64,000 nt of DNA from Klebsiella phage N1M2. The stretch is from sequence record MN642089.1, one strand, 5' to 3'. This document shows positions 1 through 64,000 of this stretch, piece after piece. Every line of letters begins with the position of its first letter. Within the stretch, counting starts at the first letter, position 1. The notes beneath the pieces are model-generated. The model worked only from the letters and a program-made list of their open reading frames with translations, made no database searches and was not told the origin of the DNA. Both the position numbers and the translations under genes were made by a program.

Positions 1-563
1 TCATCAGCTAAGCGCTGAGCAACTTGTTTATAGTTCTTATCAGCAAGGAAATCGATATCGTCGATCGGGATAGGGTGAATAACATAGATTTCACGATATG
101 GGAATTCGACACGGAAATATTCGTTAGCGAACCAGATCTTGAATTCTGATGTTACCTTACCTACAGTTAAAGTGAAGGAAATACTAGACGGCAACCAAAT
201 TGCGTTGTTGGTGACCATCACACTAACATCTTTCCATTCCCACCCTTTAGTGTAGGTTGCTTTAAGTAATTGGAGACAACCCTGAGAAGATTCGGTTGTT
301 TTGTTTTGAGTAGCTTGGTCGTATAACCACTTACACATGTTGAGAACTGGTGTTGCAAATTCCTGAGGAACTTTCTCATACATGGAAGTTTCAGAGACAC
401 CACGGAACACATGGAGATCTACTGGGTTATCGGGACCGAAATAAATATCAGGTTCTTTGGAGTAGGTCATCGTACTGTTGGTTAATTCACCAATGGGGGA
501 AGTTGACCCATTGATCACCAAGTCATGAACCACAGCAAAGCAACTATACAGAGTTGTTGACAT
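1..563 (-). CDS. hypothetical protein, partial (3-prime end runs off window start)
   Basis: Open frame on minus strand from ATG (revcomp at 561-563) to position 1 with no stop; not in the ORF track because it is incomplete; translation begins MSTTLYSCFAVVHDL...; weak RBS aaaagg upstream. Confidence 0.5.
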   Translation of the reverse strand, partial: MSTTLYSCFAVVHDLVINGSTSPIGELTNSTMTYSKEPDIYFGPDNPVDLHVFRGVSETSMYEKVPQEFATPVLNMCKWLYDQATQNKTTESSQGCLQLLKATYTKGWEWKDVSVMVTNNAIWLPSSISFTLTVGKVTSEFKIWFANEYFRVEFPYREIYVIHPIPIDDIDFLADKNYKQVAQRLAD

Positions 564-585
564 ATTGCAACCTTTTAGCTATAAT
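557..585 (+). promoter_or_regulatory. sigma70-consensus promoter TTGACA-N17-TATAAT driving the + strand gene at 618
   Basis: Exact TTGACA at 557-562, 17-nt spacer, exact TATAAT at 580-585; sits in the 33-bp divergent gap and overlaps the start of the minus-strand gene. Confidence 0.55.
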
Positions 586-617
586 GAAACATATTTTTGA
601 AAAGTGGTGGACACAGC

Positions 618-1022
618 ATGAACTTCTTTCTGAGGGAACTAATCAATAGGATAATTAGTTACTTTATCCGAGTATCCAAAGGTGACTCATATGAAGACAA
701 GATAGAACACTTGTTACGTAAGTCACTCTTATTCACATTTATGGCTTTGATTTTTGCTCTCACCATGACCTCTAAATATTTGGTAGCCAACTGGTACCTA
801 GAAGATTTAGAGAAGAGTCTAAATAAAGTTGACACCTTCATGGTTGAGCAGCAAGATAACATGAACAGTCTTTTCCGTATTAACGGTGATCAGTTGAAAC
901 AGATCGATAAACTCACTCATGAGAATAACGACTTGGAGACTGATATCCGTACGTTACTCCACAACCAAGCTATCTTGGAAAAGGAGAACAAGGATCTACG
1001 GAAAAAGCTGGGTAAGAAATAG
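618..1022 (+). CDS. small membrane/coiled-coil protein
   Basis: ORF-track frame 597..1022; ATG at 618 preferred over the TTG at 597 (RBS-like gtggtgga upstream); hydrophobic helix LLFTFMALIFALTMT followed by a heptad-rich Lys/Glu C-terminus. Confidence 0.55.
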   Translation: MNFFLRELINRIISYFIRVSKGDSYEDKIEHLLRKSLLFTFMALIFALTMTSKYLVANWYLEDLEKSLNKVDTFMVEQQDNMNSLFRINGDQLKQIDKLTHENNDLETDIRTLLHNQAILEKENKDLRKKLGKK

Positions 1023-1082
1023 TAAATTAAGACAAGGATGTCCATTAGTTGTTACATCACAAATTGGCAGGTATAACTAACA

Positions 1083-2504
1083 ATGAACATTGTCTACTAT
1101 ATCGTAAGTTCTTTTATCAAAGATAAAAATGTCGGACTATCTGGCGGTCATGGCTATTCTTACGATCCCGGTAATGAGAGCAAGCGTAAGTTACAGAAAG
1201 ACGTACCAACAGTTTATGGATACTACGTTAATGGTAACTATCAAAATATCGCAGTGGATCAGATCGATATTTATAATGGTCGTATCCTAAACCAACCAAA
1301 TGAAGTTGACGCTTATCTCACTCATCTGGAACTGATCATTAATAAATGGTTAGAAGAGAAGAAAGATGGCAACAAACTTTTGGTAATTAGTAACTGTGTC
1401 AAAGCGCACAAGATGCTTGAGAAAAACAAGTGTCCTGATCAGTACAATGCAGAACTGTTCAAACGTGTTTATGCTTTGATTCAGGAACATAAGAAAGATA
1501 TCATCCACGATATCGAGTATTATGCAAAAGGTGGTGAAGGTCCTAAGACAGCTCATAAACAATTGGAACTCGCAATTGCGTTGGCAGATTTACCCAATCC
1601 AGATGCTGTCACTCTTGACAAAATGGATGTTAAAGAGTATAAGAACCCAGAGATCGATTTCAATAAGTTGGTTACCGCAACTCGCTGGTATTTCAATACT
1701 GGTGATAAATCAACTTTCCATGATGTCGATGAACAAGGGTATCGTCACTATACCTTTGGTCGGGTTGACCCGGATAAGAACTATTATGGTAAGGCAACAC
1801 CAGATGTGTACTATTCTGCATTGTACACTAAAACACCTATTAAGGTTTTGGATAAACTGTTCGCTTTCTGTCAGAAGAACAAGCCAAACCCTTACAACAT
1901 CATGGCAGCCGGTAACTTGAACCACATCAAATCAAAAGAGATCGCTCGCGTTATCGATACGATCCCTGGAACATTTGGTAAGAAAGAGTTAGTTGCCCCA
2001 ATGACGTTAGGTAATAATGAAGGTGCTAATCTGGTTGAATTCATTGACCCACCTGGATTATCTTACCGCATTCGTGATTTCCATGCCAAGCTGGATGCTA
2101 TCTTCCGTTTCTGGAGAAAGCGTGATGAGAACGGGTGTTATCAGAAACATAAGTTTATTGATATCACTGAGTTGTTCTTTGTCAAGGATCCTAAAGGCAA
2201 ATGGAAAATCCATCCGGACTTCACTAACAACACTTTGAAAATGCCGGTGTCTATTGAAGCTCCTGGTTGTATTAAACCAGTTACGATCAATTTGAGTATG
2301 AAGTTCGATACTCCTGAACGTAATGCTTTAAACAGTTTGATTGTGAATAAAGTAGAAGATATTAAAGTCTTCCTTGCTTTAGATTTCAGTGACGACTCTG
2401 GTGTTAGTTATTGCACCATTGTACATACTCCTGAATTTGATTACATTCATTCTAATAGCATCGCTAACCTTCGGGTTTACAGTTTGAAAGAGCTGGGCAA
2501 ATAA
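1083..2504 (+). CDS. hypothetical protein (473 aa)
   Basis: Long ORF; near-consensus promoter-like TTGTTA-N17-TATAAC at about 1046-1074; followed by a terminator hairpin. Confidence 0.7.
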   Translation: MNIVYYIVSSFIKDKNVGLSGGHGYSYDPGNESKRKLQKDVPTVYGYYVNGNYQNIAVDQIDIYNGRILNQPNEVDAYLTHLELIINKWLEEKKDGNKLLVISNCVKAHKMLEKNKCPDQYNAELFKRVYALIQEHKKDIIHDIEYYAKGGEGPKTAHKQLELAIALADLPNPDAVTLDKMDVKEYKNPEIDFNKLVTATRWYFNTGDKSTFHDVDEQGYRHYTFGRVDPDKNYYGKATPDVYYSALYTKTPIKVLDKLFAFCQKNKPNPYNIMAAGNLNHIKSKEIARVIDTIPGTFGKKELVAPMTLGNNEGANLVEFIDPPGLSYRIRDFHAKLDAIFRFWRKRDENGCYQKHKFIDITELFFVKDPKGKWKIHPDFTNNTLKMPVSIEAPGCIKPVTINLSMKFDTPERNALNSLIVNKVEDIKVFLALDFSDDSGVSYCTIVHTPEFDYIHSNSIANLRVYSLKELGK

Positions 2505-2506
2505 AG

Positions 2507-2548
2507 CATACTCCCTTACCCTCCGCAAGGAAGGGTAAGGGTTATATG
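2507..2548. repeat. 42-nt repeat copy 1 containing bidirectional terminator hairpin CCCTTACCC-TCCGCAAGGAA-GGGTAAGGG
   Basis: Identical to 6878-6919; hairpin stem 2513-2521/2533-2541; lies between convergent genes. Confidence 0.8.
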
Positions 2549-2560
2549 TTTGTTTCTTTT

Positions 2561-3619
2561 TTAGTTCATGAATTCATCTGCTAATTGAGCAAGATACTTA
2601 CCTGCTTCTTCAGAGACTTCTTCTTTCGCTAATTTGATTGCGTCTTTCACAATCGCTTTGCTGGTTTTCTTCTCACCTATCTGCAATTGAGAATCAAGAG
2701 TAATAACTGCATCACGATATCTTGCAGCGATAGCTCCCAGTTCTTTATCTACAGCAACAGCACGAGAAAGACTACGACGTTTACCTTCGTCTACAGTATC
2801 TTTGTTAGCTTCGTTCAGCTTATCCAAAGCAACGGTAGCTGAAGCAAGAATAGATTGCATGTCGCCAGCTGCATCGATTAGATCACGTGTAGCCATAGTC
2901 AGATTACTAACTTTGGTGCCAGTGAAGTCAGCTTCCAGTCTATCCACCTTGGCTGCCTTTTCGATAGCTTCAATGCTGGTGTTCAGAGAGGTCAGTGTTT
3001 CACCATTAGGATCGATACGTTTGATCTCTTTAATATGACCCGCTACGCCAGCTAATTGACGTTTAACGGTTCCAGAGATACGTTCTATCGTTTCACTCTG
3101 AATCTCTTCATGACGGGCTTCTGCTTCGTCAGTAAGAGCCACTTCCTTGATCTTCTGATTGATAATCATCTTGTCAGAACTAGACAGGCGTCTGATAATA
3201 CGAATTATCTCGTGGTTACTACCATCGGTAGCTAAACCATCAATGCCTTTGGTCGCTAGTTGTTTAACTTGTCTGTTAACGACATCCCCTTCAAGAGATT
3301 TTTTAGCTTTAGTGAATTGTCTAGCTGTATCACCATTAATCCAATCTCTGATGGCACGCAGTAAGTTCTTGATCCACTCATAAACTTTCTGACCACCTTT
3401 CTTAACGTTATCAAGGAAACTTTCCTGACCTTCTACTTCGACCAAGTCAATACCATGAAGTTTAAGTACGGTATCTGCATAGACAGCGTCGCCGCTCAAT
3501 TCATTATCACCAACACTTTCTTTAGCCAATTCAGCCAGGCCATTGGTGATGGCGCAAGTGTGTTCAAACTCTGATTCCAGAGATTCAAAACCAGTAATGT
3601 GTTTCAGTTCCATTTTCAT
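2561..3619 (-). CDS. coiled-coil hypothetical protein (Glu/Lys/Ala-rich)
   Basis: ORF-track 2561..3649; the first 10 codons overlap the upstream gene's terminator hairpin, so the internal start MKMELKHITG (3619) is more plausible; composition suggests a structural or scaffold-like coiled coil. Confidence 0.6.
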   Translation of the reverse strand: MKMELKHITGFESLESEFEHTCAITNGLAELAKESVGDNELSGDAVYADTVLKLHGIDLVEVEGQESFLDNVKKGGQKVYEWIKNLLRAIRDWINGDTARQFTKAKKSLEGDVVNRQVKQLATKGIDGLATDGSNHEIIRIIRRLSSSDKMIINQKIKEVALTDEAEARHEEIQSETIERISGTVKRQLAGVAGHIKEIKRIDPNGETLTSLNTSIEAIEKAAKVDRLEADFTGTKVSNLTMATRDLIDAAGDMQSILASATVALDKLNEANKDTVDEGKRRSLSRAVAVDKELGAIAARYRDAVITLDSQLQIGEKKTSKAIVKDAIKLAKEEVSEEAGKYLAQLADEFMN

Positions 3620-3633
3620 TTTACCATTGGAAA

Positions 3634-3647
3634 GGGGCCGTAGCCCC
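3634..3647 (-). terminator. GGGGC-CGTA-GCCCC hairpin terminator downstream of helicase gene
   Basis: GC stem-loop followed by a T-rich run on the minus strand immediately after the stop at 3653. Confidence 0.5.
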
Positions 3648-3652
3648 ATTAA

Positions 3653-5752
3653 TTAAAAGATATCACTCAGAGAATAATTCTTGAATGAGACATGATGATC
3701 AAAGTGTTCAGAATCTAAGTTATAACCTTCCATCCCGACCATATTCATCAAGTTCATTTTACCAGCAACAGCTTTGGTGTTAGCTCCACCCGCCATCGTT
3801 AGCTTACCACCACCAAGGAGAATTTCAACTTGTTCCTTAGACCATTCCATAATGTCAATAGAACGAGAGGTGATGTTTTCTTCAGATCCAGTATCAAGAT
3901 CAATAAGGTAAACGAAACATTCGGCATCCTGACCTTTACGATAAATACGAGCAATGGTCTGTTTCAACTCATAAGAGCGGAATGGGGAGTTCATCAGAAT
4001 CAACTGGTTACACATCAATAAAGGGTAACCTTCACGGAGTGTGTTGAAAGTAGTAATTAGCGGGTTGACATTTGGATCATTCTCAACCTGTTTAATTACC
4101 TTCTCAATATCACCAGAGTTCTCGCCATGTACAGAAATGGAATCGATACCTTCAGATTCGAAGTAAGTCTCAAGTTCTTTGATAACTTCTATATAGGAAG
4201 TATAAATCGCAGTTTTCTTTTGAACAGACTGAATCATCTCTGGAAGTTTGGCATGTCGTATAATGTCCCTGACAGCCTCCATACGGGCTCTTGATAAAAC
4301 ACGCCCTAATGCCTCACCACGAATCTTAAGTCCCACATACTTGACTGCAGACTTAATATGACGGAAGTATTTGAGGTCATCTCCCTTGAGTTCTTTTTCG
4401 ATATCCTTTTCAACTGAATGAGCAAATTTAGATTTGTCAGAATCAGTAAAGTTGTTGTACCCATGTTTCTGGAAGTAGTTCACAATCTCAATGTACTTAT
4501 CAAGACGGGCTTCTTCTTTAGCATCACCTTCTATCCAAGTGCGATACTGTTCAACAAACTTTTCCCAGTCGGAAATATATCGAGGCATGTGTTCATTATA
4601 GAACATAACACGATCTTCGATAAAGTCCATCATCACTGCTCTGATATTATTCAGAGTGTATTTCTCAGCTCCTGGGAATTTAACAGGTACAACTTCAGGT
4701 TCAGGTGGTTCGTCCATCCCCTCGACTTTAGTAATCGTAAATTTAATTCTACCCAAACGGTGAGCCAGCATCTGACTCAAGAATTCATTATCACGACCAT
4801 ACATCTTCAAGAAGTCAGTCTGAACATCCTTATCAAAGAACTTATCGATAACAGTGAAGAGAGCAAAGGTTTCACGGCCTTGAGCTTTGATAGGTGTACC
4901 TGACATGAACAATACGTCTGAAACAAACTTATTAGAGCAGAGATCAATTAACCCCTGAGTTTGTTGTGACTTATATTCATTATAGTTGTGTGATTCGTCG
5001 ACGATGACTTTGATGGGCTCTTTACCTTGCTTAGAGATAACGGAGATTAAACCATCGAATTCTCTACTACGGAGATTTTCTTTATAGATAATAAAGTAAT
5101 CGGCGTCTGCATGGTTAAGCGGATCGGTCCCATCTAAAGAAGTCCAGATCTTTGGAGTTTCTTTAAAATACTTAGTTGTCATCTCATTAACCCAAGGGGT
5201 CTGAACTAAGTGTTTTGGAACTACAATAATAGTTTTATAGGGAGAGATCATCTTGGACCAAACTAGGCTAGTGTATGTTTTACCACTACCTGGTTCAGCA
5301 TCAAGTAAACAACCCCGTAACTGATACCCATATTTTATACGAGAGTATCCTTCGAGAAACTCTTGTTGATCTGGGAAAGGTTTGAGTTTAAAACTTTTGA
5401 GTGCTTTATTAACATCGTAAGGCGGATAATCCTGGAATGTAGTTTCAATCCAGGTCTTGGCTTTGATCTCGTTATAGAGTTGATTGTATTTAAACATCCC
5501 AACCCGATAACGGTCTACCTGACGCTTGTTACGATTAGTTGTAAAGTGGTCAAGAATCCATGCCAACTCCACCATAAAGAACTGGTGTATTTTGAAACGT
5601 CGGTTATTCAGTTTAGTGATCATTCGGCTAGCAATTACAGATGTACCGAAGTTAGACTTAAGGTCCAACTCAAATGCATTTATATTAATACCGTTGATAA
5701 CATAGTAGGAACCGACCTTTTCCACAGATGGCGAAAAGTTAAAGAATTCCAT
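3653..5752 (-). CDS. SNF2/DExH-family helicase
   Basis: Walker A LLDAEPGSGKT, DExH box VIVDESHNY, motif VI QTIARIYRKGQ matching the SNF2 QxxxRxxRxGQ pattern. Confidence 0.8.
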   Translation of the reverse strand: MEFFNFSPSVEKVGSYYVINGININAFELDLKSNFGTSVIASRMITKLNNRRFKIHQFFMVELAWILDHFTTNRNKRQVDRYRVGMFKYNQLYNEIKAKTWIETTFQDYPPYDVNKALKSFKLKPFPDQQEFLEGYSRIKYGYQLRGCLLDAEPGSGKTYTSLVWSKMISPYKTIIVVPKHLVQTPWVNEMTTKYFKETPKIWTSLDGTDPLNHADADYFIIYKENLRSREFDGLISVISKQGKEPIKVIVDESHNYNEYKSQQTQGLIDLCSNKFVSDVLFMSGTPIKAQGRETFALFTVIDKFFDKDVQTDFLKMYGRDNEFLSQMLAHRLGRIKFTITKVEGMDEPPEPEVVPVKFPGAEKYTLNNIRAVMMDFIEDRVMFYNEHMPRYISDWEKFVEQYRTWIEGDAKEEARLDKYIEIVNYFQKHGYNNFTDSDKSKFAHSVEKDIEKELKGDDLKYFRHIKSAVKYVGLKIRGEALGRVLSRARMEAVRDIIRHAKLPEMIQSVQKKTAIYTSYIEVIKELETYFESEGIDSISVHGENSGDIEKVIKQVENDPNVNPLITTFNTLREGYPLLMCNQLILMNSPFRSYELKQTIARIYRKGQDAECFVYLIDLDTGSEENITSRSIDIMEWSKEQVEILLGGGKLTMAGGANTKAVAGKMNLMNMVGMEGYNLDSEHFDHHVSFKNYSLSDIF

Positions 5753-5769
5753 AGTAAGGACCTATTGAA

Positions 5770-6873
5770 ATGAACGAAAAAGAATTTGAATTCGAAAGTG
5801 ATAACCACTATAACCTGTATGCTTTTGCGGAGCTGACTCAAAAGAAAGTATTTGAGGATTCAGCTTTTAAAGTTGAAAACCAGGATTACCACGATCGTTA
5901 CAAAGTATCCTTGGGTGGGTACATTTGGTATGTCGCTGCTAAGTTCATTGGTAAATTCTGGCTGATGCTGGAACAATGTGAATACCAACAACTTGAAGCA
6001 ATTATTGCTGAAGAAAAAGATGTTAAGGAAGGTCCATACATCCCTTATGAGAAGATCACTGGTGATGTTGATATGTCGGGTCCTTTCTATGAACTCGTTG
6101 GTGAGGATTTCATCAGCGTTGAAAATCGCATGAGCGGTTTGGTTAAAGCAGTAGCACAGAACATTCGTGAAACTGCAACAATCATCAATGAAGAAATGGA
6201 ACTGGTCGCTAAAGACGGTGATATCGTTAAGGACTTTGATGGTTATGTTACTTTTGACACCAAGCTGGGCCTCGACTTTAATGTAGGTCTGTGCTTTGAC
6301 AAGATCAAACCAATTGCTGAAGATAATGCATCGGCTTGGATTGAACGCACTCCTATCACTCAAGAATATCTGGATACTTATTTCCCTAATGCGGGTAAAC
6401 GTATTCTGGGTAAACTTGATCAAGTCAACTCTCTGGTTAAAGCACTGTTTGAATCTAAGACAGTTACTCGTAACCCTGAACTTGTTGAATATGCGGGCTG
6501 GTTGGTCACGGGTACGCTTGTGAACGCCTATCTTAATCAGAACGTAACTTACATCAGTTTCGGCGGTAAGGACAACTGGAGTGTTCTGGGTAAGGAAACT
6601 AAGAACAACCTGGCTTGCTTTAAATACCTGGATCAGGAAGTCGAATACATTATCAAAATGTTGGATGGTATTGAGAAGACCGATGGTGTTGATATTTACT
6701 CTATGGATATTGATACCTTTGCTGTCTTCGGTCGTAACTTCGATAATAAAGTCGTTACGGAAGCATTGCAAGGTTATGTTCAGCCTCTGTTGGATAAATA
6801 CTCCAAAGGTTTCGAGCAATGTTTAGCTACCCGTATGGCAATGATCGATAACCAACACTTCTTTAAAGCATAA
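5770..6873 (+). CDS. hypothetical protein (367 aa)
   Basis: Long ORF with consistent coding bias; the antisense 319-aa ORF 5860-6819 is judged a shadow. Confidence 0.7.
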   Translation: MNEKEFEFESDNHYNLYAFAELTQKKVFEDSAFKVENQDYHDRYKVSLGGYIWYVAAKFIGKFWLMLEQCEYQQLEAIIAEEKDVKEGPYIPYEKITGDVDMSGPFYELVGEDFISVENRMSGLVKAVAQNIRETATIINEEMELVAKDGDIVKDFDGYVTFDTKLGLDFNVGLCFDKIKPIAEDNASAWIERTPITQEYLDTYFPNAGKRILGKLDQVNSLVKALFESKTVTRNPELVEYAGWLVTGTLVNAYLNQNVTYISFGGKDNWSVLGKETKNNLACFKYLDQEVEYIIKMLDGIEKTDGVDIYSMDIDTFAVFGRNFDNKVVTEALQGYVQPLLDKYSKGFEQCLATRMAMIDNQHFFKA

Positions 6874-6877
6874 CAAA

Positions 6878-6919
6878 CATACTCCCTTACCCTCCGCAAG
6901 GAAGGGTAAGGGTTATATG
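6878..6919. repeat. 42-nt repeat copy 2 containing bidirectional terminator hairpin
   Basis: Identical 42-mer to 2507-2548; hairpin 6884-6912; convergent gene junction. Confidence 0.8.
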
Positions 6920-6921
6920 CT

Positions 6922-7701
6922 TTATGCTAATTTTTTAGCTTCAGTTATTTGCAGTTGAAGCACGCGAGTCAGTTCACTTAACTGGGCGAGCATTATCCCT
7001 GCGAAGTTAGCATTATCTACTAACTCACCAATCGCCATATTAAGGGATTCGGTTTCTTTAGGATTCAGAATAACTTCCGATTCTTCTATCTTAGCTTTCA
7101 GAAGGTTGGTAACGTAAATGACATTATCCATACGCTTACTAACAACTTCAACATCACGCGCATTCAAAGTCTGCACGACCGTATTAAAGTTATTAAGGAT
7201 ATCTGTTGCCGAACCAAAGTTAGGATACAGTTCATTCAGGCTACGAGTATAAGCCCCGGTATCTTTCATGAAGTTCTGGAAAGTCTCACGAGATTTAGAA
7301 ATGAGAACCAGATCGTTCACATTGCGAATGCTAAAAGGAACTTGTCCAGTAGCTGCCGCTTTTTTAATACCGCGGTATACATTATCAGCTTGAGAATCAA
7401 CCATTTTGATAATAGGAACTGCGTGGAGAACAAACTCTACGAAATCCTTAAAGGACCAAACTGATGGGTTAAAGAATACTGGAGATGGGATATGTTTGAT
7501 AGCAGCAGAAAAGTACACATTCTGATTAGCTAAATCTTTCCATACTTCCCCACCTTTAACGGTGTGAATTGACTTATTAAAGTTCTTAGCGTTAAAGGCA
7601 TCAAACCCAACACTGAGTTCTTTAAAGAAAGAAGTAAAGCGCTCGCCGACTGAAAGGGCTTCGTTGCCACTTACATCGGTATTTAATAATTCGGTAGACA
7701 T
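6922..7701 (-). CDS. hypothetical protein (259 aa)
   Basis: ORF ends just before the shared hairpin. Confidence 0.7.
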   Translation of the reverse strand: MSTELLNTDVSGNEALSVGERFTSFFKELSVGFDAFNAKNFNKSIHTVKGGEVWKDLANQNVYFSAAIKHIPSPVFFNPSVWSFKDFVEFVLHAVPIIKMVDSQADNVYRGIKKAAATGQVPFSIRNVNDLVLISKSRETFQNFMKDTGAYTRSLNELYPNFGSATDILNNFNTVVQTLNARDVEVVSKRMDNVIYVTNLLKAKIEESEVILNPKETESLNMAIGELVDNANFAGIMLAQLSELTRVLQLQITEAKKLA

Positions 7702-7768
7702 GCTATGGCAAACTCCACTAGTGTGTGTTATTGAAACGTTTCATAACATTTAAATAAAAGGTATTACA

Positions 7769-9238
7769 ATGCTGACTGCATTTAACTTCTTGAAAGACTA
7801 CGGCGCTGAATCCAACCTTCAAATTGGTTTGAACGTCTCTCCTATCTTTGACCTTCTGACCACCACTATGATCAAAGGTAAAGATGGGGTTTGGTACATG
7901 AACGGCGGTCTGATGCCGATCAACGGTTTGGCAGGTGGTAACAACACCCAGAAAACCGGTAAGACTGTAAAGGACGTTGCTAAGTTACTCCATCGTTTCC
8001 AACACTCCATTATTCTGTATGGTGATACTGAATCTACACTTGACGTTTCTCGTCTGGCTGAAGAAGTCGATCGCCTGTTTGGTATTCCTGGGTACTTCGA
8101 AGAAAATATCGAAGATGTCCGTTTCCACTACATGCCTAACTCTGCTGGTATTGATGGGACCGAACTGCACAATAAAGTAATTGAAATCTATAAGACTATT
8201 ACTGCATTGTCAGAATCCAAAGATAAAGAAGAACAGGCCGCGTATAAGTCTCTGTTCCTGGATACTCCATTCTGGTCACAGAAAGCTAATAAGCACGTTC
8301 AGGTTATGCAACCTATCCTGTTCATTTGTGACTCTATCTCTGAAGTTCTGTTTGATAACTTGATGTTCAAACAGTTCGATGAAGGTGAGATGGATGAAGG
8401 TGGTAAAAAGCGTACTCGTGATATGGAGATCGGTAACCTGCGTCGTATCCTGATGACAGATACCTGTATCCTTGGTCCGCGTGTTGGTCTGCGTTCTTAC
8501 TGGATCGCTCAGTCTGCTGATGTTATCAACATGGATGGTAAGCCAAAAGAGAAAGACTCTACCTTCCTGCGTCATAACAAAAAGCTGGCTGCTCCTAAAG
8601 CAATGCTTAAGTTACCGCACATCGGTATTGAGATCATCAAAGGTCAGGTTCTTAAACAACCAGATCACTCTGTGACTTATCCTCGTGGTAAAGATTCTAC
8701 TATCTCTTCCAATGCTAAGTCTAACCCAGAACTGGTTCAGTATTACACCACGGTCTTCCGTAACAAATCTGGTAGCTCCGGTGGTGATATTAGCTTCGTT
8801 GCTGGTCAGGCAGAAGGTATCCTTGAATACCTGTCAATGTATGATGCATTGAAAGATAACAAATACTTTGGTTTGGAAGGTTCGGCTATTCGTCATAGCT
8901 GTGCTCTTATGCCAGAAGTAAGCATTATGCGTACGACAGTTCGTGAACTCCTGGAAGGCCCAGAAGCTAATCACAAACTGCAACGTGCAATTGAGCTGTG
9001 CTATCACATCTGGCACATGCAGACTTTCTGGGATAACTTCCCTGAAGAATGGCGTCTTACTCCATCTGAGATCTATGCTAAAGGCAAAGAACAAGGATTG
9101 GATTGGGATGATGTTCTTGAAAATACCATCTACTACTGGCACGATAACCCAGAGATCAAGAAACATACATTAACCGTTTACGAACTGATGGAAATCATCG
9201 TGAATGGTAAGAAACCATATTGGAAGGAAAAGAAATAA
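7769..9238 (+). CDS. hypothetical protein (489 aa)
   Basis: Long ORF; no recognised motif. Confidence 0.7.
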   Translation: MLTAFNFLKDYGAESNLQIGLNVSPIFDLLTTTMIKGKDGVWYMNGGLMPINGLAGGNNTQKTGKTVKDVAKLLHRFQHSIILYGDTESTLDVSRLAEEVDRLFGIPGYFEENIEDVRFHYMPNSAGIDGTELHNKVIEIYKTITALSESKDKEEQAAYKSLFLDTPFWSQKANKHVQVMQPILFICDSISEVLFDNLMFKQFDEGEMDEGGKKRTRDMEIGNLRRILMTDTCILGPRVGLRSYWIAQSADVINMDGKPKEKDSTFLRHNKKLAAPKAMLKLPHIGIEIIKGQVLKQPDHSVTYPRGKDSTISSNAKSNPELVQYYTTVFRNKSGSSGGDISFVAGQAEGILEYLSMYDALKDNKYFGLEGSAIRHSCALMPEVSIMRTTVRELLEGPEANHKLQRAIELCYHIWHMQTFWDNFPEEWRLTPSEIYAKGKEQGLDWDDVLENTIYYWHDNPEIKKHTLTVYELMEIIVNGKKPYWKEKK

Positions 9239-9239
9239 A

Positions 9240-9602
9240 ATGAATGACTTTAGCTACGACTATTCGGTACTTGTAATCGCAGAACCTGACTTCCTCAACA
9301 AAGGCAAGGATTGCGAAGCATATCGAGAGAAGTTAATGAACTTCTTAGAGAAGCGAGCTGGGGAGAGTACGCTGCGCGCAATCAGTATCACTGGTAGCTA
9401 CGGTCTCCCCATGGAAACTCAGATTGAAGTCGATAGTCGGAACAAGACTTCTTTCGTTAAATCGCTTGATGATCAACTGCTTCAATTTAATGAGATCGTG
9501 ATAATCACGAACTTTGAGAATGATAGCTACATTGATGCATTGAGTATCCGTGCTGCTGAACTCTCAAAAACCTTAACTATCTATGGTTACGAGACTAAGT
9601 GA
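9240..9602 (+). CDS. hypothetical protein
   Basis: ORF-track 9204..9602; the internal ATG at 9240 follows the upstream stop and RBS aaggaaaag, so it is preferred. Confidence 0.55.
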   Translation: MNDFSYDYSVLVIAEPDFLNKGKDCEAYREKLMNFLEKRAGESTLRAISITGSYGLPMETQIEVDSRNKTSFVKSLDDQLLQFNEIVIITNFENDSYIDALSIRAAELSKTLTIYGYETK

Positions 9603-10279
9603 TGAAAAACCGGAAAGAGATAGAAAGTGATATTCTTGCATTAGCTAAGAAGTTCACTCTTGGTGGTGGAAACCACCAACTCTATTCCGAACTGTTTGGG
9701 CGTCTTGATGACGCCCAGTTTGCTAAGTTCTGGAATAGCATTTGCGATAACAAGTTTATTCCGATGTTTGTTGACAACTACAATGTGAAAGAAGGCATTA
9801 ACTACGATCACATGGTTAAGGTTGCTGCGGAATACAACATCCCGTTGGAACAACAGTTGGTTATCACTGACCCAGATACTGGTTTGACTTTCACCACACC
9901 AGAAACTGCGTTGGTTGGTTTTGCTGAAGCACGTAAGCAACGTCAGTTACAAGCTAAGAAGTTTGGCGCATCTAAGCACGACTATGAAACTGAAGACTTG
10001 ACTGGTCAACCTACTGGCGATTCAAAAGCTGGCGGTATCTCTAACCCAGAGATTCAGGTTCTTCTTTCTTTAGGTCTTCCTACTTTAGCTAAAGAGTTGG
10101 CAGACGTTCGTGGTGGTGATGCTGGCGCTTATCGTGCATATAAGAATGACATCCTGACCTCTGGCCAGGCAACTACTGAATCTGCGTTGACACGTGGTAC
10201 CGGTGTTAAGTCACTTCAAACAGCACACTACCTTCTGTTAGGCCAGCACATTGATAACAACCTGAATTCGAGAGACTAA
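9602..10279 (+). CDS. hypothetical protein
   Basis: ATG at 9602 overlaps the upstream TGA (tgATG coupling); ORF-track used GTG at 9599. Confidence 0.6.
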   Translation: MKNRKEIESDILALAKKFTLGGGNHQLYSELFGRLDDAQFAKFWNSICDNKFIPMFVDNYNVKEGINYDHMVKVAAEYNIPLEQQLVITDPDTGLTFTTPETALVGFAEARKQRQLQAKKFGASKHDYETEDLTGQPTGDSKAGGISNPEIQVLLSLGLPTLAKELADVRGGDAGAYRAYKNDILTSGQATTESALTRGTGVKSLQTAHYLLLGQHIDNNLNSRD

Positions 10280-10755
10280 TGGAACAGCAAATTAGTTACG
10301 ATCCGATTGTTCAGTTGATCAGTTATGTAGCTGAAGAGTTACATCAGGAAATCGTTATTAACCAGGATAGTTCTGAGTTCTGGAAAAAGGCTCAGGATTA
10401 TATCTTTGACAATAGCGTAGCTTCTGTACGTGAAGGCATAAACAACTTATCTGAAGGTATCGGTGAATCACCAGACCTTTATAGTTATCTTAGTAGTTTG
10501 GTCTTCAGGACTTTCTCCCAACCTTTCACAGCTCCTGCCCTTGAAAGTTTCTCAAAAGGGTTTGATATGGTAGCTGGCGATGCTTTCTTCCGTGATGGCT
10601 TTGGTTTCAAAGCTAGTGAGATGACCAAGGTAGAACAACTACTATTGTTCATTACCGTTCATCGTAATCACATTCAGCTTGCCTTTATGGAAGCAGAAGA
10701 GGAAGCAGAGAAACAGCGTATTGAAGAAGCTCTACGGCAAAGAAAAAGGCAATAA
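10279..10755 (+). CDS. hypothetical protein (158 aa)
   Basis: Start overlaps the previous stop (taATG). Confidence 0.6.
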   Translation: MEQQISYDPIVQLISYVAEELHQEIVINQDSSEFWKKAQDYIFDNSVASVREGINNLSEGIGESPDLYSYLSSLVFRTFSQPFTAPALESFSKGFDMVAGDAFFRDGFGFKASEMTKVEQLLLFITVHRNHIQLAFMEAEEEAEKQRIEEALRQRKRQ

Positions 10756-10761
10756 CCGACG

Positions 10762-11490
10762 ATGAACATTGAAGTCTATACCGAAATGGATTCGTTGTTT
10801 GACGCTCGCCGTGGCATCATTATTAAATGTGCTTTGGAATCTGGCAATAAACGTTTCGACTGGAACAGGAACTTTAAAGAGATCTATGCTCGACGTCGAT
10901 TCGATTACTTTCATCAACCTGAATTAGGTATTACTGATGAAGGGTTTAAAGCCCGGTATGCTCAGCGGTCCATAGCTGACTTTGCTGATGAAACACAAGC
11001 ATACATCATTCCAAGTAATCTCATATACAACATCTTTAAGATAGTACGTGAGATTGAGTTCGGTGTAGGTCAGATCATCTCAGTGTCTAAGTTTAACTTA
11101 ACGGTTAATCTGTATCCTTATGTATTGACTCAAGATCTGACTGACGAACTAGCATCTGTAATCCGTGGAGCGGTTCCGTTTAACATTGGTCTATCCTTTG
11201 TAAACATACCGTATGAAAATTTAACTCCTGCGGTTTTACACGCTTATCAGTATTGCTTCATTTATGACTTCCTGACTGGTGAACATCGTAAAGCATATTG
11301 GGAAAATTATGTCCCAGCTGCAAATACGAATACCAAGTTCATAGTTCCAGATGTAATACTGAATAAGGAACTTCCAGAAGAAATGAGAAGCGAAAAGCCT
11401 ATCGATCTAATTGGAAAAATGAATGCTACTCAAGGTGGTAAAATAACCTGGGTCCCATACTCAAAAACCATATTCGATTATAAAGAATAA
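10762..11490 (+). CDS. hypothetical protein (242 aa)
   Basis: ORF followed by a strong hairpin terminator. Confidence 0.65.
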   Translation: MNIEVYTEMDSLFDARRGIIIKCALESGNKRFDWNRNFKEIYARRRFDYFHQPELGITDEGFKARYAQRSIADFADETQAYIIPSNLIYNIFKIVREIEFGVGQIISVSKFNLTVNLYPYVLTQDLTDELASVIRGAVPFNIGLSFVNIPYENLTPAVLHAYQYCFIYDFLTGEHRKAYWENYVPAANTNTKFIVPDVILNKELPEEMRSEKPIDLIGKMNATQGGKITWVPYSKTIFDYKE

Positions 11491-11496
11491 GGTCAC

Positions 11497-11523
11497 CCTA
11501 GGAGCCCCGCAAGGGCTCCTAGG
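11497..11523. terminator. bidirectional hairpin CCTAGGAGCCC-CGCAA-GGGCTCCTAGG
   Basis: Perfect 11-bp stem between convergent genes. Confidence 0.7.
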
Positions 11524-11538
11524 AGTGTTTGTTGTCTA

Positions 11539-12141
11539 TTAAGATTCTGGATCGAATTCTTCATCGTCATCTTCAGGAGCTTCGGTTGTATTTACCGTTA
11601 CTTCCATATCGTCGTCGTCAAAGGTAGATTCAATCTCCTTAGCGTTAACGATCTGACGACCTTGGTACAGTTCGTCTTCTTTGATCTCGTCATCTGGATC
11701 TTCTATACGGATAATAGGAGCCAATGGATCAAGTACGAATGCCTGATTACCATAAGTTGGAATCACAAGCTTGCCTGCAGCTACTTCATTAAGAGCGTTA
11801 ACGAAGGTTGCAAAGTTAGCTCGGTTGTCTTCCAATTCTCTGTCCTTGAGTCTCTCTTTGCGATCGTCACGAACGGTCTTCTCAAGTTGAGCAAGAATGG
11901 TATTGATGGAATCCAACAGTTTAGGGTTGTTAGGTTTATTAATAAAAGTCTGAGTAGCGATATCTAACAACAGGGTACGTTGCTTCTGAATAATACCAAC
12001 TAACTCATTCTCAGCTTCTTTGCTCTGAGGACCTTTAAGAACCTTATTGATTTCAGCAATCAAAGCGTCCTTATCGGTTACGGTTTTCAATTTCTCATCA
12101 GACGGCGGGGCCGGATGAATTTCATCATCATGGTCAAACAT
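11539..12141 (-). CDS. acidic hypothetical protein (200 aa)
   Basis: Asp/Glu-rich termini; ORF. Confidence 0.6.
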   Translation of the reverse strand: MFDHDDEIHPAPPSDEKLKTVTDKDALIAEINKVLKGPQSKEAENELVGIIQKQRTLLLDIATQTFINKPNNPKLLDSINTILAQLEKTVRDDRKERLKDRELEDNRANFATFVNALNEVAAGKLVIPTYGNQAFVLDPLAPIIRIEDPDDEIKEDELYQGRQIVNAKEIESTFDDDDMEVTVNTTEAPEDDDEEFDPES

Positions 12142-12250
12142 AATTACTCCATATTCTTTAGCGACTATTATATTTCAAACAAATATTATCAAAGTAGATA
12201 CGGTGGAAATCTAATTTAATAATATACGTTATAGTCTTGAGGTAAATAAG

Positions 12251-12802
12251 ATGTTCTTTGAAAAGCTATTAAACAAGATTCCTTTCTTCCGTAATCGTCG
12301 CATCAAGAAGATTAAGGAGGATCTCGCTGAGATTAAACATGACTTCACTGAGGGTCATTTTAATGAGCAATTTATCAGTGGTCTTCACAATATCCTAAAT
12401 AGTTCCTTAATCGACTTCTCAGACGATTTAGTGGCGACTTCATTAAATGATATTACGACGTATTCAAAAACGTCTATATCGGCTCTGAAGCTCGCAGAAA
12501 AACCGATTATATCGAAAGCAACTCTTGGACTTTCCCCGTTGTTAAGCATGTCAAGAACAACCGGGTATTTCTCAGAGTGGTATTCTAACGAAGACTCTTT
12601 GTTAGAATTTATTAGCGTGATGAAACTGTATTTGCAAGCCCACACTTGGCAAATTGCAAACCCTGACTACCAGAATCAGGAGAAGGTTTCTGAACTTATT
12701 AATAGCATGAATCCTGAGTTTTTGGACTCACTATTATATAGACTATTATTAGAAGATCTGGTCAGTATAATAACATTCTACGTAGAGAGCAAATATGATT
12801 GA
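12251..12802 (+). CDS. hypothetical protein (183 aa)
   Basis: RBS GAGG 8 nt upstream of ATG. Confidence 0.6.
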   Translation: MFFEKLLNKIPFFRNRRIKKIKEDLAEIKHDFTEGHFNEQFISGLHNILNSSLIDFSDDLVATSLNDITTYSKTSISALKLAEKPIISKATLGLSPLLSMSRTTGYFSEWYSNEDSLLEFISVMKLYLQAHTWQIANPDYQNQEKVSELINSMNPEFLDSLLYRLLLEDLVSIITFYVESKYD

Positions 12803-13205
12803 GAAGAATAAGGGCCTGTCGTTCAGCAAGAATAAGAACTTTGTTCCTGCTGAACAGTTAACGGATGTACCAAGCCGTCTTTTCAGAAAGATCGTGGATG
12901 TACTGAACATTAACAATGCAAAGTGGAAAACGTATTTAGATGATTACTTACGTTGGCAGCACCCTGACGATTCCGGTCCGGCAGCTGAAGTTAAACGTCA
13001 GCGCTCGACCGCCTTGGGGAATTTGCAAAGTACCTTGTTTTACTCCAAGAACTTAACTTGGAACAAATTGTTGGTAGCTCTAAAGATCTGTCGAGTTACG
13101 AAGATCCGTGTGATCTTTGAAATAGAAACAGAATCTGGTGAGCAACACACCATCACTGAAACTACAGTTCTTCGTAAATCACCAAAGGGCACTGTAGACG
13201 AATAA
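12795..13205 (+). CDS. hypothetical protein (136 aa)
   Basis: 8-nt overlap with upstream gene; followed by terminator. Confidence 0.6.
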   Translation: MIEKNKGLSFSKNKNFVPAEQLTDVPSRLFRKIVDVLNINNAKWKTYLDDYLRWQHPDDSGPAAEVKRQRSTALGNLQSTLFYSKNLTWNKLLVALKICRVTKIRVIFEIETESGEQHTITETTVLRKSPKGTVDE

Positions 13206-13212
13206 CGGATGT

Positions 13213-13238
13213 GTTACCTTACCTTCGGGTAAGGTAAC
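13213..13238 (+). terminator. rho-independent terminator GTTACCTTACC-TTCG-GGTAAGGTAAC + T-run
   Basis: Perfect 11-bp stem followed by ctctttt. Confidence 0.75.
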
Positions 13239-13274
13239 CTCTTTTAAATAATTTATTTTTTTTTAGGATTAATT

Positions 13275-14390
13275 ATGTCAACTTTAGTTCAAAGAGCAAG
13301 TTTGTTTGAAGGGGTAGACCTAAATAACAAACTACAAGAAGCTAGCCGTTCAATGACAGAAACGGTATCTGGTTTAACTAACCAATTAGTCAATCCATTT
13401 AAAGTAGTCACTGAAGCTACTGAATCCGGTGTTGCGTTAATTAGTGAGAAACAGTCGCAGATTGCTTCTAATATTAGTGCTTATAAATCTCAGGCTCTAA
13501 CCGGCATCAACAATGCTATCAAAGGTCTTACCGGTGGATTGTTAAATATCGGTGACATCGGTAGTATCGTTACCTATCAAGATGGGTTTAAAGTTAATAC
13601 TGATGAGTTACTACGTTTAGGTAGTAAAGGTCTTGGCTTTAACATCAACTCCATGCGTGATTTGAAACAGCAAATCGGTAATGGGTTTATTGATGAACTT
13701 GATAAAATGACCGGTGGGTTGGCTTCTGGTTTATTTTACGCTGATGGAACCAAGTTACACATTGCTGATGGTTGGGAAATGAATATGGGGATGTCTCTCA
13801 TTGACTTCCTCGGAAAAGACGACCCTGATGGATTTGGGACCATTGTTAACGTAGCAGCCATGAATAGCATCCTTAATACGATGCTTGATAAAACCATTGG
13901 GTATGGAATGTGGCAAGGTTATGGTAATTACGGAAACATGTATCTGTTCCAATCCGATTACCATGACCAACTTATCGATTCATTAGGTTTGGCAATCGGG
14001 CGTGGTGATTGTAAATCTATTCAAGTCATCTTTGATATCATCAAACAAGAAGGTATCAATAAAGTTAAAGCTAAGTATCCTGAATTGATTGAACAGATGC
14101 TTTCTAACTTTACATTTAGCTCTGACGAAGATGCTAGTAATTATCAAGAGATCAAAGTCCTGTTACTTCAAGTTATCGAAACTGTAGGCGGTAAAGACTG
14201 GTACCAGTATCCGACTTCATTTGGTCCAGCAACCAACTTAGCTTTAGTTAACTTTATTTCTGATGACGCCAAACTTCTATTAGGTGAAGAAACTAATTTG
14301 GTTCCTTTATTATGTTCATCCGGAATCTTCATTGATCAATCAGCTCCTGATGTCTTCATGCAAGATTTCCCTAAAGCAGTTAAATTCTAA
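13275..14390 (+). CDS. hypothetical protein (371 aa)
   Basis: Long ORF. Confidence 0.7.
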   Translation: MSTLVQRASLFEGVDLNNKLQEASRSMTETVSGLTNQLVNPFKVVTEATESGVALISEKQSQIASNISAYKSQALTGINNAIKGLTGGLLNIGDIGSIVTYQDGFKVNTDELLRLGSKGLGFNINSMRDLKQQIGNGFIDELDKMTGGLASGLFYADGTKLHIADGWEMNMGMSLIDFLGKDDPDGFGTIVNVAAMNSILNTMLDKTIGYGMWQGYGNYGNMYLFQSDYHDQLIDSLGLAIGRGDCKSIQVIFDIIKQEGINKVKAKYPELIEQMLSNFTFSSDEDASNYQEIKVLLLQVIETVGGKDWYQYPTSFGPATNLALVNFISDDAKLLLGEETNLVPLLCSSGIFIDQSAPDVFMQDFPKAVKF

Positions 14391-14400
14391 ACAAGCATAA

Positions 14401-14431
14401 CCCTTACCCCTCCTCACGGAGTGGGTAAGGG
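14401..14431. terminator. bidirectional hairpin of the CCCTTACCC...GGGTAAGGG family
   Basis: Stem CCCTTACCCCTCC/GGAGTGGGTAAGGG; flanked by a T-run; between convergent genes. Confidence 0.7.
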
Positions 14432-14448
14432 AATATGTATTATTTTTT

Positions 14449-16653
14449 TTATCTGTTCAGAGGTCTACCGGTAAAGATACGTGCAATATCACCAACAATA
14501 CTATCGTTAACAACGCCAGCGATAGTTGCAGGTTTGAACATGTTCTCAGCATCTGTAGCAAGACGAGTCATACGACGGTTTAAGTCATTATAACGAAGAA
14601 CAGTGTCCAAGTAATCAACACCAGCAACACGGTTAACCCAGTCATTGTATTTACCAATGTCTCCCAGATAACGGGCAGAGACACCAGCAACGTTTAACAA
14701 CGCCAGAGGATTTGTAACACGTGCAATAGGAACACTCATGACTTTATCCAAGTCAGCGATAGTGAGATCAACACGGACGTTACGTGGCTTCATATCGGTA
14801 GTCCAACCTAATGGACCATTACCAAATGTGAAGGAAGCGTTCTGAACAATTCCTGTACGAATAATAGATCTACCACGACTGAAACACTTAACCAAGAAAG
14901 GAGAAGTATAAGTCGAACCACCTGTTGAGAAAGGAACAACGAATGGCATGATCAGAGCTAATGGTAAAAACACATTAGTCGCAATGGAGTATGGGTGTGC
15001 GTATGGCGCTTCAAAGTAGAAACTGAATTGTTCACTATGAAGATTGGTATCAGAATCAGACCAGTGCTCAGGGATATCTACTTTTGCGTTACCCAACAGA
15101 GCAAGAGGTACGTTACCAATGACAGACCCAGCGGCCAGGCCAGCGGCAGCATCCTTGATCCCACCAACAAAGCTATCGATAATGTCGACACCTGTATTAC
15201 CTCCAGCAATGTTAAACTTAAAGTCCTGAACTGCTTGGACAGTGTTGTTGAAAGTGGAAGCTATGGCAGATTGCGTTGTTTGGTTACTGAAAGTATCACT
15301 AACTGTCCCGATTCCTTCAGTACGGAATGTAACCCCATCCATACCGCCGTAGAACCCATCCATAAGCAGTTGACCGATCTGACCAAGCCAACTGGACTCA
15401 TCCAAGTCAGGTGCATCAGAAATCGATTGTGGGACGGTTCCTTGCATATCAGGTCCAGTGGTTCCACTTTCGCCATTAGTGACACCAAATGAACTCATCC
15501 CTTCTGTTTGGACTTGTGCTCTTAACTTATCGATATAAGAACCTTCAGTCCCAACACCTGCAGCAGCAGTTGCTGTAGCATCGGTAGGTTTGATGTTCAC
15601 GCCTGCCTGAACACTGGTATATGCAGAAGCTACTTCAGGATAGGATATCTCATCAACACCACGGTCCTTAGCAACAGTCTTGAGTTCTTCCATTAGGTAT
15701 TGACTTGTTGTCATCCCACTTGTGTATCCACCATTGGCGTTTACAAATGAGGAGTCCTTCATCAAGTCATTAAGGATATCTTCAATAGCCGAGTCTTTCT
15801 GTTCAACACTACGAATAGCAATGTTGTTATCCAGGTCCTTCACCTTCTTCATAAAGTAACGGAACTTACGAACACCACGAGTTGAAACTTTAAGGATATC
15901 GATTGTTCCATCTTTATTGATAGCGTCAGGGAAGAGACTATTCAGATAAGATGCGTTGTTTCTAGCAGCTGTTGAATCCTTGATATACCCTTTCTCTCCA
16001 CCACCATTAAAGTCACGGTCACCTTTCTTAGTGTTACCTTGATCTTGGCGATCGTTAGGAAGAACAGTTAAAGCATAACCTGCTGCAATCATCAAGTCAT
16101 TAAAGATACCTTGAGCTGCAGTGAAGTACATGCCCTGAGCTGGCTTACAATAATACCATTTGTTCTTTGGTGTGTTCGTTAAGAACTCAAAGAAGTTAAA
16201 TGATGTTGCGATGATCTGAGCTGGCCAGAATGCAATAGCGCCCGCAGCTTGTCCAATATAGAAAGCCCAGGTTGGAGCACGACCTTTGTTAGCCATGATT
16301 GCTGCTGAATAATCAAACATGTTCAGAATGAAAGTAATCATACCTGTAAATTCAGCGACACCTGCAGTGAGTGTTACTGATAAGGCATTGTCATTATGAA
16401 TACGTTTGTAATAACGCCCTTGGTTACCTAAACGGTTTTCCATTAGAGGTTTAGGATGAGGATCGGTATTTAAACCGAACCCAGGCAATGGGTTAATAAA
16501 TTTATTATCACCAATTGCTGTAGAAAAGAAGCTAGTGTAGAGATCATAGTCAGACCTGATTAATACCTTCTCAGGATCTTTGATCCCGTCGCTCATAATA
16601 CGAAATGAACGACTAACTATGTTTGCGTCCTTATAAGGAACTGATACGCTCAT
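14449..16653 (-). CDS. large hypothetical protein (734 aa), possibly a virion structural protein
   Basis: Long ORF in the block with the giant virion protein; no diagnostic motif. Confidence 0.7.
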   Translation of the reverse strand: MSVSVPYKDANIVSRSFRIMSDGIKDPEKVLIRSDYDLYTSFFSTAIGDNKFINPLPGFGLNTDPHPKPLMENRLGNQGRYYKRIHNDNALSVTLTAGVAEFTGMITFILNMFDYSAAIMANKGRAPTWAFYIGQAAGAIAFWPAQIIATSFNFFEFLTNTPKNKWYYCKPAQGMYFTAAQGIFNDLMIAAGYALTVLPNDRQDQGNTKKGDRDFNGGGEKGYIKDSTAARNNASYLNSLFPDAINKDGTIDILKVSTRGVRKFRYFMKKVKDLDNNIAIRSVEQKDSAIEDILNDLMKDSSFVNANGGYTSGMTTSQYLMEELKTVAKDRGVDEISYPEVASAYTSVQAGVNIKPTDATATAAAGVGTEGSYIDKLRAQVQTEGMSSFGVTNGESGTTGPDMQGTVPQSISDAPDLDESSWLGQIGQLLMDGFYGGMDGVTFRTEGIGTVSDTFSNQTTQSAIASTFNNTVQAVQDFKFNIAGGNTGVDIIDSFVGGIKDAAAGLAAGSVIGNVPLALLGNAKVDIPEHWSDSDTNLHSEQFSFYFEAPYAHPYSIATNVFLPLALIMPFVVPFSTGGSTYTSPFLVKCFSRGRSIIRTGIVQNASFTFGNGPLGWTTDMKPRNVRVDLTIADLDKVMSVPIARVTNPLALLNVAGVSARYLGDIGKYNDWVNRVAGVDYLDTVLRYNDLNRRMTRLATDAENMFKPATIAGVVNDSIVGDIARIFTGRPLNR

Positions 16654-16670
16654 GTTTACCTCTAAAAGTA

Positions 16671-16688
16671 AGGGGACCGAAGTCCCCT
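16671..16688 (-). terminator. hairpin AGGGGAC-CGAA-GTCCCCT downstream of giant gene
   Basis: GC stem with a T-rich tail on the minus strand after the stop at 16693. Confidence 0.55.
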
Positions 16689-16692
16689 CATC

Positions 16693-19600
16693 TTAATTCA
16701 TTCTCACCATTGGGGAATTACTAGAGCTGCGTTCCAACAACTGAGCAATCTTGTTAAGCGTTTGGTTAGCTATAGCAAGTTGACCTGCTGCGGTAGCATC
16801 TGTAGTATTGATATGATCAGGCATTGCAGGAGCTTGAACAACTTGAGGCATGGCCTGCTTATCAACTGGTTTAGCCGCTTCTTTAACTGGTGCTGGTTGA
16901 GCACTATTAGAAGAAGGACTAGAAGATGAAGTAGGAGCCCTAGGTTGATCGATAGATGGAGCACTAGAGTTAACTGTATTCACCGGACCATCATTAGTAT
17001 CACCTGCAGCCACACCAGGATCGAGCGTTGAAGCTGTCTTCATTGGCGGTGGAGTACCTGCATTAGATGGTGCGGTATTGCGTGCATCTGATTTCAACAA
17101 GTCGCTAACGGTATTCTGACCAGGAGGTGTTGCGATTGGAGTATCTGTAGCTACGGCTCCTTGAGGAACACCTTTATCTGCTGCCGCAGGTGGTTCATTA
17201 GTTGGTGCTGGAGGAGTTGCAGCTGCTTGTTCGGCTTCTGCCCCATCTAGCGCTAAATCACCATTGCGGAGTTTATTCAGATATTCCTGATAGTATCTAC
17301 GACGTTCATCTGTAGCTGGTACAGCATTACCGCCATTGATACCACGAACCGCTGTATCGAAATCACCCGTCTTAGCAATAGACAACATTGCCTTGTTGTT
17401 CTTAAGGAATCTAACAGCTGATTCAGCCATTACATTAGGATCCTCAGAAACCAACTGCGGATTACTAACAACATCGATACCCGTTTCTTTCTTGAACCGT
17501 TCGTAGTTTGCTTTACCAGTTAACTGGAAGAAACCACGCCCACGATATTTCCAACCATCCTCAGGTGTAGTGTTTCCTAATTGTGGACCTTTAGGTGCAC
17601 GACCATATACCCACATCGCTCGTTCAGCAGGAGACATTGCTGCAACCTTCTGAGCTGTAGCGGCATCAGGAATGTTCTTAAAGTATTTCAGCAAGGTAGG
17701 TGCGGACCAGTTGGTGTTTTCCACCGTGTTCTGGTAGTTACCTGTTTCTTTCTTAACCATTGCCAAAGCAAGTGCGATAGTTTTAATATCAGTTATCCCA
17801 GCTTTAAGTAGGTGGTTAAGCATGAGCTTCTCACCTTGCTCTGGGGACATCTTAATACCTTTATCTTCACCGGCCTTCTTCAAGAACTCTGGGTTAAAGT
17901 TAGCATCAGCTTTACCCATGAACTGACCTGCTGACCCAGCACCGCCACCATCAACACTCATGGTAGGGTTAGGATAGACACTAGTGGGTCCGCCAGTTCT
18001 TACACCGTTCATAGATGGGGTGAATGAAGACCCACCAATACCTTTGTTATTACCGAAAACTTCTTGGATAGCAGATTGAGCAGCTTGTCTACTTCTAGCA
18101 GCTTGTGCCATCTGAACTGGATCATCACCGCTAGTACCGCGAGATTTCTCTTCTTCCAACTCAGGATCTTTCAGTCTAGCTTCCTGTGCTTTCATATCCA
18201 AGATTTTCAGATATCTATCAGCACGGTCAGACCATTTACCTGAAGTAGAGTTAGGGAATGGAGAAGCCTGAACTTCCCAAACAGTTTTAAGTTGTTCATC
18301 AACTGTCACCATTTGTTCGGTTAGTTTTCTAGCGACTTTGGCACGATTAGTAGCCGATAATTGTTTCCAACCTCTTTCCGGAACCACACCAGTTAATTTC
18401 TTAACCTCAATAGTGTATGTCATTAACGTAGGGAGGAATCGATCACGGAACCAAGTCATCCAATTCATCTCAGCCAGTTTAGTAGAGATTCTGAATGCTG
18501 GTTTAAACAGTTCTAACAGTTGAGAAGACTTACCAGTGAATCTGGCTTGATCCCCAATTACCATGATGTAGGATTCGACATAACGTTCCAGACGCAATAC
18601 CGCTTCCACACGCCAAGGCATGTTATCAATGTTACCATAAACCGCAAGACGAGTCATGACGAATGGATCCATTTCCTTATCGCCACCAGGCATCAAGTCA
18701 GAGATATCAATCGTCTTAACTTGCTCTGGTTGAGAGAAACGTTTCTCAATGTCATCCATAGAAGCACGAGCTGCTATTTTAGACATCGCGTCTTGAGCAG
18801 TTATTTCAGCACTTGGACCAGTTTCTTTAGGAACGCCTGGTGCTTGAGCTTTAGCATTAGCCTCTACCGTCGGTGCAATTTTCTCAACCGTAGTTGAAGG
18901 CTTAGGATAAGATTTTTCCATATCCTTAAGCACTGCATCGATTTTGTGTCTCGTTGATTCCGGACCCATTGTGCCGTATTTAGAATCGACACGGACATCG
19001 ATGGTAAATGGATTCGGCGAGAACGTATTCAGTGTTTGCTGAACTCTTTCCAATACCTGTACAACTTCATATCCCTTGGCATTATCGAATGACTCGATAT
19101 CACCCATTCTTGCCACAGAGACTGCCGCGTTAGTGACAAGGAACACTGGTTTGAAACGAGCTACGAACCAAGTCTGAATAGCGCCTGCGTCGTGGTTAGT
19201 TCCTGAGTCGGTGTTCATGAAGTCAGTTAAGATCTTCTCAATAGGTGCATCTTTCTTCAGAGAAGCACGATTATCTCGGATGGTGACGTAAGGATAAAGA
19301 ACTTGTTCTAACCAACCCAGACGACGTCCAAATGAAGATTGTTGATCAGCACAACCATACATAGCAAAACGAACGGCACGTGGTTGTGTAGCATACTGGG
19401 TTTTCAGTTCCCCGTATCCATCAGGAGTTTTAGAAACACCCTTGATCTTATCTTCATAAGCTTCCATCTCGTCTCGTTTAAAGAAGAACTTCTTATCACT
19501 TGACCAGAATAATCCATAGTTGTCCAGACCTTCTCTGGTTTCCTTATCCATAGGTAAGGAATCGGTAGCAGCTTTGGCCAACATACCAGATGGTAACCAT

Positions 19601-22600
19601 TGGGTCAGTACATCAACTACGGCATCGCCTTGAGTACGATAGTGACCTGTTACTGAATCACGCTCGCCCATACTGACATCAGCCGCTGAGGTTGGTGTCG
19701 CATCTTGAGTATCATCTCCAAACATATCCGCTAAGAGATAACTACCAACTGCCGCAGTAGGGGAACCAAATGCGAATCTTCCCATGCGACCAAGTCGACC
19801 GCCACGACCAGCTCTCGCACCACCTCTTCTACGTCTAGTAGATTGACCACGTTGTTCAACGTCTAAGTCATCAGCAGGAGATCCCCCGAACAACCCTCTT
19901 CTCATTCCACCTGCGGCCTTGCCCATAACAAATGCTTGTGCAAGTTTAGTGAAACCTAATTTGAGAAGTTTGTAGATTGGCGAGGCTACTCCTAACACAC
20001 CACTAAACATGGCGCTACCAATTTTACCTAAACGCTTGATTGAAGCTGCGGTAGTTCCCAATGCAAACTTACCTACACCACCAAGAATATCACCAATAGC
20101 ACCAAGCGGGTTCTTGAAGAGTTTGACGGCAAAGCCACCGGCACCCATTACCAAACCTTTCAGTTTATCAAATAGACCACCACCTTCTTTCTTGCCAGCA
20201 CCTTCTTCTTTACTACCACCGAGTGTCTCAGAGATATTAATGATTGCTTCATTAACACGGTGCTTCTCTTGTTTCTCTTTCTGCTTTTCTTTCCAAGCCA
20301 AAGAGTTTAGACGCAAACTGTTATCTGAACTTTCACCCGTTACACCTAAAGGTTCATCGGGGTCTACTTCTGCAGGGATATCAAACTGTTTACAGAGTAA
20401 ACGATAAATTTTGTCCAGACGACGCTCTACACCATTCGGCCCAGATTTTCTTCCAGCAGCACCATTGCCTTCTCGATTAGGACCTTGAGAATAACCGAAC
20501 CTTCCGAGGAGGTTATTGATCCCAGCTCTAGCCAACCCTGCCGCACCGCCAACCATATTAGCAGCCATACCGCCCACGTTACGTACAGCAGCACCTGAGG
20601 CAGTGACCAGACCGGACTGATATTCCTCTTCACTAACCAGTTGATTACCTTGGTTATCATAAACAGCTCCATCAATCTCATTCCAACCAGTAATTGGTTT
20701 GAAACTACCATTGGCATCGCGAACGAAGTAATCACCGGTTTTAAATTTACTAGCTCTTAATACAGGGTTCTTTAAATCAGATTTAAGGAACACATCCTGT
20801 TGATAGAGAAACTCTTTACCCAACTGAATGGTCGATCTAATACGCTCCATTGGGTTAAGCATGTTGTAAGCACCCACAGCCGCGTCTCTAACGCTACGCA
20901 AGCCTTTTAGTGCCACTGCTCTACCATCAGACCCAAAGATCTTCCCTGCTAACTCTCTGGCTCCCACAACGGACTTATTAATAGCATCCATTACTGGACC
21001 GCGGATATCTTCCCAAGTTTTAATAACTTTCTTGGTAGCCATGTCCACGTATTCACCAGCGCGCAGTTTGGCTGCCTTCAGAATAGGCTCACCGCGTTCG
21101 TCAAGGATATCTTCTTCATCCGAAGGAGCATCCCCTTCTGGAGCGGCACCTGATCTTTGACGATGTTGTAACCACGCACCACCCAACAATCCCAATCCAG
21201 CAACTGACGCCGCCATAATTGGGTTCTGCATGAATGAAGACGCAACACCACCCAATAACCCACCAAGGATAAGAGGGTTGTTCTTGAAGAGGAATTCTGC
21301 AGATCTACCCAATACGTCATTTGGTACCAGTTTCTTAATACGATCAAGAACTGAACGTTTGGCTACTTCTTCTTGTTGCTCTACACGAGGGCTAGGGGCA
21401 CCAGAGAACAACTTACCTGCTTTAGCTAAATCAAGCATGGTTGTGAGAAGCATCGACATTTCTGTCGTTTTATCGAGAATCCCTTGGTTACTGGTTTTGA
21501 TGTCACTAAAGACACCAGTCTCAGAATCCCAATTAACCGTAGTGGAGTTTTTGAGTTGGTCGAGGTTACTTAAGCGTTCATTCAAAGTTCCTAATGTATT
21601 ATTAAGATCTTCATATGGATTAGCTGTAGGGCCAGCGCCAGCTCGTATTCCTCCCAGTGTTGGAGAAGGACCATTACCACTAGGGGTAGCACCTTTCAAT
21701 ACCGGGTTGTCTGGATTATCCATATACATTCCGATACGATCATGGAATGCTTGGATGTTAATCTTATCGATACCATTATCGGTATAGATAACTCCTAAGT
21801 CACGGAGCATTTGTTCGTTACCAGTGGCACGTAACAAATTAATACGTTCAGTGATATTAGGAATGTTTTCTTTTAAGTCCTGTGCTTTAGAACTAGCTGC
21901 GTTTAAACGTTCACGACCTTCTGCGGTATTAAGACGCCCCAGCATTTTGGTTCTGGTTAAACCATCCCCACTTTGGAACTGTCTAACTTCATCATCGGTA
22001 ATCCCGAAGTGACGTTTCATTACCGCATGGATTTCTTTCAGGTTCTCTGGAGAAACCCCTGGGATATCACCTAAGTAATAAAGAGGTTGGAAACCATACT
22101 CTTTGTCAACGTCGACAACGATCTGTTTAGCCAGCGCTTTACGAGCACCTGGTGATAACAGTTTGTCTGGATCCAAAGAGTCAACCATATTCAATGCAGC
22201 TGAAGTAAAGCTACGGAACTCAGAGTGAGGCATTAAGTCAGAAGCGACTGAAATTCTTCTGTCGGAGTCTTTTTGGAATTGGCCTCGAGTATAGTTGTAT
22301 CCAACTGACTCTACATCGTCACGACCGGTTCTCATCTTTTCCAAGATAAGGTTAGTCTGAGAAATCAACCCTGGCAATACTTCATTCAGGGTGATGTTGT
22401 TCATCTCTTTCCAAATACCTGGTTTATCCAGATCTTTAGGATTTCTTCTATTGATGGTATACTGAGTCCCGCGAGAGCGAGTGGTCTCTGACATCAATCG
22501 GTTAAGAGATTGTTTTGCTTTGTTCTCTGCAGCGTTCTTAGCCACCCAAACTGCTTTAGGTATTGGCTTGCGACCAGGAGGTAAACTATCTACATATTCC

Positions 22601-23880
22601 TCGTAATCGTAGAACCGCATCTCATCAAGAGGTTGCCAGTTATCCGCCATGTAGTTGGCAATACCACCACCAGACATAGCGATATGAGAAACTGTGTTAC
22701 CCATATCTGTTACTTTGGCAATCTGTTCCCTAATAAAGGTGCCTTGTTCAGGGTATTTCTTTATTAGGTTATCGATGGCTCTTTTACCTGGACCACGTGT
22801 AAAGAAGTATGGTAATTGGTCTACTGCCACACCAGCTATCATCTTACCAATGATATTGCCGAGCAAGCCGCGACTAAACCCTACATCACTACCCATCTCC
22901 AAACCGTCTGCAAGGTTCCCTAAGAGATCACTAATCCCATTATAGGCATCTTTACGGTTACCGGCATTAAACCGATCACGGAGCATTCCAGAGATACCGC
23001 CAACACGTTTACCAACCGCATTGAACACACTGTTTCGCATGTACTCTTTGGATGCAGTAAATGTATTGGTCTTTTCAAAATCTGAAAGTTTACTGTACTG
23101 AACAATACGTTTCAGTTCAGCAACTTCGGCATGAATACCAGCTTCCATGAACTTGTAGAATTTCGCATCTTGAACATAAGAGCGTGCCATCAAGTTCAGT
23201 TTGGCTTGATCCAATTTAGCTTGTACATTTCTTTGGTAGCTAAGAAGGTCACGTATCCCACCTTCTATATTTACAAGCTGTCTATTACCTGCACCAATAG
23301 TTGCAGATATCTGACCGCCTACGGTGGCAGCCATATTGTTTAAAGATTCACCGAGTGAAGCAAACATAGCTGATTGAGCCATTACTGAAGCATCAATAGC
23401 TTGGTCTACATCATCTTCGTCAACATTACCTAGTTTGGCATTGAAATTAGGATTTTCAGGATCGAGACGTTCCCAACTGGAGAAGTCTTTTTCACTGAAA
23501 TTACCTAATGCATTCTGAGCAAAACCAGGAAGCTTTGAACCCATTCTCTGATTGAGGTGGGAAGCAATGCTTTGTAAGGATTTGGCGGATTCGGCATTTT
23601 CCTCTTTAAACTCTCTAACCAGATCGTCAACACGACTACTGACAAAAGAAAGTTTATCAAGGGCATTGCTGTAAGAACTTGGTAAGATAGTTCTCAGTGT
23701 TCTCATGCGAGCTTCACCGGAACCTAAGGTTTCATCAAAAGCACCTTGCAGAAAACCTGTTGCAAGACTTCTGACAAACCCCTTACCTTTAAAGGGATCC
23801 ATATCGAAATCCATATCGAAATCTATATCCCCGGCAAATGGATCATCTCCCCAATCCATATCGAAATTATCGCTTGCCAT
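16693..23880 (-). CDS. giant virion-type protein (2395 aa) with internal GH19-like lysozyme domain
   Basis: Acidic DFDMD repeats at the N-terminus; GH19 signatures KKETGNY and YRGRGFFQLTGKANY at about nt 17330-17830; Pro/Ala/Ser-rich low-complexity C-terminus; size and the ejection-protein-plus-lysozyme architecture resemble internal virion proteins of jumbo phages. Confidence 0.8.
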   Translation of the reverse strand: MASDNFDMDWGDDPFAGDIDFDMDFDMDPFKGKGFVRSLATGFLQGAFDETLGSGEARMRTLRTILPSSYSNALDKLSFVSSRVDDLVREFKEENAESAKSLQSIASHLNQRMGSKLPGFAQNALGNFSEKDFSSWERLDPENPNFNAKLGNVDEDDVDQAIDASVMAQSAMFASLGESLNNMAATVGGQISATIGAGNRQLVNIEGGIRDLLSYQRNVQAKLDQAKLNLMARSYVQDAKFYKFMEAGIHAEVAELKRIVQYSKLSDFEKTNTFTASKEYMRNSVFNAVGKRVGGISGMLRDRFNAGNRKDAYNGISDLLGNLADGLEMGSDVGFSRGLLGNIIGKMIAGVAVDQLPYFFTRGPGKRAIDNLIKKYPEQGTFIREQIAKVTDMGNTVSHIAMSGGGIANYMADNWQPLDEMRFYDYEEYVDSLPPGRKPIPKAVWVAKNAAENKAKQSLNRLMSETTRSRGTQYTINRRNPKDLDKPGIWKEMNNITLNEVLPGLISQTNLILEKMRTGRDDVESVGYNYTRGQFQKDSDRRISVASDLMPHSEFRSFTSAALNMVDSLDPDKLLSPGARKALAKQIVVDVDKEYGFQPLYYLGDIPGVSPENLKEIHAVMKRHFGITDDEVRQFQSGDGLTRTKMLGRLNTAEGRERLNAASSKAQDLKENIPNITERINLLRATGNEQMLRDLGVIYTDNGIDKINIQAFHDRIGMYMDNPDNPVLKGATPSGNGPSPTLGGIRAGAGPTANPYEDLNNTLGTLNERLSNLDQLKNSTTVNWDSETGVFSDIKTSNQGILDKTTEMSMLLTTMLDLAKAGKLFSGAPSPRVEQQEEVAKRSVLDRIKKLVPNDVLGRSAEFLFKNNPLILGGLLGGVASSFMQNPIMAASVAGLGLLGGAWLQHRQRSGAAPEGDAPSDEEDILDERGEPILKAAKLRAGEYVDMATKKVIKTWEDIRGPVMDAINKSVVGARELAGKIFGSDGRAVALKGLRSVRDAAVGAYNMLNPMERIRSTIQLGKEFLYQQDVFLKSDLKNPVLRASKFKTGDYFVRDANGSFKPITGWNEIDGAVYDNQGNQLVSEEEYQSGLVTASGAAVRNVGGMAANMVGGAAGLARAGINNLLGRFGYSQGPNREGNGAAGRKSGPNGVERRLDKIYRLLCKQFDIPAEVDPDEPLGVTGESSDNSLRLNSLAWKEKQKEKQEKHRVNEAIINISETLGGSKEEGAGKKEGGGLFDKLKGLVMGAGGFAVKLFKNPLGAIGDILGGVGKFALGTTAASIKRLGKIGSAMFSGVLGVASPIYKLLKLGFTKLAQAFVMGKAAGGMRRGLFGGSPADDLDVEQRGQSTRRRRGGARAGRGGRLGRMGRFAFGSPTAAVGSYLLADMFGDDTQDATPTSAADVSMGERDSVTGHYRTQGDAVVDVLTQWLPSGMLAKAATDSLPMDKETREGLDNYGLFWSSDKKFFFKRDEMEAYEDKIKGVSKTPDGYGELKTQYATQPRAVRFAMYGCADQQSSFGRRLGWLEQVLYPYVTIRDNRASLKKDAPIEKILTDFMNTDSGTNHDAGAIQTWFVARFKPVFLVTNAAVSVARMGDIESFDNAKGYEVVQVLERVQQTLNTFSPNPFTIDVRVDSKYGTMGPESTRHKIDAVLKDMEKSYPKPSTTVEKIAPTVEANAKAQAPGVPKETGPSAEITAQDAMSKIAARASMDDIEKRFSQPEQVKTIDISDLMPGGDKEMDPFVMTRLAVYGNIDNMPWRVEAVLRLERYVESYIMVIGDQARFTGKSSQLLELFKPAFRISTKLAEMNWMTWFRDRFLPTLMTYTIEVKKLTGVVPERGWKQLSATNRAKVARKLTEQMVTVDEQLKTVWEVQASPFPNSTSGKWSDRADRYLKILDMKAQEARLKDPELEEEKSRGTSGDDPVQMAQAARSRQAAQSAIQEVFGNNKGIGGSSFTPSMNGVRTGGPTSVYPNPTMSVDGGGAGSAGQFMGKADANFNPEFLKKAGEDKGIKMSPEQGEKLMLNHLLKAGITDIKTIALALAMVKKETGNYQNTVENTNWSAPTLLKYFKNIPDAATAQKVAAMSPAERAMWVYGRAPKGPQLGNTTPEDGWKYRGRGFFQLTGKANYERFKKETGIDVVSNPQLVSEDPNVMAESAVRFLKNNKAMLSIAKTGDFDTAVRGINGGNAVPATDERRRYYQEYLNKLRNGDLALDGAEAEQAAATPPAPTNEPPAAADKGVPQGAVATDTPIATPPGQNTVSDLLKSDARNTAPSNAGTPPPMKTASTLDPGVAAGDTNDGPVNTVNSSAPSIDQPRAPTSSSSPSSNSAQPAPVKEAAKPVDKQAMPQVVQAPAMPDHINTTDATAAGQLAIANQTLNKIAQLLERSSSNSPMVRMN

Positions 23881-23910
23881 TAATTTACCCTCGTTTAGGA
23901 TATCTCAGTA

Positions 23911-25527
23911 ATGAGCAGAAAACCTACTAACTTTACCTTGCTTGATACAAACAAGGTGCCCTGGGGAACTATGACACCAGTTACGGTGGCAGACTCGTTC
24001 GAAGGGCAAACTAGTAACCTTAATGATGATGGTTTATATTCCACATCCATCTTTGGCCGTGTAGGTACGGATGAACGTGATAAAACTATCTCATATATCG
24101 ATGTTACTCTCCCAATATTCAACCCCACGTATTTTAAAGCACTAATTCAACTGAAAGCTTTATACGGCGAAATCATCCGGGGTAGAGCATATGCAGTTTG
24201 GGATGCTGCTGAAAAGGATTTCATAAAATCCAACATCTTAGAAGGCGATACTGGATATGCTTTCTTCATGTCACATTTCCACGAACTCGATCCTGTACAG
24301 AATGAATCTTTCAAACGTAAACAGAAGATCGACCTGGTAGAACAATTCAGAGACAGAGCGCTCTCTAATAAGGTTATCGTTATACCTGCCGGTATTCGCG
24401 ATATTGAAATGAACAACGGCGTTGTTTCAGAAAACGAGATCAACGACCTTTATCGTAAACTTATCTTCCGTTCCAAATCTCTTAACGTAAGAAATGTGGA
24501 CATCGACGATCCAGTCTATGATAATATCCGTTGGGGTTTACAAGAGTCTTTCAACAATATCGCTGACTTCCTATTTAAGATGCAGGAAGGTAAACGTGGC
24601 TTCATGCAACGTCGCATGTCACGCCGTAGTATTTTCGGGGCGACTCGTAACGTTATTACCTCCCGTAAAGTATCAGTAGAAAACTGCGACGATAACGTCA
24701 CAGGCGATCCTAACTCCACCATCATCGGTTTGTATCAAGCACTGCTTGGATTCAACCTGGTGGCCATACATGAACTCTCAAGTGGGTTCTTGAGTGAAGT
24801 GTTTACTTCTGGTATGGGTGTTGCTCGTCTCGTTGACCCTAAAACGCTCAAGGGAACTTATGTTGATGTAAGTCCGGTAGTCGTAGATAAATTTACTTCT
24901 TCAGATGGCTTGACTTCTCTCTTTAATGGTTATGGTTCTCCTAACTTGAGAAACCGTGATATCAGAGTAGCTGGCCACTATCTCGGATTGGTTTATGACG
25001 ACGGTAAGAATGTCATGCTGTTACACGACATTGACGATCTTCCTGAATCATTCGATAAGAAGAAAGTTAGACCGGTAACTTATACTCAGTTCTTTTATAT
25101 GCAATGTGTAAAAGCAATTGAGAAGAAGATGTTGCAGGTTACACGTTACCCAATCACAGGTATCGGTTCTATCTATCCGAGCCGTGTCTTTGTAATGCCA
25201 ACTAACTCAACTTCCAGCAAACGTACATTATTAGATATTGATGGTTCCCCAATCGATACTTATAACTACTTCCCGGAATGGACTAAGAATCCAAGTTACT
25301 TTGACGGTATGTCTATTGCGAATATTCGCTTGGGACTTGCCGGTGGTGACTTCGATGGCGACGCCTTGTCTGCTAACTCCATTATGGCTGAAGACTCCAT
25401 TGCTGAGATTGAGAGTTTGTTTGGTAAACGTGACTTCTACATTTCTGGTTCTGGTGATTTCCTTTATGACCCAGTTCAGGAACCACATGAATTCCTTTTA
25501 CGCTCATTAACAAATGGATTAGCATAA
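23911..25527 (+). CDS. multisubunit-RNAP beta-prime-like N-terminal fragment (split subunit)
   Basis: Motif AGGDFDGDALSAN matches the universal beta-prime catalytic loop NADFDGD; the protein ends about 60 aa after the motif, as for split beta-prime in phiKZ-like phage RNAPs. Confidence 0.65.
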   Translation: MSRKPTNFTLLDTNKVPWGTMTPVTVADSFEGQTSNLNDDGLYSTSIFGRVGTDERDKTISYIDVTLPIFNPTYFKALIQLKALYGEIIRGRAYAVWDAAEKDFIKSNILEGDTGYAFFMSHFHELDPVQNESFKRKQKIDLVEQFRDRALSNKVIVIPAGIRDIEMNNGVVSENEINDLYRKLIFRSKSLNVRNVDIDDPVYDNIRWGLQESFNNIADFLFKMQEGKRGFMQRRMSRRSIFGATRNVITSRKVSVENCDDNVTGDPNSTIIGLYQALLGFNLVAIHELSSGFLSEVFTSGMGVARLVDPKTLKGTYVDVSPVVVDKFTSSDGLTSLFNGYGSPNLRNRDIRVAGHYLGLVYDDGKNVMLLHDIDDLPESFDKKKVRPVTYTQFFYMQCVKAIEKKMLQVTRYPITGIGSIYPSRVFVMPTNSTSSKRTLLDIDGSPIDTYNYFPEWTKNPSYFDGMSIANIRLGLAGGDFDGDALSANSIMAEDSIAEIESLFGKRDFYISGSGDFLYDPVQEPHEFLLRSLTNGLA

Positions 25528-28500
25528 TGTTCAAAGAACCTATCATTATTGATGGGAGTGAGGCCATGCAGTATAACATGTTTGTTAAGCTGTATGGTAC
25601 TCGCGAGAAGACTAACGATATCACCAATCCCCGCTATACTCCTGTCGGGGATATCATGCTTCCGCGTAATTCACTCATTCACTATCAACAGCAACATCCT
25701 GGTGAAATAGGTCCGAGTAACACCGCACCTTTTATTAGTAACTTTGATAAACGTATCAACATTTACTTTAACGTTAATTATGAAACTGTTCTTGGTGTAA
25801 CTAAAATTGAGAACATTCAGTTAAGTAAAATTATCAAAGGCTACGAAGGTTCACACTTCATCTATAGTCGTGCTCGTCAATATCAGACGGTCATTGGTAA
25901 AGAAGGTGAGCTGTTAGTAAACGACTTGGCTGTAGGTCAGATTCCTGTTGTCTATAAACGCAGAACTGTATTCACGCCATATCAAAAATCCTACAACGAA
26001 ATGTACACGTTGATGGATTCCGTAAATGAATTTGCTAAGTTTGGTCGTCACCAGTTTATCCAAATTGAAATGCCTCGCGTCTTCCCTACCTTTAAAAATC
26101 TTCAGCTGAACTTTGAGAAGTATAAGAAGTTCTTTAATGAAGATTATGAAGTTGTTCGGTATGACAAGATTCCTCTTCAACCATTCCAAGCAGAGCAATC
26201 ATTCTGGTTGTTGGATCTGTATGGGATTCTGATGGGTTATGAAGATGCTAAGTACAGCCTGTTTAACCGTTTGAGTGATCAAGCACGTCAACAGCTGGAA
26301 ATCATTTTCACCTATAACGGTATGTGCTGGATTGTTAACTTACAGAACCTAATTAACGTTCTGAGTTATTCAGACAAACCTAATGATGAAAAAGCTAGCT
26401 CTTTAAAGATCAACTATTTCAAACGCTTCTATCTATCTTTAATTAGCCTAGTTACTCCTATCTCGGAAGGTATTGGGAAAGTTAAGGATGAAGAAGAAGA
26501 TAACGGGGACGATGACCAAGACGGGCAGTCAACTAGAAGAGAAACTGCTGATGACAAATCGTCCGAAGAAGGGGTTCCTGGGAAGGGTACCGCTGTGGGT
26601 GATAATTCTGGGGGTAGTTCTTTGGCTGATCTTTACGCCAGCACTCCGAGAAGCGATACTCTACAAAACGACGCCGTACGAAGTGAGGGAACGCAAGCTG
26701 ATACTGAAGCACATGACCCAGTCGCCGATGCATCAGACGAGGAAGACGACGTAGACCAAGACAGTTGGGGACAAGATGTCCCAGATGAACTGTTTGAACG
26801 TGCTACTGTTGAAAACGTCTCTCTGACTGTCGCTCAAGCTGCAAGTCCTACTTCAACTATCTCTCGTCAATTAACGGAACTTTCTCGTAACGGTCAATTA
26901 ACTTCCAAAGAGAAAGACTTTTATGAAAGAGCTGCTAACAGTTATCATGACATTGAGTTTGGCGGACACACGCTGGCTGAGATCGTAGATATCAAACCTG
27001 AGGACATGGTTCTCAAAGATACTTCGATTGCTCCAGACTCAATCGTAATTACTGATAAGTCGGCCCTTAAATCACGTACTGAACTTCTCAGCGATGAGTA
27101 CATCAAGAACATTCACCAGAGAAACATTCTGGAAATGATTCTGCATGTTCAGAACGGCGGTACCGCATTAACCGATCTGGAAGTAGAAAGAACAATTACG
27201 GCTGACTCTAAGTATGATGTTTATACCATGAAGTTCCAGCGTGTTAAAGGTGGACAATCTACTCGTCGTATGCGTTTACCTGTGGTTGAAGAAGATGGTA
27301 CCTTTACCATTAACGGTGTTAAGTCTTATATGCAGTTAATGCGTATGGAACTTCCTATCCGCAAAATCTCTCCAACTAAGGTTGCCCTCACTTCTTATTA
27401 CGATAAGAAGGTAATGGTTGAACGCTCAACTAAGAAAGTAGATGACTATGCTCGTTGGTTGAAATCGAGTATCATCGAAAGGTCTTATGTTGATAAGACT
27501 CTCCAGGTAGGTCTTGGTGGATTCAAACCACCTAAAGAAGAAGTCTGTTACTATTATTCTGTTCTGGCTTCCCGTTTCAAAACCGTCATTACTCCCGAAT
27601 ACCATTTCGACTTCGATACTGTTTCCTTAGTAGATGGTAAACGTGAGTTGGCTAAGTTGTGTAATACCAACAGCTGGTTAATTGGCTTTAAAGGCGAACA
27701 CCCTATCCTTATCGATAGCACTGGTCTGATTACAGTGGATGGGGCAGAGCAAGGTTATATTGAAGAGATCTTGGGGTTAAACATTTCCAAGGCTCCTATC
27801 CCTACTGCTACTGTTAACATCAATGGGTATCATTTCCCAGCGATTGTTGTTCTGTCTTATTGGATTGGTTTCAGTAATGTCCTGAAGGCTCTCAAAGCTC
27901 AGTACCGAACTGTAGACCCTGATCAACGTCCTAACTTAGGCGCTGATGAGTATATGGTCCAGTTAGCCGATGAACGCTTGATCTTCAACCGTCGTGATGA
28001 ACTTACCACACTGGTGATGTCCGGTCTTCGTAAGTTAAACAACTTGAGTAACTTCTCTCGTTCTAACTTAGATGATCCTAATATCTGGTTTGGTCTTGTC
28101 GGTGACCAACGTGTTAAACCAAGTCACTTCAAAGAAATGACTATGTTGTATGACATGTTTATCGATCCGATTACGATGCGTTTGTTAGAGAAATTCAAAT
28201 ATCCAGTTGTTATGGATAAGTTGATCATCGAAGCTGTTAAGCTGATGCTCTCTAATGAATCCAAACACGAAATCGAAATCACCGAACAACGTTTCGTCGG
28301 TTATGAACGTTTTGCTGGTCATGTTTATCGTGAGATGGTTAAAGCAACTCGTCAAGCACGTAACAAACCAAATAACGGTAAGGTTACTTTCGACCTCAAC
28401 CCTGAAGCCGTGATGATGAACATTATCACTGACTCCTCAGCCCAAGCTTGTGAAGAGGTTAACCCAGTTCACCAAGTTAAGCAACAAGAGGAAGTTACTT

Positions 28501-29867
28501 TCGGTGGTTCATTGGGTCGTAGTGATCGTGCAATGGTTCGTCGTACTCGTGGTCAATTACCTAACTATGAAGGGATTATCTCTGAGGCAGGTAAAGACTC
28601 CGGTAAAGTTGGTTTCATTAGTTACCTAACTTCTGATGCCAAGATCGTTGACCTTTATGGTAACATTAACGTTAAAGAGAAAACAACCAACACTGGTCGT
28701 GGCTCTGTCGTTATGAACTTACTGTACGGTACAACGAAGGACGATACCAAACGTACTCTGTTCTCTGGTGTTCAGCAGTCTCAGGTTATGGCTGCGGATA
28801 ACTACGTGATGAACCCGCTGCGTACTTCTTATGATACCGTTCTTGCTTATCGTACTTCTGAACTTTATTCTTCTGTTGCAAAACAAAATGGTAAAGTGAC
28901 TGAAGTTACTGCTTATGGCATGAAAGTTGAATATGAAGATGGTTCCGAAGATAAGTTCCCATTAGGTTATGAGATTGGTAAAGGTGCTGGTGAATATCAT
29001 AAGCACATGAAAATTACCGACTTCAAAGTTGGGGATAAGTTTGAGAAGGGAACTATTGTAGCGTGGGATGAGATGTTCTTTGCACGAGACAACATTGATC
29101 CGACTCGCGTTGTGTGGAAAGCTGGTGCGATTGCTCGTATTGCATTGATTGAAGACCAGTTCACCTTTGAGGACTCCATCGGTATCGTTAAAGGTTTTGC
29201 TGAAGCTTCGACTTCTCCATTCCTTAAACCGAATGATTTCAAAGTAGAAGCTGTTCAATCTATCAAGATGCATGTGAAGGTTGGTGATACTGTTGAGTAC
29301 GATCAGATCCTATGTGACATCGAGAACCCGGTCTCGGCTGTATTCGAAGCTGATGATAGTGGTGATTTTGATGGTCTTGATCGTGCGGGTATTAAACAGA
29401 TCAAAGCTAAACAGTCTGGGGTGATCTCTAAAATTGAAGTTGTTTATAACGGCGACATCGATGGTTGGAGTGAATCTCTTCGTTCCTTTATTAACAAGCA
29501 AAATGGGATTCGTTCTAAAGTAGCTAGTTATAAAGTGAATGCCGCTACAACTGGTAACGTTGGTGGTAACACTTCGGTTGGTAAATCTAAAGTGTATCCT
29601 GATACTGCTGTTGTTTATATTTATATCGACAACAAGATCAAAACCACTACTGCAGATAAGTTCGTAGTTGGTAACCAGATGAAAGGCACTGTTGGGTTTA
29701 TCTATGAACACCCAATCTACACTACCGACGGTCGTCCTGTAGATATTACGTTCTCTCTTAAATCACTACTGAACCGAATGGTACTTAGTCTTCGTGACAA
29801 GTTGGTAGCGAATGAAGTGAACAACGTTTATACAGAACGCATGGTTTCGAAATACGGAAAATATTAA
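25527..29867 (+). CDS. large protein (1446 aa) translationally coupled to the beta-prime-like fragment; possible further RNAP module
   Basis: Start overlaps the upstream stop (TAATG); contains an about 100-aa acidic Asp/Glu/Ser-rich linker; no canonical beta or beta-prime C-terminal motif seen by eye. Confidence 0.75.
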   Translation: MFKEPIIIDGSEAMQYNMFVKLYGTREKTNDITNPRYTPVGDIMLPRNSLIHYQQQHPGEIGPSNTAPFISNFDKRINIYFNVNYETVLGVTKIENIQLSKIIKGYEGSHFIYSRARQYQTVIGKEGELLVNDLAVGQIPVVYKRRTVFTPYQKSYNEMYTLMDSVNEFAKFGRHQFIQIEMPRVFPTFKNLQLNFEKYKKFFNEDYEVVRYDKIPLQPFQAEQSFWLLDLYGILMGYEDAKYSLFNRLSDQARQQLEIIFTYNGMCWIVNLQNLINVLSYSDKPNDEKASSLKINYFKRFYLSLISLVTPISEGIGKVKDEEEDNGDDDQDGQSTRRETADDKSSEEGVPGKGTAVGDNSGGSSLADLYASTPRSDTLQNDAVRSEGTQADTEAHDPVADASDEEDDVDQDSWGQDVPDELFERATVENVSLTVAQAASPTSTISRQLTELSRNGQLTSKEKDFYERAANSYHDIEFGGHTLAEIVDIKPEDMVLKDTSIAPDSIVITDKSALKSRTELLSDEYIKNIHQRNILEMILHVQNGGTALTDLEVERTITADSKYDVYTMKFQRVKGGQSTRRMRLPVVEEDGTFTINGVKSYMQLMRMELPIRKISPTKVALTSYYDKKVMVERSTKKVDDYARWLKSSIIERSYVDKTLQVGLGGFKPPKEEVCYYYSVLASRFKTVITPEYHFDFDTVSLVDGKRELAKLCNTNSWLIGFKGEHPILIDSTGLITVDGAEQGYIEEILGLNISKAPIPTATVNINGYHFPAIVVLSYWIGFSNVLKALKAQYRTVDPDQRPNLGADEYMVQLADERLIFNRRDELTTLVMSGLRKLNNLSNFSRSNLDDPNIWFGLVGDQRVKPSHFKEMTMLYDMFIDPITMRLLEKFKYPVVMDKLIIEAVKLMLSNESKHEIEITEQRFVGYERFAGHVYREMVKATRQARNKPNNGKVTFDLNPEAVMMNIITDSSAQACEEVNPVHQVKQQEEVTFGGSLGRSDRAMVRRTRGQLPNYEGIISEAGKDSGKVGFISYLTSDAKIVDLYGNINVKEKTTNTGRGSVVMNLLYGTTKDDTKRTLFSGVQQSQVMAADNYVMNPLRTSYDTVLAYRTSELYSSVAKQNGKVTEVTAYGMKVEYEDGSEDKFPLGYEIGKGAGEYHKHMKITDFKVGDKFEKGTIVAWDEMFFARDNIDPTRVVWKAGAIARIALIEDQFTFEDSIGIVKGFAEASTSPFLKPNDFKVEAVQSIKMHVKVGDTVEYDQILCDIENPVSAVFEADDSGDFDGLDRAGIKQIKAKQSGVISKIEVVYNGDIDGWSESLRSFINKQNGIRSKVASYKVNAATTGNVGGNTSVGKSKVYPDTAVVYIYIDNKIKTTTADKFVVGNQMKGTVGFIYEHPIYTTDGRPVDITFSLKSLLNRMVLSLRDKLVANEVNNVYTERMVSKYGKY

Positions 29868-29869
29868 AA

Positions 29870-30736
29870 ATGGCTAATAGTAACACTGATGTATTCGCAA
29901 TTAAAACATTGCAATCATTGTTACGAGAGCTTTCCCTATATAAAGGCCGCATTGACGGCCTTTTTGGGCAAGGTTGTCGTGATGCATTTAAATTGATGTT
30001 GCAAACTCATACTCCTAGTTTCAACACCACTCTCTATCAAGGTAGCTATGATGCAAGTCAAGTCTTTACTCTGGTTCAGACTGGTTTGGCTGCTGTTGGT
30101 CTATATACCCGTCGTATTGATGGTATCTGGGGTAGCGGCACTATGGATGGTTTCAATGAGCTTGTTGAATTCTATCGCAAAGCCAAAGGTCTCCCAACGT
30201 ACTGGTTTGCGTGGTCTGGGCATCCGAATGTCCCGGCGGCAGGTGTCGAGAATTATAAAGAATGGGTGATGCATTGGGGCAAACCTGCCGATCACACTTC
30301 CTTTATTCTCAGCTGTAATGCATTAGAAACTGGTCGTACTTTTAATCCTGCTATCCGTAACCCTAAATCTGGAGCAGTTGGCTTGATTCAATTCATGCCT
30401 AAAACTACTGCACCTGATCTGGGGACTACAGCAGATGCTCTTGCTAAAATGACTTTTGTTGAGCAACAAGAGTATGTCTTCAAATATTTTGAAAAGTACG
30501 GTTATATTAAGAAGTGCCAGCACCTTGAAGATTACTATCTTTCTATCTTCATGCCGAAACTGGTTGGTAAGAGCCCAGATGAAGTCGTTGCTTCTCGTGG
30601 TTCTCTGACTTATTCCCAGAACGCTGGTTTCGATGCCAATAAGAAAGGTTATTATACTGTAGGTGATATCGCATCTGCTATTAACCAGTTCTATTGGGAT
30701 GGTCTGGATCCTAAGAACCGTAAAGTTATTAATTAA
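29870..30736 (+). CDS. modular endolysin: two peptidoglycan-binding repeats + SLT-type lytic transglycosylase domain
   Basis: Two PG_binding_1-like repeats (LYKGRIDGLFGQGCRDAF and LYTRRIDGIWGSGTMDGF); C-terminal ETGRTFNPAIRNPKSGAVGLIQFMP matches the SLT motif ES-x-F-x-P-x-A-x-S-xx-GA-x-GLMQ. Confidence 0.75.
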   Translation: MANSNTDVFAIKTLQSLLRELSLYKGRIDGLFGQGCRDAFKLMLQTHTPSFNTTLYQGSYDASQVFTLVQTGLAAVGLYTRRIDGIWGSGTMDGFNELVEFYRKAKGLPTYWFAWSGHPNVPAAGVENYKEWVMHWGKPADHTSFILSCNALETGRTFNPAIRNPKSGAVGLIQFMPKTTAPDLGTTADALAKMTFVEQQEYVFKYFEKYGYIKKCQHLEDYYLSIFMPKLVGKSPDEVVASRGSLTYSQNAGFDANKKGYYTVGDIASAINQFYWDGLDPKNRKVIN

Positions 30737-30763
30737 CCGTCTCAAGAGCATAAGGAAAATTAC

Positions 30764-30931
30764 ATGTCTGCTGTAGACAATATCATTACAGTTAGCAACT
30801 TGTTTGAAGTTGTTAGCAAAGTAAAAGAAAAAGTAGGTTACGAGTTCCAGGCTCCTTTGGAAGCTGATGAACAGAACGAAGTTACCTCTCGTGCTATTAA
30901 ACAGAAAATCATGGAGAGCGTCTCAGAATGA
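30764..30931 (+). CDS. small hypothetical protein (55 aa), below the ORF-track cutoff
   Basis: ATG at 30764 with RBS taaggaaa; TGA overlaps the next ATG (aATGa) at 30928; fills an otherwise empty 190-bp gap. Confidence 0.5.
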   Translation: MSAVDNIITVSNLFEVVSKVKEKVGYEFQAPLEADEQNEVTSRAIKQKIMESVSE

Positions 30932-32445
30932 TTACCCAACAAACTGTCCTGATGGCTACTCCGATCGCATTACTTGCAACTGAGAAAGGCATCGATCTTC
31001 ATGATAATGTTAGTGACGTTATCAAAGGTCTGAATGAATGTACCGCCAATATCCGTGGGTTTACTGAGGACAACATCGCTGTTGAACTTCCTGAGTTTAC
31101 CGAAGCTGTAAACGAACACACCATGGTTCTGGAAGAAGCGACTACCATTATTGCAGAACGCATTCGTTCAGCTCTGAACCTGATCTCTAAAACTGTTAAG
31201 CCTATTCTGAAAGATGTTGAAAACAGACTTCGTTCAGAAATCGATCCAGGTAACGTTGCAGATACTATCTTTAGTTATCTCGATGTCGAAATGGTTAACA
31301 TTGAACCAAGCTTCCTGAATAGCCCGTATTACCCTAATGCGATGCCTCAGAACTTTATCGATGTTCCGACCATTCGTCTTAACCAACTTCTGCTGGGTAC
31401 GTATCCATCTCTGTCTTCAGAAGAACTGGTTGACCTGATCGCGGTAAACGTAGACGACCTGACTGGTTTCTGGTCTAACCCAGAAGAAGTAAAACGTATT
31501 TATGAAACCTTCTTTGTTGAAAAGAACTGGTGGGAACTGTTTGATGGTTCTGCTATCTCCAACGGTTCTGCTGATCTGGGTAACTACGAAAACTACGCAT
31601 TTAAAGCTTTCCGTCCTCTGGTTATCGGTAGCCTGCTGCTGAACAGACTGGTTGCAATGGAAGATCCGCTTGATGGCGTTACTGGTGTTAGCCTGGAAGA
31701 TTATCGTACTTCCCTGCTTGTTACCCGTGATCTGTTCAACGCCATGCTTTATAAGTTTAAGCAGGTTTGGGAAACTCGTGCAGCTGCTGGCGTAGTAATC
31801 ATTAACGATGGTGTTCGCGTTGAAACTGCTGACTGGGGTAACCTAGTAGGTAATCAAGTACTGACCGGTAAACTGCTTGTTGGTTATAACAATGCCGTAC
31901 TGGAAATGTTTGCAGATAAAGAAGAGATGTCTCTTACTGAATTTGCTGCTGGTTATGCTTACGCTAAGACTCGTGACTACGCAGTTAAAGATATCATTAC
32001 TGATAAAGAAACTGTAACTGCCGCTTGGCAGGAATATTGCGGTGATATGCGTACTGCTCTGGTAGTTCGTAAAGGTAGTATCGCTAAGCGTATTTTCTGT
32101 CAGGTTCTGGAAGGTCTGTACGCTAAAGAAGAATATAAACCATTCATCGATATTATTGATGAACATATTCATCCGACTCAGCGTATCCTGTCTCGTGTTC
32201 AACAGCATGTTGACCTGGATCTGTTCTTTGCCAATATCCCAATGCTGGATGCCGTTATTCGTGAAGAGAACTCTCTGATGAATACCGTATTGGCAGCTAA
32301 CCTGTCTGATGCTTTCGATTCTCCTATTGCTAGCGAAATCTTGACCATCAACGCATCTATGCCTGCTCACTCTCTGGTACAGCAGCGTAAACACCTGTCT
32401 CGTTCCATTGACCTGGTTATCCTTAACAGACTGATCAAACTGTAA
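30928..32445 (+). CDS. hypothetical protein (505 aa)
   Basis: Long ORF. Confidence 0.7.
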   Translation: MITQQTVLMATPIALLATEKGIDLHDNVSDVIKGLNECTANIRGFTEDNIAVELPEFTEAVNEHTMVLEEATTIIAERIRSALNLISKTVKPILKDVENRLRSEIDPGNVADTIFSYLDVEMVNIEPSFLNSPYYPNAMPQNFIDVPTIRLNQLLLGTYPSLSSEELVDLIAVNVDDLTGFWSNPEEVKRIYETFFVEKNWWELFDGSAISNGSADLGNYENYAFKAFRPLVIGSLLLNRLVAMEDPLDGVTGVSLEDYRTSLLVTRDLFNAMLYKFKQVWETRAAAGVVIINDGVRVETADWGNLVGNQVLTGKLLVGYNNAVLEMFADKEEMSLTEFAAGYAYAKTRDYAVKDIITDKETVTAAWQEYCGDMRTALVVRKGSIAKRIFCQVLEGLYAKEEYKPFIDIIDEHIHPTQRILSRVQQHVDLDLFFANIPMLDAVIREENSLMNTVLAANLSDAFDSPIASEILTINASMPAHSLVQQRKHLSRSIDLVILNRLIKL

Positions 32446-33182
32446 TGGAAATAGAAAAGCTGAAGAAAGATCGTGGGCGGATTGATTCCGCCCTTAAAGT
32501 CATGCCAGATGGAAGCGTGGTTGCTTTAAAGAAACTTACAGTTTGTTTTCCTAAGCGTTTCGAACAAAGCAACTTAGCAGAAATTTCAGATACCGTCACT
32601 TGCATTTTAATGTTGGGTGTTATCGTTGGTGACGCATACGGTTTCCTGGGTGGGATGGTTAAAGTTAATCTCCTCCCAGGAGATATCTATGAAGAAACAA
32701 TTGGAAACGATCGTTACTTCATGCTTGAGTTTGAACCTGGTGATATTGTTATTGAATCGTTGACTGTTCCTATGGACTCCAACATCGGTTACTATTATTA
32801 CCTTGAGTTCACCAAGTATGCTCGTATCCCATGGTATTTTGATGCTGCTGATTTACTTAGTGTTTATGATGAAGCTAAGTTCTATACTGGCAAGTCAATG
32901 GGGACAAGTAACCAAGCCATTCGCGTATTCTACGCTTTGACTCAACGTGATCCTAAAGACTTAGGTATTCCGTTCCGTTACTCGTCAAGTCTCAAAGACC
33001 CAGCAGTGAAACCTCGCATTATCGGTATTAACAACCCAGGGCAGTTGCTCAACTCTACCTTCAGCCGTTTGGCTTCTGGTTATATGTCTGACAACATCAT
33101 CTCTGGTATTCTTAATCCTGATACTAAGGTTACACATCTGGAAGAAGTTATTCGTGGCCTTCCGGCTGCAGGTGGTAATTAA
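32445..33182 (+). CDS. hypothetical protein (245 aa)
   Basis: Start overlaps the upstream stop. Confidence 0.65.
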   Translation: MEIEKLKKDRGRIDSALKVMPDGSVVALKKLTVCFPKRFEQSNLAEISDTVTCILMLGVIVGDAYGFLGGMVKVNLLPGDIYEETIGNDRYFMLEFEPGDIVIESLTVPMDSNIGYYYYLEFTKYARIPWYFDAADLLSVYDEAKFYTGKSMGTSNQAIRVFYALTQRDPKDLGIPFRYSSSLKDPAVKPRIIGINNPGQLLNSTFSRLASGYMSDNIISGILNPDTKVTHLEEVIRGLPAAGGN

Positions 33183-33183
33183 G

Positions 33184-34032
33184 ATGGATGAAATTAGTTT
33201 AGGTAATATCGTTCTTGCTCATTCAGGTAAGAAAGGTATTCTTCGTCCTGACGCTGATGGTCTGTATGAATTAAACGCTGGGGGTTTTAATATCCCCAAC
33301 CATGCTGGTATTACCTATCCAGCTAATGAATACATCATCTCTCAGATCGAAGAGAACAGTGACCTTAACCGTCGTGTTAAAATGGGTTACTGCAAGATGG
33401 AAGTTGAGCACCCTGAACCATTTATTTATGTCATTGAAAATGGTGTGAAGTATCGTGCACCTATGACTGACGTTATTCAGTGGATCAACCGTTTGCGTTC
33501 TTTCGACCCAGATCGTATCTGTGGTTTGATCAGTCAAGTTATTTGGCGTCCTGAAGACAACCGTAACTTATCCAAACCTATTTGGAACCTGATCAAATGT
33601 AAACCATTCGGTCCGCGTGGTCCTGAGTTCCAAGAATCTCTGGAAACTCCTCAGCATAACACGGCTGTTAGTATCCGTACTCAGATCTCCCCATTCCGTC
33701 CTGGTGAACTCCAGAAGAACGTTGAATACTGGACTGGTTATGATTGGGTATCTGAGCCTGGTATGGTTCATGCTAACAAACACATGACTGCTGGTTGTGA
33801 ATCCTTCTTGAATGATTTTGGTATGGTTGACAACATGAAGAAATTCAAAGTTGCCGACGTTATCGAAAAACTTGATCATGCTCTTGCTACAGCAACATCT
33901 GGTGAAGAACTGGATCGTGTTGGTGGTATGGAAGCACTTGGTCAATATCGTGACATGCTGTCAGCGATCAAGAAGAACTACCGTGCTGGTGAAACCACCA
34001 CTATGGGCGTTAGCTTTACTGATATCTTCTAA
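33184..34032 (+). CDS. hypothetical protein
   Basis: ORF-track 33154..34032; the ATG at 33184 directly after the upstream stop is preferred. Confidence 0.6.
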   Translation: MDEISLGNIVLAHSGKKGILRPDADGLYELNAGGFNIPNHAGITYPANEYIISQIEENSDLNRRVKMGYCKMEVEHPEPFIYVIENGVKYRAPMTDVIQWINRLRSFDPDRICGLISQVIWRPEDNRNLSKPIWNLIKCKPFGPRGPEFQESLETPQHNTAVSIRTQISPFRPGELQKNVEYWTGYDWVSEPGMVHANKHMTAGCESFLNDFGMVDNMKKFKVADVIEKLDHALATATSGEELDRVGGMEALGQYRDMLSAIKKNYRAGETTTMGVSFTDIF

Positions 34033-34135
34033 TTAGATAAGTAGGGGTCCTTCGGGATCTCTACTTATTTTGTTATGCGTGTTTGTATTATACGTTACGT
34101 ACTGAAAATAATTTAATCTGAAAAGGAAATAATAA

Positions 34136-34735
34136 ATGTCAGAAGCTAAACCATTTAACCTGAATACCCTTCGTGTTGCTACTCAGGTTCGTGAACTCGT
34201 CCTCCAGGGCGTTACCCTGAAGAACACTCTGAAAGATATGCATGAAGTTTGGATGAGTTTGTACAGTGAAGATAAGAAATGTCTTATCGTTGAAATGCAA
34301 GCAACTAAAGTACGTGCTCAGCTGATTAACCTGTATGCCATCAAACTGATCAAATATGTTAACAGTATTGTTGGTCTGGATTTGGTTCCGCTGTCTCAAC
34401 AAGTTAATCCAGCTTCTGCTGATATGCAGAATCGTGACCCAGCTACTTTCTCATGGAAGATGGATAGCATCCTGCTGAACATCTGTTCTAACAAAATCGA
34501 CAACCACGAACATCTGTTCAAACTGTTGATGATCAATCTGTTTGGTGTATCTGAACAGGTAATCGAATTCTCCCTGAATCCTACTTGGGATTCACTGCGC
34601 GATATCGTTATCAAAACCTACGATATTGATCTGGGTGATACTGAAGGAGTAGCCGGTGTTCCAGAACTGGAACTGGTTGAAGGTGCGTTGCATAACTACC
34701 TGAGTAACCCAGAACAAGGTTACAAAGCTTACTAA
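34136..34735 (+). CDS. hypothetical protein (199 aa)
   Basis: RBS aaaggaaa; followed by hairpin GCTGAGGAGG-GTAAAA-CCTCTTCAGC. Confidence 0.65.
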   Translation: MSEAKPFNLNTLRVATQVRELVLQGVTLKNTLKDMHEVWMSLYSEDKKCLIVEMQATKVRAQLINLYAIKLIKYVNSIVGLDLVPLSQQVNPASADMQNRDPATFSWKMDSILLNICSNKIDNHEHLFKLLMINLFGVSEQVIEFSLNPTWDSLRDIVIKTYDIDLGDTEGVAGVPELELVEGALHNYLSNPEQGYKAY

Positions 34736-34842
34736 TAAATACGCTGAGGAGGGTAAAACCTCTTCAGCTATTTAATTTCAAGCAGATATTATTAACGTGT
34801 TGCAGTATGTGTAATTTATCTTAACCTATCTGGAGAACTACC

Positions 34843-35229
34843 ATGTCTGAAGTTAAAGAAATCAAAACCCTGGAAGAACTGATCGATATCGTTACCCCTC
34901 GCTCTATCTTTGTCGCTATCGAAATGGAAAAGCATCCAATCGGTGATGAAGAGAATGCAGAAGGTAAAGCAGATCACGCTGCACGCGCTATGTCAATCGT
35001 TGAACGTATTCGTAGTGCAATCGATAAGGGTGACATTATCAATGGCGCTGTGATCCGTTTAGAAGCCGATGAGGGCAATGCTGAAATTGTTCCTCGTTAT
35101 GCTTTCACCGATCCTAAACAAAGCTGGACCAAAGCTATCACTTCTGATATTGCTTTCATCTATCGTCTTGATGGCAAGATTGAATTGGTACGCGGTGGTG
35201 ATGTTAAACCTTACACCTTACTGGACTAA
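34843..35229 (+). CDS. hypothetical protein, paralog A of 36020-36436
   Basis: Shares LE-LI-V-P and P-YAF-DPK-W-K...D-A-I-RLD-KIE-V pattern with the 138-aa protein 1.2 kb downstream. Confidence 0.65.
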   Translation: MSEVKEIKTLEELIDIVTPRSIFVAIEMEKHPIGDEENAEGKADHAARAMSIVERIRSAIDKGDIINGAVIRLEADEGNAEIVPRYAFTDPKQSWTKAITSDIAFIYRLDGKIELVRGGDVKPYTLLD

Positions 35230-35235
35230 TTAGTG

Positions 35236-35769
35236 ATGATCGGTAACTTGATTAAAGGCATCGCCAAAACTAAACAGGGTCTCTCTGAAGAGGTTAAAAT
35301 GCAAATCCAAGAATTGCTTAATGGTAAAAAGCAAGTTTACATTGAAGATCTGTGTAAACTGGTTAAACCTAAAACTATCTTCATCATGATGGCTGACTAT
35401 CGTAAAGCGACTATCAGTGAAGAAGTTAAAGCAGAACTGCGAGCACGCATTGATAAGTTCATCAAACACTATCATGAAACTGTTGATAGTGAAACTGTAT
35501 TTGAACATTCATATGCGGTCAGAAGTTCTGAGCCGGCTGCCGCATTCTGCGGTGACGTCAAATTAATTCCTGAAGATGGAGTTGATGCTAAGTCGGTAGG
35601 TCGTCGCATGTTCCTGTGCGATATGTCTCTGGCTTTTTATCTGGATGAAACTATCTCATTAATTCGTTCTCGTGATCTTCCAACTGGCTATCGTGTCCAA
35701 TGGCATCATGGCCTGACTGAAGAACAGTTAGCGGCACAACAACAAACTGAAGAAAAGGAAGTAGAGTGA
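35236..35769 (+). CDS. hypothetical protein (177 aa)
   Basis: ORF-track GTG at 35233; adjacent ATG at 35236. Confidence 0.6.
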   Translation: MIGNLIKGIAKTKQGLSEEVKMQIQELLNGKKQVYIEDLCKLVKPKTIFIMMADYRKATISEEVKAELRARIDKFIKHYHETVDSETVFEHSYAVRSSEPAAAFCGDVKLIPEDGVDAKSVGRRMFLCDMSLAFYLDETISLIRSRDLPTGYRVQWHHGLTEEQLAAQQQTEEKEVE

Positions 35770-36023
35770 AAAAGTTATTGATTGGATTATTGGCTGTGGT
35801 TAGTTTAAATGCGGTTGCTGGCGATAATCTCATGAAGCCAAGCAATAAAAGTGATTACGTCACCGAAGGCCGCTTTGTAAAGACTCTGATGTCCAACCCT
35901 GCTGACTTTGTTATTACTGATACCAAAACTGGTTGTCAGTACTTACTCTCTTACGGGAGTGGGATAGCACAAACTCTACTAGGTTGTTTTGAAGAATACA
36001 AAGAGGATACCAAAAAGAAATGA
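35766..36023 (+). CDS. small secreted protein (85 aa) with N-terminal signal peptide
   Basis: GTG start with RBS aaggaag; MKKLLIGLLAVVSLNAVAG signal-like N-terminus. Confidence 0.5.
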   Translation: MKKLLIGLLAVVSLNAVAGDNLMKPSNKSDYVTEGRFVKTLMSNPADFVITDTKTGCQYLLSYGSGIAQTLLGCFEEYKEDTKKK

Positions 36024-36436
36024 CCAATACCAATCCCATTACAAGATTAGAAAAACTGATTGAAGTTGTTAAGCCTGAAACAGTTTCTGTTATGTTGGAA
36101 GTTAAAGAAGGTCATACTTTTGACGATTCCCTCGCTAATGGCTTAAACACTGATAAGTTGGATAAACTTCTTTGGGAGATTGAATCCCATCAGGATATGG
36201 TATCCAATATTCCTGAAATGGAGACTTACTTAGTTTATAAGTTAGGGGTTCCTTCTGAGGGTAAAGTTCCTTCTCCAGCATATGCGTTTTTGGATCCTAA
36301 ATTTAATTGGGATAAAATAAGAAAAACTGACCTCGCCATCATCTTCCGTTTGGATTGGAAAATTGAAGTGGTCCACACTAAAGAAGGTTGCGGAGTCACA
36401 GTACCAAGTACTCTGGATTGGGTACATTCGGTTTAA
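36020..36436 (+). CDS. hypothetical protein, paralog B of 34843-35229
   Basis: See paralog A; ATGA overlap with upstream gene. Confidence 0.65.
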   Translation: MTNTNPITRLEKLIEVVKPETVSVMLEVKEGHTFDDSLANGLNTDKLDKLLWEIESHQDMVSNIPEMETYLVYKLGVPSEGKVPSPAYAFLDPKFNWDKIRKTDLAIIFRLDWKIEVVHTKEGCGVTVPSTLDWVHSV

Positions 36437-36545
36437 TTATAATTTTAGTGTAGCCAAAATGCTTCAGGTATATATTATTACCGTGAAGCAGAAATGCTGG
36501 GAAGACGAACACGTACTTCTCTCTTATACATTTTAGGAGTTTAGA

Positions 36546-36998
36546 ATGGATCAAGTTAAATTAAGTGAACTGTCGTTATCTCGTTTTGGATTTCTTCTGG
36601 TTGATCCTGAGACTGGGGAAACTGTTAGTGATGAAGAACAGTTGAAGTTTATTGAAAGTTTCCGTAAGGCTCCATCAACTCCAACTACTCTGAATGTTAC
36701 TAAGTTATCTGATATCTTAAAGTTAGCAGATTGCAAGAAAGTTTTAATCCAGGTATCTCAGGGTCCTCGGTACAAAGAAGAAATTGCTGATCGCACCGTT
36801 CATTTAATTTCTCAACTTTTTAAACTTTCTCCTGACTCCGATATTTCTATAGTTAAGTTTGATGCCACTGGAAATGGCAATATGGCTGATTACTTAACTC
36901 ACACATTAGTGTTCACCGTATTTCCTGGAAATGTGAACGTTGATAAAACTCGTGGAATGCATGGCACTGAAGGTTCCACTCTGTTAGTAACTGAATAA
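36546..36998 (+). CDS. hypothetical protein (150 aa)
   Basis: Preceded by TATATTAT box (36471-36478) and conserved RBS context ttaggagtttagaATG. Confidence 0.65.
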   Translation: MDQVKLSELSLSRFGFLLVDPETGETVSDEEQLKFIESFRKAPSTPTTLNVTKLSDILKLADCKKVLIQVSQGPRYKEEIADRTVHLISQLFKLSPDSDISIVKFDATGNGNMADYLTHTLVFTVFPGNVNVDKTRGMHGTEGSTLLVTE

Positions 36999-37037
36999 AC
37001 TTAAACCACTCACCAAAGTAAATAGGAATTTAATATC

Positions 37038-37475
37038 ATGGCTAAGAACAAACCTTTCGGTAAAGTAATTGAAGCACAAGTAGCTGACCTGGTTAAAGGT
37101 GCAGAAATTCATAAAGAAACTCACCACATCAAGTTCGGTGAAACTGCTCTGCCTGAAGGTGTGACCACTGAGAGTCTGCAGACTCACGTTGACTTCATCA
37201 ACCGCACTGGTCTGGCTGTTGAAGCAGCTACTTTCCAGATCGCTCAAGAACAGTTCCCTGAAACTAAGCAGGAAGCTTGGGATGGTCGTCTGGAAATGTT
37301 CCCAGGTCTGACTTTCAACTCTGATGTCCGCCTGCGCGAAGTTGTCGGTGAAGAAACTCTGTATGGTACAACTCAGACCTTTATCGATCATCCGCATTCT
37401 CAGGAAATGGTTGATTGGTATTCCAGCTTCCGGGATCGTAACGTAGAACTGGCAACTAATCTGTTTAAAGATTAA
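37038..37475 (+). CDS. hypothetical protein (145 aa)
   Basis: ORF followed by perfect hairpin terminator. Confidence 0.65.
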   Translation: MAKNKPFGKVIEAQVADLVKGAEIHKETHHIKFGETALPEGVTTESLQTHVDFINRTGLAVEAATFQIAQEQFPETKQEAWDGRLEMFPGLTFNSDVRLREVVGEETLYGTTQTFIDHPHSQEMVDWYSSFRDRNVELATNLFKD

Positions 37476-37487
37476 TAAGCCCTTGTT

Positions 37488-37515
37488 CCTCTCCTGGGTT
37501 AATTCCCAGGAGAGG
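37488..37515 (+). terminator. CCTCTCCTGGG-TTAATT-CCCAGGAGAGG hairpin
   Basis: 11-bp perfect stem after the stop at 37475. Confidence 0.7.
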
Positions 37516-37539
37516 TTCACTATATAAGGTTTTATTTTT

Positions 37540-37941
37540 ATGTTGGCGATTACTGTTCCTATGGAGTTCTATTCTCAATTGTCATTAATGCAAATAACTG
37601 CAATGGACAAAATGAGAAATAAAGAAAGTCCCAGTATGCACTTTAAACGTAGTCGAGCTGAACTTAAAGGTTTGGGAATGTACATTAATCGTAACCCAAA
37701 CGCAATACCAATAGAGTTCGCTTACTTTAAGGTAAATGTGCTAAGTAATAATAAAAACGGCTTAGCGTTCGTCCTATCAACTAAATGGGGTGGTAATGAA
37801 CTACTTATTAACCAGGATAATAAACATCTGGTAACTAAGTGGTTTACTGCCGCATATAAACCAACTAACATGACTGAGTGGAGAAGGTATTATGGTAACA
37901 ATTGGCGACAGCCCATTCGACCTGTACATCGAGTTCTCTAA
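37540..37941 (+). CDS. hypothetical protein (133 aa)
   Basis: ORF. Confidence 0.55.
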   Translation: MLAITVPMEFYSQLSLMQITAMDKMRNKESPSMHFKRSRAELKGLGMYINRNPNAIPIEFAYFKVNVLSNNKNGLAFVLSTKWGGNELLINQDNKHLVTKWFTAAYKPTNMTEWRRYYGNNWRQPIRPVHRVL

Positions 37942-38302
37942 GTTCAGGGTCAACACCTTTAACTCGATAAAATCAAAACGTAAAGCTGAATTGGTATTTA
38001 AAGATATCGATAAGACATTAACTCGAATTGCTAATTCGATTCATAAGGGTTATACCTTAGCAAACCGTTTTAGTCCTTTCGATCATCAAGAGTATCGTCC
38101 TTACCCTTACTTTGAAATTACATGGTCTGAGATCGACAATCCTCGTAATATGACTGTAACAATTACTCGTGGCGTATTCAGCATTACAATCACTCAAGAC
38201 TCTTGGAGCAAGTTCCATGTTTGGGCAACCAAATGGAAAGCTATTAAACCAGTGACTCTTGAAGAGTGTGATGACATTAACTTCTATACTCGATGGTGGT
38301 AA
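37892..38302 (+). CDS. hypothetical protein (136 aa), overlaps upstream gene by 50 nt
   Basis: RBS GGAGAAGG 5 nt before the ATG at 37892. Confidence 0.55.
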   Translation: MVTIGDSPFDLYIEFSKFRVNTFNSIKSKRKAELVFKDIDKTLTRIANSIHKGYTLANRFSPFDHQEYRPYPYFEITWSEIDNPRNMTVTITRGVFSITITQDSWSKFHVWATKWKAIKPVTLEECDDINFYTRWW

Positions 38303-38751
38303 GTGTGGATCATAAAGAACAGTTGTTCGAAAACTGGAGTGCTTTGAGGAATCGTATTCTTCAAGCTCATCCATGTAGAAGAAGTAAAGTAGATGTATTG
38401 GTCTCTTTAGATAAAGAGTTCATACGTTTAGCTCGCGGGTTACTCAAATTGCAAGTATCCAAAGGTAGTTACAAAATCATCCAGGTTGATACAACGTTTA
38501 TCACCAAGGATCATGTAACGCTTAAGTCTCGTGATGGGTTTACCATTAACATTTATGAACGAGATTATGAGCTGTTCCAGGAATGGGCTCATCTACCTGA
38601 CGATCAAAGGACTATAACAATCCACGTGTTCAAGCATGGGTATCGTCTCAAAGAGAAAGCACCTGATGTCAAGAAACCACCAAAACAAGCTCACGAGATA
38701 GCTGAAGAAGTAGATAAACTATTGAATGGGGATAATGCCGGAGATATGTAA
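38293..38751 (+). CDS. hypothetical protein (152 aa)
   Basis: ORF; start overlaps the upstream stop. Confidence 0.55.
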   Translation: MVVSVDHKEQLFENWSALRNRILQAHPCRRSKVDVLVSLDKEFIRLARGLLKLQVSKGSYKIIQVDTTFITKDHVTLKSRDGFTINIYERDYELFQEWAHLPDDQRTITIHVFKHGYRLKEKAPDVKKPPKQAHEIAEEVDKLLNGDNAGDM

Positions 38752-39353
38752 TGGCATGGTTAAAACGTAGTTATAAAAGAGATTGGCTTCAACGTTCTCC
38801 AATGTTGAATACAATTAGTTATCGTCATGAACTTAGTAATATAACTACATGGGAAGTTAAGCCTGAATCCATCGAGAAGGATCCGAATAAAAGAACTTGG
38901 GCTGATGATTATTATCCAAGGGAAGTTATTCATACTACCTTTGAACTTATATTCTCTATAGGTTCTGAGATCGTTAAGATTCACGCCTCTGACTTTATAG
39001 GAGCCAGTGACTCATTAAAGGACTATACAAGAAAGTTAGAGTTATTAAGAAACATCGTACAACGCTTTATGAATGAATACAGGCCATTCCACGATATGGA
39101 TAAGGCATTCATCATCAAAGAGTTTTTAAACCCAGGAGAAGGCCCTACAGCGATCTATACGAGCACTGTTGCTATCAGTACATCAACCACACATGGTTTC
39201 TTCTTTGAAATAGCTTCTTGCGATGATAAAGCCAGACTCTATGTCGAAAAAGAAAAAGACTTCTTAGAGTTGTTAATCAAGCTCACTAAGTTTTTAACTG
39301 CCGCGATTACTGATGCCAAGACTACTATGGATACCTATAAGGGTCGTCTCTGA
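38751..39353 (+). CDS. hypothetical protein (200 aa)
   Basis: ATGG overlap coupling (taATGg). Confidence 0.6.
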   Translation: MAWLKRSYKRDWLQRSPMLNTISYRHELSNITTWEVKPESIEKDPNKRTWADDYYPREVIHTTFELIFSIGSEIVKIHASDFIGASDSLKDYTRKLELLRNIVQRFMNEYRPFHDMDKAFIIKEFLNPGEGPTAIYTSTVAISTSTTHGFFFEIASCDDKARLYVEKEKDFLELLIKLTKFLTAAITDAKTTMDTYKGRL

Positions 39354-39427
39354 TTTAGTTACATTCATAGTCAGGTCTATATTATCTAAGTGTATAGACC
39401 TACAACAATTTAATTAGGAGTTTAGAA

Positions 39428-39967
39428 ATGAAAGTTCTTAAAGTTATTCTGACCGTTGTTATCGCTCTAACTATTATTCTCTACACTACTGTTGCAGATG
39501 CAGCAGGGTGGGAAGTAGACAAGCAAGAAGGTACCCATTTACTCTCTATCCGAAATGTTGGGGATCAAGGCGGGTTTCTTAAACTAAGCTGTAATGTAGA
39601 AACCAAGAAGCTGTCATTACAGTACATGTTTGATCGTAAAGTTTATGACTTCTTTATTATTCGTAAATTCGGCGACATTGATGGCAATAGTGTTAATGGT
39701 AAAATTGCAGTAGGTATGGGTACAACTACCCAAGCTCAAGTATTCCACGATCTAGTAATCAACCGTGGAGCTATTGCAGTGATCCGTATGCCTGTCGGTA
39801 CCAAAGCTATTTGGGATAAAGCCATTGCTGATAATAACCCCATCCCTCCTGCTATCGAGCAAGAAGGTGAAGAGTTCTTCCTGATGGGTAATGACATTTC
39901 CAAATTGATGAACAAACTGGGTTCATCTTGCCCATTCAATGCTGAAGATAAAGAACCTATCTTTTAA
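39428..39967 (+). CDS. secreted protein (179 aa) with signal peptide
   Basis: MKVLKVILTVVIALTIILYTTVADA signal-like; TATATTAT box at 39378-39385; RBS ttaggagtttagaaATG. Confidence 0.65.
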   Translation: MKVLKVILTVVIALTIILYTTVADAAGWEVDKQEGTHLLSIRNVGDQGGFLKLSCNVETKKLSLQYMFDRKVYDFFIIRKFGDIDGNSVNGKIAVGMGTTTQAQVFHDLVINRGAIAVIRMPVGTKAIWDKAIADNNPIPPAIEQEGEEFFLMGNDISKLMNKLGSSCPFNAEDKEPIF

Positions 39968-40063
39968 GTTGAATACAAATTCAGAAATATATAATCTAAT
40001 TGATTTTAAGCCTTGCGGCCTTTGGGTTTCTGAAGGCCCTTAATAACATATAGAGAGAGCACT

Positions 40064-40705
40064 ATGAAAAAGATTAACATGCTGGTTGCACTGATTCTGA
40101 TTGTCCTGTTCGCTGGCTTTGTTTACAGCGGTAAGTCAGCAGCAGCTGCTTATGATATCAAAGAAGATATCGAGGTTAAATCAATAGTAGCTCAGTCTGC
40201 TGTTGTTAAAGCCGAGAAAGTAATGAATGGAGTCGTGGATGGTATCTTCACAATGAAGTTCGGTAAGACCACTCAGAAGTTCATCATGCAATGCGATAAG
40301 AATCAGGAAACGGTCACCATGTATTATTACATGAAAGACATTACTGGTTATAAAGCTAAAGGCGCAACTGGTTTCAAAATCACTGCTTATAACAATGCCG
40401 AAGGTGGTTACACTCCAGGTGACGAATCCGTTGTTTATGACAGCGCCGATTCCAATGATAACCTGCAAGCAGCAATCACCAAACTGAACATCCTGGTTGA
40501 ACACAATGTAGGTATTATTGCATTTGAGTTCTACGAAGATGTTTCTGGTATTGGTAAATCACCAGTAGCTTACAGCATGATGTTCTCTCCTAAGGTGGCA
40601 GTAACGATCTTAGGTAAAATGAACGCTATCGAAAATGGTATTTGTAATATCGATGCTGGATTCAGTACTGTAACTCCGCTGGCTCGTTTAACAGATTCCC
40701 TGTAA
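40064..40705 (+). CDS. secreted protein (213 aa) with signal peptide
   Basis: MKKINMLVALILIVLFAGFVYSGKSAAAA signal-like N-terminus. Confidence 0.65.
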   Translation: MKKINMLVALILIVLFAGFVYSGKSAAAAYDIKEDIEVKSIVAQSAVVKAEKVMNGVVDGIFTMKFGKTTQKFIMQCDKNQETVTMYYYMKDITGYKAKGATGFKITAYNNAEGGYTPGDESVVYDSADSNDNLQAAITKLNILVEHNVGIIAFEFYEDVSGIGKSPVAYSMMFSPKVAVTILGKMNAIENGICNIDAGFSTVTPLARLTDSL

Positions 40706-40738
40706 ATTAAATTAATTCAATCAAACTTTTAGAGAGAA

Positions 40739-41419
40739 ATGAAAATGAAAAACGTATTTAAAATTATTGCTTCTGTAGTTCTTGCTTTCGGTCTGGTTGG
40801 TTGTGACAATAACGATGGGTTCGATAAAGACCTGTCTTCCGATCCGAAAGCTGGCGCAGTCGTTCGTGGCGAAGTTCTCCATAAAGTAGACTACGCTCAG
40901 AAATTGACTGTCAAGTCTGTTAAGATAACTGAGGGCGTCTACACCTTTGGTATTGCCATGAAGTCCCCAACTCGTCAACCTCAGGCAATTGTTTTTACCT
41001 GTGCTGTTGATGCTAATGCTGCCGGGATCGCCCACACTATTTTGGACGAAAACAATTTACCTATCTCTGAAGTTTCAACTCTGAGCATCATGAAATATCG
41101 CAAAGGGATCAAAGAAATTACTGAGTTAGATGAAAGCACAACTCCGTTCTTCTCAACTGCTAATGGGGACTCTGACTTTATCGGTGCGATGAACAAACTG
41201 AAGAATCTTGATAAAGATACTCCAATTGCGTTCACCATCGAAACCCCTGACTACGAAGGCTATGCTCAGACTAAAGGCTGGTCTATCATGGCGACTGCAG
41301 GTGAACTTTATAGTGCTTGGAAAGATGCACCTACTAAAGCTTGCCAGGGAACCAACCTGACACTGGAACGTGATGACGTTATCACTGGTGTCACCAATCG
41401 TCAGTTAACTGGTAAATAA
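40739..41419 (+). CDS. putative lipoprotein (226 aa)
   Basis: Signal peptide ending in lipobox LVGC (Cys following FGLVG). Confidence 0.65.
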   Translation: MKMKNVFKIIASVVLAFGLVGCDNNDGFDKDLSSDPKAGAVVRGEVLHKVDYAQKLTVKSVKITEGVYTFGIAMKSPTRQPQAIVFTCAVDANAAGIAHTILDENNLPISEVSTLSIMKYRKGIKEITELDESTTPFFSTANGDSDFIGAMNKLKNLDKDTPIAFTIETPDYEGYAQTKGWSIMATAGELYSAWKDAPTKACQGTNLTLERDDVITGVTNRQLTGK

Positions 41420-41435
41420 AATAATTATGTGATAA

Positions 41436-41461
41436 GGTTAGAGGGCTTCGGTCCTCTAACC
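41436..41461 (+). terminator. GGTTAGAGGGC-TTCG-GTCCTCTAACC hairpin
   Basis: 11-bp stem with TTCG tetraloop after the stop at 41419. Confidence 0.7.
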
Positions 41462-41563
41462 AAGTCATAAGAACCATTTTCTTTTTGCCTGCATTTAAAA
41501 TTATTCAGACGTATATTATTAGCATGTATATGAATAGTTTTAATTAATTATAGAGAGAACAAT

Positions 41564-42268
41564 ATGGAAAATGTTATCTTGACTGAGGAAGAAGCCAAAG
41601 TCCAAGCCGATAAAGACTGGGCTCAGTTGTTTGAATACAAGATGCAGAAAGAACTTCTGCGTTACTGTGTCTGGTCCATTTCTCTTAATGATATCGCCCA
41701 TAACCTGGGTCATGTTTGGGATGTCTGTAAACTGGGGATATGGATATCTGAGGAACTAGGGTTAGATGAACGTTCTGCTCAATTGGTGAATGTAGGTTGT
41801 TTACTTCACGACATTGGTTGCCGCTATGAACGTAAGCATCATCATTTGATAGGTTATGGGCTTGTATATGAACTTGTTGGTCGTTACTGTCCAGGTGAGT
41901 TCACAGATGAAGAACTATTAACCATCGCAACTGCAGTACTGGAGCATCGCAGTTCCAATCCAAATAAACCATCTAATCTAATCAGCAGTATTGTTAGTGT
42001 CGCTGATTCTGGCGCACCTGACTTTAATAAATACATTCGTAGAGCTGTGCAGTTTAGAAATAAGAAGATGCCAAGAGAACTTCTGATTGAAGAAGTTTAT
42101 AAACATCTATTAGAGAAGTTTGGGGTCGAAGGTTATCACTGGAGAAGTTATCCTGATATTGGATTAACTTTATTCAAGAATGAATGGGATGACTTCACTA
42201 AGAAACTTTACGATGATAAATATACCATGTCGGTTATAGAGACGACCTATGACGCCATAGGAGGCTAA
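41564..42268 (+). CDS. HD-domain phosphohydrolase-like protein
   Basis: His...LLHDIG (HD dyad) with downstream His residues; TATATTAT box at 41512-41519 upstream. Confidence 0.6.
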   Translation: MENVILTEEEAKVQADKDWAQLFEYKMQKELLRYCVWSISLNDIAHNLGHVWDVCKLGIWISEELGLDERSAQLVNVGCLLHDIGCRYERKHHHLIGYGLVYELVGRYCPGEFTDEELLTIATAVLEHRSSNPNKPSNLISSIVSVADSGAPDFNKYIRRAVQFRNKKMPRELLIEEVYKHLLEKFGVEGYHWRSYPDIGLTLFKNEWDDFTKKLYDDKYTMSVIETTYDAIGG

Positions 42269-42270
42269 AT

Positions 42271-42729
42271 GTGCACAGTAACTCAGCTGAATACATGCTG
42301 AATGGAATAGTTGTACTGATCATGTTAGGATGTATTATAGGAGCTATTTGGATCTTTGTCTATGATCGCTCAGCAGACCAAAGGTTCAGTTGGCACCAAC
42401 TCGTGAAGAACAGTTTCCACGTTGTGGTTATTTGTTTGAATGGGAAAGAATACACTCTTGATATTCATTACAACTGCAAAGCACAATCTCCGGTATACAA
42501 GTTGAAAGGACAACGTAGTTTAGTACTATATTTACCCACTGGCTTTACACGTCAGCAATTTCTAGACTACGTAAATGGATTAACGGGTATCGATGATCAA
42601 TTGCTTAAGGTCATCAGAAGTATTAGAAATGAAAGCATTCTTAAAGAATGTGATTTCACACATGAGGATATTTCAACATACCGAGACTTTAAACGACATT
42701 TGCTATTAAAGGCTTTAAGAAATAAATGA
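42271..42729 (+). CDS. small membrane protein (152 aa)
   Basis: GTG start with strong RBS aggagg 6 nt upstream; N-terminal TM helix IVVLIMLGCIIGAIWIFVY. Confidence 0.55.
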   Translation: MHSNSAEYMLNGIVVLIMLGCIIGAIWIFVYDRSADQRFSWHQLVKNSFHVVVICLNGKEYTLDIHYNCKAQSPVYKLKGQRSLVLYLPTGFTRQQFLDYVNGLTGIDDQLLKVIRSIRNESILKECDFTHEDISTYRDFKRHLLLKALRNK

Positions 42730-43136
42730 ACGTAATACTCTTTGCAGTGCTGTTCATCTTTGCCGTCCTTATTGGTAAACTAGTTATGGGTAATCCCAAA
42801 TCTAAAGTTACTTCAACCATAAAAGGTCGAGTAATGGTGATAAGATATCAAGACAGGATTCTTAATGTGACTGGAGACCGGAGTGTAAGGTTAGTTCTTT
42901 ATACCCGATTTAAGAATGTTGAGCATATCGTCATTCCAATTGGGAGGGGTAAGGAAACAGCAGATCAGGTGGAGAAGTTCTTTATCACATCGAGAAGAAC
43001 CTCTATCTTAGCAAAGGGACTATTCTCGTTCAGTTCTGCTATTAACCCGATAGAACTAATGCAGTTCGATCCAACCTGTGCAGCCGAATTAGTAGAAGCT
43101 CAGTTAAAGTTACAATCCTTCTGTAAAATGAAATAA
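42726..43136 (+). CDS. small membrane protein (136 aa)
   Basis: ATGA overlap; N-terminal TM helix ILFAVLFIFAVLIGKLV. Confidence 0.55.
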   Translation: MNVILFAVLFIFAVLIGKLVMGNPKSKVTSTIKGRVMVIRYQDRILNVTGDRSVRLVLYTRFKNVEHIVIPIGRGKETADQVEKFFITSRRTSILAKGLFSFSSAINPIELMQFDPTCAAELVEAQLKLQSFCKMK

Positions 43137-43147
43137 ACAACATAAAA

Positions 43148-43178
43148 CCCCTACCCCTCCTTTCGGAGTGGGTAGGGG
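43148..43178. terminator. bidirectional hairpin CCCCTACCCCTCC-TTTC-GGAGTGGGTAGGGG
   Basis: Member of the same hairpin family; T-run follows; convergent junction. Confidence 0.7.
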
Positions 43179-43200
43179 ATAATAACTTATGTTATTTTTT

Positions 43201-44103
43201 TTAGCCCATGTATTTAGGCTGGGTCACGCTACGAGCATCTTTGTTCATGATGTCGATCAGACCGTTGTTCTGAATACCCTGCAGAGTTGCAGTAGGCTGT
43301 TTGAAGCCAGCCGGAGCTGCACGACCACCTGGGTTGTACAGAGGCATACGCTGCATTACAGCACGTGCAATCTCTTTAGCAGCCAGAGTATCAAACTCCA
43401 TCAGGCCAGTGAACTCAGTGTTGATTTCACGTACAGCACCGGAAGAGTTATCAACGTCAAAGCTGAACTCATAGTTCGCACCTTCTTTAGGCATCTGAGC
43501 CAGAACCAGGCAAGCGTGACGCACATCGCGCCAGTTACGGCTTGGTTCGAAGTAGATGGAACTCATGGAGATTTCATCCAGAAGCATTTCGCCCTGATAG
43601 TTCAGAGTGATGATCTTAGGATGACGAATCACTGGGTCATTCAGCAGGTAGCTGATCCAGGTATCCATCAGTTTGGAGAAGGATTCACCTTCTGGGTCCA
43701 GAGCCATGTGGCTGATCGCACCGAAGGTACGAGTAGAACCCACTGGGAAGCTCAGAGTAGAACCGCCAGCCCAAGTGATGTCATGGTAATCAACCGCAGT
43801 ACGAACACTCAGACCAGACCAGTTACGGCTACGGGTTTCCATGTATGCACGAAGCAGACCATGAAGCTCCTGACCGCCAGGCAGTGCCGAGAACGCAGCT
43901 GGGGTTGACAGGTTGACGCAGTAAGGACGCTGGGATACATATGGTTGTTCCTGAACAAAACGGAAGTTGTTCGGAGCAAAGCCATACTGACCGCCGAATG
44001 CAGCGTTGATTACCGGGGTATTCCGGATATCGAATGCACGGACGAAATCAGAGTTCCCCGGCATCAGCGTCATATTGTCGCGATATGGGTAGTTAGTTGC
44101 CAT
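43201..44103 (-). CDS. hypothetical protein (300 aa), GC-richer codon usage
   Basis: Chosen over the antisense 239-aa ORF; composition shift suggests a highly expressed, possibly virion gene. Confidence 0.65.
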   Translation of the reverse strand: MATNYPYRDNMTLMPGNSDFVRAFDIRNTPVINAAFGGQYGFAPNNFRFVQEQPYVSQRPYCVNLSTPAAFSALPGGQELHGLLRAYMETRSRNWSGLSVRTAVDYHDITWAGGSTLSFPVGSTRTFGAISHMALDPEGESFSKLMDTWISYLLNDPVIRHPKIITLNYQGEMLLDEISMSSIYFEPSRNWRDVRHACLVLAQMPKEGANYEFSFDVDNSSGAVREINTEFTGLMEFDTLAAKEIARAVMQRMPLYNPGGRAAPAGFKQPTATLQGIQNNGLIDIMNKDARSVTQPKYMG

Positions 44104-44114
44104 CTTTTAATTCC

Positions 44115-46310
44115 TTATTCTGCTGCGAGGCTGTCTTCGTTGTAAGCTTCCAGCACGGAATCCATCATGTAAACACCTTTACCGAACCAGAGGCGGGTAA
44201 CTGCGTACATTACAGATTTAGAAGTTGGGGAATCTTCACGGAATGAAGTTTCAACTTCCCAGTTGGAAATTACAGAACCGAACAGATCACGGATGCGTGC
44301 TTCTGCACCGTCTTTAACGCGAGCCAGATAACCTTCACGACCCAGCTGTGGATCGCCAGAAACCTGAATCCACTGATCTTGCAGAATCTTCTCAACGCAG
44401 ACACATTTCCAAACGTTGGTCAGATCTTTCAGCACACTGTTGATGTTGTCATAAACAGTTGGAAGTGCCGGACGGCAGAACTGAGACTCGGTGATTGGAG
44501 TAACAGTGATCGAACCGTTGATCAGGTTGTTAGCAGCAGGATCGTCAGCTTCGAACTGAACCTGTGGATCGTGAGCGATACGCAGGATACGGTTAGCATC
44601 ATGATCAGGCATTTGAGAAGCAAACATCTTACCGTCTGCACCACCACCTGCTACAGCAAATGCGTACATCAGGTCGATGTTCAGAGAGAAGCGTTCCCAG
44701 GTAGGTTCGTTAATGTAACGAGCATCCCACAGGTTGATAGAAGCACGGCAAGCCGCAGCTTTATACACTTCAGATTCTGGAATCATGGTGATACGAGTGT
44801 TCAGCATGGTAGCGGTAGAGTAGATCTCATCTTGGCTCTTATTGCGCAGCCATTCGGTAGCACAAGGAACAACAATGATATCTTTACGCTTAGACATGAA
44901 CTGAATCAGGATATCTTTAATACGCTGGTTAAAACCAACGTCCCACATGAATGAAGCACGGTTACGAATAACGTCTTTAACATCCAGGGAGTTCTGATAT
45001 TCCAGCAGGTAAGCTTCCAACAGAACCTGGTTCATTTCCCAGCACTGTTTAGTAGTGATCACTGCATCTGGATCAGATACATCAACTACCCACTCACCAT
45101 CGACTGCATCTACCCAGCTAGCTGGTTTAGCAGGGAATTTACCATCAGCATCTGCGTATGGGTTAATACCGCCGCTAGCTTGCAGGTAATGGTTAGGACT
45201 CATGCGAGTACCAGTCAGAGAACCTTCAACGTTCAGGTTACCACCGAACACGATGCGATGATAAGGTTTACCGAAATGGTTCACCAGATCCAGCATGTTC
45301 ATGATAGCGAACTTAGGCAGACGTTTAGACTGAACAGCCGGAGGCAGAATAGTACCATCGCCATATTCAGCATCATACAGTTCTTTAGCTACCGTACTGA
45401 TGTTTTGTGTATAAGAGAATACAGTATCAAACGGAGCATCACGGAGTTCGACTGGACGGTTTACGTTGTTACCGGTGTATTGATCAACTGCAGTTTTCAG
45501 GCTGTAGCGAACATTCAAATCGGAAACAGTATCGAACATGGTGAAGGTGGTATCAGGAACACCATTAATAGTATTCGCTGGAACACGCAGACCATTATCC
45601 AACAGAGTACCCAGGTTCAGGATGAACGGGTAAGAACCATTGGTCATAACGAAACGAGCTACTTCGTTCCAATCGGTGTTTGCACCGTGGCCGATAGTTG
45701 CATAGTTAGCATTATAAACATCACCGATACCGGAGATGATTTCGCTCAATGGATAGAAGGTACCTTTGGTGCTAACCGGAATATCTGGAGTACCTTCATT
45801 AGCGGTTACTTCCATTGGTTTAGCTGAGCCAACATCACCTTTGGTTGCCATTACTGCAGGACAAACCCAAACACCTTTGACGGTTGGTGCATCTTTGTTG
45901 ACCACAGGGTTGCCCGTCGCATCTTGTTGGTAATCGTCATTAACATCACGATCATAATTCGGCACATCACCTTTAAAGATAGCTACACCGAAGATAGTAC
46001 GTGCTTTAACGTCGTTATTAACCAAACGTTTGAAACGGAAAGAAGCTTGACCCGCGCGGCCTAATTGCTGGATAGCATAGGTAACTGGGTTGTAGTACAT
46101 ACCGAACGCATCAGTAGTGTCGCCGAACTTTTCAGTGAAAGTCCCAACAGCTACCGTACCGCCTTTGGTTGGCCCCTTAGGGGTTACCGAAGCGAAGTCC
46201 GGAAAGTGAGCAGGAGAAGAGATAACCGGTACACCGGCCGGGAATTGTTCCCGACTAACAATACCATTATTTACCACTTTACCTGGAATCACTTTGTTAA
46301 AAGTATCCAT
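44115..46310 (-). CDS. large protein (731 aa); candidate major capsid protein by size and codon bias
   Basis: Long ORF with distinct GC-rich codon usage; function is inference only. Confidence 0.7.
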   Translation of the reverse strand: MDTFNKVIPGKVVNNGIVSREQFPAGVPVISSPAHFPDFASVTPKGPTKGGTVAVGTFTEKFGDTTDAFGMYYNPVTYAIQQLGRAGQASFRFKRLVNNDVKARTIFGVAIFKGDVPNYDRDVNDDYQQDATGNPVVNKDAPTVKGVWVCPAVMATKGDVGSAKPMEVTANEGTPDIPVSTKGTFYPLSEIISGIGDVYNANYATIGHGANTDWNEVARFVMTNGSYPFILNLGTLLDNGLRVPANTINGVPDTTFTMFDTVSDLNVRYSLKTAVDQYTGNNVNRPVELRDAPFDTVFSYTQNISTVAKELYDAEYGDGTILPPAVQSKRLPKFAIMNMLDLVNHFGKPYHRIVFGGNLNVEGSLTGTRMSPNHYLQASGGINPYADADGKFPAKPASWVDAVDGEWVVDVSDPDAVITTKQCWEMNQVLLEAYLLEYQNSLDVKDVIRNRASFMWDVGFNQRIKDILIQFMSKRKDIIVVPCATEWLRNKSQDEIYSTATMLNTRITMIPESEVYKAAACRASINLWDARYINEPTWERFSLNIDLMYAFAVAGGGADGKMFASQMPDHDANRILRIAHDPQVQFEADDPAANNLINGSITVTPITESQFCRPALPTVYDNINSVLKDLTNVWKCVCVEKILQDQWIQVSGDPQLGREGYLARVKDGAEARIRDLFGSVISNWEVETSFREDSPTSKSVMYAVTRLWFGKGVYMMDSVLEAYNEDSLAAE

Positions 46311-46325
46311 AGTAAAACCTCATTA

Positions 46326-46345
46326 ATTTTTTTGATCAAAAAAAT
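46326..46345. promoter_or_regulatory. 20-bp perfect palindrome ATTTTTTTGATCAAAAAAAT centred on GATC in a divergent intergenic region
   Basis: Exact inverted repeat; also a 12-bp palindrome GTTAACGTTAAC at 46377-46388; lies between the divergent starts at 46310 (-) and 46418 (+). Confidence 0.5.
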
Positions 46346-46417
46346 CAATCGTATGACCCTAAAATCGGGCATGACAGTTAACGTTAACACGCATAACATT
46401 ATTTCAGGACTAGAGTT

Positions 46418-47293
46418 ATGATATTAAATGGTTACGATACTACCGTGGGTAGTAGATTCAAAGTTAAAGACAAGGTAACTGAAACGATTAACGCTTTGCA
46501 AAGCACTGATCGTTTAGAGTTAGTTGATAATCGCGGTGTGTTCGCTGTTGATCACAAAAACGATTTCGGACTTCCTCCTTTTATCTTCCCAATCTCTCTC
46601 ATTAACTATGCAAGAGAGCCAGTTACTGTTTTTGACCAACGCACTTACTTTAATAAAGCAGGACGCAATATCAACGTTCCTGAATATAACGTAATGTTGC
46701 TGGCAAGTATTCTTCAACAGGATGCTCAAAAAGGTAACCTTACCTTAATTAAATCAGTTCGTCCATTCACTATCAAAGCATTCGCTAATGCTGTTGGTAA
46801 TGCCATCGGTCGCACAACTACACTTGATATTGTTCAGAAGATAACGCTGCGCATTATCCTGGGTTATTATTTCGTTTGTCTGTCTGAAAGTCCTAACGTG
46901 GATTATTCATTCATTGCACAAAACGCAGTATCTCGTGCACTTCGCATTCCTCAAGCTCAGGTACAAGAAGTTATCGAAGATCTGGGTTACTTAGCGAAAG
47001 TTGAAGACCTGCTGAAAGCTATCAAAGAACAACCTTCTCTGTTCTCTCTGAGTCGTTTGGATATTGGTGGTCTTGTAGCTGCTGGTTCCAGTGTGTTCTT
47101 CTCAACATCTGGTTTCCGTATGTTGATGGGTGCTGCTCTAGAAATGCCTACTTTATTTACGGCTATCTGCTGGGGCGCTGCAACTCAGAAGATCTATCAG
47201 AATACCGCTGTTGGTCAAGAGCTGAATGTGAAAGAAGATAAAACAGTTTCTAGCTTCATTGCTACAACTGAATACTACTTCACTGGTCGTTAA
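46418..47293 (+). CDS. hypothetical protein (291 aa)
   Basis: ORF. Confidence 0.65.
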   Translation: MILNGYDTTVGSRFKVKDKVTETINALQSTDRLELVDNRGVFAVDHKNDFGLPPFIFPISLINYAREPVTVFDQRTYFNKAGRNINVPEYNVMLLASILQQDAQKGNLTLIKSVRPFTIKAFANAVGNAIGRTTTLDIVQKITLRIILGYYFVCLSESPNVDYSFIAQNAVSRALRIPQAQVQEVIEDLGYLAKVEDLLKAIKEQPSLFSLSRLDIGGLVAAGSSVFFSTSGFRMLMGAALEMPTLFTAICWGAATQKIYQNTAVGQELNVKEDKTVSSFIATTEYYFTGR

Positions 47294-47320
47294 TCTTTTT
47301 ATTATCTTGGGGTGATATCA

Positions 47321-50134
47321 ATGCCTGCATATCAACTCTGCTACTCCCAAGAAGATAATCCATTGGTTGATTACTCTATAAAGAACATGTGGGGTAATCC
47401 AGAGCTGGACTCTCAATACCAGATTAAACTGGCTAGAGTGTCCGGCCTCCAAGGTTTTGTTAATGACTTTGCTTACACCGGCAAGCGTCGGTATCTCCCC
47501 ACAACTTTAGAATTCTATCATGTATTCACTTTAGGTGGACTTGATACTGGATTCTGGAACCTGGGGAGTCGTAATCAAAGTTGGTATCCGATGGATGCCT
47601 GGGTACGAGCATCTGAGTATTCCACGAAACGTGGTGTGACTTTAGATTTCTATAAAGCCGACGGGACAATGTTCCCACGCAACTTGGTGTACATCATGCC
47701 TTGCTTTGATGGCACTACTTTGGTTTGCTTCCCTAGAAACGATAACTTCCCGTTACCTCTAGATAAGAACATGTATATGCACTGTTATACCACAGACATT
47801 AATACATCTCTTATCAGTAATGAAAATCTACCTAAGTTCTCCTTTGGATACTCAGGCGGTATTTACATTCAACATGAGGATATGGAAACAGTACGTCTGA
47901 ATTATAACACTTGGAAAGGTTATAACATGGGGATGGTTTCTTTCTACCACAATGGTACTTTGAAGCCTATCGACTCAGTTACACTTAGACCAGGTGATTT
48001 AATTGAAGCGTGTTACGATCCTTCAATTGAAATGATTCTGAAATACAAGTATAAAGGTATGCCTGACTATTTCTCTACGCTTGATAATAAGCGTAAGGTT
48101 ATATTGTTCCCAGGCTTCAAAGACGTACCTCGCTTGTATCGTTATTATGACGACTGTCGTTTCTATGTTGTAAATAAACGTAATAACAATGGTTATTACT
48201 ATAATCGTAATAGCGAAGATGCAGTAAGGCAGTTGACTCATCAAGACTATGGTTTAGCTGCGGCTTATGTAGAGTTTCTTGCTAACCGTTTAATTGCTGA
48301 GGATTCAACTAAAAAGACCACGATGAATGACATCGAGATCATGGTCGCCTATCATGCCACTCGCTGGGAATTTAAATTAGGTCCAACGTCTAGCAGAATT
48401 AATGATCTTTATCTACTTGAAGATCCTGCTAAGATTCTGGATGCGATGACTGGCTCTAACTCAAACGTTAAGGAATGGCAAGCAGCTACTCTGGAAGGTT
48501 CACCTACCAACAGAGTGTTGAACTCCATTGCTCCTAAACTGACTTCTGAGTTAGTACGTGAAGGTTTGGGTTATCATGGTTGTTCTGTAGCCATGTCTAA
48601 CTCTCCTTTATATATGCCTGCCATTACTCCTGGTCAACCTGGGTTTAACGACATTTATCCGACCCCTCCATATACCTCTGGTCTGGGTTATGAAATCCCA
48701 CCAACATTTGTACAGTCTTCCACGGCTTATGAATATGATATTGATGGACTGCTGTTAAGAAAGCAATACGTCAAGAATCAAGAGTGGTACGCTCCTAATA
48801 AAGATACTGCTTATGTGGAATGGGTGTTGGGTAAAGCAACTACTTGGTTGGATTGGGAAGTAAGTCACGATGATATTAAAATTCGTTGTGGTTATGGTTT
48901 CAGGGTTTATAAAGCTCCATGGGCTATTGATCCAGATTGGGAACCTAAAGATCCAGTTCCAAATGAAATCAAGATCAGTAAAGATGGTACCAACCCGTAT
49001 CCTCCAAACGGTGCTGAATTAAAAATTCTGAAGTATGGTGAGACCCCTACCGATCCAGACCCTTCACTTCCTGAAGGTGGTAAAGTTGCTGGGCCTTGGG
49101 TAGATATCACAGATACCGATGAATACCGTATTGAGAATGGTTATATCGTCTGGAACTTTGACACAGTTAACTATGTCGGGATGGTTGTGTTCGATACCGC
49201 TCATTTATACAATGAGTTTGAACTTACCCATATCGATAATAGTTTAAGTTTCGGTATTACACATCAGTGGCCTATTGGTGGTCCTTTGGTAACTATCGAA
49301 CCAGGTCAATTAGATATTTGGATGAACCGTCACCCACTTATTGAGAACGTGGATTACATTGTGGATTTCCCAATGGTTCACATCATCAGTAAGATGTGGT
49401 TGGTAGATGGTCCTCAATTTATCCAGTATCGTGGAACAGGTCTCTCTAAAAACGGTTTAGTTCATACAAGTGAACTTGGGTTTGTTGCTGATGGTGTGAT
49501 TGGTTATAATGGTCGTTACAATCTTCGTATTGACCGTCCAACTAAAACCATTATCGGTGGTAGACTTTATCTAACTCCTACCGTTGACTGGGCTGAAGAT
49601 ATTCATCACGGTCACAACCTGAATAATCTCAATGGTTGGCCTTATGAGGTTAAACATATTTATTCAGCGAACAAGTATGTGGATTGGTATAACACATACT
49701 GGGGTTATGATGCAGCGATTGAAGTAGATAAACGTGTTTCTGATTATCTTACTGAATACGCAACCTACAAGTCTCCTTGGTCTCCTATCCTTCCTTATCT
49801 CGAAGAAGATAAGTATACCTTGTTTAGTCCATTCCTGAGTAAGATCGTGAATGAGCTAGCGTTAGGATTTATGGATGCACCTAAACCTTCCGGGCTTGAG
49901 ATTCCATATCCAGACCAAACTGTGCTAGAGTTGATTAAACCTTATGAGTGGATGTTGAAATATGATCCAATCATTCTGGGGTACGATCTTAGATACTTCA
50001 CAGTTCATCCTTATAGTAACTTGAAGAAAGTCACTATAACTCCCGATCAAATGACTTTTATAAGTGTCGTCAATAATTTGTTCCTGGAAGGGAAAGTAAA
50101 AATTGAAGGTCACTTTGAGGTGAAACATGTTTGA
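47321..50134 (+). CDS. large protein (about 937 aa), probable virion or tail-associated protein
   Basis: ORF-track GTG at 47312; ATG at 47321 with RBS ggggtga; Asn/Tyr/Gly/Trp-rich composition typical of tail and fibre proteins. Confidence 0.7.
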   Translation: MPAYQLCYSQEDNPLVDYSIKNMWGNPELDSQYQIKLARVSGLQGFVNDFAYTGKRRYLPTTLEFYHVFTLGGLDTGFWNLGSRNQSWYPMDAWVRASEYSTKRGVTLDFYKADGTMFPRNLVYIMPCFDGTTLVCFPRNDNFPLPLDKNMYMHCYTTDINTSLISNENLPKFSFGYSGGIYIQHEDMETVRLNYNTWKGYNMGMVSFYHNGTLKPIDSVTLRPGDLIEACYDPSIEMILKYKYKGMPDYFSTLDNKRKVILFPGFKDVPRLYRYYDDCRFYVVNKRNNNGYYYNRNSEDAVRQLTHQDYGLAAAYVEFLANRLIAEDSTKKTTMNDIEIMVAYHATRWEFKLGPTSSRINDLYLLEDPAKILDAMTGSNSNVKEWQAATLEGSPTNRVLNSIAPKLTSELVREGLGYHGCSVAMSNSPLYMPAITPGQPGFNDIYPTPPYTSGLGYEIPPTFVQSSTAYEYDIDGLLLRKQYVKNQEWYAPNKDTAYVEWVLGKATTWLDWEVSHDDIKIRCGYGFRVYKAPWAIDPDWEPKDPVPNEIKISKDGTNPYPPNGAELKILKYGETPTDPDPSLPEGGKVAGPWVDITDTDEYRIENGYIVWNFDTVNYVGMVVFDTAHLYNEFELTHIDNSLSFGITHQWPIGGPLVTIEPGQLDIWMNRHPLIENVDYIVDFPMVHIISKMWLVDGPQFIQYRGTGLSKNGLVHTSELGFVADGVIGYNGRYNLRIDRPTKTIIGGRLYLTPTVDWAEDIHHGHNLNNLNGWPYEVKHIYSANKYVDWYNTYWGYDAAIEVDKRVSDYLTEYATYKSPWSPILPYLEEDKYTLFSPFLSKIVNELALGFMDAPKPSGLEIPYPDQTVLELIKPYEWMLKYDPIILGYDLRYFTVHPYSNLKKVTITPDQMTFISVVNNLFLEGKVKIEGHFEVKHV

Positions 50135-51869
50135 TAACAAGCCGCTACCACCCGGCCAAGGTCCCATCGCTCCTGGTAATGATCCTCAGATCAGGAACGA
50201 AGGTGATCTGAAAAGGGTTTGGTATTTGGATCAGATTTATAACCCTGATATCCACCCTGTTAAAGACATGATGAAATACGTAGTTCCTCTTGAAGGGGAA
50301 CTTGTCCATGATACTGAAAACCATCGTATCTTGGAAGTTTCACATGTCGATCGTTATGCGACCTGGAAGACTACCTTTGTAAACTATTTCCTGCTCCCTG
50401 AGAAAGATGAATCCGATTATGATCTCTTCCCTCATCACGAGTATGGATTCTTGCAAGGTGAGTTGGCGTTGGCTATTGATTATTCTGTACGTCCTCCTGT
50501 AGCACGTGTAGATAGTAATGCAGTAGCTCCTAATGCAGCTTATGGACTTCTGTATCTGGGTAGCATCATTGGTGAGAAAGGTAAAATCATTTCTTCCACC
50601 TATTCTGGACAAGATTTCATCAGTAACAAAATCCCTGTCTCTCCTGTTGTTTATGACAACTTGGAAAATAAGGTAGTTGTTGGTGCCGATAGTTTCTCTG
50701 TTCAGTTGAATGAAGCAGCTCTCCCTAATGGTACTCGTTGTACTCTGGTTTACTATGATACTGCCGGTCGTCCGATTCCACCAACCTACCCGGTAGTGGT
50801 TCAACACTGCGCGTATCTGAGAGATCACCAGTTGGATAAACGTTACGTTAAATCCATCGAACTGATTTCCCCATGGTTTACCAACAGCACCAAACCTAAC
50901 ACCATGTTCGTACCTGTTAACTTACCGCTTTCTGCAGTTGAGTTCAGAGCACGTGTACTTTATAGTAATGGTGATTCGGTAGAGATGCCGGTTAACTCCT
51001 TTAATGGCGATAATGGGTTTACTCTTATTGGTACTGATCAGTATAAACCAACTACTCCGGGTCAAGTTTCTGATGCACTGGTTCTTACCTATGCATTTAA
51101 GGAACATGAACAAGCATTGATCGCTCAGCCGGGTTCTCCTAATCACATGTCAGTAAGTTATGAGATTGTAGCGACACCTAGTCAGGGTGCTTATAGTCCT
51201 CGTATCTATACTTACCCGTATTGGGATCCAGCTGTTGGTTATAAACTCCGTCACTTCCTGACTGACTTAGATCGCAAGTATTGCCGTGATGTTACTGATA
51301 AAGTAACTCTGAATGAAGGCTCTCCTGTATTCGAAGGTCAGAAGTATGGTGAAGAACAACCGATGATCTTTAACTTGAATATGCGGGATGTATCTCCGGC
51401 TTACGAGCCATGGGCTTTCATCCAGTATACAACGATCACATTGTTCAACGCTTCAACAGCACCTGGTCGTAAATGGGATGTTCGCCATTCTTACAACAGA
51501 CCTGCTTTCCACAACATGAATCTGGAATTCGTTCCTCAGACTGGTGGGAATAGTCTTGGTAAGTTTGCTGATATCACTACTGATGCTGATTTCTTGGATA
51601 AGGGTTATTGGGCATTTGAACCAATCTATGATCCGCGTCAAGAAGTTAAAGCACCAACACCAACTCACTTTGATTTGGTTAAGGTTGATGGAACTGCTAT
51701 TACAGCTATCCCGATTGCTAGTTGGAAAAATCCTCCATTAGCAAGTCTTCCTATCAATGATGGTGAAACTCTTTATATACGTTGGGTGCGTCGTGACGCT
51801 ACCGGTGCTGAACTCCAACTTGGTGTTTCTGCAACCATGTGTAAGAAAGTAGCAGCATTGAGTAAATAA
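50127..51869 (+). CDS. hypothetical protein (580 aa), probable virion or tail-associated protein
   Basis: ATGTTTGA overlap with upstream gene; followed by a hairpin. Confidence 0.7.
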   Translation: MFDNKPLPPGQGPIAPGNDPQIRNEGDLKRVWYLDQIYNPDIHPVKDMMKYVVPLEGELVHDTENHRILEVSHVDRYATWKTTFVNYFLLPEKDESDYDLFPHHEYGFLQGELALAIDYSVRPPVARVDSNAVAPNAAYGLLYLGSIIGEKGKIISSTYSGQDFISNKIPVSPVVYDNLENKVVVGADSFSVQLNEAALPNGTRCTLVYYDTAGRPIPPTYPVVVQHCAYLRDHQLDKRYVKSIELISPWFTNSTKPNTMFVPVNLPLSAVEFRARVLYSNGDSVEMPVNSFNGDNGFTLIGTDQYKPTTPGQVSDALVLTYAFKEHEQALIAQPGSPNHMSVSYEIVATPSQGAYSPRIYTYPYWDPAVGYKLRHFLTDLDRKYCRDVTDKVTLNEGSPVFEGQKYGEEQPMIFNLNMRDVSPAYEPWAFIQYTTITLFNASTAPGRKWDVRHSYNRPAFHNMNLEFVPQTGGNSLGKFADITTDADFLDKGYWAFEPIYDPRQEVKAPTPTHFDLVKVDGTAITAIPIASWKNPPLASLPINDGETLYIRWVRRDATGAELQLGVSATMCKKVAALSK

Positions 51870-51876
51870 CATAAAC

Positions 51877-51908
51877 TAGCTATTCCACCCAACCGGGTGG
51901 AATAGCTA
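51877..51908. terminator. bidirectional hairpin TAGCTATTCCACCC-AACC-GGGTGGAATAGCTA
   Basis: 14-bp perfect stem between convergent genes. Confidence 0.75.
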
Positions 51909-51917
51909 TTATGCTGT

Positions 51918-54900
51918 TTAGTAATAACGACTACGGTTACCAAAACGACTTGCTTTAGAACGTTGTTCGATTAAACGTTTACTACGTTCTTGTTTAGCAT
52001 TCTCAATGATTTCGTCGATAGTAATTGTCTTACGGAGTTCTTTAGGTATCAACTCAGACAACTTACGGATTTCCATCTCGATACGGATAGCTAACGTATT
52101 GTTATCTGAACCTAACAGTTCTTTAGTTAGCAAGTTAATTCTTTCTCGTATCTTGGTGAACAGATCCAGTTGTGCTTTGTTATACTGAGGAGCAGAACCT
52201 TGATCTCTTAAAGAAGTGATCTCGATCATTGTTGCACCTTGTGGAATGCCATAAAGGGTTTTGTTATAACCCAGTTTGATAAACCAGTATGTCAACAACC
52301 ATGCAATTACCAAGTCATCATGACCTGAGGATTTGTGGTCAATACGACCATCCTTATCAACTTCAAGTCCAATCAGTTCATCGATCAAAAGTTTATATCT
52401 GATTACCGCACCTGTTAATGAGATTGCCTCATGAATGAACCCATACATTTGTCTACGAGTTTCTGGACCGGTGTGGAAACCAAATTTACCTTTGAATCTA
52501 AGATAGAATTCCTTAGTACGATGTTTGAAGTTCATCTCCATTACATCTCGGTATTCATTCTTATACTTAACTGGATCTTGGAAGATATCATTAAAGATTC
52601 TAGTGAATGGATCGATACCATAAGCCGGCAGTGTGATCAATAAACGTTCGATCATCATCGCAGCACGGTTTCGCTCAATAACTAACATACTGTTAGGTAT
52701 TCTTATCAGTAGTTCTTTAACAACGTCAGTAACATCATCAAGAAATGCCAGAGCATAACGACCAGTACCCACAACCTCACCTGACTTCATACGCCTGATA
52801 ACTAATGTACAAGCATCTCGGTCGTTGGCATCTGAGGTATCCATTCCGTAGAGTAGGAATTCTGATTCATCATGTTTATAAGCTTCTACTATTTCTTCAG
52901 GAATAAACCAGTCTACAAATAAACCAGTATCCCCAATCTCTTCATTTCGACAATGTTCAACTTTACTTTCTGCTAACTTCTCACGAGTAAAGTCATCGAA
53001 GAGTTTGTTCATCCCTTCTTCAGTCCACATCATCAACAAGTCGATCTTAGCTTTAGACCAAGAAAGACCAAGCTTATCCATTGTCTCCTTAACCCACGCA
53101 TGACCAAAGCCAAGTTGCAGGTGAGTAAACATCATACCCACTTTAGGATAAGTTGTTTTAACAGGAGAAGCTTTCATAATGCGTTTAACTAAATGAGTTT
53201 CAGAGAAGCTATCGAAGAAACTTTCACGCCACTCTGTAGAAGACATAAAGTCATCATGCATATAACGACCTTCCTCTTTAAGAACAGAGTTAGGTGTTGT
53301 GGCCTTTGCAGTAAAGTAAGGAATACCTTTTTCACGTGCTTCTTTTTGTGCAGTCAGGGTCGCAGGACCCGAACCGTTGATAATGTTCTCGATGTATTTC
53401 GTCCATGCAGGTTCGTCATACAACAGAACTTCAAAGGTTGAACCACGAGATACGTTCTCTGCACCATCTGCACCACCTGAAGGCACACGTACTTCAAAGG
53501 TGTTCTTTTTATCTTCACCAAAGGCTTGATAAGTTAATGCGTTACCAGCATCCTTATCTTTATAAGTCATGTTGGTTAGATATTCAGGTAAGCCAGCACG
53601 TATCTTCTTAAGCGCTTCAACAAACTGCATACGGTTAGCTGCAGCCAGAGTGATAAGACCAGTGCGGAAACCACGACCTAACAGGTACTGCATAATAAAT
53701 GCAAGTACCTGCATCCCGACTGTGTTGTGAGTAACAACAAAGTTATCAGTCACGTACAGGTGGTCTTTGTGAGCAACCTCGATACACTGACATTCAACAT
53801 CACGAACATGTTTAACATCATAGATTGCGAGTTTACTATTAAAGACTGCACCACGCAGGGCTTCCTCAGCACGCTTCAGTTTGCGATCAGTATGGAAGAG
53901 CAACCAAGGTTCACGATGACGGATGTTAACGCGGTAGGAAGCCCTACATTTCTTCTTAACACCATCTTTGATATATCCAGTGTCACGTTCTGTTATGGAG
54001 GCCAATCCACCCACTGAACGGATAAGGTATACCATATCCTCAGCTAACTGCTTGGAACTGGTATCGAAGGTAACGTGTTTCTTCTCACTGATAGTTCCGT
54101 CGGTATCCATCAAACCTTTGATGAGTAACAAACGTTGGGCGTGAGAACCTTCGAGGTATTCCTTAGGAATGAACTTCTCGTGAGAGAGTTTACCAAGGAG
54201 ACCCATCTCTTCGAGCATCTTACCGATGTAGCGTTTAGACTGGTCGCCCTTGTCACGATACTCGTATTTATCCAGAGGGTTGGTGCGTATTACGTTATAT
54301 TCCTTCCCACCCATACAGTCACTTAACTTGTGACCTTTAGGGAGACGACGATTAACGTAGTCAACAATATCCTGATCGATATTGGTAAATCCAATCAGGT
54401 CTTTGGTGAAACAACCATCACCAATTAAAGCACCAAGAACGTAAGGATCAATAACAAAGTCTTTGTGTTTAGTTTGCTCTGCATCTACCAGCGGAATGGA
54501 TAAACGGTTCTTAGCTTTGGAGAGTTCTTTCTGACGTTCGATAATCTCCAACGTAGTAAGAATACGCCATTTACCGGCATGGCCTTTACCAGCGTCCCAA
54601 ACCTTCCACAGATGTTCATCACTTGCTTCACAAGTACGACCATCAGCAAAGGTAAATTTATATACTGGTTTAATGCCCTGAGGATAAACACCAACAACGT
54701 TGGTAACCGACCCGTCGTGAGCAAATACCTTAGAACCAACTTCCATCTCACCCATTAACTTCCAACCATCAGGAGTTCTGATCTTGGAATCTAATGGCTG
54801 GGCCTTCCCAGATTGTCGAGGCATCAGGATGGTTGTAGGGATATGGTTAACGCAAGACCAGATGAAAGATATTACCGCACGGTTACCACGGAATCTACGC

Positions 54901-55328
54901 CCACCGATTTTAATAACCTCGCGAAGAATGTACCAGATGTTTTCGTTACATTCGTTCAAGATCATCATACGCTGTTCATCAGTCAGGTCTTCTGACCAAG
55001 GGTCGAGATCTTTAATGAGTGGGTTGTTAATTTGCAGAAGGAAGTAATAGTTCTTAATTCCCATCTGTCTGAATAGTTCTGCTGTACGTAAGAAACTCTT
55101 GTTAGTTGTTTCTGTATGAACACCAGCACCATAACGAGAAAAGTCTTTTAGGAATCTAACAGTTTTAAGAGTCCAAAGAGAATCTTCATGATAGTGAGCC
55201 ATGATACGTTCATCATGATCTTCTAATTTGTTACGTTCGTTTTTGTCATCCATCAGGTATTCTGGTAAAGCACCAGCTTTTATTCCCTGATGAGCTAAGA
55301 GCTTCTTAGCAAGTTCTAAATGTTCCAT
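51918..55328 (-). CDS. terminase large subunit containing an in-frame intein
   Basis: Walker A reconstituted as PRQSGK|T after intein removal; Walker B VLLYDE; nuclease-like LLYGMDTSDANDRDA; the 360-aa insert has intein and LAGLIDADG signatures. Confidence 0.8.
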   Translation of the reverse strand: MEHLELAKKLLAHQGIKAGALPEYLMDDKNERNKLEDHDERIMAHYHEDSLWTLKTVRFLKDFSRYGAGVHTETTNKSFLRTAELFRQMGIKNYYFLLQINNPLIKDLDPWSEDLTDEQRMMILNECNENIWYILREVIKIGGRRFRGNRAVISFIWSCVNHIPTTILMPRQSGKAQPLDSKIRTPDGWKLMGEMEVGSKVFAHDGSVTNVVGVYPQGIKPVYKFTFADGRTCEASDEHLWKVWDAGKGHAGKWRILTTLEIIERQKELSKAKNRLSIPLVDAEQTKHKDFVIDPYVLGALIGDGCFTKDLIGFTNIDQDIVDYVNRRLPKGHKLSDCMGGKEYNVIRTNPLDKYEYRDKGDQSKRYIGKMLEEMGLLGKLSHEKFIPKEYLEGSHAQRLLLIKGLMDTDGTISEKKHVTFDTSSKQLAEDMVYLIRSVGGLASITERDTGYIKDGVKKKCRASYRVNIRHREPWLLFHTDRKLKRAEEALRGAVFNSKLAIYDVKHVRDVECQCIEVAHKDHLYVTDNFVVTHNTVGMQVLAFIMQYLLGRGFRTGLITLAAANRMQFVEALKKIRAGLPEYLTNMTYKDKDAGNALTYQAFGEDKKNTFEVRVPSGGADGAENVSRGSTFEVLLYDEPAWTKYIENIINGSGPATLTAQKEAREKGIPYFTAKATTPNSVLKEEGRYMHDDFMSSTEWRESFFDSFSETHLVKRIMKASPVKTTYPKVGMMFTHLQLGFGHAWVKETMDKLGLSWSKAKIDLLMMWTEEGMNKLFDDFTREKLAESKVEHCRNEEIGDTGLFVDWFIPEEIVEAYKHDESEFLLYGMDTSDANDRDACTLVIRRMKSGEVVGTGRYALAFLDDVTDVVKELLIRIPNSMLVIERNRAAMMIERLLITLPAYGIDPFTRIFNDIFQDPVKYKNEYRDVMEMNFKHRTKEFYLRFKGKFGFHTGPETRRQMYGFIHEAISLTGAVIRYKLLIDELIGLEVDKDGRIDHKSSGHDDLVIAWLLTYWFIKLGYNKTLYGIPQGATMIEITSLRDQGSAPQYNKAQLDLFTKIRERINLLTKELLGSDNNTLAIRIEMEIRKLSELIPKELRKTITIDEIIENAKQERSKRLIEQRSKASRFGNRSRYY
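53724..54803 (-). mobile_element. intein (360 aa) with LAGLIDADG homing endonuclease, inserted in terminase P-loop
   Basis: Insert residues A176-N535 of the 1136-aa ORF; ends VVTHN followed by Thr (+1); two LAGLIDADG-type motifs LGALIGDGCF and LLIKGLMDTDGTI; block-B-like SDEHLW; starts with Ala, not Cys or Ser. Confidence 0.75.
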
Positions 55329-55414
55329 TTGATAAACTACCCCTTTAAATTGTAGAGGCCCGCATAGGCCCTTGCAGGCGCTTTAATTTACAAATGATAG
55401 TAAACAACAAAGAC

Positions 55415-55445
55415 CCCTACCCACTCCGAATAGGAGCAGGTAGGA
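55415..55445 (-). terminator. imperfect hairpin CCTACCCACTCC-GAATA-GGAGCAGGTAGG after tmk-like gene
   Basis: Hairpin of the same family just downstream of the stop at 55458 on the minus strand. Confidence 0.5.
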
Positions 55446-55457
55446 ATCTTTATAAGG

Positions 55458-56084
55458 TTATGCCAATTTAGCTTGTGCTTCTTTGATTAACCCAATAACT
55501 TCTTCAACAGGTGTAGCGGGTTTAATGGTAACGACAACAATGCGTCGATCCCCACCAGAGATAAGCTCAATTGCATCGAGATATTTCTGACGTTGGGTTG
55601 CAAAGTTAGTCGGATTCTGAAGCCAGATTTCTTTATTGTCTAGAACACGTGAACCATTGTTACAACGTTCCATGTAGGTTTCATAGTCAAGATCAATAAA
55701 GACCAGGATATCTGGAATAGCAGAATAGCCATAACTGTTGAGGATGGTTTCGTTCATTTTCAGAACGGTTGCTTGATCAGCTTCTTCCGAAGATTGGTAT
55801 ACCATTGAACTGACCACACAGCGATCAGAGATGATATCCCGACCTCTCGAAAGATAAGGGTGCTTGACTTTCTGGTTTGCTTCAACACGCTGAGCAATCA
55901 AAGCCATGATCTCATAAACCTTAGGTGCGTGGTTCTGAGTGATCATTTCTTTAACTTGTTTGGAGTGAAGTGTTTCTGTGAACGGTTCTCCAACATGACG
56001 TGCTTTAAATGCATATGCGAGTTGTTTAGCGAGTGTAGATTTACCAGAGAGATCGAGGCCCTCTAAAGCTATATCAAAAGACAT
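55458..56084 (-). CDS. tmk: thymidylate kinase-like dNMP kinase
   Basis: P-loop IALEGLDLSGKST resembling the TMK motif EGxDGxGKST; SDRCV (DR motif); 208 aa. Confidence 0.65.
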   Translation of the reverse strand: MSFDIALEGLDLSGKSTLAKQLAYAFKARHVGEPFTETLHSKQVKEMITQNHAPKVYEIMALIAQRVEANQKVKHPYLSRGRDIISDRCVVSSMVYQSSEEADQATVLKMNETILNSYGYSAIPDILVFIDLDYETYMERCNNGSRVLDNKEIWLQNPTNFATQRQKYLDAIELISGGDRRIVVVTIKPATPVEEVIGLIKEAQAKLA

Positions 56085-57550
56085 TACCGGTATTGCTCCA
56101 TAGTTAAAGTTCTTAGTACGATATACAACATCAAAGAGGTTCTGAGTGAAGTGATCTTGATATCAGTTTTGATACCTGTCATGGCTTTCACCAACTCATC
56201 ACCATTTTTTCTCAGTTTAAATAACAGGGCATTCGTAGACTTACTTGAAGTATACGCACCACGAATCTTAAAGAACACATTCTTAAGATCATTATGGCGA
56301 ATAGAGTTAGTCGCTAAATACTCAAATAAGTGAGTGGTGACATCGTCAACAAACTCACGATATTGTTCCCCTTTAGGATGAGAGTATTGAGATGGGAAAT
56401 CACGAATGATCATTTCCAACTTATCTTCATCGGTGCGTGGGATTGCTTTAGCTGCATAAGTTGCAAGTTCCTGTTTAAAGAAACTGTTCTTATCCACCAA
56501 CACAGTTCCGATATAGTTCTTATACCGGTTAACTTGTTTCTGAACATCTTTAATGTTCAGTTCGCCATCTAGTACAGCAAGACCTGAGTCTGTTTCTACT
56601 AGATCAACTGAGTCTTTGATTTCGTACAGAACCTTAGTGTAGTCATTGATAACACCTTTAAGGCGTGATTCCATATCGTTGACCATATACACTATTTTCT
56701 TATCATTATCCATCTTAGCAAAGGCATCAAAGTGAATACCTGTACGAGGATCGATAACGAACTCACCACGAGCACGGAAGAGATCAGTCCATGAACCATA
56801 GCGCTTAATATCAAACTTCAAGGAGAGCTTGTTATAGGCTGTTACAGCAACACTCGGTTTCACCAGATAACCGAAGTAGTGGTTCATGATCGATGTCATA
56901 ATGCGGTAGTGGAACAACATTACTAAATTGATCAAAGTGTCTTCTTTCAGATTACGAGGTAAACTTGAATTATAGACACGGTTCATCAGATAAACAATAG
57001 ACAGGTTAAAAGGTTCAGAAGAAACTTTAAAGTCTTTGTTAATCCATTTGGTTTTAATTAGTTCGTCACGTAACCTTACTTCATCAACATCGATGATATC
57101 ACGGAAGAAGGTAACACGGTCTGACGTTTTGAACAAGATACGGTGAGTGCCTAAATAAGGTGACCCAAAGAACTCTGTATGATCATTGTCTTTGGTAGCA
57201 AAACCATAAACAAATCTTTTCAGTGTTCTTGCCCAACGTTCATTAATAACCAGATCATCTACCAAGCCATCAAAGATATCTTTAACAGCATCATCACGAT
57301 TATAGTTAAAGTTAGGTTGTAGTGCTTCAAATCCAGCCATGTATTCTGGATTATTCAGATAGGACTCAAGCCCACCAAACTGATTTAGAGCTACTTCAGG
57401 ACCAAACAAGGTGAATGGTTGGTCTCGTTGTTCTAAACCCGCTAGTAGCTCTCTCAGCTCGTTATCTGATAGTGAATGTTCCATCATGTCTTCTTCTGAC
57501 TGAGGAACGTAACTTTGCCTTACCGCATAGGCTGTATTAGAGAGATTCAT
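56084..57550 (-). CDS. hypothetical protein (488 aa)
   Basis: ATGA overlap with downstream gene. Confidence 0.7.
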   Translation of the reverse strand: MNLSNTAYAVRQSYVPQSEEDMMEHSLSDNELRELLAGLEQRDQPFTLFGPEVALNQFGGLESYLNNPEYMAGFEALQPNFNYNRDDAVKDIFDGLVDDLVINERWARTLKRFVYGFATKDNDHTEFFGSPYLGTHRILFKTSDRVTFFRDIIDVDEVRLRDELIKTKWINKDFKVSSEPFNLSIVYLMNRVYNSSLPRNLKEDTLINLVMLFHYRIMTSIMNHYFGYLVKPSVAVTAYNKLSLKFDIKRYGSWTDLFRARGEFVIDPRTGIHFDAFAKMDNDKKIVYMVNDMESRLKGVINDYTKVLYEIKDSVDLVETDSGLAVLDGELNIKDVQKQVNRYKNYIGTVLVDKNSFFKQELATYAAKAIPRTDEDKLEMIIRDFPSQYSHPKGEQYREFVDDVTTHLFEYLATNSIRHNDLKNVFFKIRGAYTSSKSTNALLFKLRKNGDELVKAMTGIKTDIKITSLRTSLMLYIVLRTLTMEQYR

Positions 57551-58395
57551 TAACGTTTCCTTGGAACTGTCATCTTAATAGCATCAGACTTACCTTTCGG
57601 ATCAGCGTATGCGAGATATTTCTTAATCTCATTATTATAGAGATCTTTGAACTCTCTGTGTGCGTCTGCATAACCCTGGATGTCATCTTGAACATCCTCA
57701 ACAGTAACACCGAAACGAGATACTGCTTCTTGCATACCACGACGACAAGTTTTGTAGATATAAGCCTTTACACCTAACTCAACGAGTTCAGCAAACTTAT
57801 CATACATTCTTGGTGGGATTACAGAGAAGTGTTCATCATAGGACAAGATGACTTTAGCAATCATGTTAAACATAGCCGAACCAGCATCACGGATAATAAA
57901 TGAGTTATTACCTGTCATAGTGAAACTGGTGAAAGAACGTTGCACCTGTCCATCATCTAAACCATTAATTAAACGGTTAAGGCTGTTGTTCATCATACCA
58001 GAACCGCAAGCAGCATAGTTATTAAAGTTATAACCATTATTGATAGCTCTGTTGATGTTACCTGGATAAACTTCGAGTACAGATAGGATACGACGACCCC
58101 CTGTCATAAAGTCAGGTACGTTTACAGCTATGATACCGCCTGAAAGGTTTTCAATATGAGCCGCACTAAGATCAATGATCTCTGTTGTCCCACCTGCTAC
58201 GTTTAACAGGGGACCGACCATCTTCATGATAACCTTTTCACGGATACCTTGCTCAACAGTAAACTCGTCATTCACTGGAGACCAAATGCTACCATAACCG
58301 TTGTTTGGGTTATGAAACGCTAGTTTCAATAAATATTCAGATATGTCAGTAGGTCCATTAATAACGTACTCTACTGAAAAGTCAACTGGATTCAC
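57550..58395 (-). CDS. hypothetical protein (281 aa)
   Basis: ATGA overlap with downstream gene. Confidence 0.7.
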   Translation of the reverse strand: MNPVDFSVEYVINGPTDISEYLLKLAFHNPNNGYGSIWSPVNDEFTVEQGIREKVIMKMVGPLLNVAGGTTEIIDLSAAHIENLSGGIIAVNVPDFMTGGRRILSVLEVYPGNINRAINNGYNFNNYAACGSGMMNNSLNRLINGLDDGQVQRSFTSFTMTGNNSFIIRDAGSAMFNMIAKVILSYDEHFSVIPPRMYDKFAELVELGVKAYIYKTCRRGMQEAVSRFGVTVEDVQDDIQGYADAHREFKDLYNNEIKKYLAYADPKGKSDAIKMTVPRKR

Positions 58396-58521
58396 GTTTG
58401 AACCCTCCTAATCACTATTTCGAAATAGACCTTTATAAAAGGCATTGATCTCACTATTCAACCATCCTAGGTTCATAATAGAGAGAAGACGTCATATGAT
58501 TTAAAACTAAACAAACATAAA

Positions 58522-58552
58522 CCCCTACCCCTTCCTTTCGGAGGGAGTAGGG
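58522..58552. terminator. hairpin CCCCTACCCCTTCC-TTTC-GGAGGGAGTAGGG
   Basis: Same family, preceded by acaaacataaa as in other copies. Confidence 0.55.
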
Positions 58553-59500
58553 ATTAAATGCTTGGCTACATGGACACTCGAAAGGATAATCAATAATGTC
58601 AGGGTTGCAAATCCCGTCTCATTACAATTACCCAGACGGCTGTCTACGGTTGATGTCAACAACTTCCCCTTGGCATAGGGGCGGACCGTTTGCACTTGGC
58701 TTGGTACGCTATAATGCCATATAGTTACCTTCCAATTTCAGCGCTGTTGTCTCACCCTTGAACATCGGGTGGTCGCTCACGGTTAGGGCACGACTGTTCT
58801 ATGACGGTTCCACCAGTGCTGGAGACACTTAAATGGATACCCGTTTCGTCTAATTATTTATTGTCGCCAGACTCGTCAGATAGTACGACATACCCTCACC
58901 AAAGGGATTAGGTTGGTCCTCTGATATCGCATGAGTAACTATGTTACTCTCATAGGCTCTTTGAACATCAATGTTCAACCTTAAGTTATGCTTTCGTTCA
59001 GAAGGACCGATGGGATGTGTTCCCGCATCATCAACTCTCAAGCTCATCACAGTTTCTGCATATATAGCTAGGGTTTGTTCGACGCCAGAACACAAAGGGG
59101 TACAGCGTTCCCAACTTTTGATAGATATTGTTTTTTATGACCGCCCAGGATGGAGTTCGGGTTCTACCATCATCGATAACCCAATAGTCACGTATCGGGA
59201 GTGCATTCAGCTTATGCTACTGGACATTCTATCAAACGCGCTGCTATGTCGCCGAGGTTTACCAGGGCAACACCCACCAGAGGCTACTTACTATAGCGGA
59301 CTACCGCCGCCGTTCACACTCTGGGTTTTTAACTCGGCCTACATTGCCGAGTACTGCCTCCGTAATTTGTCTGCCCAGTGGGGCCGAACTCTACGGAGGT
59401 CTTACATCCCAATACCGTTGACTGGCAAACCCCTTCCAACCCCGGATCAACCGGCTCATTGGACCAGACTTACACTTCCCAACTTAACTGGGTTACTACA

Positions 59501-59577
59501 TGGTGGCCCTGACAGGACTTGAACCTGTGACCAGGCGATTATGAGTCACTTGCTCTAACCAGCTGAGCTACAGGACC
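59501..59577 (-). tRNA. tRNA-Met or tRNA-Ile2 (anticodon CAT)
   Basis: Manual cloverleaf: acceptor GGTCCTG/CAGGGCC, D-arm GCTC-AGCTGGTTA-GAGC, anticodon loop CTCATAA, T-arm ACAGG-TTCAAGT-CCTGT, encoded CCA; one A-C mismatch at 27-43. Confidence 0.8.
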
Positions 59578-59585
59578 ATTGCTTG

Positions 59586-59825
59586 TTATGCTTCTACTGC
59601 TTTCAGATGACGGTCAAGATCTTCGTAACCACCAACATACTGATCGTCAACTACGATCTGCGGAACAGTACGAACTGGACGACCGACGATTTCACCCAAT
59701 TTGGCGCCATCAATACCAGCTTCTACGATATTGATATATTCAACTTCAGCACCTTTGGAATCAGCCAGTGCTTTGGCGCGATCACACCAAGGGCAATTCG
59801 GTTTGCCGTAGATTACAACTTTCAT
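59586..59825 (-). CDS. glutaredoxin
   Basis: 79 aa; CPWC active site near the N-terminus; VPQIVVDDQYVGGYEDL typical of the Grx fold. Confidence 0.75.
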   Translation of the reverse strand: MKVVIYGKPNCPWCDRAKALADSKGAEVEYINIVEAGIDGAKLGEIVGRPVRTVPQIVVDDQYVGGYEDLDRHLKAVEA

Positions 59826-59977
59826 TTATTTTCCTAACTGATTGTAATATGAATAAAACTGAATATCCAAATGAGGAATTCAATAACTCCCCATCCGATA
59901 ACCCCACAGATGAGACCAGCTACTATCAAGGCCCCTGTCCAGGGCCCACTAGAATAAAACATGTGTATCCCTTAAAG

Positions 59978-60054
59978 TGGTCCGCTCTGCTGGGCTCGAA
60001 CCAGCGACCGATTGCTTAGAAGGCAATTGCTCTATCCTACTGAGCTAAGAGCGG
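59978..60054 (-). tRNA. tRNA-Arg (anticodon TCT)
   Basis: Acceptor CCGCTCT/AGAGCGG, D-arm GCTC-AGTAGGATA-GAGC, anticodon stem ATTGC/GCAAT with loop CTTCTAA, T-arm GCTGG-TTCGAGC-CCAGC, CCA encoded. Confidence 0.85.
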
Positions 60055-60065
60055 TGAATAGCTAT

Positions 60066-60150
60066 CGGGAGTAAGATTCGAACCTACATAGTCTTACGGA
60101 CGTATCCGCCTTCGAATTCCCTCACTAAGTTTAAATAGACTATCCCGAAA
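60066..60150 (-). ncRNA. tRNA-like element with canonical T-arm (GTAGG-TTCGAAT-CTTAC) but unresolved or degenerate cloverleaf
   Basis: + strand GATTCGAACC marks a minus-strand T-loop; a 6-bp acceptor-like pairing TCGGGA/TCCCGA; a long-range ATAGTCT/AGACTAT pairing suggests an insertion or non-canonical fold. Confidence 0.3.
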
Positions 60151-60374
60151 AGTGGCACTTATGATAGGTCTCGAGGTCAGGACTCTAACCTGACTACTGC
60201 GATGATGTCCAGTGGTAGAAACTAATCATCCACCATCACATCACTGCGATGTCTTCAACGACATCCTCGAAGTTGGAATTACACACCGAGTAACCGATAG
60301 GTGGGAAGTGGATCCCAGGTATGCGTTTTAGGCCCTGGCCTGTTGTACCCCGGTTGCACTCAGCATGTAATAGT

Positions 60375-60448
60375 TGGCTGGGGTAGTTGGGATTGAACCA
60401 ACGTCCAGGGATTAACAGTCCCCCGCTAAACCACTCAGCTATACCCCA
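60375..60448 (-). tRNA. tRNA-Asn (anticodon GTT)
   Basis: Acceptor TGGGGTA/TACCCCA, anticodon stem GGGGA/TCCCT with loop CTGTTAA, T-arm GTTGG-TTCAATC-CCAAC, CCA encoded; its 5-prime end abuts the HNH stop codon. Confidence 0.75.
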
Positions 60449-60916
60449 TTAAACTTTTGGCTCTATTCCTTGTTTAATACAGTTGTTGCGATATCCATCC
60501 AAATCGAATATCCCATCAACCATATTCTTCATTAGGGTTTTCATCCCCAATCCAGTTCCCTTTGCTGCCTTTCTTGCAGAAGAATAAACTACATTACCCA
60601 CGGTCCAACCATTTGGTCTAGACATCTTAACATGATTGCTCCTATGAACCTTTTCGGAATCTTTCCAATTATCCTTATGGGTTCCTATGGCAATATGTAA
60701 AGGAGAACAACATAATCTATTCCCGCACAAGTGCCTGACAACTGTATTTGGTTTTAGAGTTCCATAAATGTGGGTTGCTACTAATCGATGTGTCGTCCAG
60801 TGTTCACCATCAATAGTTATTTGACCATAACCTTCCCTAGTGCTTTTGGTCCAATTCCAGCAGCCGGTATCGGAATCAAATTTTACATTAGTAAAAACCA
60901 ATTTAACTTTTGACAT
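60449..60916 (-). CDS. HNH homing endonuclease
   Basis: HRLVATHIYG...VRHLCGNRLCCSPLHIAIGTHKDN HNH-family motif; internal Met MSKVKLVF (60916) chosen as start, since the upstream 46 codons of the track ORF overlap a hairpin and a tRNA-like sequence. Confidence 0.7.
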   Translation of the reverse strand: MSKVKLVFTNVKFDSDTGCWNWTKSTREGYGQITIDGEHWTTHRLVATHIYGTLKPNTVVRHLCGNRLCCSPLHIAIGTHKDNWKDSEKVHRSNHVKMSRPNGWTVGNVVYSSARKAAKGTGLGMKTLMKNMVDGIFDLDGYRNNCIKQGIEPKV

Positions 60917-61627
60917 ATTAATTCCCGTTCTACCGACTGAACTACATGAGCTTGGGCGGGAGTCACTAGCTCCCAGGTCAGACAATGTCCAACTGTAACT
61001 CGGTTTGATTACCTCACGGCAACCCTGCTCTGGCATCACATGGGTCTCACCCATTATCCCCCAGACTTGGCCTACGATGGCTCCTTTGGCGCACCCAACC
61101 CGAAACGCTCGCTCAAAGACTTATCGTAATAAAGCTTTAAGCAAGAGTTTAACCCACTTGACATCTAAGTCAGCACTGATTCTTACTTGCAATTCAACAA
61201 TCAGTTTCGGTTTACCTGACACCTTGGTCAATGTATCACCCGGTTTGTATCTATCACTTTTGGAAGGGCAGTGGGTTATTTGGTTTTGTCTGCGATAGCT
61301 TGGACCCTGCTCATCTGGATCTCTTCTCCGTGAGGACTGAAAGCACTATTCAAGACTAACGCTTAGTATAACGAAGTATATCTAAGATTCCGAACTTAAT
61401 CGGTAGTTGTTGAGTATCGTAGAGGGACTCGTTTCCAAATTGTGGTCCTACCATTATACAACACTAGTTAGGCTGGAACATGTAATCGCTAGTGAAGTTC
61501 CTATTCGCTGCAACGCGGGCCTAGGAAGGGAATTGGCGAACCGGCTGATCGAGGCGAATGACCATGGCTTAATCATTTCTTTTAGTGTCAACCAGTTCTT
61601 GTTCTTAACAGAGTATAGTAAGTTCTG

Positions 61628-61849
61628 TTAATTAAATAATTTTGGTGGTGATATGATATTGGGGCGAGGTCTATAAGTCATCATGCACTTATCTATTCCT
61701 TCCTCTCCCTTTTCATTCCATATCTTAATGATTTCCTTTTCATCCAAGTACTTGCTTAAGAACTTGATCTTCCTTAGAACCCTGTCTGTCCATAGATTGG
61801 ATTTGTTCTTAGCACCCCACCACGATCTGAAGCTAATCTTCACACTCAT
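61628..61849 (-). CDS. small basic hypothetical protein (73 aa)
   Basis: ORF only; overlaps the next gene by 17 nt. Confidence 0.35.
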   Translation of the reverse strand: MSVKISFRSWWGAKNKSNLWTDRVLRKIKFLSKYLDEKEIIKIWNEKGEEGIDKCMMTYRPRPNIISPPKLFN

Positions 61850-62078
61850 CCCACAGCTTCCAGTCTTCTGCTAAGAGATCAGATACTGAAGGAACCCAGG
61901 TATTGGTGATGAGTCTAACACTATCAACAATAATGAAGAAAGGTTTGATCCCAGGCACATTGTGAATACTCACGTAAAGACCTTTACCGTTCCAACCATT
62001 ACGTTGGTATTTCTTCCCTTCCTTTAGTCCTTCCAGAACTTCTGAGAAAGTAAGTAATTTAACTTTAGTCATATTCAT
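61833..62078 (-). CDS. small hypothetical protein (81 aa)
   Basis: Track ORF 61833..62183 trimmed to the internal MNMTKVKLL start, which is preceded by RBS aaagga. Confidence 0.45.
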   Translation of the reverse strand: MNMTKVKLLTFSEVLEGLKEGKKYQRNGWNGKGLYVSIHNVPGIKPFFIIVDSVRLITNTWVPSVSDLLAEDWKLWDECED

Positions 62079-62892
62079 TCCTTTAGGAAAAAGGCCCCAC
62101 ACCAAATACAAGGGCATGGGGCAAAGGGAAGTCCAATGGAACACATTAACCATTGGACCAAGCAGTAACCAGCTGGCGGTCACGCTTTTAATGTGGACTT
62201 GTTAGATCACATTAAAAGTGCCAGAGATTCATTTCTCTGGCTGCTCAAAATAAGCTTAAAGCGTTTGATTTTGGAGAAGTTGAGGCGTCAACTTCCATAT
62301 GTGTATTTCAGAAAACAAACATATGGAAGTAGGGTCTTTCGACCCTTCCAACCTCACTGAAGACTTCCTTGCCTTCCCTAGGAATACTATTTCTAATACT
62401 CTTAGGGAAAGCAAATGCATACCAGGAAAAGTAGTATGCACTCACCTTCTTACCTATTGTGAAGATATCAAAGCCGCGGAGCACGATCCCTTCTTTATAT
62501 TCACTCTTTCTAATTGAATGAATTATAAAGAAAGGGGGAAGGGCAGACTTCCCACCTTTGGTACAGGAGTGATGAACAATGGCCACAAAAACCCGGCAAT
62601 GAGCATTAGTGGTAGAAGCACGATGGCAGTTCGTGATTCTTTAAATGGACTTATTCTAATTAAGATCACTTAAAGAATCAGAGATATTAATCGTGACATA
62701 ATATCTCTGGCCTGTGTATTTAATCACAGCAAACGTGTTATGAGCAATGCAACTTGAACAACAAAAAGAGAAGTGGAAGAAGTTCACTTTTTGTTACATA
62801 ATATAAATAAGTTCCATTATTAAATAAATAGATATTATTAGATTGAATATACGTTGATATTAATTCTAACTTTAAGTATAGAGGAACTTATT

Positions 62893-63507
62893 ATGCATAT
62901 CCCAGAAACTGAACTCACTCGTCTGCGTAAAATCATCATCAACACCCTGACTGAGAAGTTTCATGTGAATCAAGTGACCGTAGAACAGGTCGACACTTCT
63001 AAGTTATATGAAGGTCATATTTGGGAGTCTGAAGTTTACGCTTTTGAGTTTATCATTAACGGTACTGATCGTTATATTACTTTTTGTACTCTGCGTTATG
63101 GGCGGACAATGTTTACCAGAGCTAAGCAGGGCATCTGTCCATCACTAGCTAAATTAATTAGACCGCATGACTTTGGGCTAATGGCTACTGGCGATTATTT
63201 AAATCGTAATGATGTGATAGGTAAGTTCATCGAGTGTCAGATAAACTTGAAAGCCCATCAACACCTACAGAGTTATTTTGCAGGTCATGCTGCCATTACC
63301 AATAAAGAATACGATGTCGCCATCGGCTACGACATTACTCGTCGACACAAAACCACAATGACCTTTGACTGTATTTTTGAAATCCTAGTCAAAGAGAAGA
63401 ATACCATTGACTTCACCAAGTATTCTGGAATGATGATCAATGGCTCCCTCACCATGTTGAATGATGTCAATGGTAAGAGTGTTAATATCAGGGACATCTT
63501 CATCTAA
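62893..63507 (+). CDS. hypothetical protein (204 aa)
   Basis: Track ORF 62854..63507; the ATG at 62893 preceded by RBS agaggaa is preferred. Confidence 0.6.
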   Translation: MHIPETELTRLRKIIINTLTEKFHVNQVTVEQVDTSKLYEGHIWESEVYAFEFIINGTDRYITFCTLRYGRTMFTRAKQGICPSLAKLIRPHDFGLMATGDYLNRNDVIGKFIECQINLKAHQHLQSYFAGHAAITNKEYDVAIGYDITRRHKTTMTFDCIFEILVKEKNTIDFTKYSGMMINGSLTMLNDVNGKSVNIRDIFI

Positions 63508-63521
63508 CAAAAAGGTAAGGT

Positions 63522-63878
63522 ATGAATATATACACTACCATCTTACTTGTCCTATCAATAGGACCGATTAGCGCTCTCCTGATTCGATACCTGTGGGTTC
63601 GATATGAGAGAAAACTAAACAACAACATGAGCAGCGATCATATTGATTGCGATTTCAACAAACAGAAGGAATATCCTATGGCCCGTAAAACGCCTAAACA
63701 AGCTAAGAAAGTTAAAATGAACGAACAGTCTATCAGTCGTCGCGAGATGATTCACTTGGACTATCTTAATGTCTATAACGAAGTGTTGAAGCATGAAGAA
63801 GTGCTCGACCTTGATATTGACATCATCCTGGAAGCTACTAAGACTGTGTTCAGTAATGAGCGTCCTTGTCTAAACTAG
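63522..63878 (+). CDS. small membrane protein (118 aa)
   Basis: N-terminal TM helix ILLVLSIGPISALLIRYLWV. Confidence 0.55.
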   Translation: MNIYTTILLVLSIGPISALLIRYLWVRYERKLNNNMSSDHIDCDFNKQKEYPMARKTPKQAKKVKMNEQSISRREMIHLDYLNVYNEVLKHEEVLDLDIDIILEATKTVFSNERPCLN

Positions 63879-64000
63879 CATCATCTCCAACTCCGGAAGA
63901 GCTGGAAGCCCTGGTTGAGAAAGTTCTCGTACACCTGGACGGTTTGAAACTCATTTCCAAAGAAGTCCATAGTTTGCTTCAAAAATAATCAACACCATAA

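Follow-up and report, generated by a model that had tools for sequence, protein, structure and literature searches.

A predicted class 3 intein in the Walker A motif of the terminase large subunit of Klebsiella jumbo phage N1M2

What is the 360-residue insert that splits the Walker A P-loop of the terminase large subunit (TerL) of Klebsiella jumbo phage N1M2, and by what chemistry might the P-loop be restored? From sequence comparison, we propose with a probability of roughly 0.87 that the insert is a full-length class 3 (WCT-type) intein, consisting of a Hint domain and a two-motif LAGLIDADG endonuclease and predicted to be mobile by homing. The gene lies on the minus strand of the window, the whole 64,000-nucleotide stretch of record MN642089.1 that was analyzed, and all of the features described below are on that strand. 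Its complete open reading frame (51918..55328) encodes a precursor of 1136 residues plus the stop codon and matches QGH72111.1 and YP_010665709.1 exactly. The N-extein (residues 1–175; 54804..55328) ends in the first part of the Walker A motif, PRQSGK (54804..54821), and the C-extein (residues 536–1136; 51918..53723) begins with TVGMQ and contains the Walker B motif EVLLYDE (53412..53432); extein residues Asp278 and Glu279 of this motif are invariant in the extein alignment. The earlier note on this DNA had suggested aligning the extein with terminases across the junction, and the joined exteins indeed match the PHROG family phrog_2, "terminase large subunit", contiguously across that point (E=4e-43). 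Isolate homologues of the extein also carry a TerL annotation, and on these comparisons the reading frame is probably the TerL of N1M2. With hhalign, extein PRQSGKT pairs with SRQLGKT of T4 gp17, and extein LLYDEPA pairs with the T4 Walker B sequence IYIDECA in the same alignment, the statistics of which are weak (E=0.022, low probability). The assignment of the extein Walker A motif draws on this score and on motif logic. Pfam returned no family for the extein at E≤1, PDB searches with the extein sequence alone and with a 17-sequence profile returned chance matches only, and an AF2 model of the extein built from 17 close homologues (pLDDT 49, pTM 0.31) was too poor for use.

The boundaries of the insert are defined by natural alleles that lack it. 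The TerL proteins of Serratia phages Yubaba and Sureiya (98.2% amino acid identity to the N1M2 extein over 776 residues) and of Shewanella phage SXP01 (90% identity) read PRQSGKTVGMQ, and they align with the N1M2 extein gap-free across the junction and without any further indel. These empty sites place the insertion point exactly between Lys175 and Thr176 of the P-loop (PRQSGK/T, the slash marking the point of insertion). The intein accordingly extends from Ala1 to Asn360 (1080 nt; 53724..54803; precursor residues 176–535); it starts with AQPLDSKIRT, ends with FVVTHN, and is flanked by Lys at position −1 and Thr at position +1. Its removal leaves ...ILMPRQSGKTVGMQ..., exactly as in the intein-less alleles, which bears out the earlier claims that the 360-residue insert splits the TerL Walker A motif and that taking it out restores RQSGKT. 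At the DNA level the empty site of Yubaba is CCTCGCCAGTCTGGTAAA/ACAGTTGGGATGCAGG, and an AAG variant of the site also exists. The same insert is present in eight independent assemblies, with the frame open throughout. A tblastn search with the intein found 805 phage records (best E=4e-96), and a search of a large protein database found 347 proteins at E≤1e-10; within the 64-kb window there is no further copy at E≤1. Chance-level similarity to inteins and an annotation frame error, either of which the earlier note held would undo its reading, are thus both contradicted. It is hardly credible that the insert stays in the protein, whether as a lasting extra domain, as part of a pseudogene, or as an error of assembly or annotation. 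The GenBank record and the N1M2 genome paper, which placed the unspliced TerL in a terminase phylogeny (PMC7058600), do call all 1136 residues terminase and do not mention inteins. However, retention would leave the Walker A GK/T split, the insert is under purifying selection and its set of intein catalytic residues is complete, the eight assemblies agree in an open frame, and the phage is viable.

To which class does the intein belong? Two samples bear on this question: an alignment of 114 members of the general intein family, and the 90 inteins that occupy the N1M2 insertion site in 118 TerL cluster representatives of the N1M2 phage family. The studied references are MP-Be, the characterized class 3 prototype (the "DnaB" intein of mycobacteriophage Bethlehem, gp11 residues 141–481; Tori et al. 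2010, PMC2807308), and DnaBi1 of Mycobacterium smegmatis (Msm), a class 3 mini-intein of known crystal structure (6BS8; Kelley et al. 2018, PMC6195587). The sequence features by which Tori et al. define class 3 (PMC2807308) are all found in N1M2. Residue 1, in block A (AQPLDSKIRTPDGW; 54762..54803), is Ala (54801..54803) and not a Cys, Ser or Thr nucleophile; it is Ala in 113 of the 114 general family members. Block B (SDEHLW, intein residues 61–66; 54606..54623) contains Ser61, His64 and, at block position 12, the WCT residue Trp66 (H64-L65-W66), and it aligns with MP-Be Ser62, His65 and Trp67. Block F (VECQCIEVAHKDHLY; 53754..53798) has at its position 4 the predicted initiating nucleophile, Cys340 (53784..53786), aligned to MP-Be Cys320 and Msm Cys118, and it continues through Ile341 to His348 and Tyr350, the counterparts of MP-Be Ile321, His328 and Phe330. 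Block G, FVVTHN together with Thr+1 (53721..53741), supplies the WCT residue Thr358 at position 5, followed by His359 and Asn360. Thr+1 (53721..53723), a +1 residue that also conforms to class 3, doubles as the Walker A Thr of TerL. Across the general family His64, Trp66, Cys340, Ile341, Thr358, His359 and Asn360 are invariant (114 of 114), and the +1 residue is Thr in 102 members and Ser in 12. While most family members have Cys-Cys at the position of Ala60-Ser61, this pair is the N1M2 sequence. The resemblance to class 3 that the earlier note had seen in Ala1, the Trp of SDEHLW and the Thr before His-Asn is upheld. Its placing of the block F Cys within VECQCIEV (intein residues 336–343) was right as to the motif, which holds two Cys residues, and the relevant one is Cys340. 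Cys338 was considered as the block F nucleophile and rejected: it is Cys in 51 and Ala in 44 of the 114 members, and it is out of register with MP-Be Cys320.

The inteins at the TerL site itself vary far more at residue 1, which is Leu, Met, Ala, Glu, Phe, Gly, Tyr, Gln, Pro, Cys or Asp; it is Cys in only two, and a non-nucleophile in the other 88 of 90. The HxW of block B, the block F Cys, the terminal Thr-His-Asn and Thr+1 are present in all 90, and the block F Cys stands 21 residues from the C-terminus in 89. These inteins can be regarded as a large natural mutagenesis set, with 11 identities at residue 1 against an invariant WCT triplet, THN and Thr+1, and as such they lend independent support to the class 3 rule, by which residue 1 can be dispensed with and the block F Cys cannot. 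Class 3 chemistry is assigned to the N1M2 intein by homology and motif covariation. A class 2 (KlbA) assignment was rejected: the archaeal KlbA inteins, a separate family, have Ala1 in common with N1M2 but combine it with Cys+1 and no WCT triplet (PMC2807308), whereas N1M2 has Thr+1 and the complete, invariant triplet. The same contrast makes it very improbable that the intein splices by a route other than class 3, for instance with Thr+1 attacking the N-terminal junction directly, in the manner of class 2 KlbA, and Cys340 acting only as a structural or activating residue. Beyond the shared Ala1, such a route could appeal to the model of Tori et al., in which Cys320 may also "activate Thr+1 for attack" (PMC2807308). 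However, the C320A and C320S mutations of MP-Be abolish both splicing and N-terminal cleavage, and cleavage occurs without Thr+1 (PMC2807308); likewise, Msm DnaBi1 C118A is splicing-dead (PMC6195587). A thiol-labile branched intermediate at block F and dependence on the block F Cys have been demonstrated for these homologues, MP-Be (PMC2807308) and Msm DnaBi1 (PMC6195587).

The predicted structure agrees with a class 3 intein that has retained its endonuclease. In a Foldseek search the AF2 model of the intein (pLDDT 92.8, pTM 0.91) was matched by three bipartite intein-endonucleases, PI-SceI, TliVMA and PI-PfuI, at E values between 1e-17 and 1e-12. It also matched 6BS8, the class 3 DnaB intein of Msm (target-normalised TM 0.85), as well as the hedgehog Hint domain and I-DmoI; at the sequence level the intein matches 6bs8 (E=2e-8) and gp41-1 (E=1e-8). 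The horseshoe fold in the model, blocks A, B, F and G, and the precise in-frame insertion documented by the empty-site allele are those of a Hint intein. The Pfam family Hom_end_hint matched only below threshold (E=0.049), and NCBIfam gave partial matches to intein-containing models, far below threshold. The endonuclease domain (approximately intein residues 100–322; 53838..54506) matches Pfam LAGLIDADG_3 (E=4e-10) and Hom_end (E=6e-5), each above the curated cut-off. Its first motif, LGALIGDGCF (intein residues 123–132; 54408..54437), aligns with GFIAGDGCF of PI-PfuI, and its second, LLIKGLMDTDGTI (intein residues 226–238; 54090..54128), with IAGLFDAEGHV. Among 53 sequences Gly128, Lys210, Pro213, Asp233, Asp235 and Gly236 are invariant and Asp129 is nearly so; these include the acidic residues of G-D-G (Asp129) and D-x-D-G (Asp235), and the K-x-I-P lysine is conserved too. 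Together with the fold matches to I-DmoI and PI-SceI, these features describe a putative monomeric two-motif LAGLIDADG enzyme, a type in which two LAGLIDADG helices, each bearing a conserved acidic residue, form part of an alpha-beta-beta-alpha-beta-beta-alpha pseudo-dimer, and the earlier claim of two LAGLIDADG motifs in a complete homing intein holds at the level of sequence and fold.

Is the element still mobile? Comparison of N1M2 with the metagenomic allele L007 gives a dN/dS of 0.034 for the intein (Hint part 0.038, endonuclease domain 0.032) and of 0.021 for the extein, and among seven alleles 57 of the 360 intein positions vary, none of them catalytic. Inteins and exteins are also discordant among the alleles. 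Allele P0122 contains the intein within an extein that is 100% identical to the intein-less TerL of Yubaba, and P0128 has an N1M2-type extein (100%), yet its intein is 99.2% identical to that of P0122. Compared with N1M2, the intein of P0151 is 89.7% identical and its extein only 78.1%, while the extein of P0137 is 84.5% identical and its intein only 49%. Presence and absence at identical exteins, this discordance and a dN/dS close to 0.03 suggest that the element is functional and mobile. An alternative that we consider unlikely is that splicing follows class 3 chemistry while the endonuclease is inactive, so that the intein is inherited only vertically and its patchy distribution arises from losses. 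Decayed endonucleases are common among inteins, and shortened inteins of 156 to 300 residues occur at the same TerL site. Moreover, no co-conversion tract was detected by the insertion site: divergence between N1M2 and Yubaba is only weakly and non-significantly raised near the junction, and L007 and Yubaba show a single junction-adjacent difference, at position −1. Because dS between N1M2 and L007 is close for the intein (0.49) and the extein (0.69), the difference between N1M2 and the Yubaba-like alleles could equally reflect vertical descent of the intein with a later, precise loss from Yubaba. Loss of endonuclease activity is nonetheless hard to reconcile with a domain that is as constrained as the Hint domain and conserves both LAGLIDADG acidic residues and the K-x-I-P lysine, and with the allele comparisons just described.

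How, then, would an active terminase arise? N1M2 is a viable, plaque-forming lytic isolate (PMC7058600) and its intein is under strong purifying selection, from which we infer that the intein is splicing-competent. By homology to the Bethlehem "DnaB" intein and DnaBi1, we propose that translation yields a TerL precursor whose P-loop is split and inactive. Ala1 would be unable to initiate splicing; instead, the Cys340 thiol would attack the Lys(−1)-Ala1 bond, helped by His64 and Trp66, to give a thioester-branched intermediate, from which the N-extein would move to the Thr+1 hydroxyl. Asn360 would then cyclise with the assistance of His359, freeing the intein, and an O-to-N shift would rebuild the PRQSGKT P-loop of an active 776-residue TerL with the predicted junction peptide ...MPRQSGKTVGMQ.... 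The LAGLIDADG domain of the free intein is predicted to cut the intein-less TerL site during co-infection, whereupon repair would copy the intein in. A further idea, which strikes us as rather improbable, is that the intein is not purely selfish but serves as a conditional switch for DNA packaging. The candidate catalytic residue Cys340 belongs to a C338-Q-C340 pair, and Cys58 adjoins block B; Cys340 could be trapped reversibly, by oxidation or by zinc, as for DnaBi1 Cys118 in mycobacteria, and TerL would stay inactive, in precursor form, until the infected cell offered conditions that allow packaging. If this were true, the very high occupancy of the site, in 90 of 118 representatives, would be owed to regulatory selection and not to homing alone.

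The practical consequences of the N1M2 intein are modest. The annotation of its TerL, whose RefSeq name is "DarB-like antirestriction", ought to record the intein. In other phage proteins the presence of an intein has led to a wrong name, gyrase or helicase. The intein-containing and intein-less alleles with identical exteins, those of a metagenomic Yubaba-like phage and the Yubaba isolate, offer a ready system in which to study homing in jumbo phages, and a full-length class 3 intein of enterobacterial phage origin could serve protein engineering in E. coli-like hosts. In the literature on jumbo-phage inteins we found a split intein in DNA polymerase B and an intein in ribonucleotide reductase, and no class 3 intein in a jumbo-phage terminase.

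Finally, how does the N1M2 intein compare with known systems? Among its closest counterparts are P-loop inteins of the form GK/AQPL...VTHN/(T or S), whose hosts in phages and metagenomes include PhoH, DnaB, AAA, RecA-like, SNF2 and terminase proteins. They share with N1M2 the insertion point between the Walker A Lys and Thr or Ser, the block sequences and 35–43% full-length identity, and they include the "classic P-loop" TerL1-a inteins of mycobacteriophages (Kelley et al. 2016, PMC5050341); the host protein in N1M2 differs in being a divergent TerL of OBP-like jumbo phages. The TerL inteins of Aeromonas phage AerS_266 and Klebsiella phage YC1 occupy the identical site (PRQxGK/TV) with 47% and 41% identity, respectively, and have the internal signatures WDAGKG..GKWR, NxLSIPLV and KFNSKL in common with N1M2, but they begin with Leu1 (LQCWYSK and LSKLDS) where N1M2 begins with Ala1. 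The YC1 TerL is annotated as "intein-containing". MP-Be aligns with the N1M2 intein end to end (E=4e-25, 25% identity), with all of its mutationally defined residues aligned: N1M2 H64, W66, C340, H348, Y350 and T358 are in register with MP-Be H65, W67, C320, H328, F330 and T339. Both are Hint-LAGLIDADG inteins of similar length (341 residues in MP-Be) in phage host genes, with a non-nucleophilic residue 1, S-x-x-H-x-W in block B, Cys-Ile in block F followed by His and an aromatic residue 8 and 10 residues on, and T-H-N/T at the C-terminus. MP-Be differs in having Pro1 for Ala1, in Asp324 where N1M2 has Ala344, and in its insertion site in Bethlehem gp11 (VSQDQ/P...HN/TKN), which is not a GK/T P-loop. 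DnaBi1 resembles N1M2 in its P-loop insertion, in using the Walker A Ser or Thr as the +1 nucleophile, and in its WCT triplet (W67, C118, T137); however, it has lost the endonuclease, its host is a bacterial helicase, and its redox partner Cys48 has no equivalent in N1M2, where the aligned residue is Val47. PI-SceI, PI-PfuI and TliVMA are the best structural matches to the whole two-domain intein and their LAGLIDADG motifs align with it, but they are class 1 (Cys1) inteins with 13–16% identity, and PI-SceI has an extra DNA-recognition region. By sequence and predicted fold, the N1M2 intein is a clear, previously undescribed example of the known class 3 type and no new kind of element: it belongs to a very large family already known and is ordinary within it, with no unusual combination of features.

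What splits the terminase large subunit (TerL) of Klebsiella phage N1M2? The TerL precursor is a 1136-aa ORF on the minus strand (51918..55328) that agrees in every residue with the 'putative terminase large subunit' annotated for this 253-kb OBP-like jumbo phage (QGH72111.1 / YP_010665709.1). The earlier note placed a 360-aa insert at 53724..54803, and both re-translation, by which all sub-feature coordinates were checked, and natural intein-less alleles bear this out: the intein occupies 1080 nt of the minus strand (TerL residues 176-535), begins AQPLDSKIRT, ends FVVTHN, and is flanked by Lys at position −1 and Thr at position +1. In a megablast search of phage genomes, the closest relatives of the N1M2 TerL gene, those of Serratia phages Yubaba and Sureiya (~90% nucleotide identity) and of Shewanella phage SXP01, match in two segments that lie directly next to each other in the subject. 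These intein-less TerL proteins are 776 and 774 aa long, and their alignment with N1M2 TerL contains one 360-residue gap, exactly between ...ILMPRQSGK and TVGMQ...; outside it, the N1M2 and Yubaba proteins are 98.2% identical. The insert is thus an element of its own with exact boundaries, and the annotation or frame error that had been raised against it is ruled out. Its G+C content is a little above that of the extein, that is, TerL minus the insert (0.439 versus 0.40; GC3, 0.42 versus 0.34-0.38). The Lys(−1) codon (54804..54806) is AAG in all four intein-bearing DNAs (N1M2 and the metagenomic Yubaba-like contigs L007, L008 and L009) and AAA in both intein-less alleles (Yubaba and SXP01), a small and partly non-independent sample; L007 and Yubaba differ nowhere else within 36 nt of the junction.

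To which class does the intein belong? Class 3 inteins, as defined by Tori et al. (2010), have a non-nucleophilic first residue, Ser or Thr at +1, and a co-varying set consisting of Trp at block B position 12, Cys at block F position 4 and Thr at block G position 5 (WCT), and they lie mostly in the P-loops of helicase-like ATPases, phage terminases among them (PMC2807308). The N1M2 intein carries Ala1, H64-L-W66, Cys340, T358-H359-N360 and Thr+1. It aligns end to end (E=4e-25, 25% identity) with the class 3 prototype, the MP-Be intein of mycobacteriophage Bethlehem gp11 (aa 141-481), which has Pro1 and Gln−1. The pairwise alignment matches MP-Be S62/H65/W67 with S61/H64/W66 in block B, K319/C320/I321 with Q339/C340/I341 and H328/F330 with H348/Y350 in block F, and T339/H340/N341 with T358/H359/N360 at the C-terminus. 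The MP-Be mutations C320A and C320S abolish splicing and all cleavage (PMC2807308); likewise, C118A kills splicing in Msm DnaBi1, a class 3 mini-intein of M. smegmatis (PMC6195587). When 114 sequences from the wider family are aligned, H64, W66, C340, I341, T358, H359 and N360 never vary, residue 1 is Ala in 113, and +1 is Thr in 102 and Ser in 12. Thus the class 3 resemblance proposed in the earlier note holds, as do its Ala1, its Trp two residues after the block B His (W66) and its Thr before the terminal His-Asn (T358). Its block F Cys, assigned within VECQCIEV, must be the second Cys of that motif, Cys340, since the first, Cys338, is Cys in only 51 of the 114 sequences (Ala in 44) and is ruled out. 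Just before the block B D/E-H-L-W motif, residues 60-61 (54621..54626) are Ala-Ser in the N1M2 lineage and mostly Cys-Cys in the wider family (85 and 90 of 114).

Sequence and modeling together indicate that the insert is a full-length intein. A search with intein and LAGLIDADG HMMs succeeded for the endonuclease, with Pfam LAGLIDADG_3 (E=4e-10) and Hom_end (E=6e-5) above threshold, and fell short for the Hint part, whose Hom_end_hint match is sub-threshold (E=0.049). The AF2 model, for which 53 homologues were used, has high confidence (pLDDT 92.8, pTM 0.91), and its best Foldseek matches in the PDB are the bipartite intein-endonucleases TliVMA, PI-SceI and PI-PfuI (E 1e-17 to 1e-12), followed by the M. 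smegmatis class 3 DnaB intein 6BS8 (target-normalised TM 0.85), I-DmoI, gp41-1, Prp8 inteins and hedgehog Hint domains. Both LAGLIDADG motifs claimed for a complete homing intein were recovered: LGALIGDGCF (intein residues 123-132) aligns with PI-PfuI GFIAGDGCF, and LLIKGLMDTDGTI (226-238) aligns with PI-PfuI IAGLFDAEGHV. Endonuclease residues G128, D233, D235, G236, K210 and P213 do not vary among the 53 homologues, and D129 hardly does.

The reconstituted extein matches the PHROG family phrog_2 'terminase large subunit' in one stretch spanning the junction (E=4e-43), as had been predicted. Neither a Pfam search nor sequence and profile searches of the PDB gave a match to it, and its AF2 model from 17 close homologues is too poor for use (pLDDT 49). 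The single alignment reported by hhalign between the extein profile and the T4 gp17 sequence, at only E=0.022, pairs TTILMPRQSGKTV with TVCNLSRQLGKTT, the T4 Walker A motif, and FEVLLYDEPAW with FAMIYIDECAF, the T4 Walker B motif and catalytic Glu; residues D278 and E279 are invariant in the extein alignment. Elsewhere, in PhoH, DnaB, AAA and SNF2 proteins, inteins of this family split the motif G-x-x-x-x-GK-[T/S] between GK and T/S. Because these observations combine, we regard the assignment of PRQSGK/T as Walker A, and with it the claimed P-loop insertion, as sound, although direct statistical support is weak; the position between PRQSGK and T is itself set by the intein-less alleles.

An extein search yielded 120 cluster representatives of the N1M2-type jumbo-phage TerL family, 118 of them scorable; 90 carry an insert at the PRQxGK/T site and 28 are intein-free. 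The inserts range from 156 to 360 aa, and residue 1 varies freely (L 19, M 19, A 10, E 10, F 7, G 7, Y 7, Q 5, P 3, C 2, D 1). All 90 contain H-x-W, block F C-[IL]-[EQ]-[VIL], T-H-N and Thr+1, with the block F motif 21 residues from the end in 89. A variable residue 1 beside a constant WCT set is the pattern that the class 3 mechanism predicts. The two inteins with Cys1, in the TerL homologues P0137 (CTPLSS...) and P0168 (CVRREC...), retain the full WCT triplet and Thr+1 and are candidate dual-nucleophile inteins or class 1/class 3 intermediates.

Is the element mobile? The N1M2 protein cluster has eight members. The extein of P0122, which contains the intein, is 100% identical to intein-less Yubaba TerL; P0126 and P0128 have N1M2-identical exteins and inteins just 95.6% and 95.8% identical to that of N1M2, and the P0128 and P0122 inteins are 99.2% identical to each other. 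Relative to N1M2, P0151 is 89.7% identical in the intein and only 78.1% in the extein, and P0137 is 84.5% identical in the extein and 49% in the intein. Homing, replacement and loss would be expected to leave such discordances, as well as presence or absence of the intein where exteins are identical. The DNA for P0122 is L007-L009, a locus ~97% identical to Yubaba. Between N1M2 and L007, dN/dS is 0.034 in the intein (Hint part 0.038, endonuclease domain 0.032) and 0.021 in the extein, so selection appears to preserve both predicted activities, splicing and endonuclease; a comparison of seven alleles gave 57 variable positions in the intein, all of them outside the catalytic set. Since dS in the intein (0.49) is close to that in the extein (0.69), vertical descent with precise loss in Yubaba would explain the N1M2/Yubaba-like pair equally as well as recent invasion, and comparison of N1M2, L007 and Yubaba found no co-conversion tract around the site. 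Separately, a 137-nt run in the Walker B region of the C-extein (53347..53483) is 100% identical between N1M2 and both Yubaba and L007, against a background N1M2/Yubaba divergence of ~10% (99.9th percentile of the simulated longest identical run, 95 nt) and 88% identity in SXP01. It looks like a recombination patch that is separate from the intein site, with its start ~240 nt downstream. Between the thymidylate kinase gene and TerL, the three contigs have ~670 nt with two small ORFs of 67 and 76 aa (2318..2987), versus ~130 nt in N1M2 and Yubaba.

We propose that the precursor, its P-loop split, should be inactive. Cys340 would attack the Lys(−1)-Ala1 bond, the N-extein would then be handed to Thr+1, Asn360 would cyclise, and an O-N shift would regain PRQSGKT. 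Thr+1 would thereby be splicing nucleophile and Mg-coordinating Walker A residue in one, as is the +1 residue of Msm DnaBi1 (PMC6195587). Because N1M2 is a lytic plaque-forming isolate (PMC7058600) and the intein is under purifying selection, the intein is probably splicing-competent. The DnaBi1 analogy (PMC6195587), the presence of Cys338/Cys58 and the very high site occupancy could point to a redox- or metal-sensitive packaging switch in which these two cysteines would be possible partners of Cys340, an idea that we consider a long shot.

Inteins also drive the misnaming of phage proteins that bear them. RefSeq applies 'DarB-like antirestriction' to N1M2 TerL and to many others (SNF2 helicases, other TerLs), and database records include 'gyrA', 'replicative DNA helicase' and 'DNA helicase/terminase'; NCBIfam gives only sub-threshold partial matches to intein-containing helicase, gyrase and RecA models. 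Other minus-strand features of the window are three tRNA genes (Met (CAT), Arg (TCT) and Asn (GTT); 59501..60448) and a 2395-aa ORF (16693..23880) with Glyco_hydro_19 (chitinase/lysozyme-like) at aa 2107-2160. The sub-threshold RNA_pol_Rpb2_6 match of a plus-strand 1446-aa ORF (25527..29867) would fit a beta-like subunit of a phiKZ-type phage RNA polymerase.

Finally, phage terminase P-loops have been recognised as sites of class 3 inteins since 2010 (PMC2807308), and surveys of such inteins cover mycobacteriophages and actinobacteriophages (PMC5050341; bioRxiv 10.1101/2025.01.02.630785). The family is very large: it occurs in 805 phage records, among them those of 300 Mycobacterium phages and of many jumbo phages, and at E<=1e-10 it also has 347 metagenomic clusters. 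The intein goes unmentioned in the N1M2 genome paper (PMC7058600), and our literature search turned up no publication that describes class 3 inteins in the terminases of jumbo phages; the N1M2 TerL intein is therefore a previously unremarked member of a well-known type. A tblastn search found no second copy in the window, and the 699-aa SNF2-family helicase (3653..5752, minus strand; Pfam SNF2-rel_dom, ResIII, Helicase_C) is intein-free, unlike PhiPA3 SNF2 helicase gp233, whose P-loop holds an intein of the same family (AGTGK/AQPL...THN/TY). Among isolates, allelic inteins occupy the same TerL site in Aeromonas phage AerS_266 (47% identical to that of N1M2, Leu1) and in Klebsiella phage YC1 (41% identical, Leu1), the latter annotated 'intein-containing'.

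Follow-up and report, generated by a model that had tools for sequence, protein, structure and literature searches.

In phage T4, the tRNA cluster also encodes two stable non-tRNA RNAs, C and D (species 1 and 2); they are about 120-140 nt long, are co-transcribed with the cluster, and are cut out by host RNases. Theta (minimal HDV-like) ribozymes are located directly at the 3' end of phage tRNAs, where they trim the trailer. To our knowledge, few structured non-coding RNAs exceed about 500 nt, and beyond rRNA, RNase P, introns and tmRNA only a handful of classes do (OLE, GOLLD, ROOL, HEARO and raiA). Each of these five is biologically or structurally unusual. GOLLD and ROOL are large ornate RNAs of phages and prophages and often lie beside tRNA genes (PMC5737381, PMC12286853). 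Pseudoknots between stem I and stem II are established in hammerhead ribozymes, and about 40% of natural hammerheads need them for fast cleavage (PMC3088659).

We analysed a stretch of 64,000 nucleotides from Klebsiella phage N1M2 (MN642089.1), called the window below. The first-pass annotation had proposed one or more candidate structured RNAs at 58396-59500, and our results bear this out: the block is conserved structured non-coding RNA. Very probably it is a minus-strand ncRNA transcription unit of a phiKZ/OBP-related jumbo phage, split by a hammerhead ribozyme into two RNAs, here named RNA-1 and RNA-2. No description of either RNA was found in the literature searched.

The block lies, as first placed, between a 281-aa gene (57550-58395, minus strand; Pfam DUF7484) and a tRNA-Met (CAU) gene (59501-59577, minus strand; ARAGORN, Rfam tRNA 62.6 bits), and the tRNA is directly upstream of RNA-1. 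An HNH endonuclease gene is found nearby. The GC excess noted at first reading is real but moderate, with 46.5% in the block and 41.5% in the window (rank 34 of 629 equal-length windows). The block contains only two open reading frames, of 81 aa (58850-59095, minus strand) and 183 aa (58971-59522, plus strand), and neither has a Pfam match. Deposited "hypothetical protein" calls overlie these RNAs in the genomes of Kc263 and Aeromonas phage D6.

We compared the block with that of Serratia phage Yubaba, which is 90% identical to the window. Stops and frameshifts break both the 81-aa and the 183-aa frames in Yubaba, which agrees with the initial judgement that no convincing ORF is present. The substitutions fall evenly on the three codon phases (33/31/34), and the 13 indels are mostly of 1-2 nt. 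The flanking genes, in the same comparison, gave phase counts of 11/2/109 and 32/7/107 and no indels. No conserved small ORF was found on the sense (minus) strand across the relatives. The block therefore has neither the phase bias, nor the triplet indels, nor the kept ORF of an intact or decayed protein-coding gene, and a decayed gene, named in the first-pass annotation as what might refute the finding, does not account for it. From Yubaba the block diverges by 8.9%, and the two neighbouring genes by 14.4% and 10.0%, so that conservation in the block is no lower than in its flanks.

The local complementarity reported for the block is also real, and it is strand-specific. The minus strand folds at -236.7 kcal/mol (z = -5.9), versus -197.5 kcal/mol (z = -1.7) for the plus strand. 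The minus strand is also that of all neighbouring genes, the tRNAs and the terminator. For both reasons we place the RNAs on the minus strand; the first-pass annotation had rightly suspected structured RNA and named no strand for it.

Covariation was analysed against relatives, as had been suggested at the outset, and the helices of RNA-1, of the hammerhead and of RNA-2 were all supported. The family is small, comprising 13 fetched sequences plus that of Sureiya, seen by BLAST only. The tRNA-Met/RNA-1 junction is common to N1M2, Yubaba and the metagenome contig L037. This contig was the one new family member from a hammerhead-pattern search of bacterial genomes and metagenomes, whose remaining new hits were either unrelated sequences or hammerheads outside the family. 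RNA-2 is absent from SXP01, Survivor and pEt-SU, where the terminator follows the hammerhead after 18-22 nt. The Aeromonas phages D6 and pAEv1810 carry RNA-2 without RNA-1 or the hammerhead, and nhmmer searches with three domain profiles found no RNA-1 in Aeromonas and EL phages. Since each is found without the other in some phages, RNA-1 and RNA-2 are separable units.

RNA-1 is a multi-domain structured ncRNA of ~690 nt (58803-59483, minus strand), supported by a 12-sequence alignment (A4) and the fold z. Its 3' end is the predicted hammerhead cleavage site, and its 5' end is approximate (conserved sequence begins at about 59483-59490). The model has 116 pairs in 23 helices and derives partly from the window sequence. 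Counted on the MAFFT alignment, 83.8% of paired cells were complementary, versus 73.4% in shuffles and 35-45% in slid-partner controls. Double-sided changes were seen at 66 pairs (38.9±3.5 in shuffles; 0 of 500 shuffles reached the observed count). Here and in the alignments below, shuffles overstate the significance because the sequences are phylogenetically related. The slid-partner controls keep this relatedness and are still clearly separated from the model. Moreover, the main helices were recovered by an independent RNAalifold run and by an unbiased stack scan.

The 5' domain of RNA-1, P1-P3 (59417-59483, minus strand), is a long hairpin that GUUGG/UCAAC closes and whose internal loop, GGAAGUGUA / CCAGU, is conserved. 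Both P1 (GUUGG/UCAAC, GUCGG/UCGAC, GUCAG/UUGAC, GUCGA/UUGAC) and P3 (UCCAA/UUGGA, GUUAA/UUAAC, GUUAU/AUAAC, CUUAA/UUAAG) covary. The P4-P6 region (59277-59405, minus strand) begins with the single-stranded motif GUAAGACC (59405-59398), which is invariant in 12 sequences. Three minus-strand hairpins follow: P4 (59399-59357; double-sided changes at 6 of 8 pairs), P5 (59352-59332), which covaries, and P6/P6a (59324-59277), which has the internal loop GUGAAC / AGUAAGUAG and covaries in P6a.

Domain B, P7-P14 (59098-59275, minus strand), combines cross-genus conservation with compensatory changes. Its identity across genera is 77-84%, above that of the glutaredoxin gene. A junction of three hairpins is enclosed by the long-range helices P7, P9, P10 and P11, which are nested. 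Compensatory changes were found in P7 (GGGU/ACCC, GGAU/AUCC, GGGC/GCCC), P10 (UUGAUAGA/UCUAUCAA versus CUAAAG/CUUUAG), P11 (GUCCAG/CUGGGC versus GUCCUG/CAGGGC) and P12 (GCAU/AUGC, GUAU/AUAC, GUCU/AGAC). A palindrome, AGCU, is conserved in the P12 loop AAGCUGA (59213-59207). A pseudoknot probably forms between the P14 loop UAGAACCCGAACU (59166-59154) and UGGG (59113-59110); the unbiased stack scan detected this pairing along with P7, P9 and P12. A pairing of the P14 loop with the distal P4 hairpin (AGUUCGG/CCGAACU) was dropped, as it is present only in the window and Yubaba.

A variable linker (59097-59009, minus strand) leads to the P15-P18 domain (59008-58915, minus strand). Here, the helix GGUCCUUCUGA/UCAGAGGACC surrounds an invariant internal loop ACGAAAG / GAUA, the motifs GAACGAAAG and GAUAU are invariant or nearly so, and P15 has double-sided changes at 7 of 10 pairs.

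In the unbiased stack scan, no well-supported helix was found that links these tandem domains, and for this reason RNA-1 may be several RNAs. A tentative alternative is accordingly a tandem array in which the 5' hairpin domain, P4-P6, domain B, the P15 domain and the hammerhead would each be an independent small RNA, cut apart by host RNases as the tRNAs of the cluster are. Each well-supported helix indeed closes a local domain, and each domain can be exchanged or lost on its own: OBP, L007 and L008 have a replacement for domain B, and the linker at 59097-59009 varies. However, all members preserve the domain order and the overall span of about 520-680 nt from start motif to hammerhead. Between the domains, neither terminators nor promoters nor processing signals of the tRNA-like kind were seen, and the sole dedicated processing element stands at the very end. 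The invariant single-stranded joints GUAAGACC, UAAAUCCA and GAACGAAAG suggest tertiary contacts, which also argues for one RNA.

That processing element is a type I hammerhead with an accessory hairpin (58799-58906, minus strand), so that the passing mention of ribozymes in the first-pass annotation proved apt as to core, stems and pseudoknot, with activity predicted. The accessory hairpin P19 (58906-58893) precedes the hammerhead proper (58890-58799), which forms the 3' end of RNA-1; all of its elements are on the minus strand. The core consists of CUGACGA (58879-58873) and GAAA (58847-58844), and CUGA(C/U/A)GA, GAAA, the A...U pair and GUC are invariant in the 13 phage sequences. There are three helices, of which II and III are capped and I is open. 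Stem I (CUAU 58883-58880 / AUAG 58802-58799) has double-sided changes at all 4 pairs, and stem II (GUCU/AGAC) has one covarying and three invariant pairs. Stem III (58844-58804) is long and has a conserved loop CUCCAG; its proximal 4 bp are invariant, and its distal helices form in all members with differing sequences. The stem I/stem II contact is a 5-bp pseudoknot between UGUCG (58890-58886) and CGACA (58866-58862) in loop II. It is 98% paired, has double-sided changes at 3 of 5 pairs, and occurs as UGUCG/CGACA, CAUCG/CGAUG, GUUCG/CGAAC, CGUCG/CGACG and CCCG/CGGG. Cleavage is predicted 3' of C58803, that is, between 58803 and 58802.

On the hammerhead alignment (A3), 93.1% of paired cells were complementary, versus 82.0% in shuffles, and the covariation score was 0.325 versus 0.109 (0 of 500 shuffles as high). 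The ribozyme call is based on our own alignment and our own covariance model (R1), which found a single copy in each phage locus, scoring 75-99 bits. Rfam reported no hammerhead at gathering score. A focused scan gave only Hammerhead_3 (14.1 bits, cut-off 48.5; E = 1.4), mis-registered onto a non-conserved GUC. The models are probably thrown off by the short stem I and by a stem III of 40 nt, and we treat this miss as insensitivity of the Rfam hammerhead models to long-stem-III variants and not as evidence against the fold. The type III reading that follows from the Rfam alignment was rejected, as its upstream GUC is a non-conserved part of the covarying pseudoknot strand. A string like a hammerhead 3' half opens the SXP01 block, but R1 gives no second copy.

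Downstream of the predicted cleavage site lies RNA-2, a pseudoknotted structured RNA of ~250 nt (58553-58802, minus strand; fold z = -3.3). It was aligned in 10 sequences, two of them from Aeromonas phages (A7). On the minus strand, it contains the helices C1 (58794-58790/58776-58772), C3 (58681-58678/58669-58666), C4 (58647-58641/58576-58570) and C5 (58633-58625/58592-58584). Its pseudoknot joins ACCGU (58783-58779) and ACGGU (58689-58685) and covaries (ACCGU/ACGGU, ACUGU/ACAGU, ACAGU/ACUGU). Over 30 pairs, 90.9% of paired cells were complementary versus 75.9% in shuffles, with a covariation score of 0.519 versus 0.232 (0 of 500 shuffles as high). RNA-2 is followed by an intrinsic terminator (58510-58552, minus strand), with which the ncRNA unit ends; it was read directly from the sequence as CCCUACUCCCUCC-GAAA-GGAAGGGGUAGGG and then GUUUAUGUUUG. 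A simple terminator scan missed it because its T-run is interrupted. Hairpins of this type also stand 3' of the RNA in relatives and at four further places in the window.

The remaining part of the block (58396-58509, minus strand) is outside the RNAs and is conserved in relatives. It comprises the leader and probable promoter of the gene for the 281-aa virion protein, with a TATG motif (58496-58493) and an AGGAGG ribosome-binding site ahead of a GTG start codon. The late promoters of phiKZ contain TATG, whose G is +1 (PMC4666361), and by analogy this motif may be the promoter of the gene in N1M2.

Wherever RNA-2 occurs, the Aeromonas phages included, the DUF7484 gene follows it directly, and the terminator closes RNA-2 about 110 nt ahead of the start codon. 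From this arrangement, RNA-2 and the terminator might be read as a cis-acting leader (attenuator or riboswitch) that controls read-through into the DUF7484/virion-protein operon, with the hammerhead uncoupling upstream transcription. We consider this rather improbable. Of the phages with this downstream operon, three have no RNA-2 yet keep the terminator, which is itself a generic hairpin repeated elsewhere in the genome. Moreover, a conserved promoter-like TATG stretch lies between terminator and gene, and a non-systematic look revealed no alternative antiterminator pairing.

It is very unlikely that only the hammerhead has a function, such as destabilising the tRNA/glutaredoxin transcript or cutting it apart, and that the rest is structured neutral spacer or UTR. 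The hammerhead is the most widely conserved piece of the block by BLAST, and intergenic phage hammerheads are common, often without an associated large RNA (PMC3088659). However, the 66 covarying pairs are beyond any neutral expectation, and the divergence of the block is equal to or below that of the flanking genes. Invariant single-stranded motifs also occur far from the hammerhead, and RNA-2 is conserved in phages that lack it.

Known families were searched with Rfam 15, which at gathering score found only tRNAs in the window and 15 related loci. At E <= 10, no group I intron, tmRNA, RNase P or 6S match appeared at 58300-61700, and the sub-threshold matches were noise: Plastid-ycf2 (antisense of tRNAs), NrrF (23.9 bits) and msr (13.9 bits). 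The tmRNA, RNase P and 6S families that the first-pass annotation had listed for checking thus find no support. Its group I intron suggestion fails as well, since RF00028 is silent even at E <= 10 and the block is intergenic, with no flanking exons and no interrupted gene. The first-pass annotation had also held that the lack of any Rfam hit would count against a structured RNA; taken so, it would wrongly dismiss the finding, as Rfam 15 misses even the hammerhead. The 12-nt tmRNA-like motif GACGGGATTTGC is indeed present at 58607-58618 (minus strand), and, as suspected, it arose by chance: Yubaba reads GAAGGGATTTGC here, other relatives vary, and ARAGORN and Rfam detect no tmRNA. RNase P was rejected because GUGAACGGCGGC, GAAUGUCC and AGAACCCG are in the wrong order, with no Rfam match, and because AGAACCCG sits in the loop of the well-supported hairpin P14. 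For the 5' end of RNA-1, a non-exhaustive check spoke against a ribozyme of the HDV-like or theta kind, since the covarying helices there form the simple long hairpin P1-P3 and not a nested double pseudoknot. Hence, despite the HNH gene close by, the tmRNA-like motif and the short RNase P resemblances (noted by eye only), there is hardly any chance that the block is a known family or relic, be it a group I/II intron, tmRNA, RNase P RNA, HDV-like/theta ribozyme or decayed gene, for there is no family match, no interrupted gene and no coding signature.

We return to the hammerhead-split transcription unit. Most likely, the unit is co-transcribed with tRNA-Met and then cleaves itself into two stable RNAs. 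No promoter for the ncRNA unit was identified in the window, and AH04-like relatives appear to use a TATG-type promoter of their own in place of co-transcription with tRNA-Met. The 5' end of RNA-1 would be freed by 3' processing of the tRNA. The hammerhead, as the last domain of RNA-1 and stabilised by the pseudoknot that joins loop II to the 5' extension of stem I, would then cut after C58803. After this cleavage, RNA-1 would keep nearly the whole ribozyme and a 2',3'-cyclic phosphate end, and RNA-2 would be released with a 5'-hydroxyl end and a 3' end at the intrinsic terminator. The hammerhead may thus be a built-in processing site, taking the role that RNase P and RNase E have between tRNAs, and one transcript would yield separate stable RNAs with nuclease-resistant ends.

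Our working guess, by analogy with GOLLD/ROOL and T4 RNAs C and D, is that RNA-1 and RNA-2 are stable RNAs of the tRNA region with a structural or scaffold role. A bolder and somewhat doubtful possibility is that RNA-1 is a new giant ornate RNA class of jumbo phages, acting by ROOL/GOLLD-like self-assembly or as a large ribozyme or RNP scaffold on tRNAs. The hammerhead would then be an integral maturation module whose 2',3'-cyclic-phosphate end is required for function (stability or ligation), and RNA-2 would constitute another new class, one that Aeromonas jumbo phages share. If RNA-1 self-assembles, the conserved palindromic AGCU loop is one possible contact.

The locus adds a ~690-nt and a ~250-nt RNA outside all catalogued families. 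It offers a clear natural case of a hammerhead, with cleavage predicted, as a punctuation mark within a non-coding operon, and it demonstrates that the current Rfam hammerhead models miss long-stem-III variants. Since relatives include cultivable jumbo phages with tractable hosts (OBP/Pseudomonas fluorescens, Yubaba/Serratia, pEt-SU/Edwardsiella and AH04/Erwinia), the function of RNA-1 and RNA-2 is directly testable.

We compared the hammerhead with the set of Perreault et al. 2011 (PMC3088659) and Rfam clan CL00010. Like the type I hammerheads described there (PMC3088659), the N1M2 copy has the core CUGANGA and GAAA, the A15.1-U16.1 pair and C17, three stems with stem I open, a phage intergenic location, and a pseudoknot of the 4-6-bp kind between the stem I side and loop II. 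Unlike them, it has an unusually long stem III (about 40 nt) with a conserved CUCCAG loop, and an extra conserved upstream hairpin, in whose loop UGG is invariant and could base-pair with CCA, likewise invariant, in the stem III loop. Known type I hammerheads occur alone or in repeats, whereas this one is fused 3' of a conserved structured RNA of ~600 nt, and the Rfam models miss it (14 bits).

RNA-1 and RNA-2 resemble T4 RNAs C and D as non-tRNA RNAs of a phage tRNA region with proposed co-transcription. They differ in size (about 690 and 250 nt) and in their predicted separation by a ribozyme. The hammerhead shares with theta ribozymes the predicted use of self-cleavage for RNA processing in such a region; however, it is of a different class and lies about 620 nt from the tRNA, between two large RNAs.

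The likeness to GOLLD and ROOL is in size, setting and architecture. RNA-1 exceeds 500 nt (~690 nt, 23 helices), is multi-domain, heavily covarying and phage-encoded directly after a tRNA gene, that of tRNA-Met, and has a conserved core with swappable peripheral domains. The GOLLD and ROOL covariance models, however, are silent at gathering score, and in the window also at E <= 10. Its hosts are jumbo phages of Gammaproteobacteria, another difference from GOLLD/ROOL. As to their homo-oligomeric cage, the only hint in RNA-1 is the palindromic AGCU loop of P12. What further sets RNA-1 apart from both is its integral, predicted self-cleaving ribozyme and the second RNA downstream.

Our BLAST comparison showed that the window, part of a jumbo phage genome, was about 90% identical to Serratia phages Yubaba and Sureiya. 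Further relatives were Pseudomonas phage OBP, Edwardsiella phage pEt-SU, Kosakonia phage Kc263, Pantoea phage Survivor, Shewanella phage SXP01, and Erwinia phage AH04. Every gene in the part of the window holding the non-coding block (58396-59500) lies on the minus strand, namely the genes of two virion proteins of 488 aa and 281 aa (the latter Pfam DUF7484), tRNA-Met (59577-59501), the glutaredoxin gene, tRNA-Arg, and tRNA-Asn. The order terminase, thymidylate kinase, 488-aa gene, 281-aa gene was common to all the named relatives, and was followed by 0.76-1.85 kb without annotation and then by the glutaredoxin gene and tRNAs. The RNA family was sampled in 13 fetched members; Sureiya was additional, by BLAST only.

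The first-pass annotation had described the block as GC-richer than the genome and free of convincing ORFs, and both points held. Its GC content was 46.5% versus 41.5% for the window, within the top 5% of same-size windows. The 183-aa and 81-aa ORFs had no Pfam match and were both interrupted in Yubaba, and no conserved small ORF was found on the sense strand of the block. Between the window and Yubaba, substitutions by codon phase were 33/31/34 in the block, with 13 indels (mostly 1-2 nt), versus 11/2/109 and 32/7/107 with no indels in the two adjacent genes; divergence in the block (8.9%) was lower than in these genes (14.4% and 10.0%). Compared with shuffled controls, the part holding RNA-1, a structured RNA of about 690 nt (about 59483-58803), gave a fold z of -5.9 on the minus strand versus -1.7 on the plus strand, and RNA-2 (58802-58553) with its terminator gave z = -3.3. 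The tmRNA-like 12-mer, previously regarded as a probable chance match, was located at 58607-58618 (minus strand) and was not conserved, in keeping with that view.

The ribozyme at the 3' end of RNA-1 (58890-58799, minus strand) adds a new, elaborated member to the hammerheads. It reads CUGACGA-GUCU...AGAC-GAAA-CGG...CCGUC/AUAG, with cleavage predicted after C58803 (at the slash). A pattern scan found this arrangement once in each related locus, and all catalytic-core positions were invariant in alignments A2 and A3. Stem I is the open one, with stems II and III both capped, which makes the ribozyme type I. Stem I showed the compensatory variants CUAU/AUAG, CAG/CUG, CACC/GGUG, ACAU/AUGU, and CAU/AUG. 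Loop II pairs with the 5-nt stretch directly upstream of stem I, forming a pseudoknot that also varied in a compensatory manner (UGUCG/CGACA, CAUCG/CGAUG, GUUCG/CGAAC, CGUCG/CGACG, CCCG/CGGG); such pseudoknots have been documented for fast natural hammerheads (PMC3088659). On A3, paired cells reached 93.1% versus 82.0% in shuffles and 18-64% in slid controls, and the covariation score was 0.325 versus 0.109 (0/500 shuffles reached 0.325). The Rfam hammerhead models missed the ribozyme, the sole trace being a Hammerhead_3 alignment (14.1 bits) on a non-conserved GUC. The covariance model R1, built from A3, found exactly one copy per phage locus (75-99 bits, AH04 included) and nothing comparable in bacterial genomes and other metagenome hits.

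In SXP01, the string GACGAAAC-GGUACGCUAUUAAACUACC-GUC (L002, about 5030-4990, minus strand), located some 360 nt upstream of where RNA-1 starts, is reminiscent of a hammerhead 3' half, which would be the second in this phage; R1 detected no full copy there. On an unrelated, GC-rich viral IMG/VR contig (L012, 3300045136_000538), four compact matches resembling hammerheads fall within a span of 3.4 kb (8868-8946, 11175-11241, 11453-11535, and 12123-12206; R1 16-30 bits), an example of hammerhead clustering.

Conservation extends beyond the hammerhead, with identity blocks throughout RNA-1. Its start motif is GGGAAGUGUA, replaced by UCGAGUGUA in AH04-like phages, and lies 517-677 nt from the ribozyme in all members. 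RNAalifold on alignment A4 (12 sequences) predicted 72 pairs, 42 of them with compensatory changes, and this prediction was refined to a model of 23 helices. The model comprises a 5' hairpin domain (P1-P3), then P4, P5, and P6/6a, domain B (P7-P14), which is a three-hairpin junction closed by nested long-range helices, and finally P15-P16 and the hammerhead. For its 116 pairs on A4, paired cells were 83.8% versus 73.4% in shuffles and 35-45% in slid controls, double-sided changes occurred in 66 pairs versus 38.9 ± 3.5 and 21-35, respectively, and the covariation score was 0.332 versus 0.176 (0/500 shuffles reached 0.332); the shuffle statistics, on this and the other alignments, are generous because the sequences are related. 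The variable hairpins P13, P17, P18, and distal stem III were misaligned by MAFFT and were judged from single-sequence folds. When covarying stacks were searched for without bias, P4, P7, P9, P12, P15, and the hammerhead pseudoknot emerged again, together with a further pseudoknot in which CCCG of the conserved P14 loop pairs with UGGG of the P10/P9 joint. Three single-stranded motifs were invariant (GUAAGACC, UAAAUCCA, and GAACGAAAG/GAUA), and an AGCU palindrome was kept in the P12 loop while the P12 stem covaried. OBP and two further loci (L007, L008) have other hairpins in place of domain B. No solid helix joining the domains was found; therefore, the view of RNA-1 as one molecule is an inference, based on an order that does not change, the absence of signals within the RNA, and the presence of just one processing element, at its end.

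Between the hammerhead cut and the terminator hairpin lie the 250 nt of RNA-2. The loop of its hairpin C1 pairs with a segment about 90 nt downstream, and this pairing covaries (ACCGU/ACGGU; ACUGU/ACAGU in AH04-like phages; ACAGU/ACUGU in Aeromonas phage pAEv1810); the other helices are hairpin C3 and the nested C4 and C5. On alignment A7 (10 sequences), paired cells were 90.9% versus 75.9% in shuffles, and the covariation score was 0.519 versus 0.232 (0/500 shuffles reached 0.519). RNA-2 forms a unit of its own: SXP01, Survivor, and pEt-SU lack it, with 18-22 nt between hammerhead and terminator, and the Aeromonas jumbo phages D6 and pAEv1810 have it but lack both RNA-1 and the hammerhead. 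Among 30 IMG/VR loci fetched by the DUF7484 profile, RNA-2 occurred only in OBP-like ones and was absent from the 24 loci of more distant clades, EL included. The terminator hairpin and its T-run (58552-58510) are of a type that ends the unit in relatives too and recurs in the window at 43131-43177, 2519-2561, 14387-14435, and 6862-6922; this CCCCUAC...GUAGGGG hairpin with a T-rich tail is apparently the intrinsic terminator that the phage uses as standard.

Two annotated "hypothetical protein" CDSs, QYN80068.1 over the hammerhead/RNA-2 region of Kc263 (L005 3530-3721) and D6_0006 over the RNA-2 homologue of D6 (L045 3187-3309), are probably spurious gene calls. The roughly 600 nt upstream of RNA-2 in D6 (L045 2389-3000) are likewise ORF-free, and the whole stretch (2389-3186) gave a fold z of -4.7. 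A tRNA-like element that had not been called (acceptor stem GAGAACU/AGUUCUC, T-arm CCUGGUUCGAUUCCAGG) stands at its start, and the stretch may correspond to RNA-1 without being homologous to it.

The locus is read most economically as a non-coding operon composed of tRNA-Met, RNA-1 with its hammerhead, RNA-2, and the terminator. Host enzymes, which are established to excise tRNAs, would release tRNA-Met from the transcript, and the hammerhead cut would separate RNA-1 from RNA-2. Because the hammerhead is of type I, nearly the whole ribozyme would stay on RNA-1. By established hammerhead chemistry, cleavage leaves 2',3'-cyclic phosphate and 5'-OH ends; RNA-1 would acquire the former, and RNA-2, or in three phages only the terminator tail, would leave with the latter. 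Plausibly, a cyclic phosphate end resists 3' exonucleases and polyadenylation, and a 5'-OH end resists 5'-monophosphate-dependent RNase E entry. In the AH04-like relatives, TATG coincides with the first conserved RNA-1 column, which suggests from sequence that RNA-1 may have its own promoter there. This is the phiKZ late-promoter motif, in which G is +1 (PMC4666361). The window has no TATG motif ahead of RNA-1 but has one (58496-58493) upstream of the 281-aa gene.

Other elements were observed in and next to the tRNA cluster, all on the minus strand. An HNH_3 endonuclease ORF (60449-61054), in which translation probably starts at the ATG near 60917, lies between two tRNA-Asn pieces: upstream, a truncated ancestral 5' half (60953-60920) identical to Yubaba tRNA-Asn, and downstream, a divergent but complete tRNA-Asn (60448-60375). 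The region (60375-61054) has the appearance of a homing-endonuclease cassette that displaced the greater part of the resident tRNA gene and supplied a tRNA copy itself; L008 and L009 have similar cassettes. A tRNA-like element lies at 60058-60152, where Yubaba and OBP have tRNA-Ser(GCU). Its acceptor stem, T-arm, and long extra arm are present, but its anticodon stem is missing the 5' strand. The element was uncalled by ARAGORN, scored only 20.7 bits with Rfam tRNA, and is 93% identical in SXP01 (L002 5685-5769). Immediately downstream of tRNA-Asn, a non-coding stretch of about 225 nt (60150-60374; fold z = -3.0) matches pieces of pEt-SU, SXP01, and Survivor at 85-92% identity. The stretch had no Rfam match and may be a third structured RNA of the cluster. 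Upstream of the cluster, an ORF-free stretch of about 570 nt (61055-61627) has segments 78-90% identical in OBP, Kc263, and SXP01, and its folding was not in excess of expectation (z = -0.6); a promoter or leader may lie here.

RNA-1 and RNA-2 matched none of the 4227 families of Rfam 15, and no description of them was found in the literature searched. The probability that RNA-1 represents a new functional class is appreciable. Looser parallels to the locus are the stable RNAs of the T4 tRNA cluster and the theta ribozymes linked to tRNAs. RNA-1 is like GOLLD and ROOL in size, complexity, phage origin, and position beside tRNA genes; however, it fails the models of both families. The locus combines large tRNA-linked phage RNAs with ribozyme punctuation.
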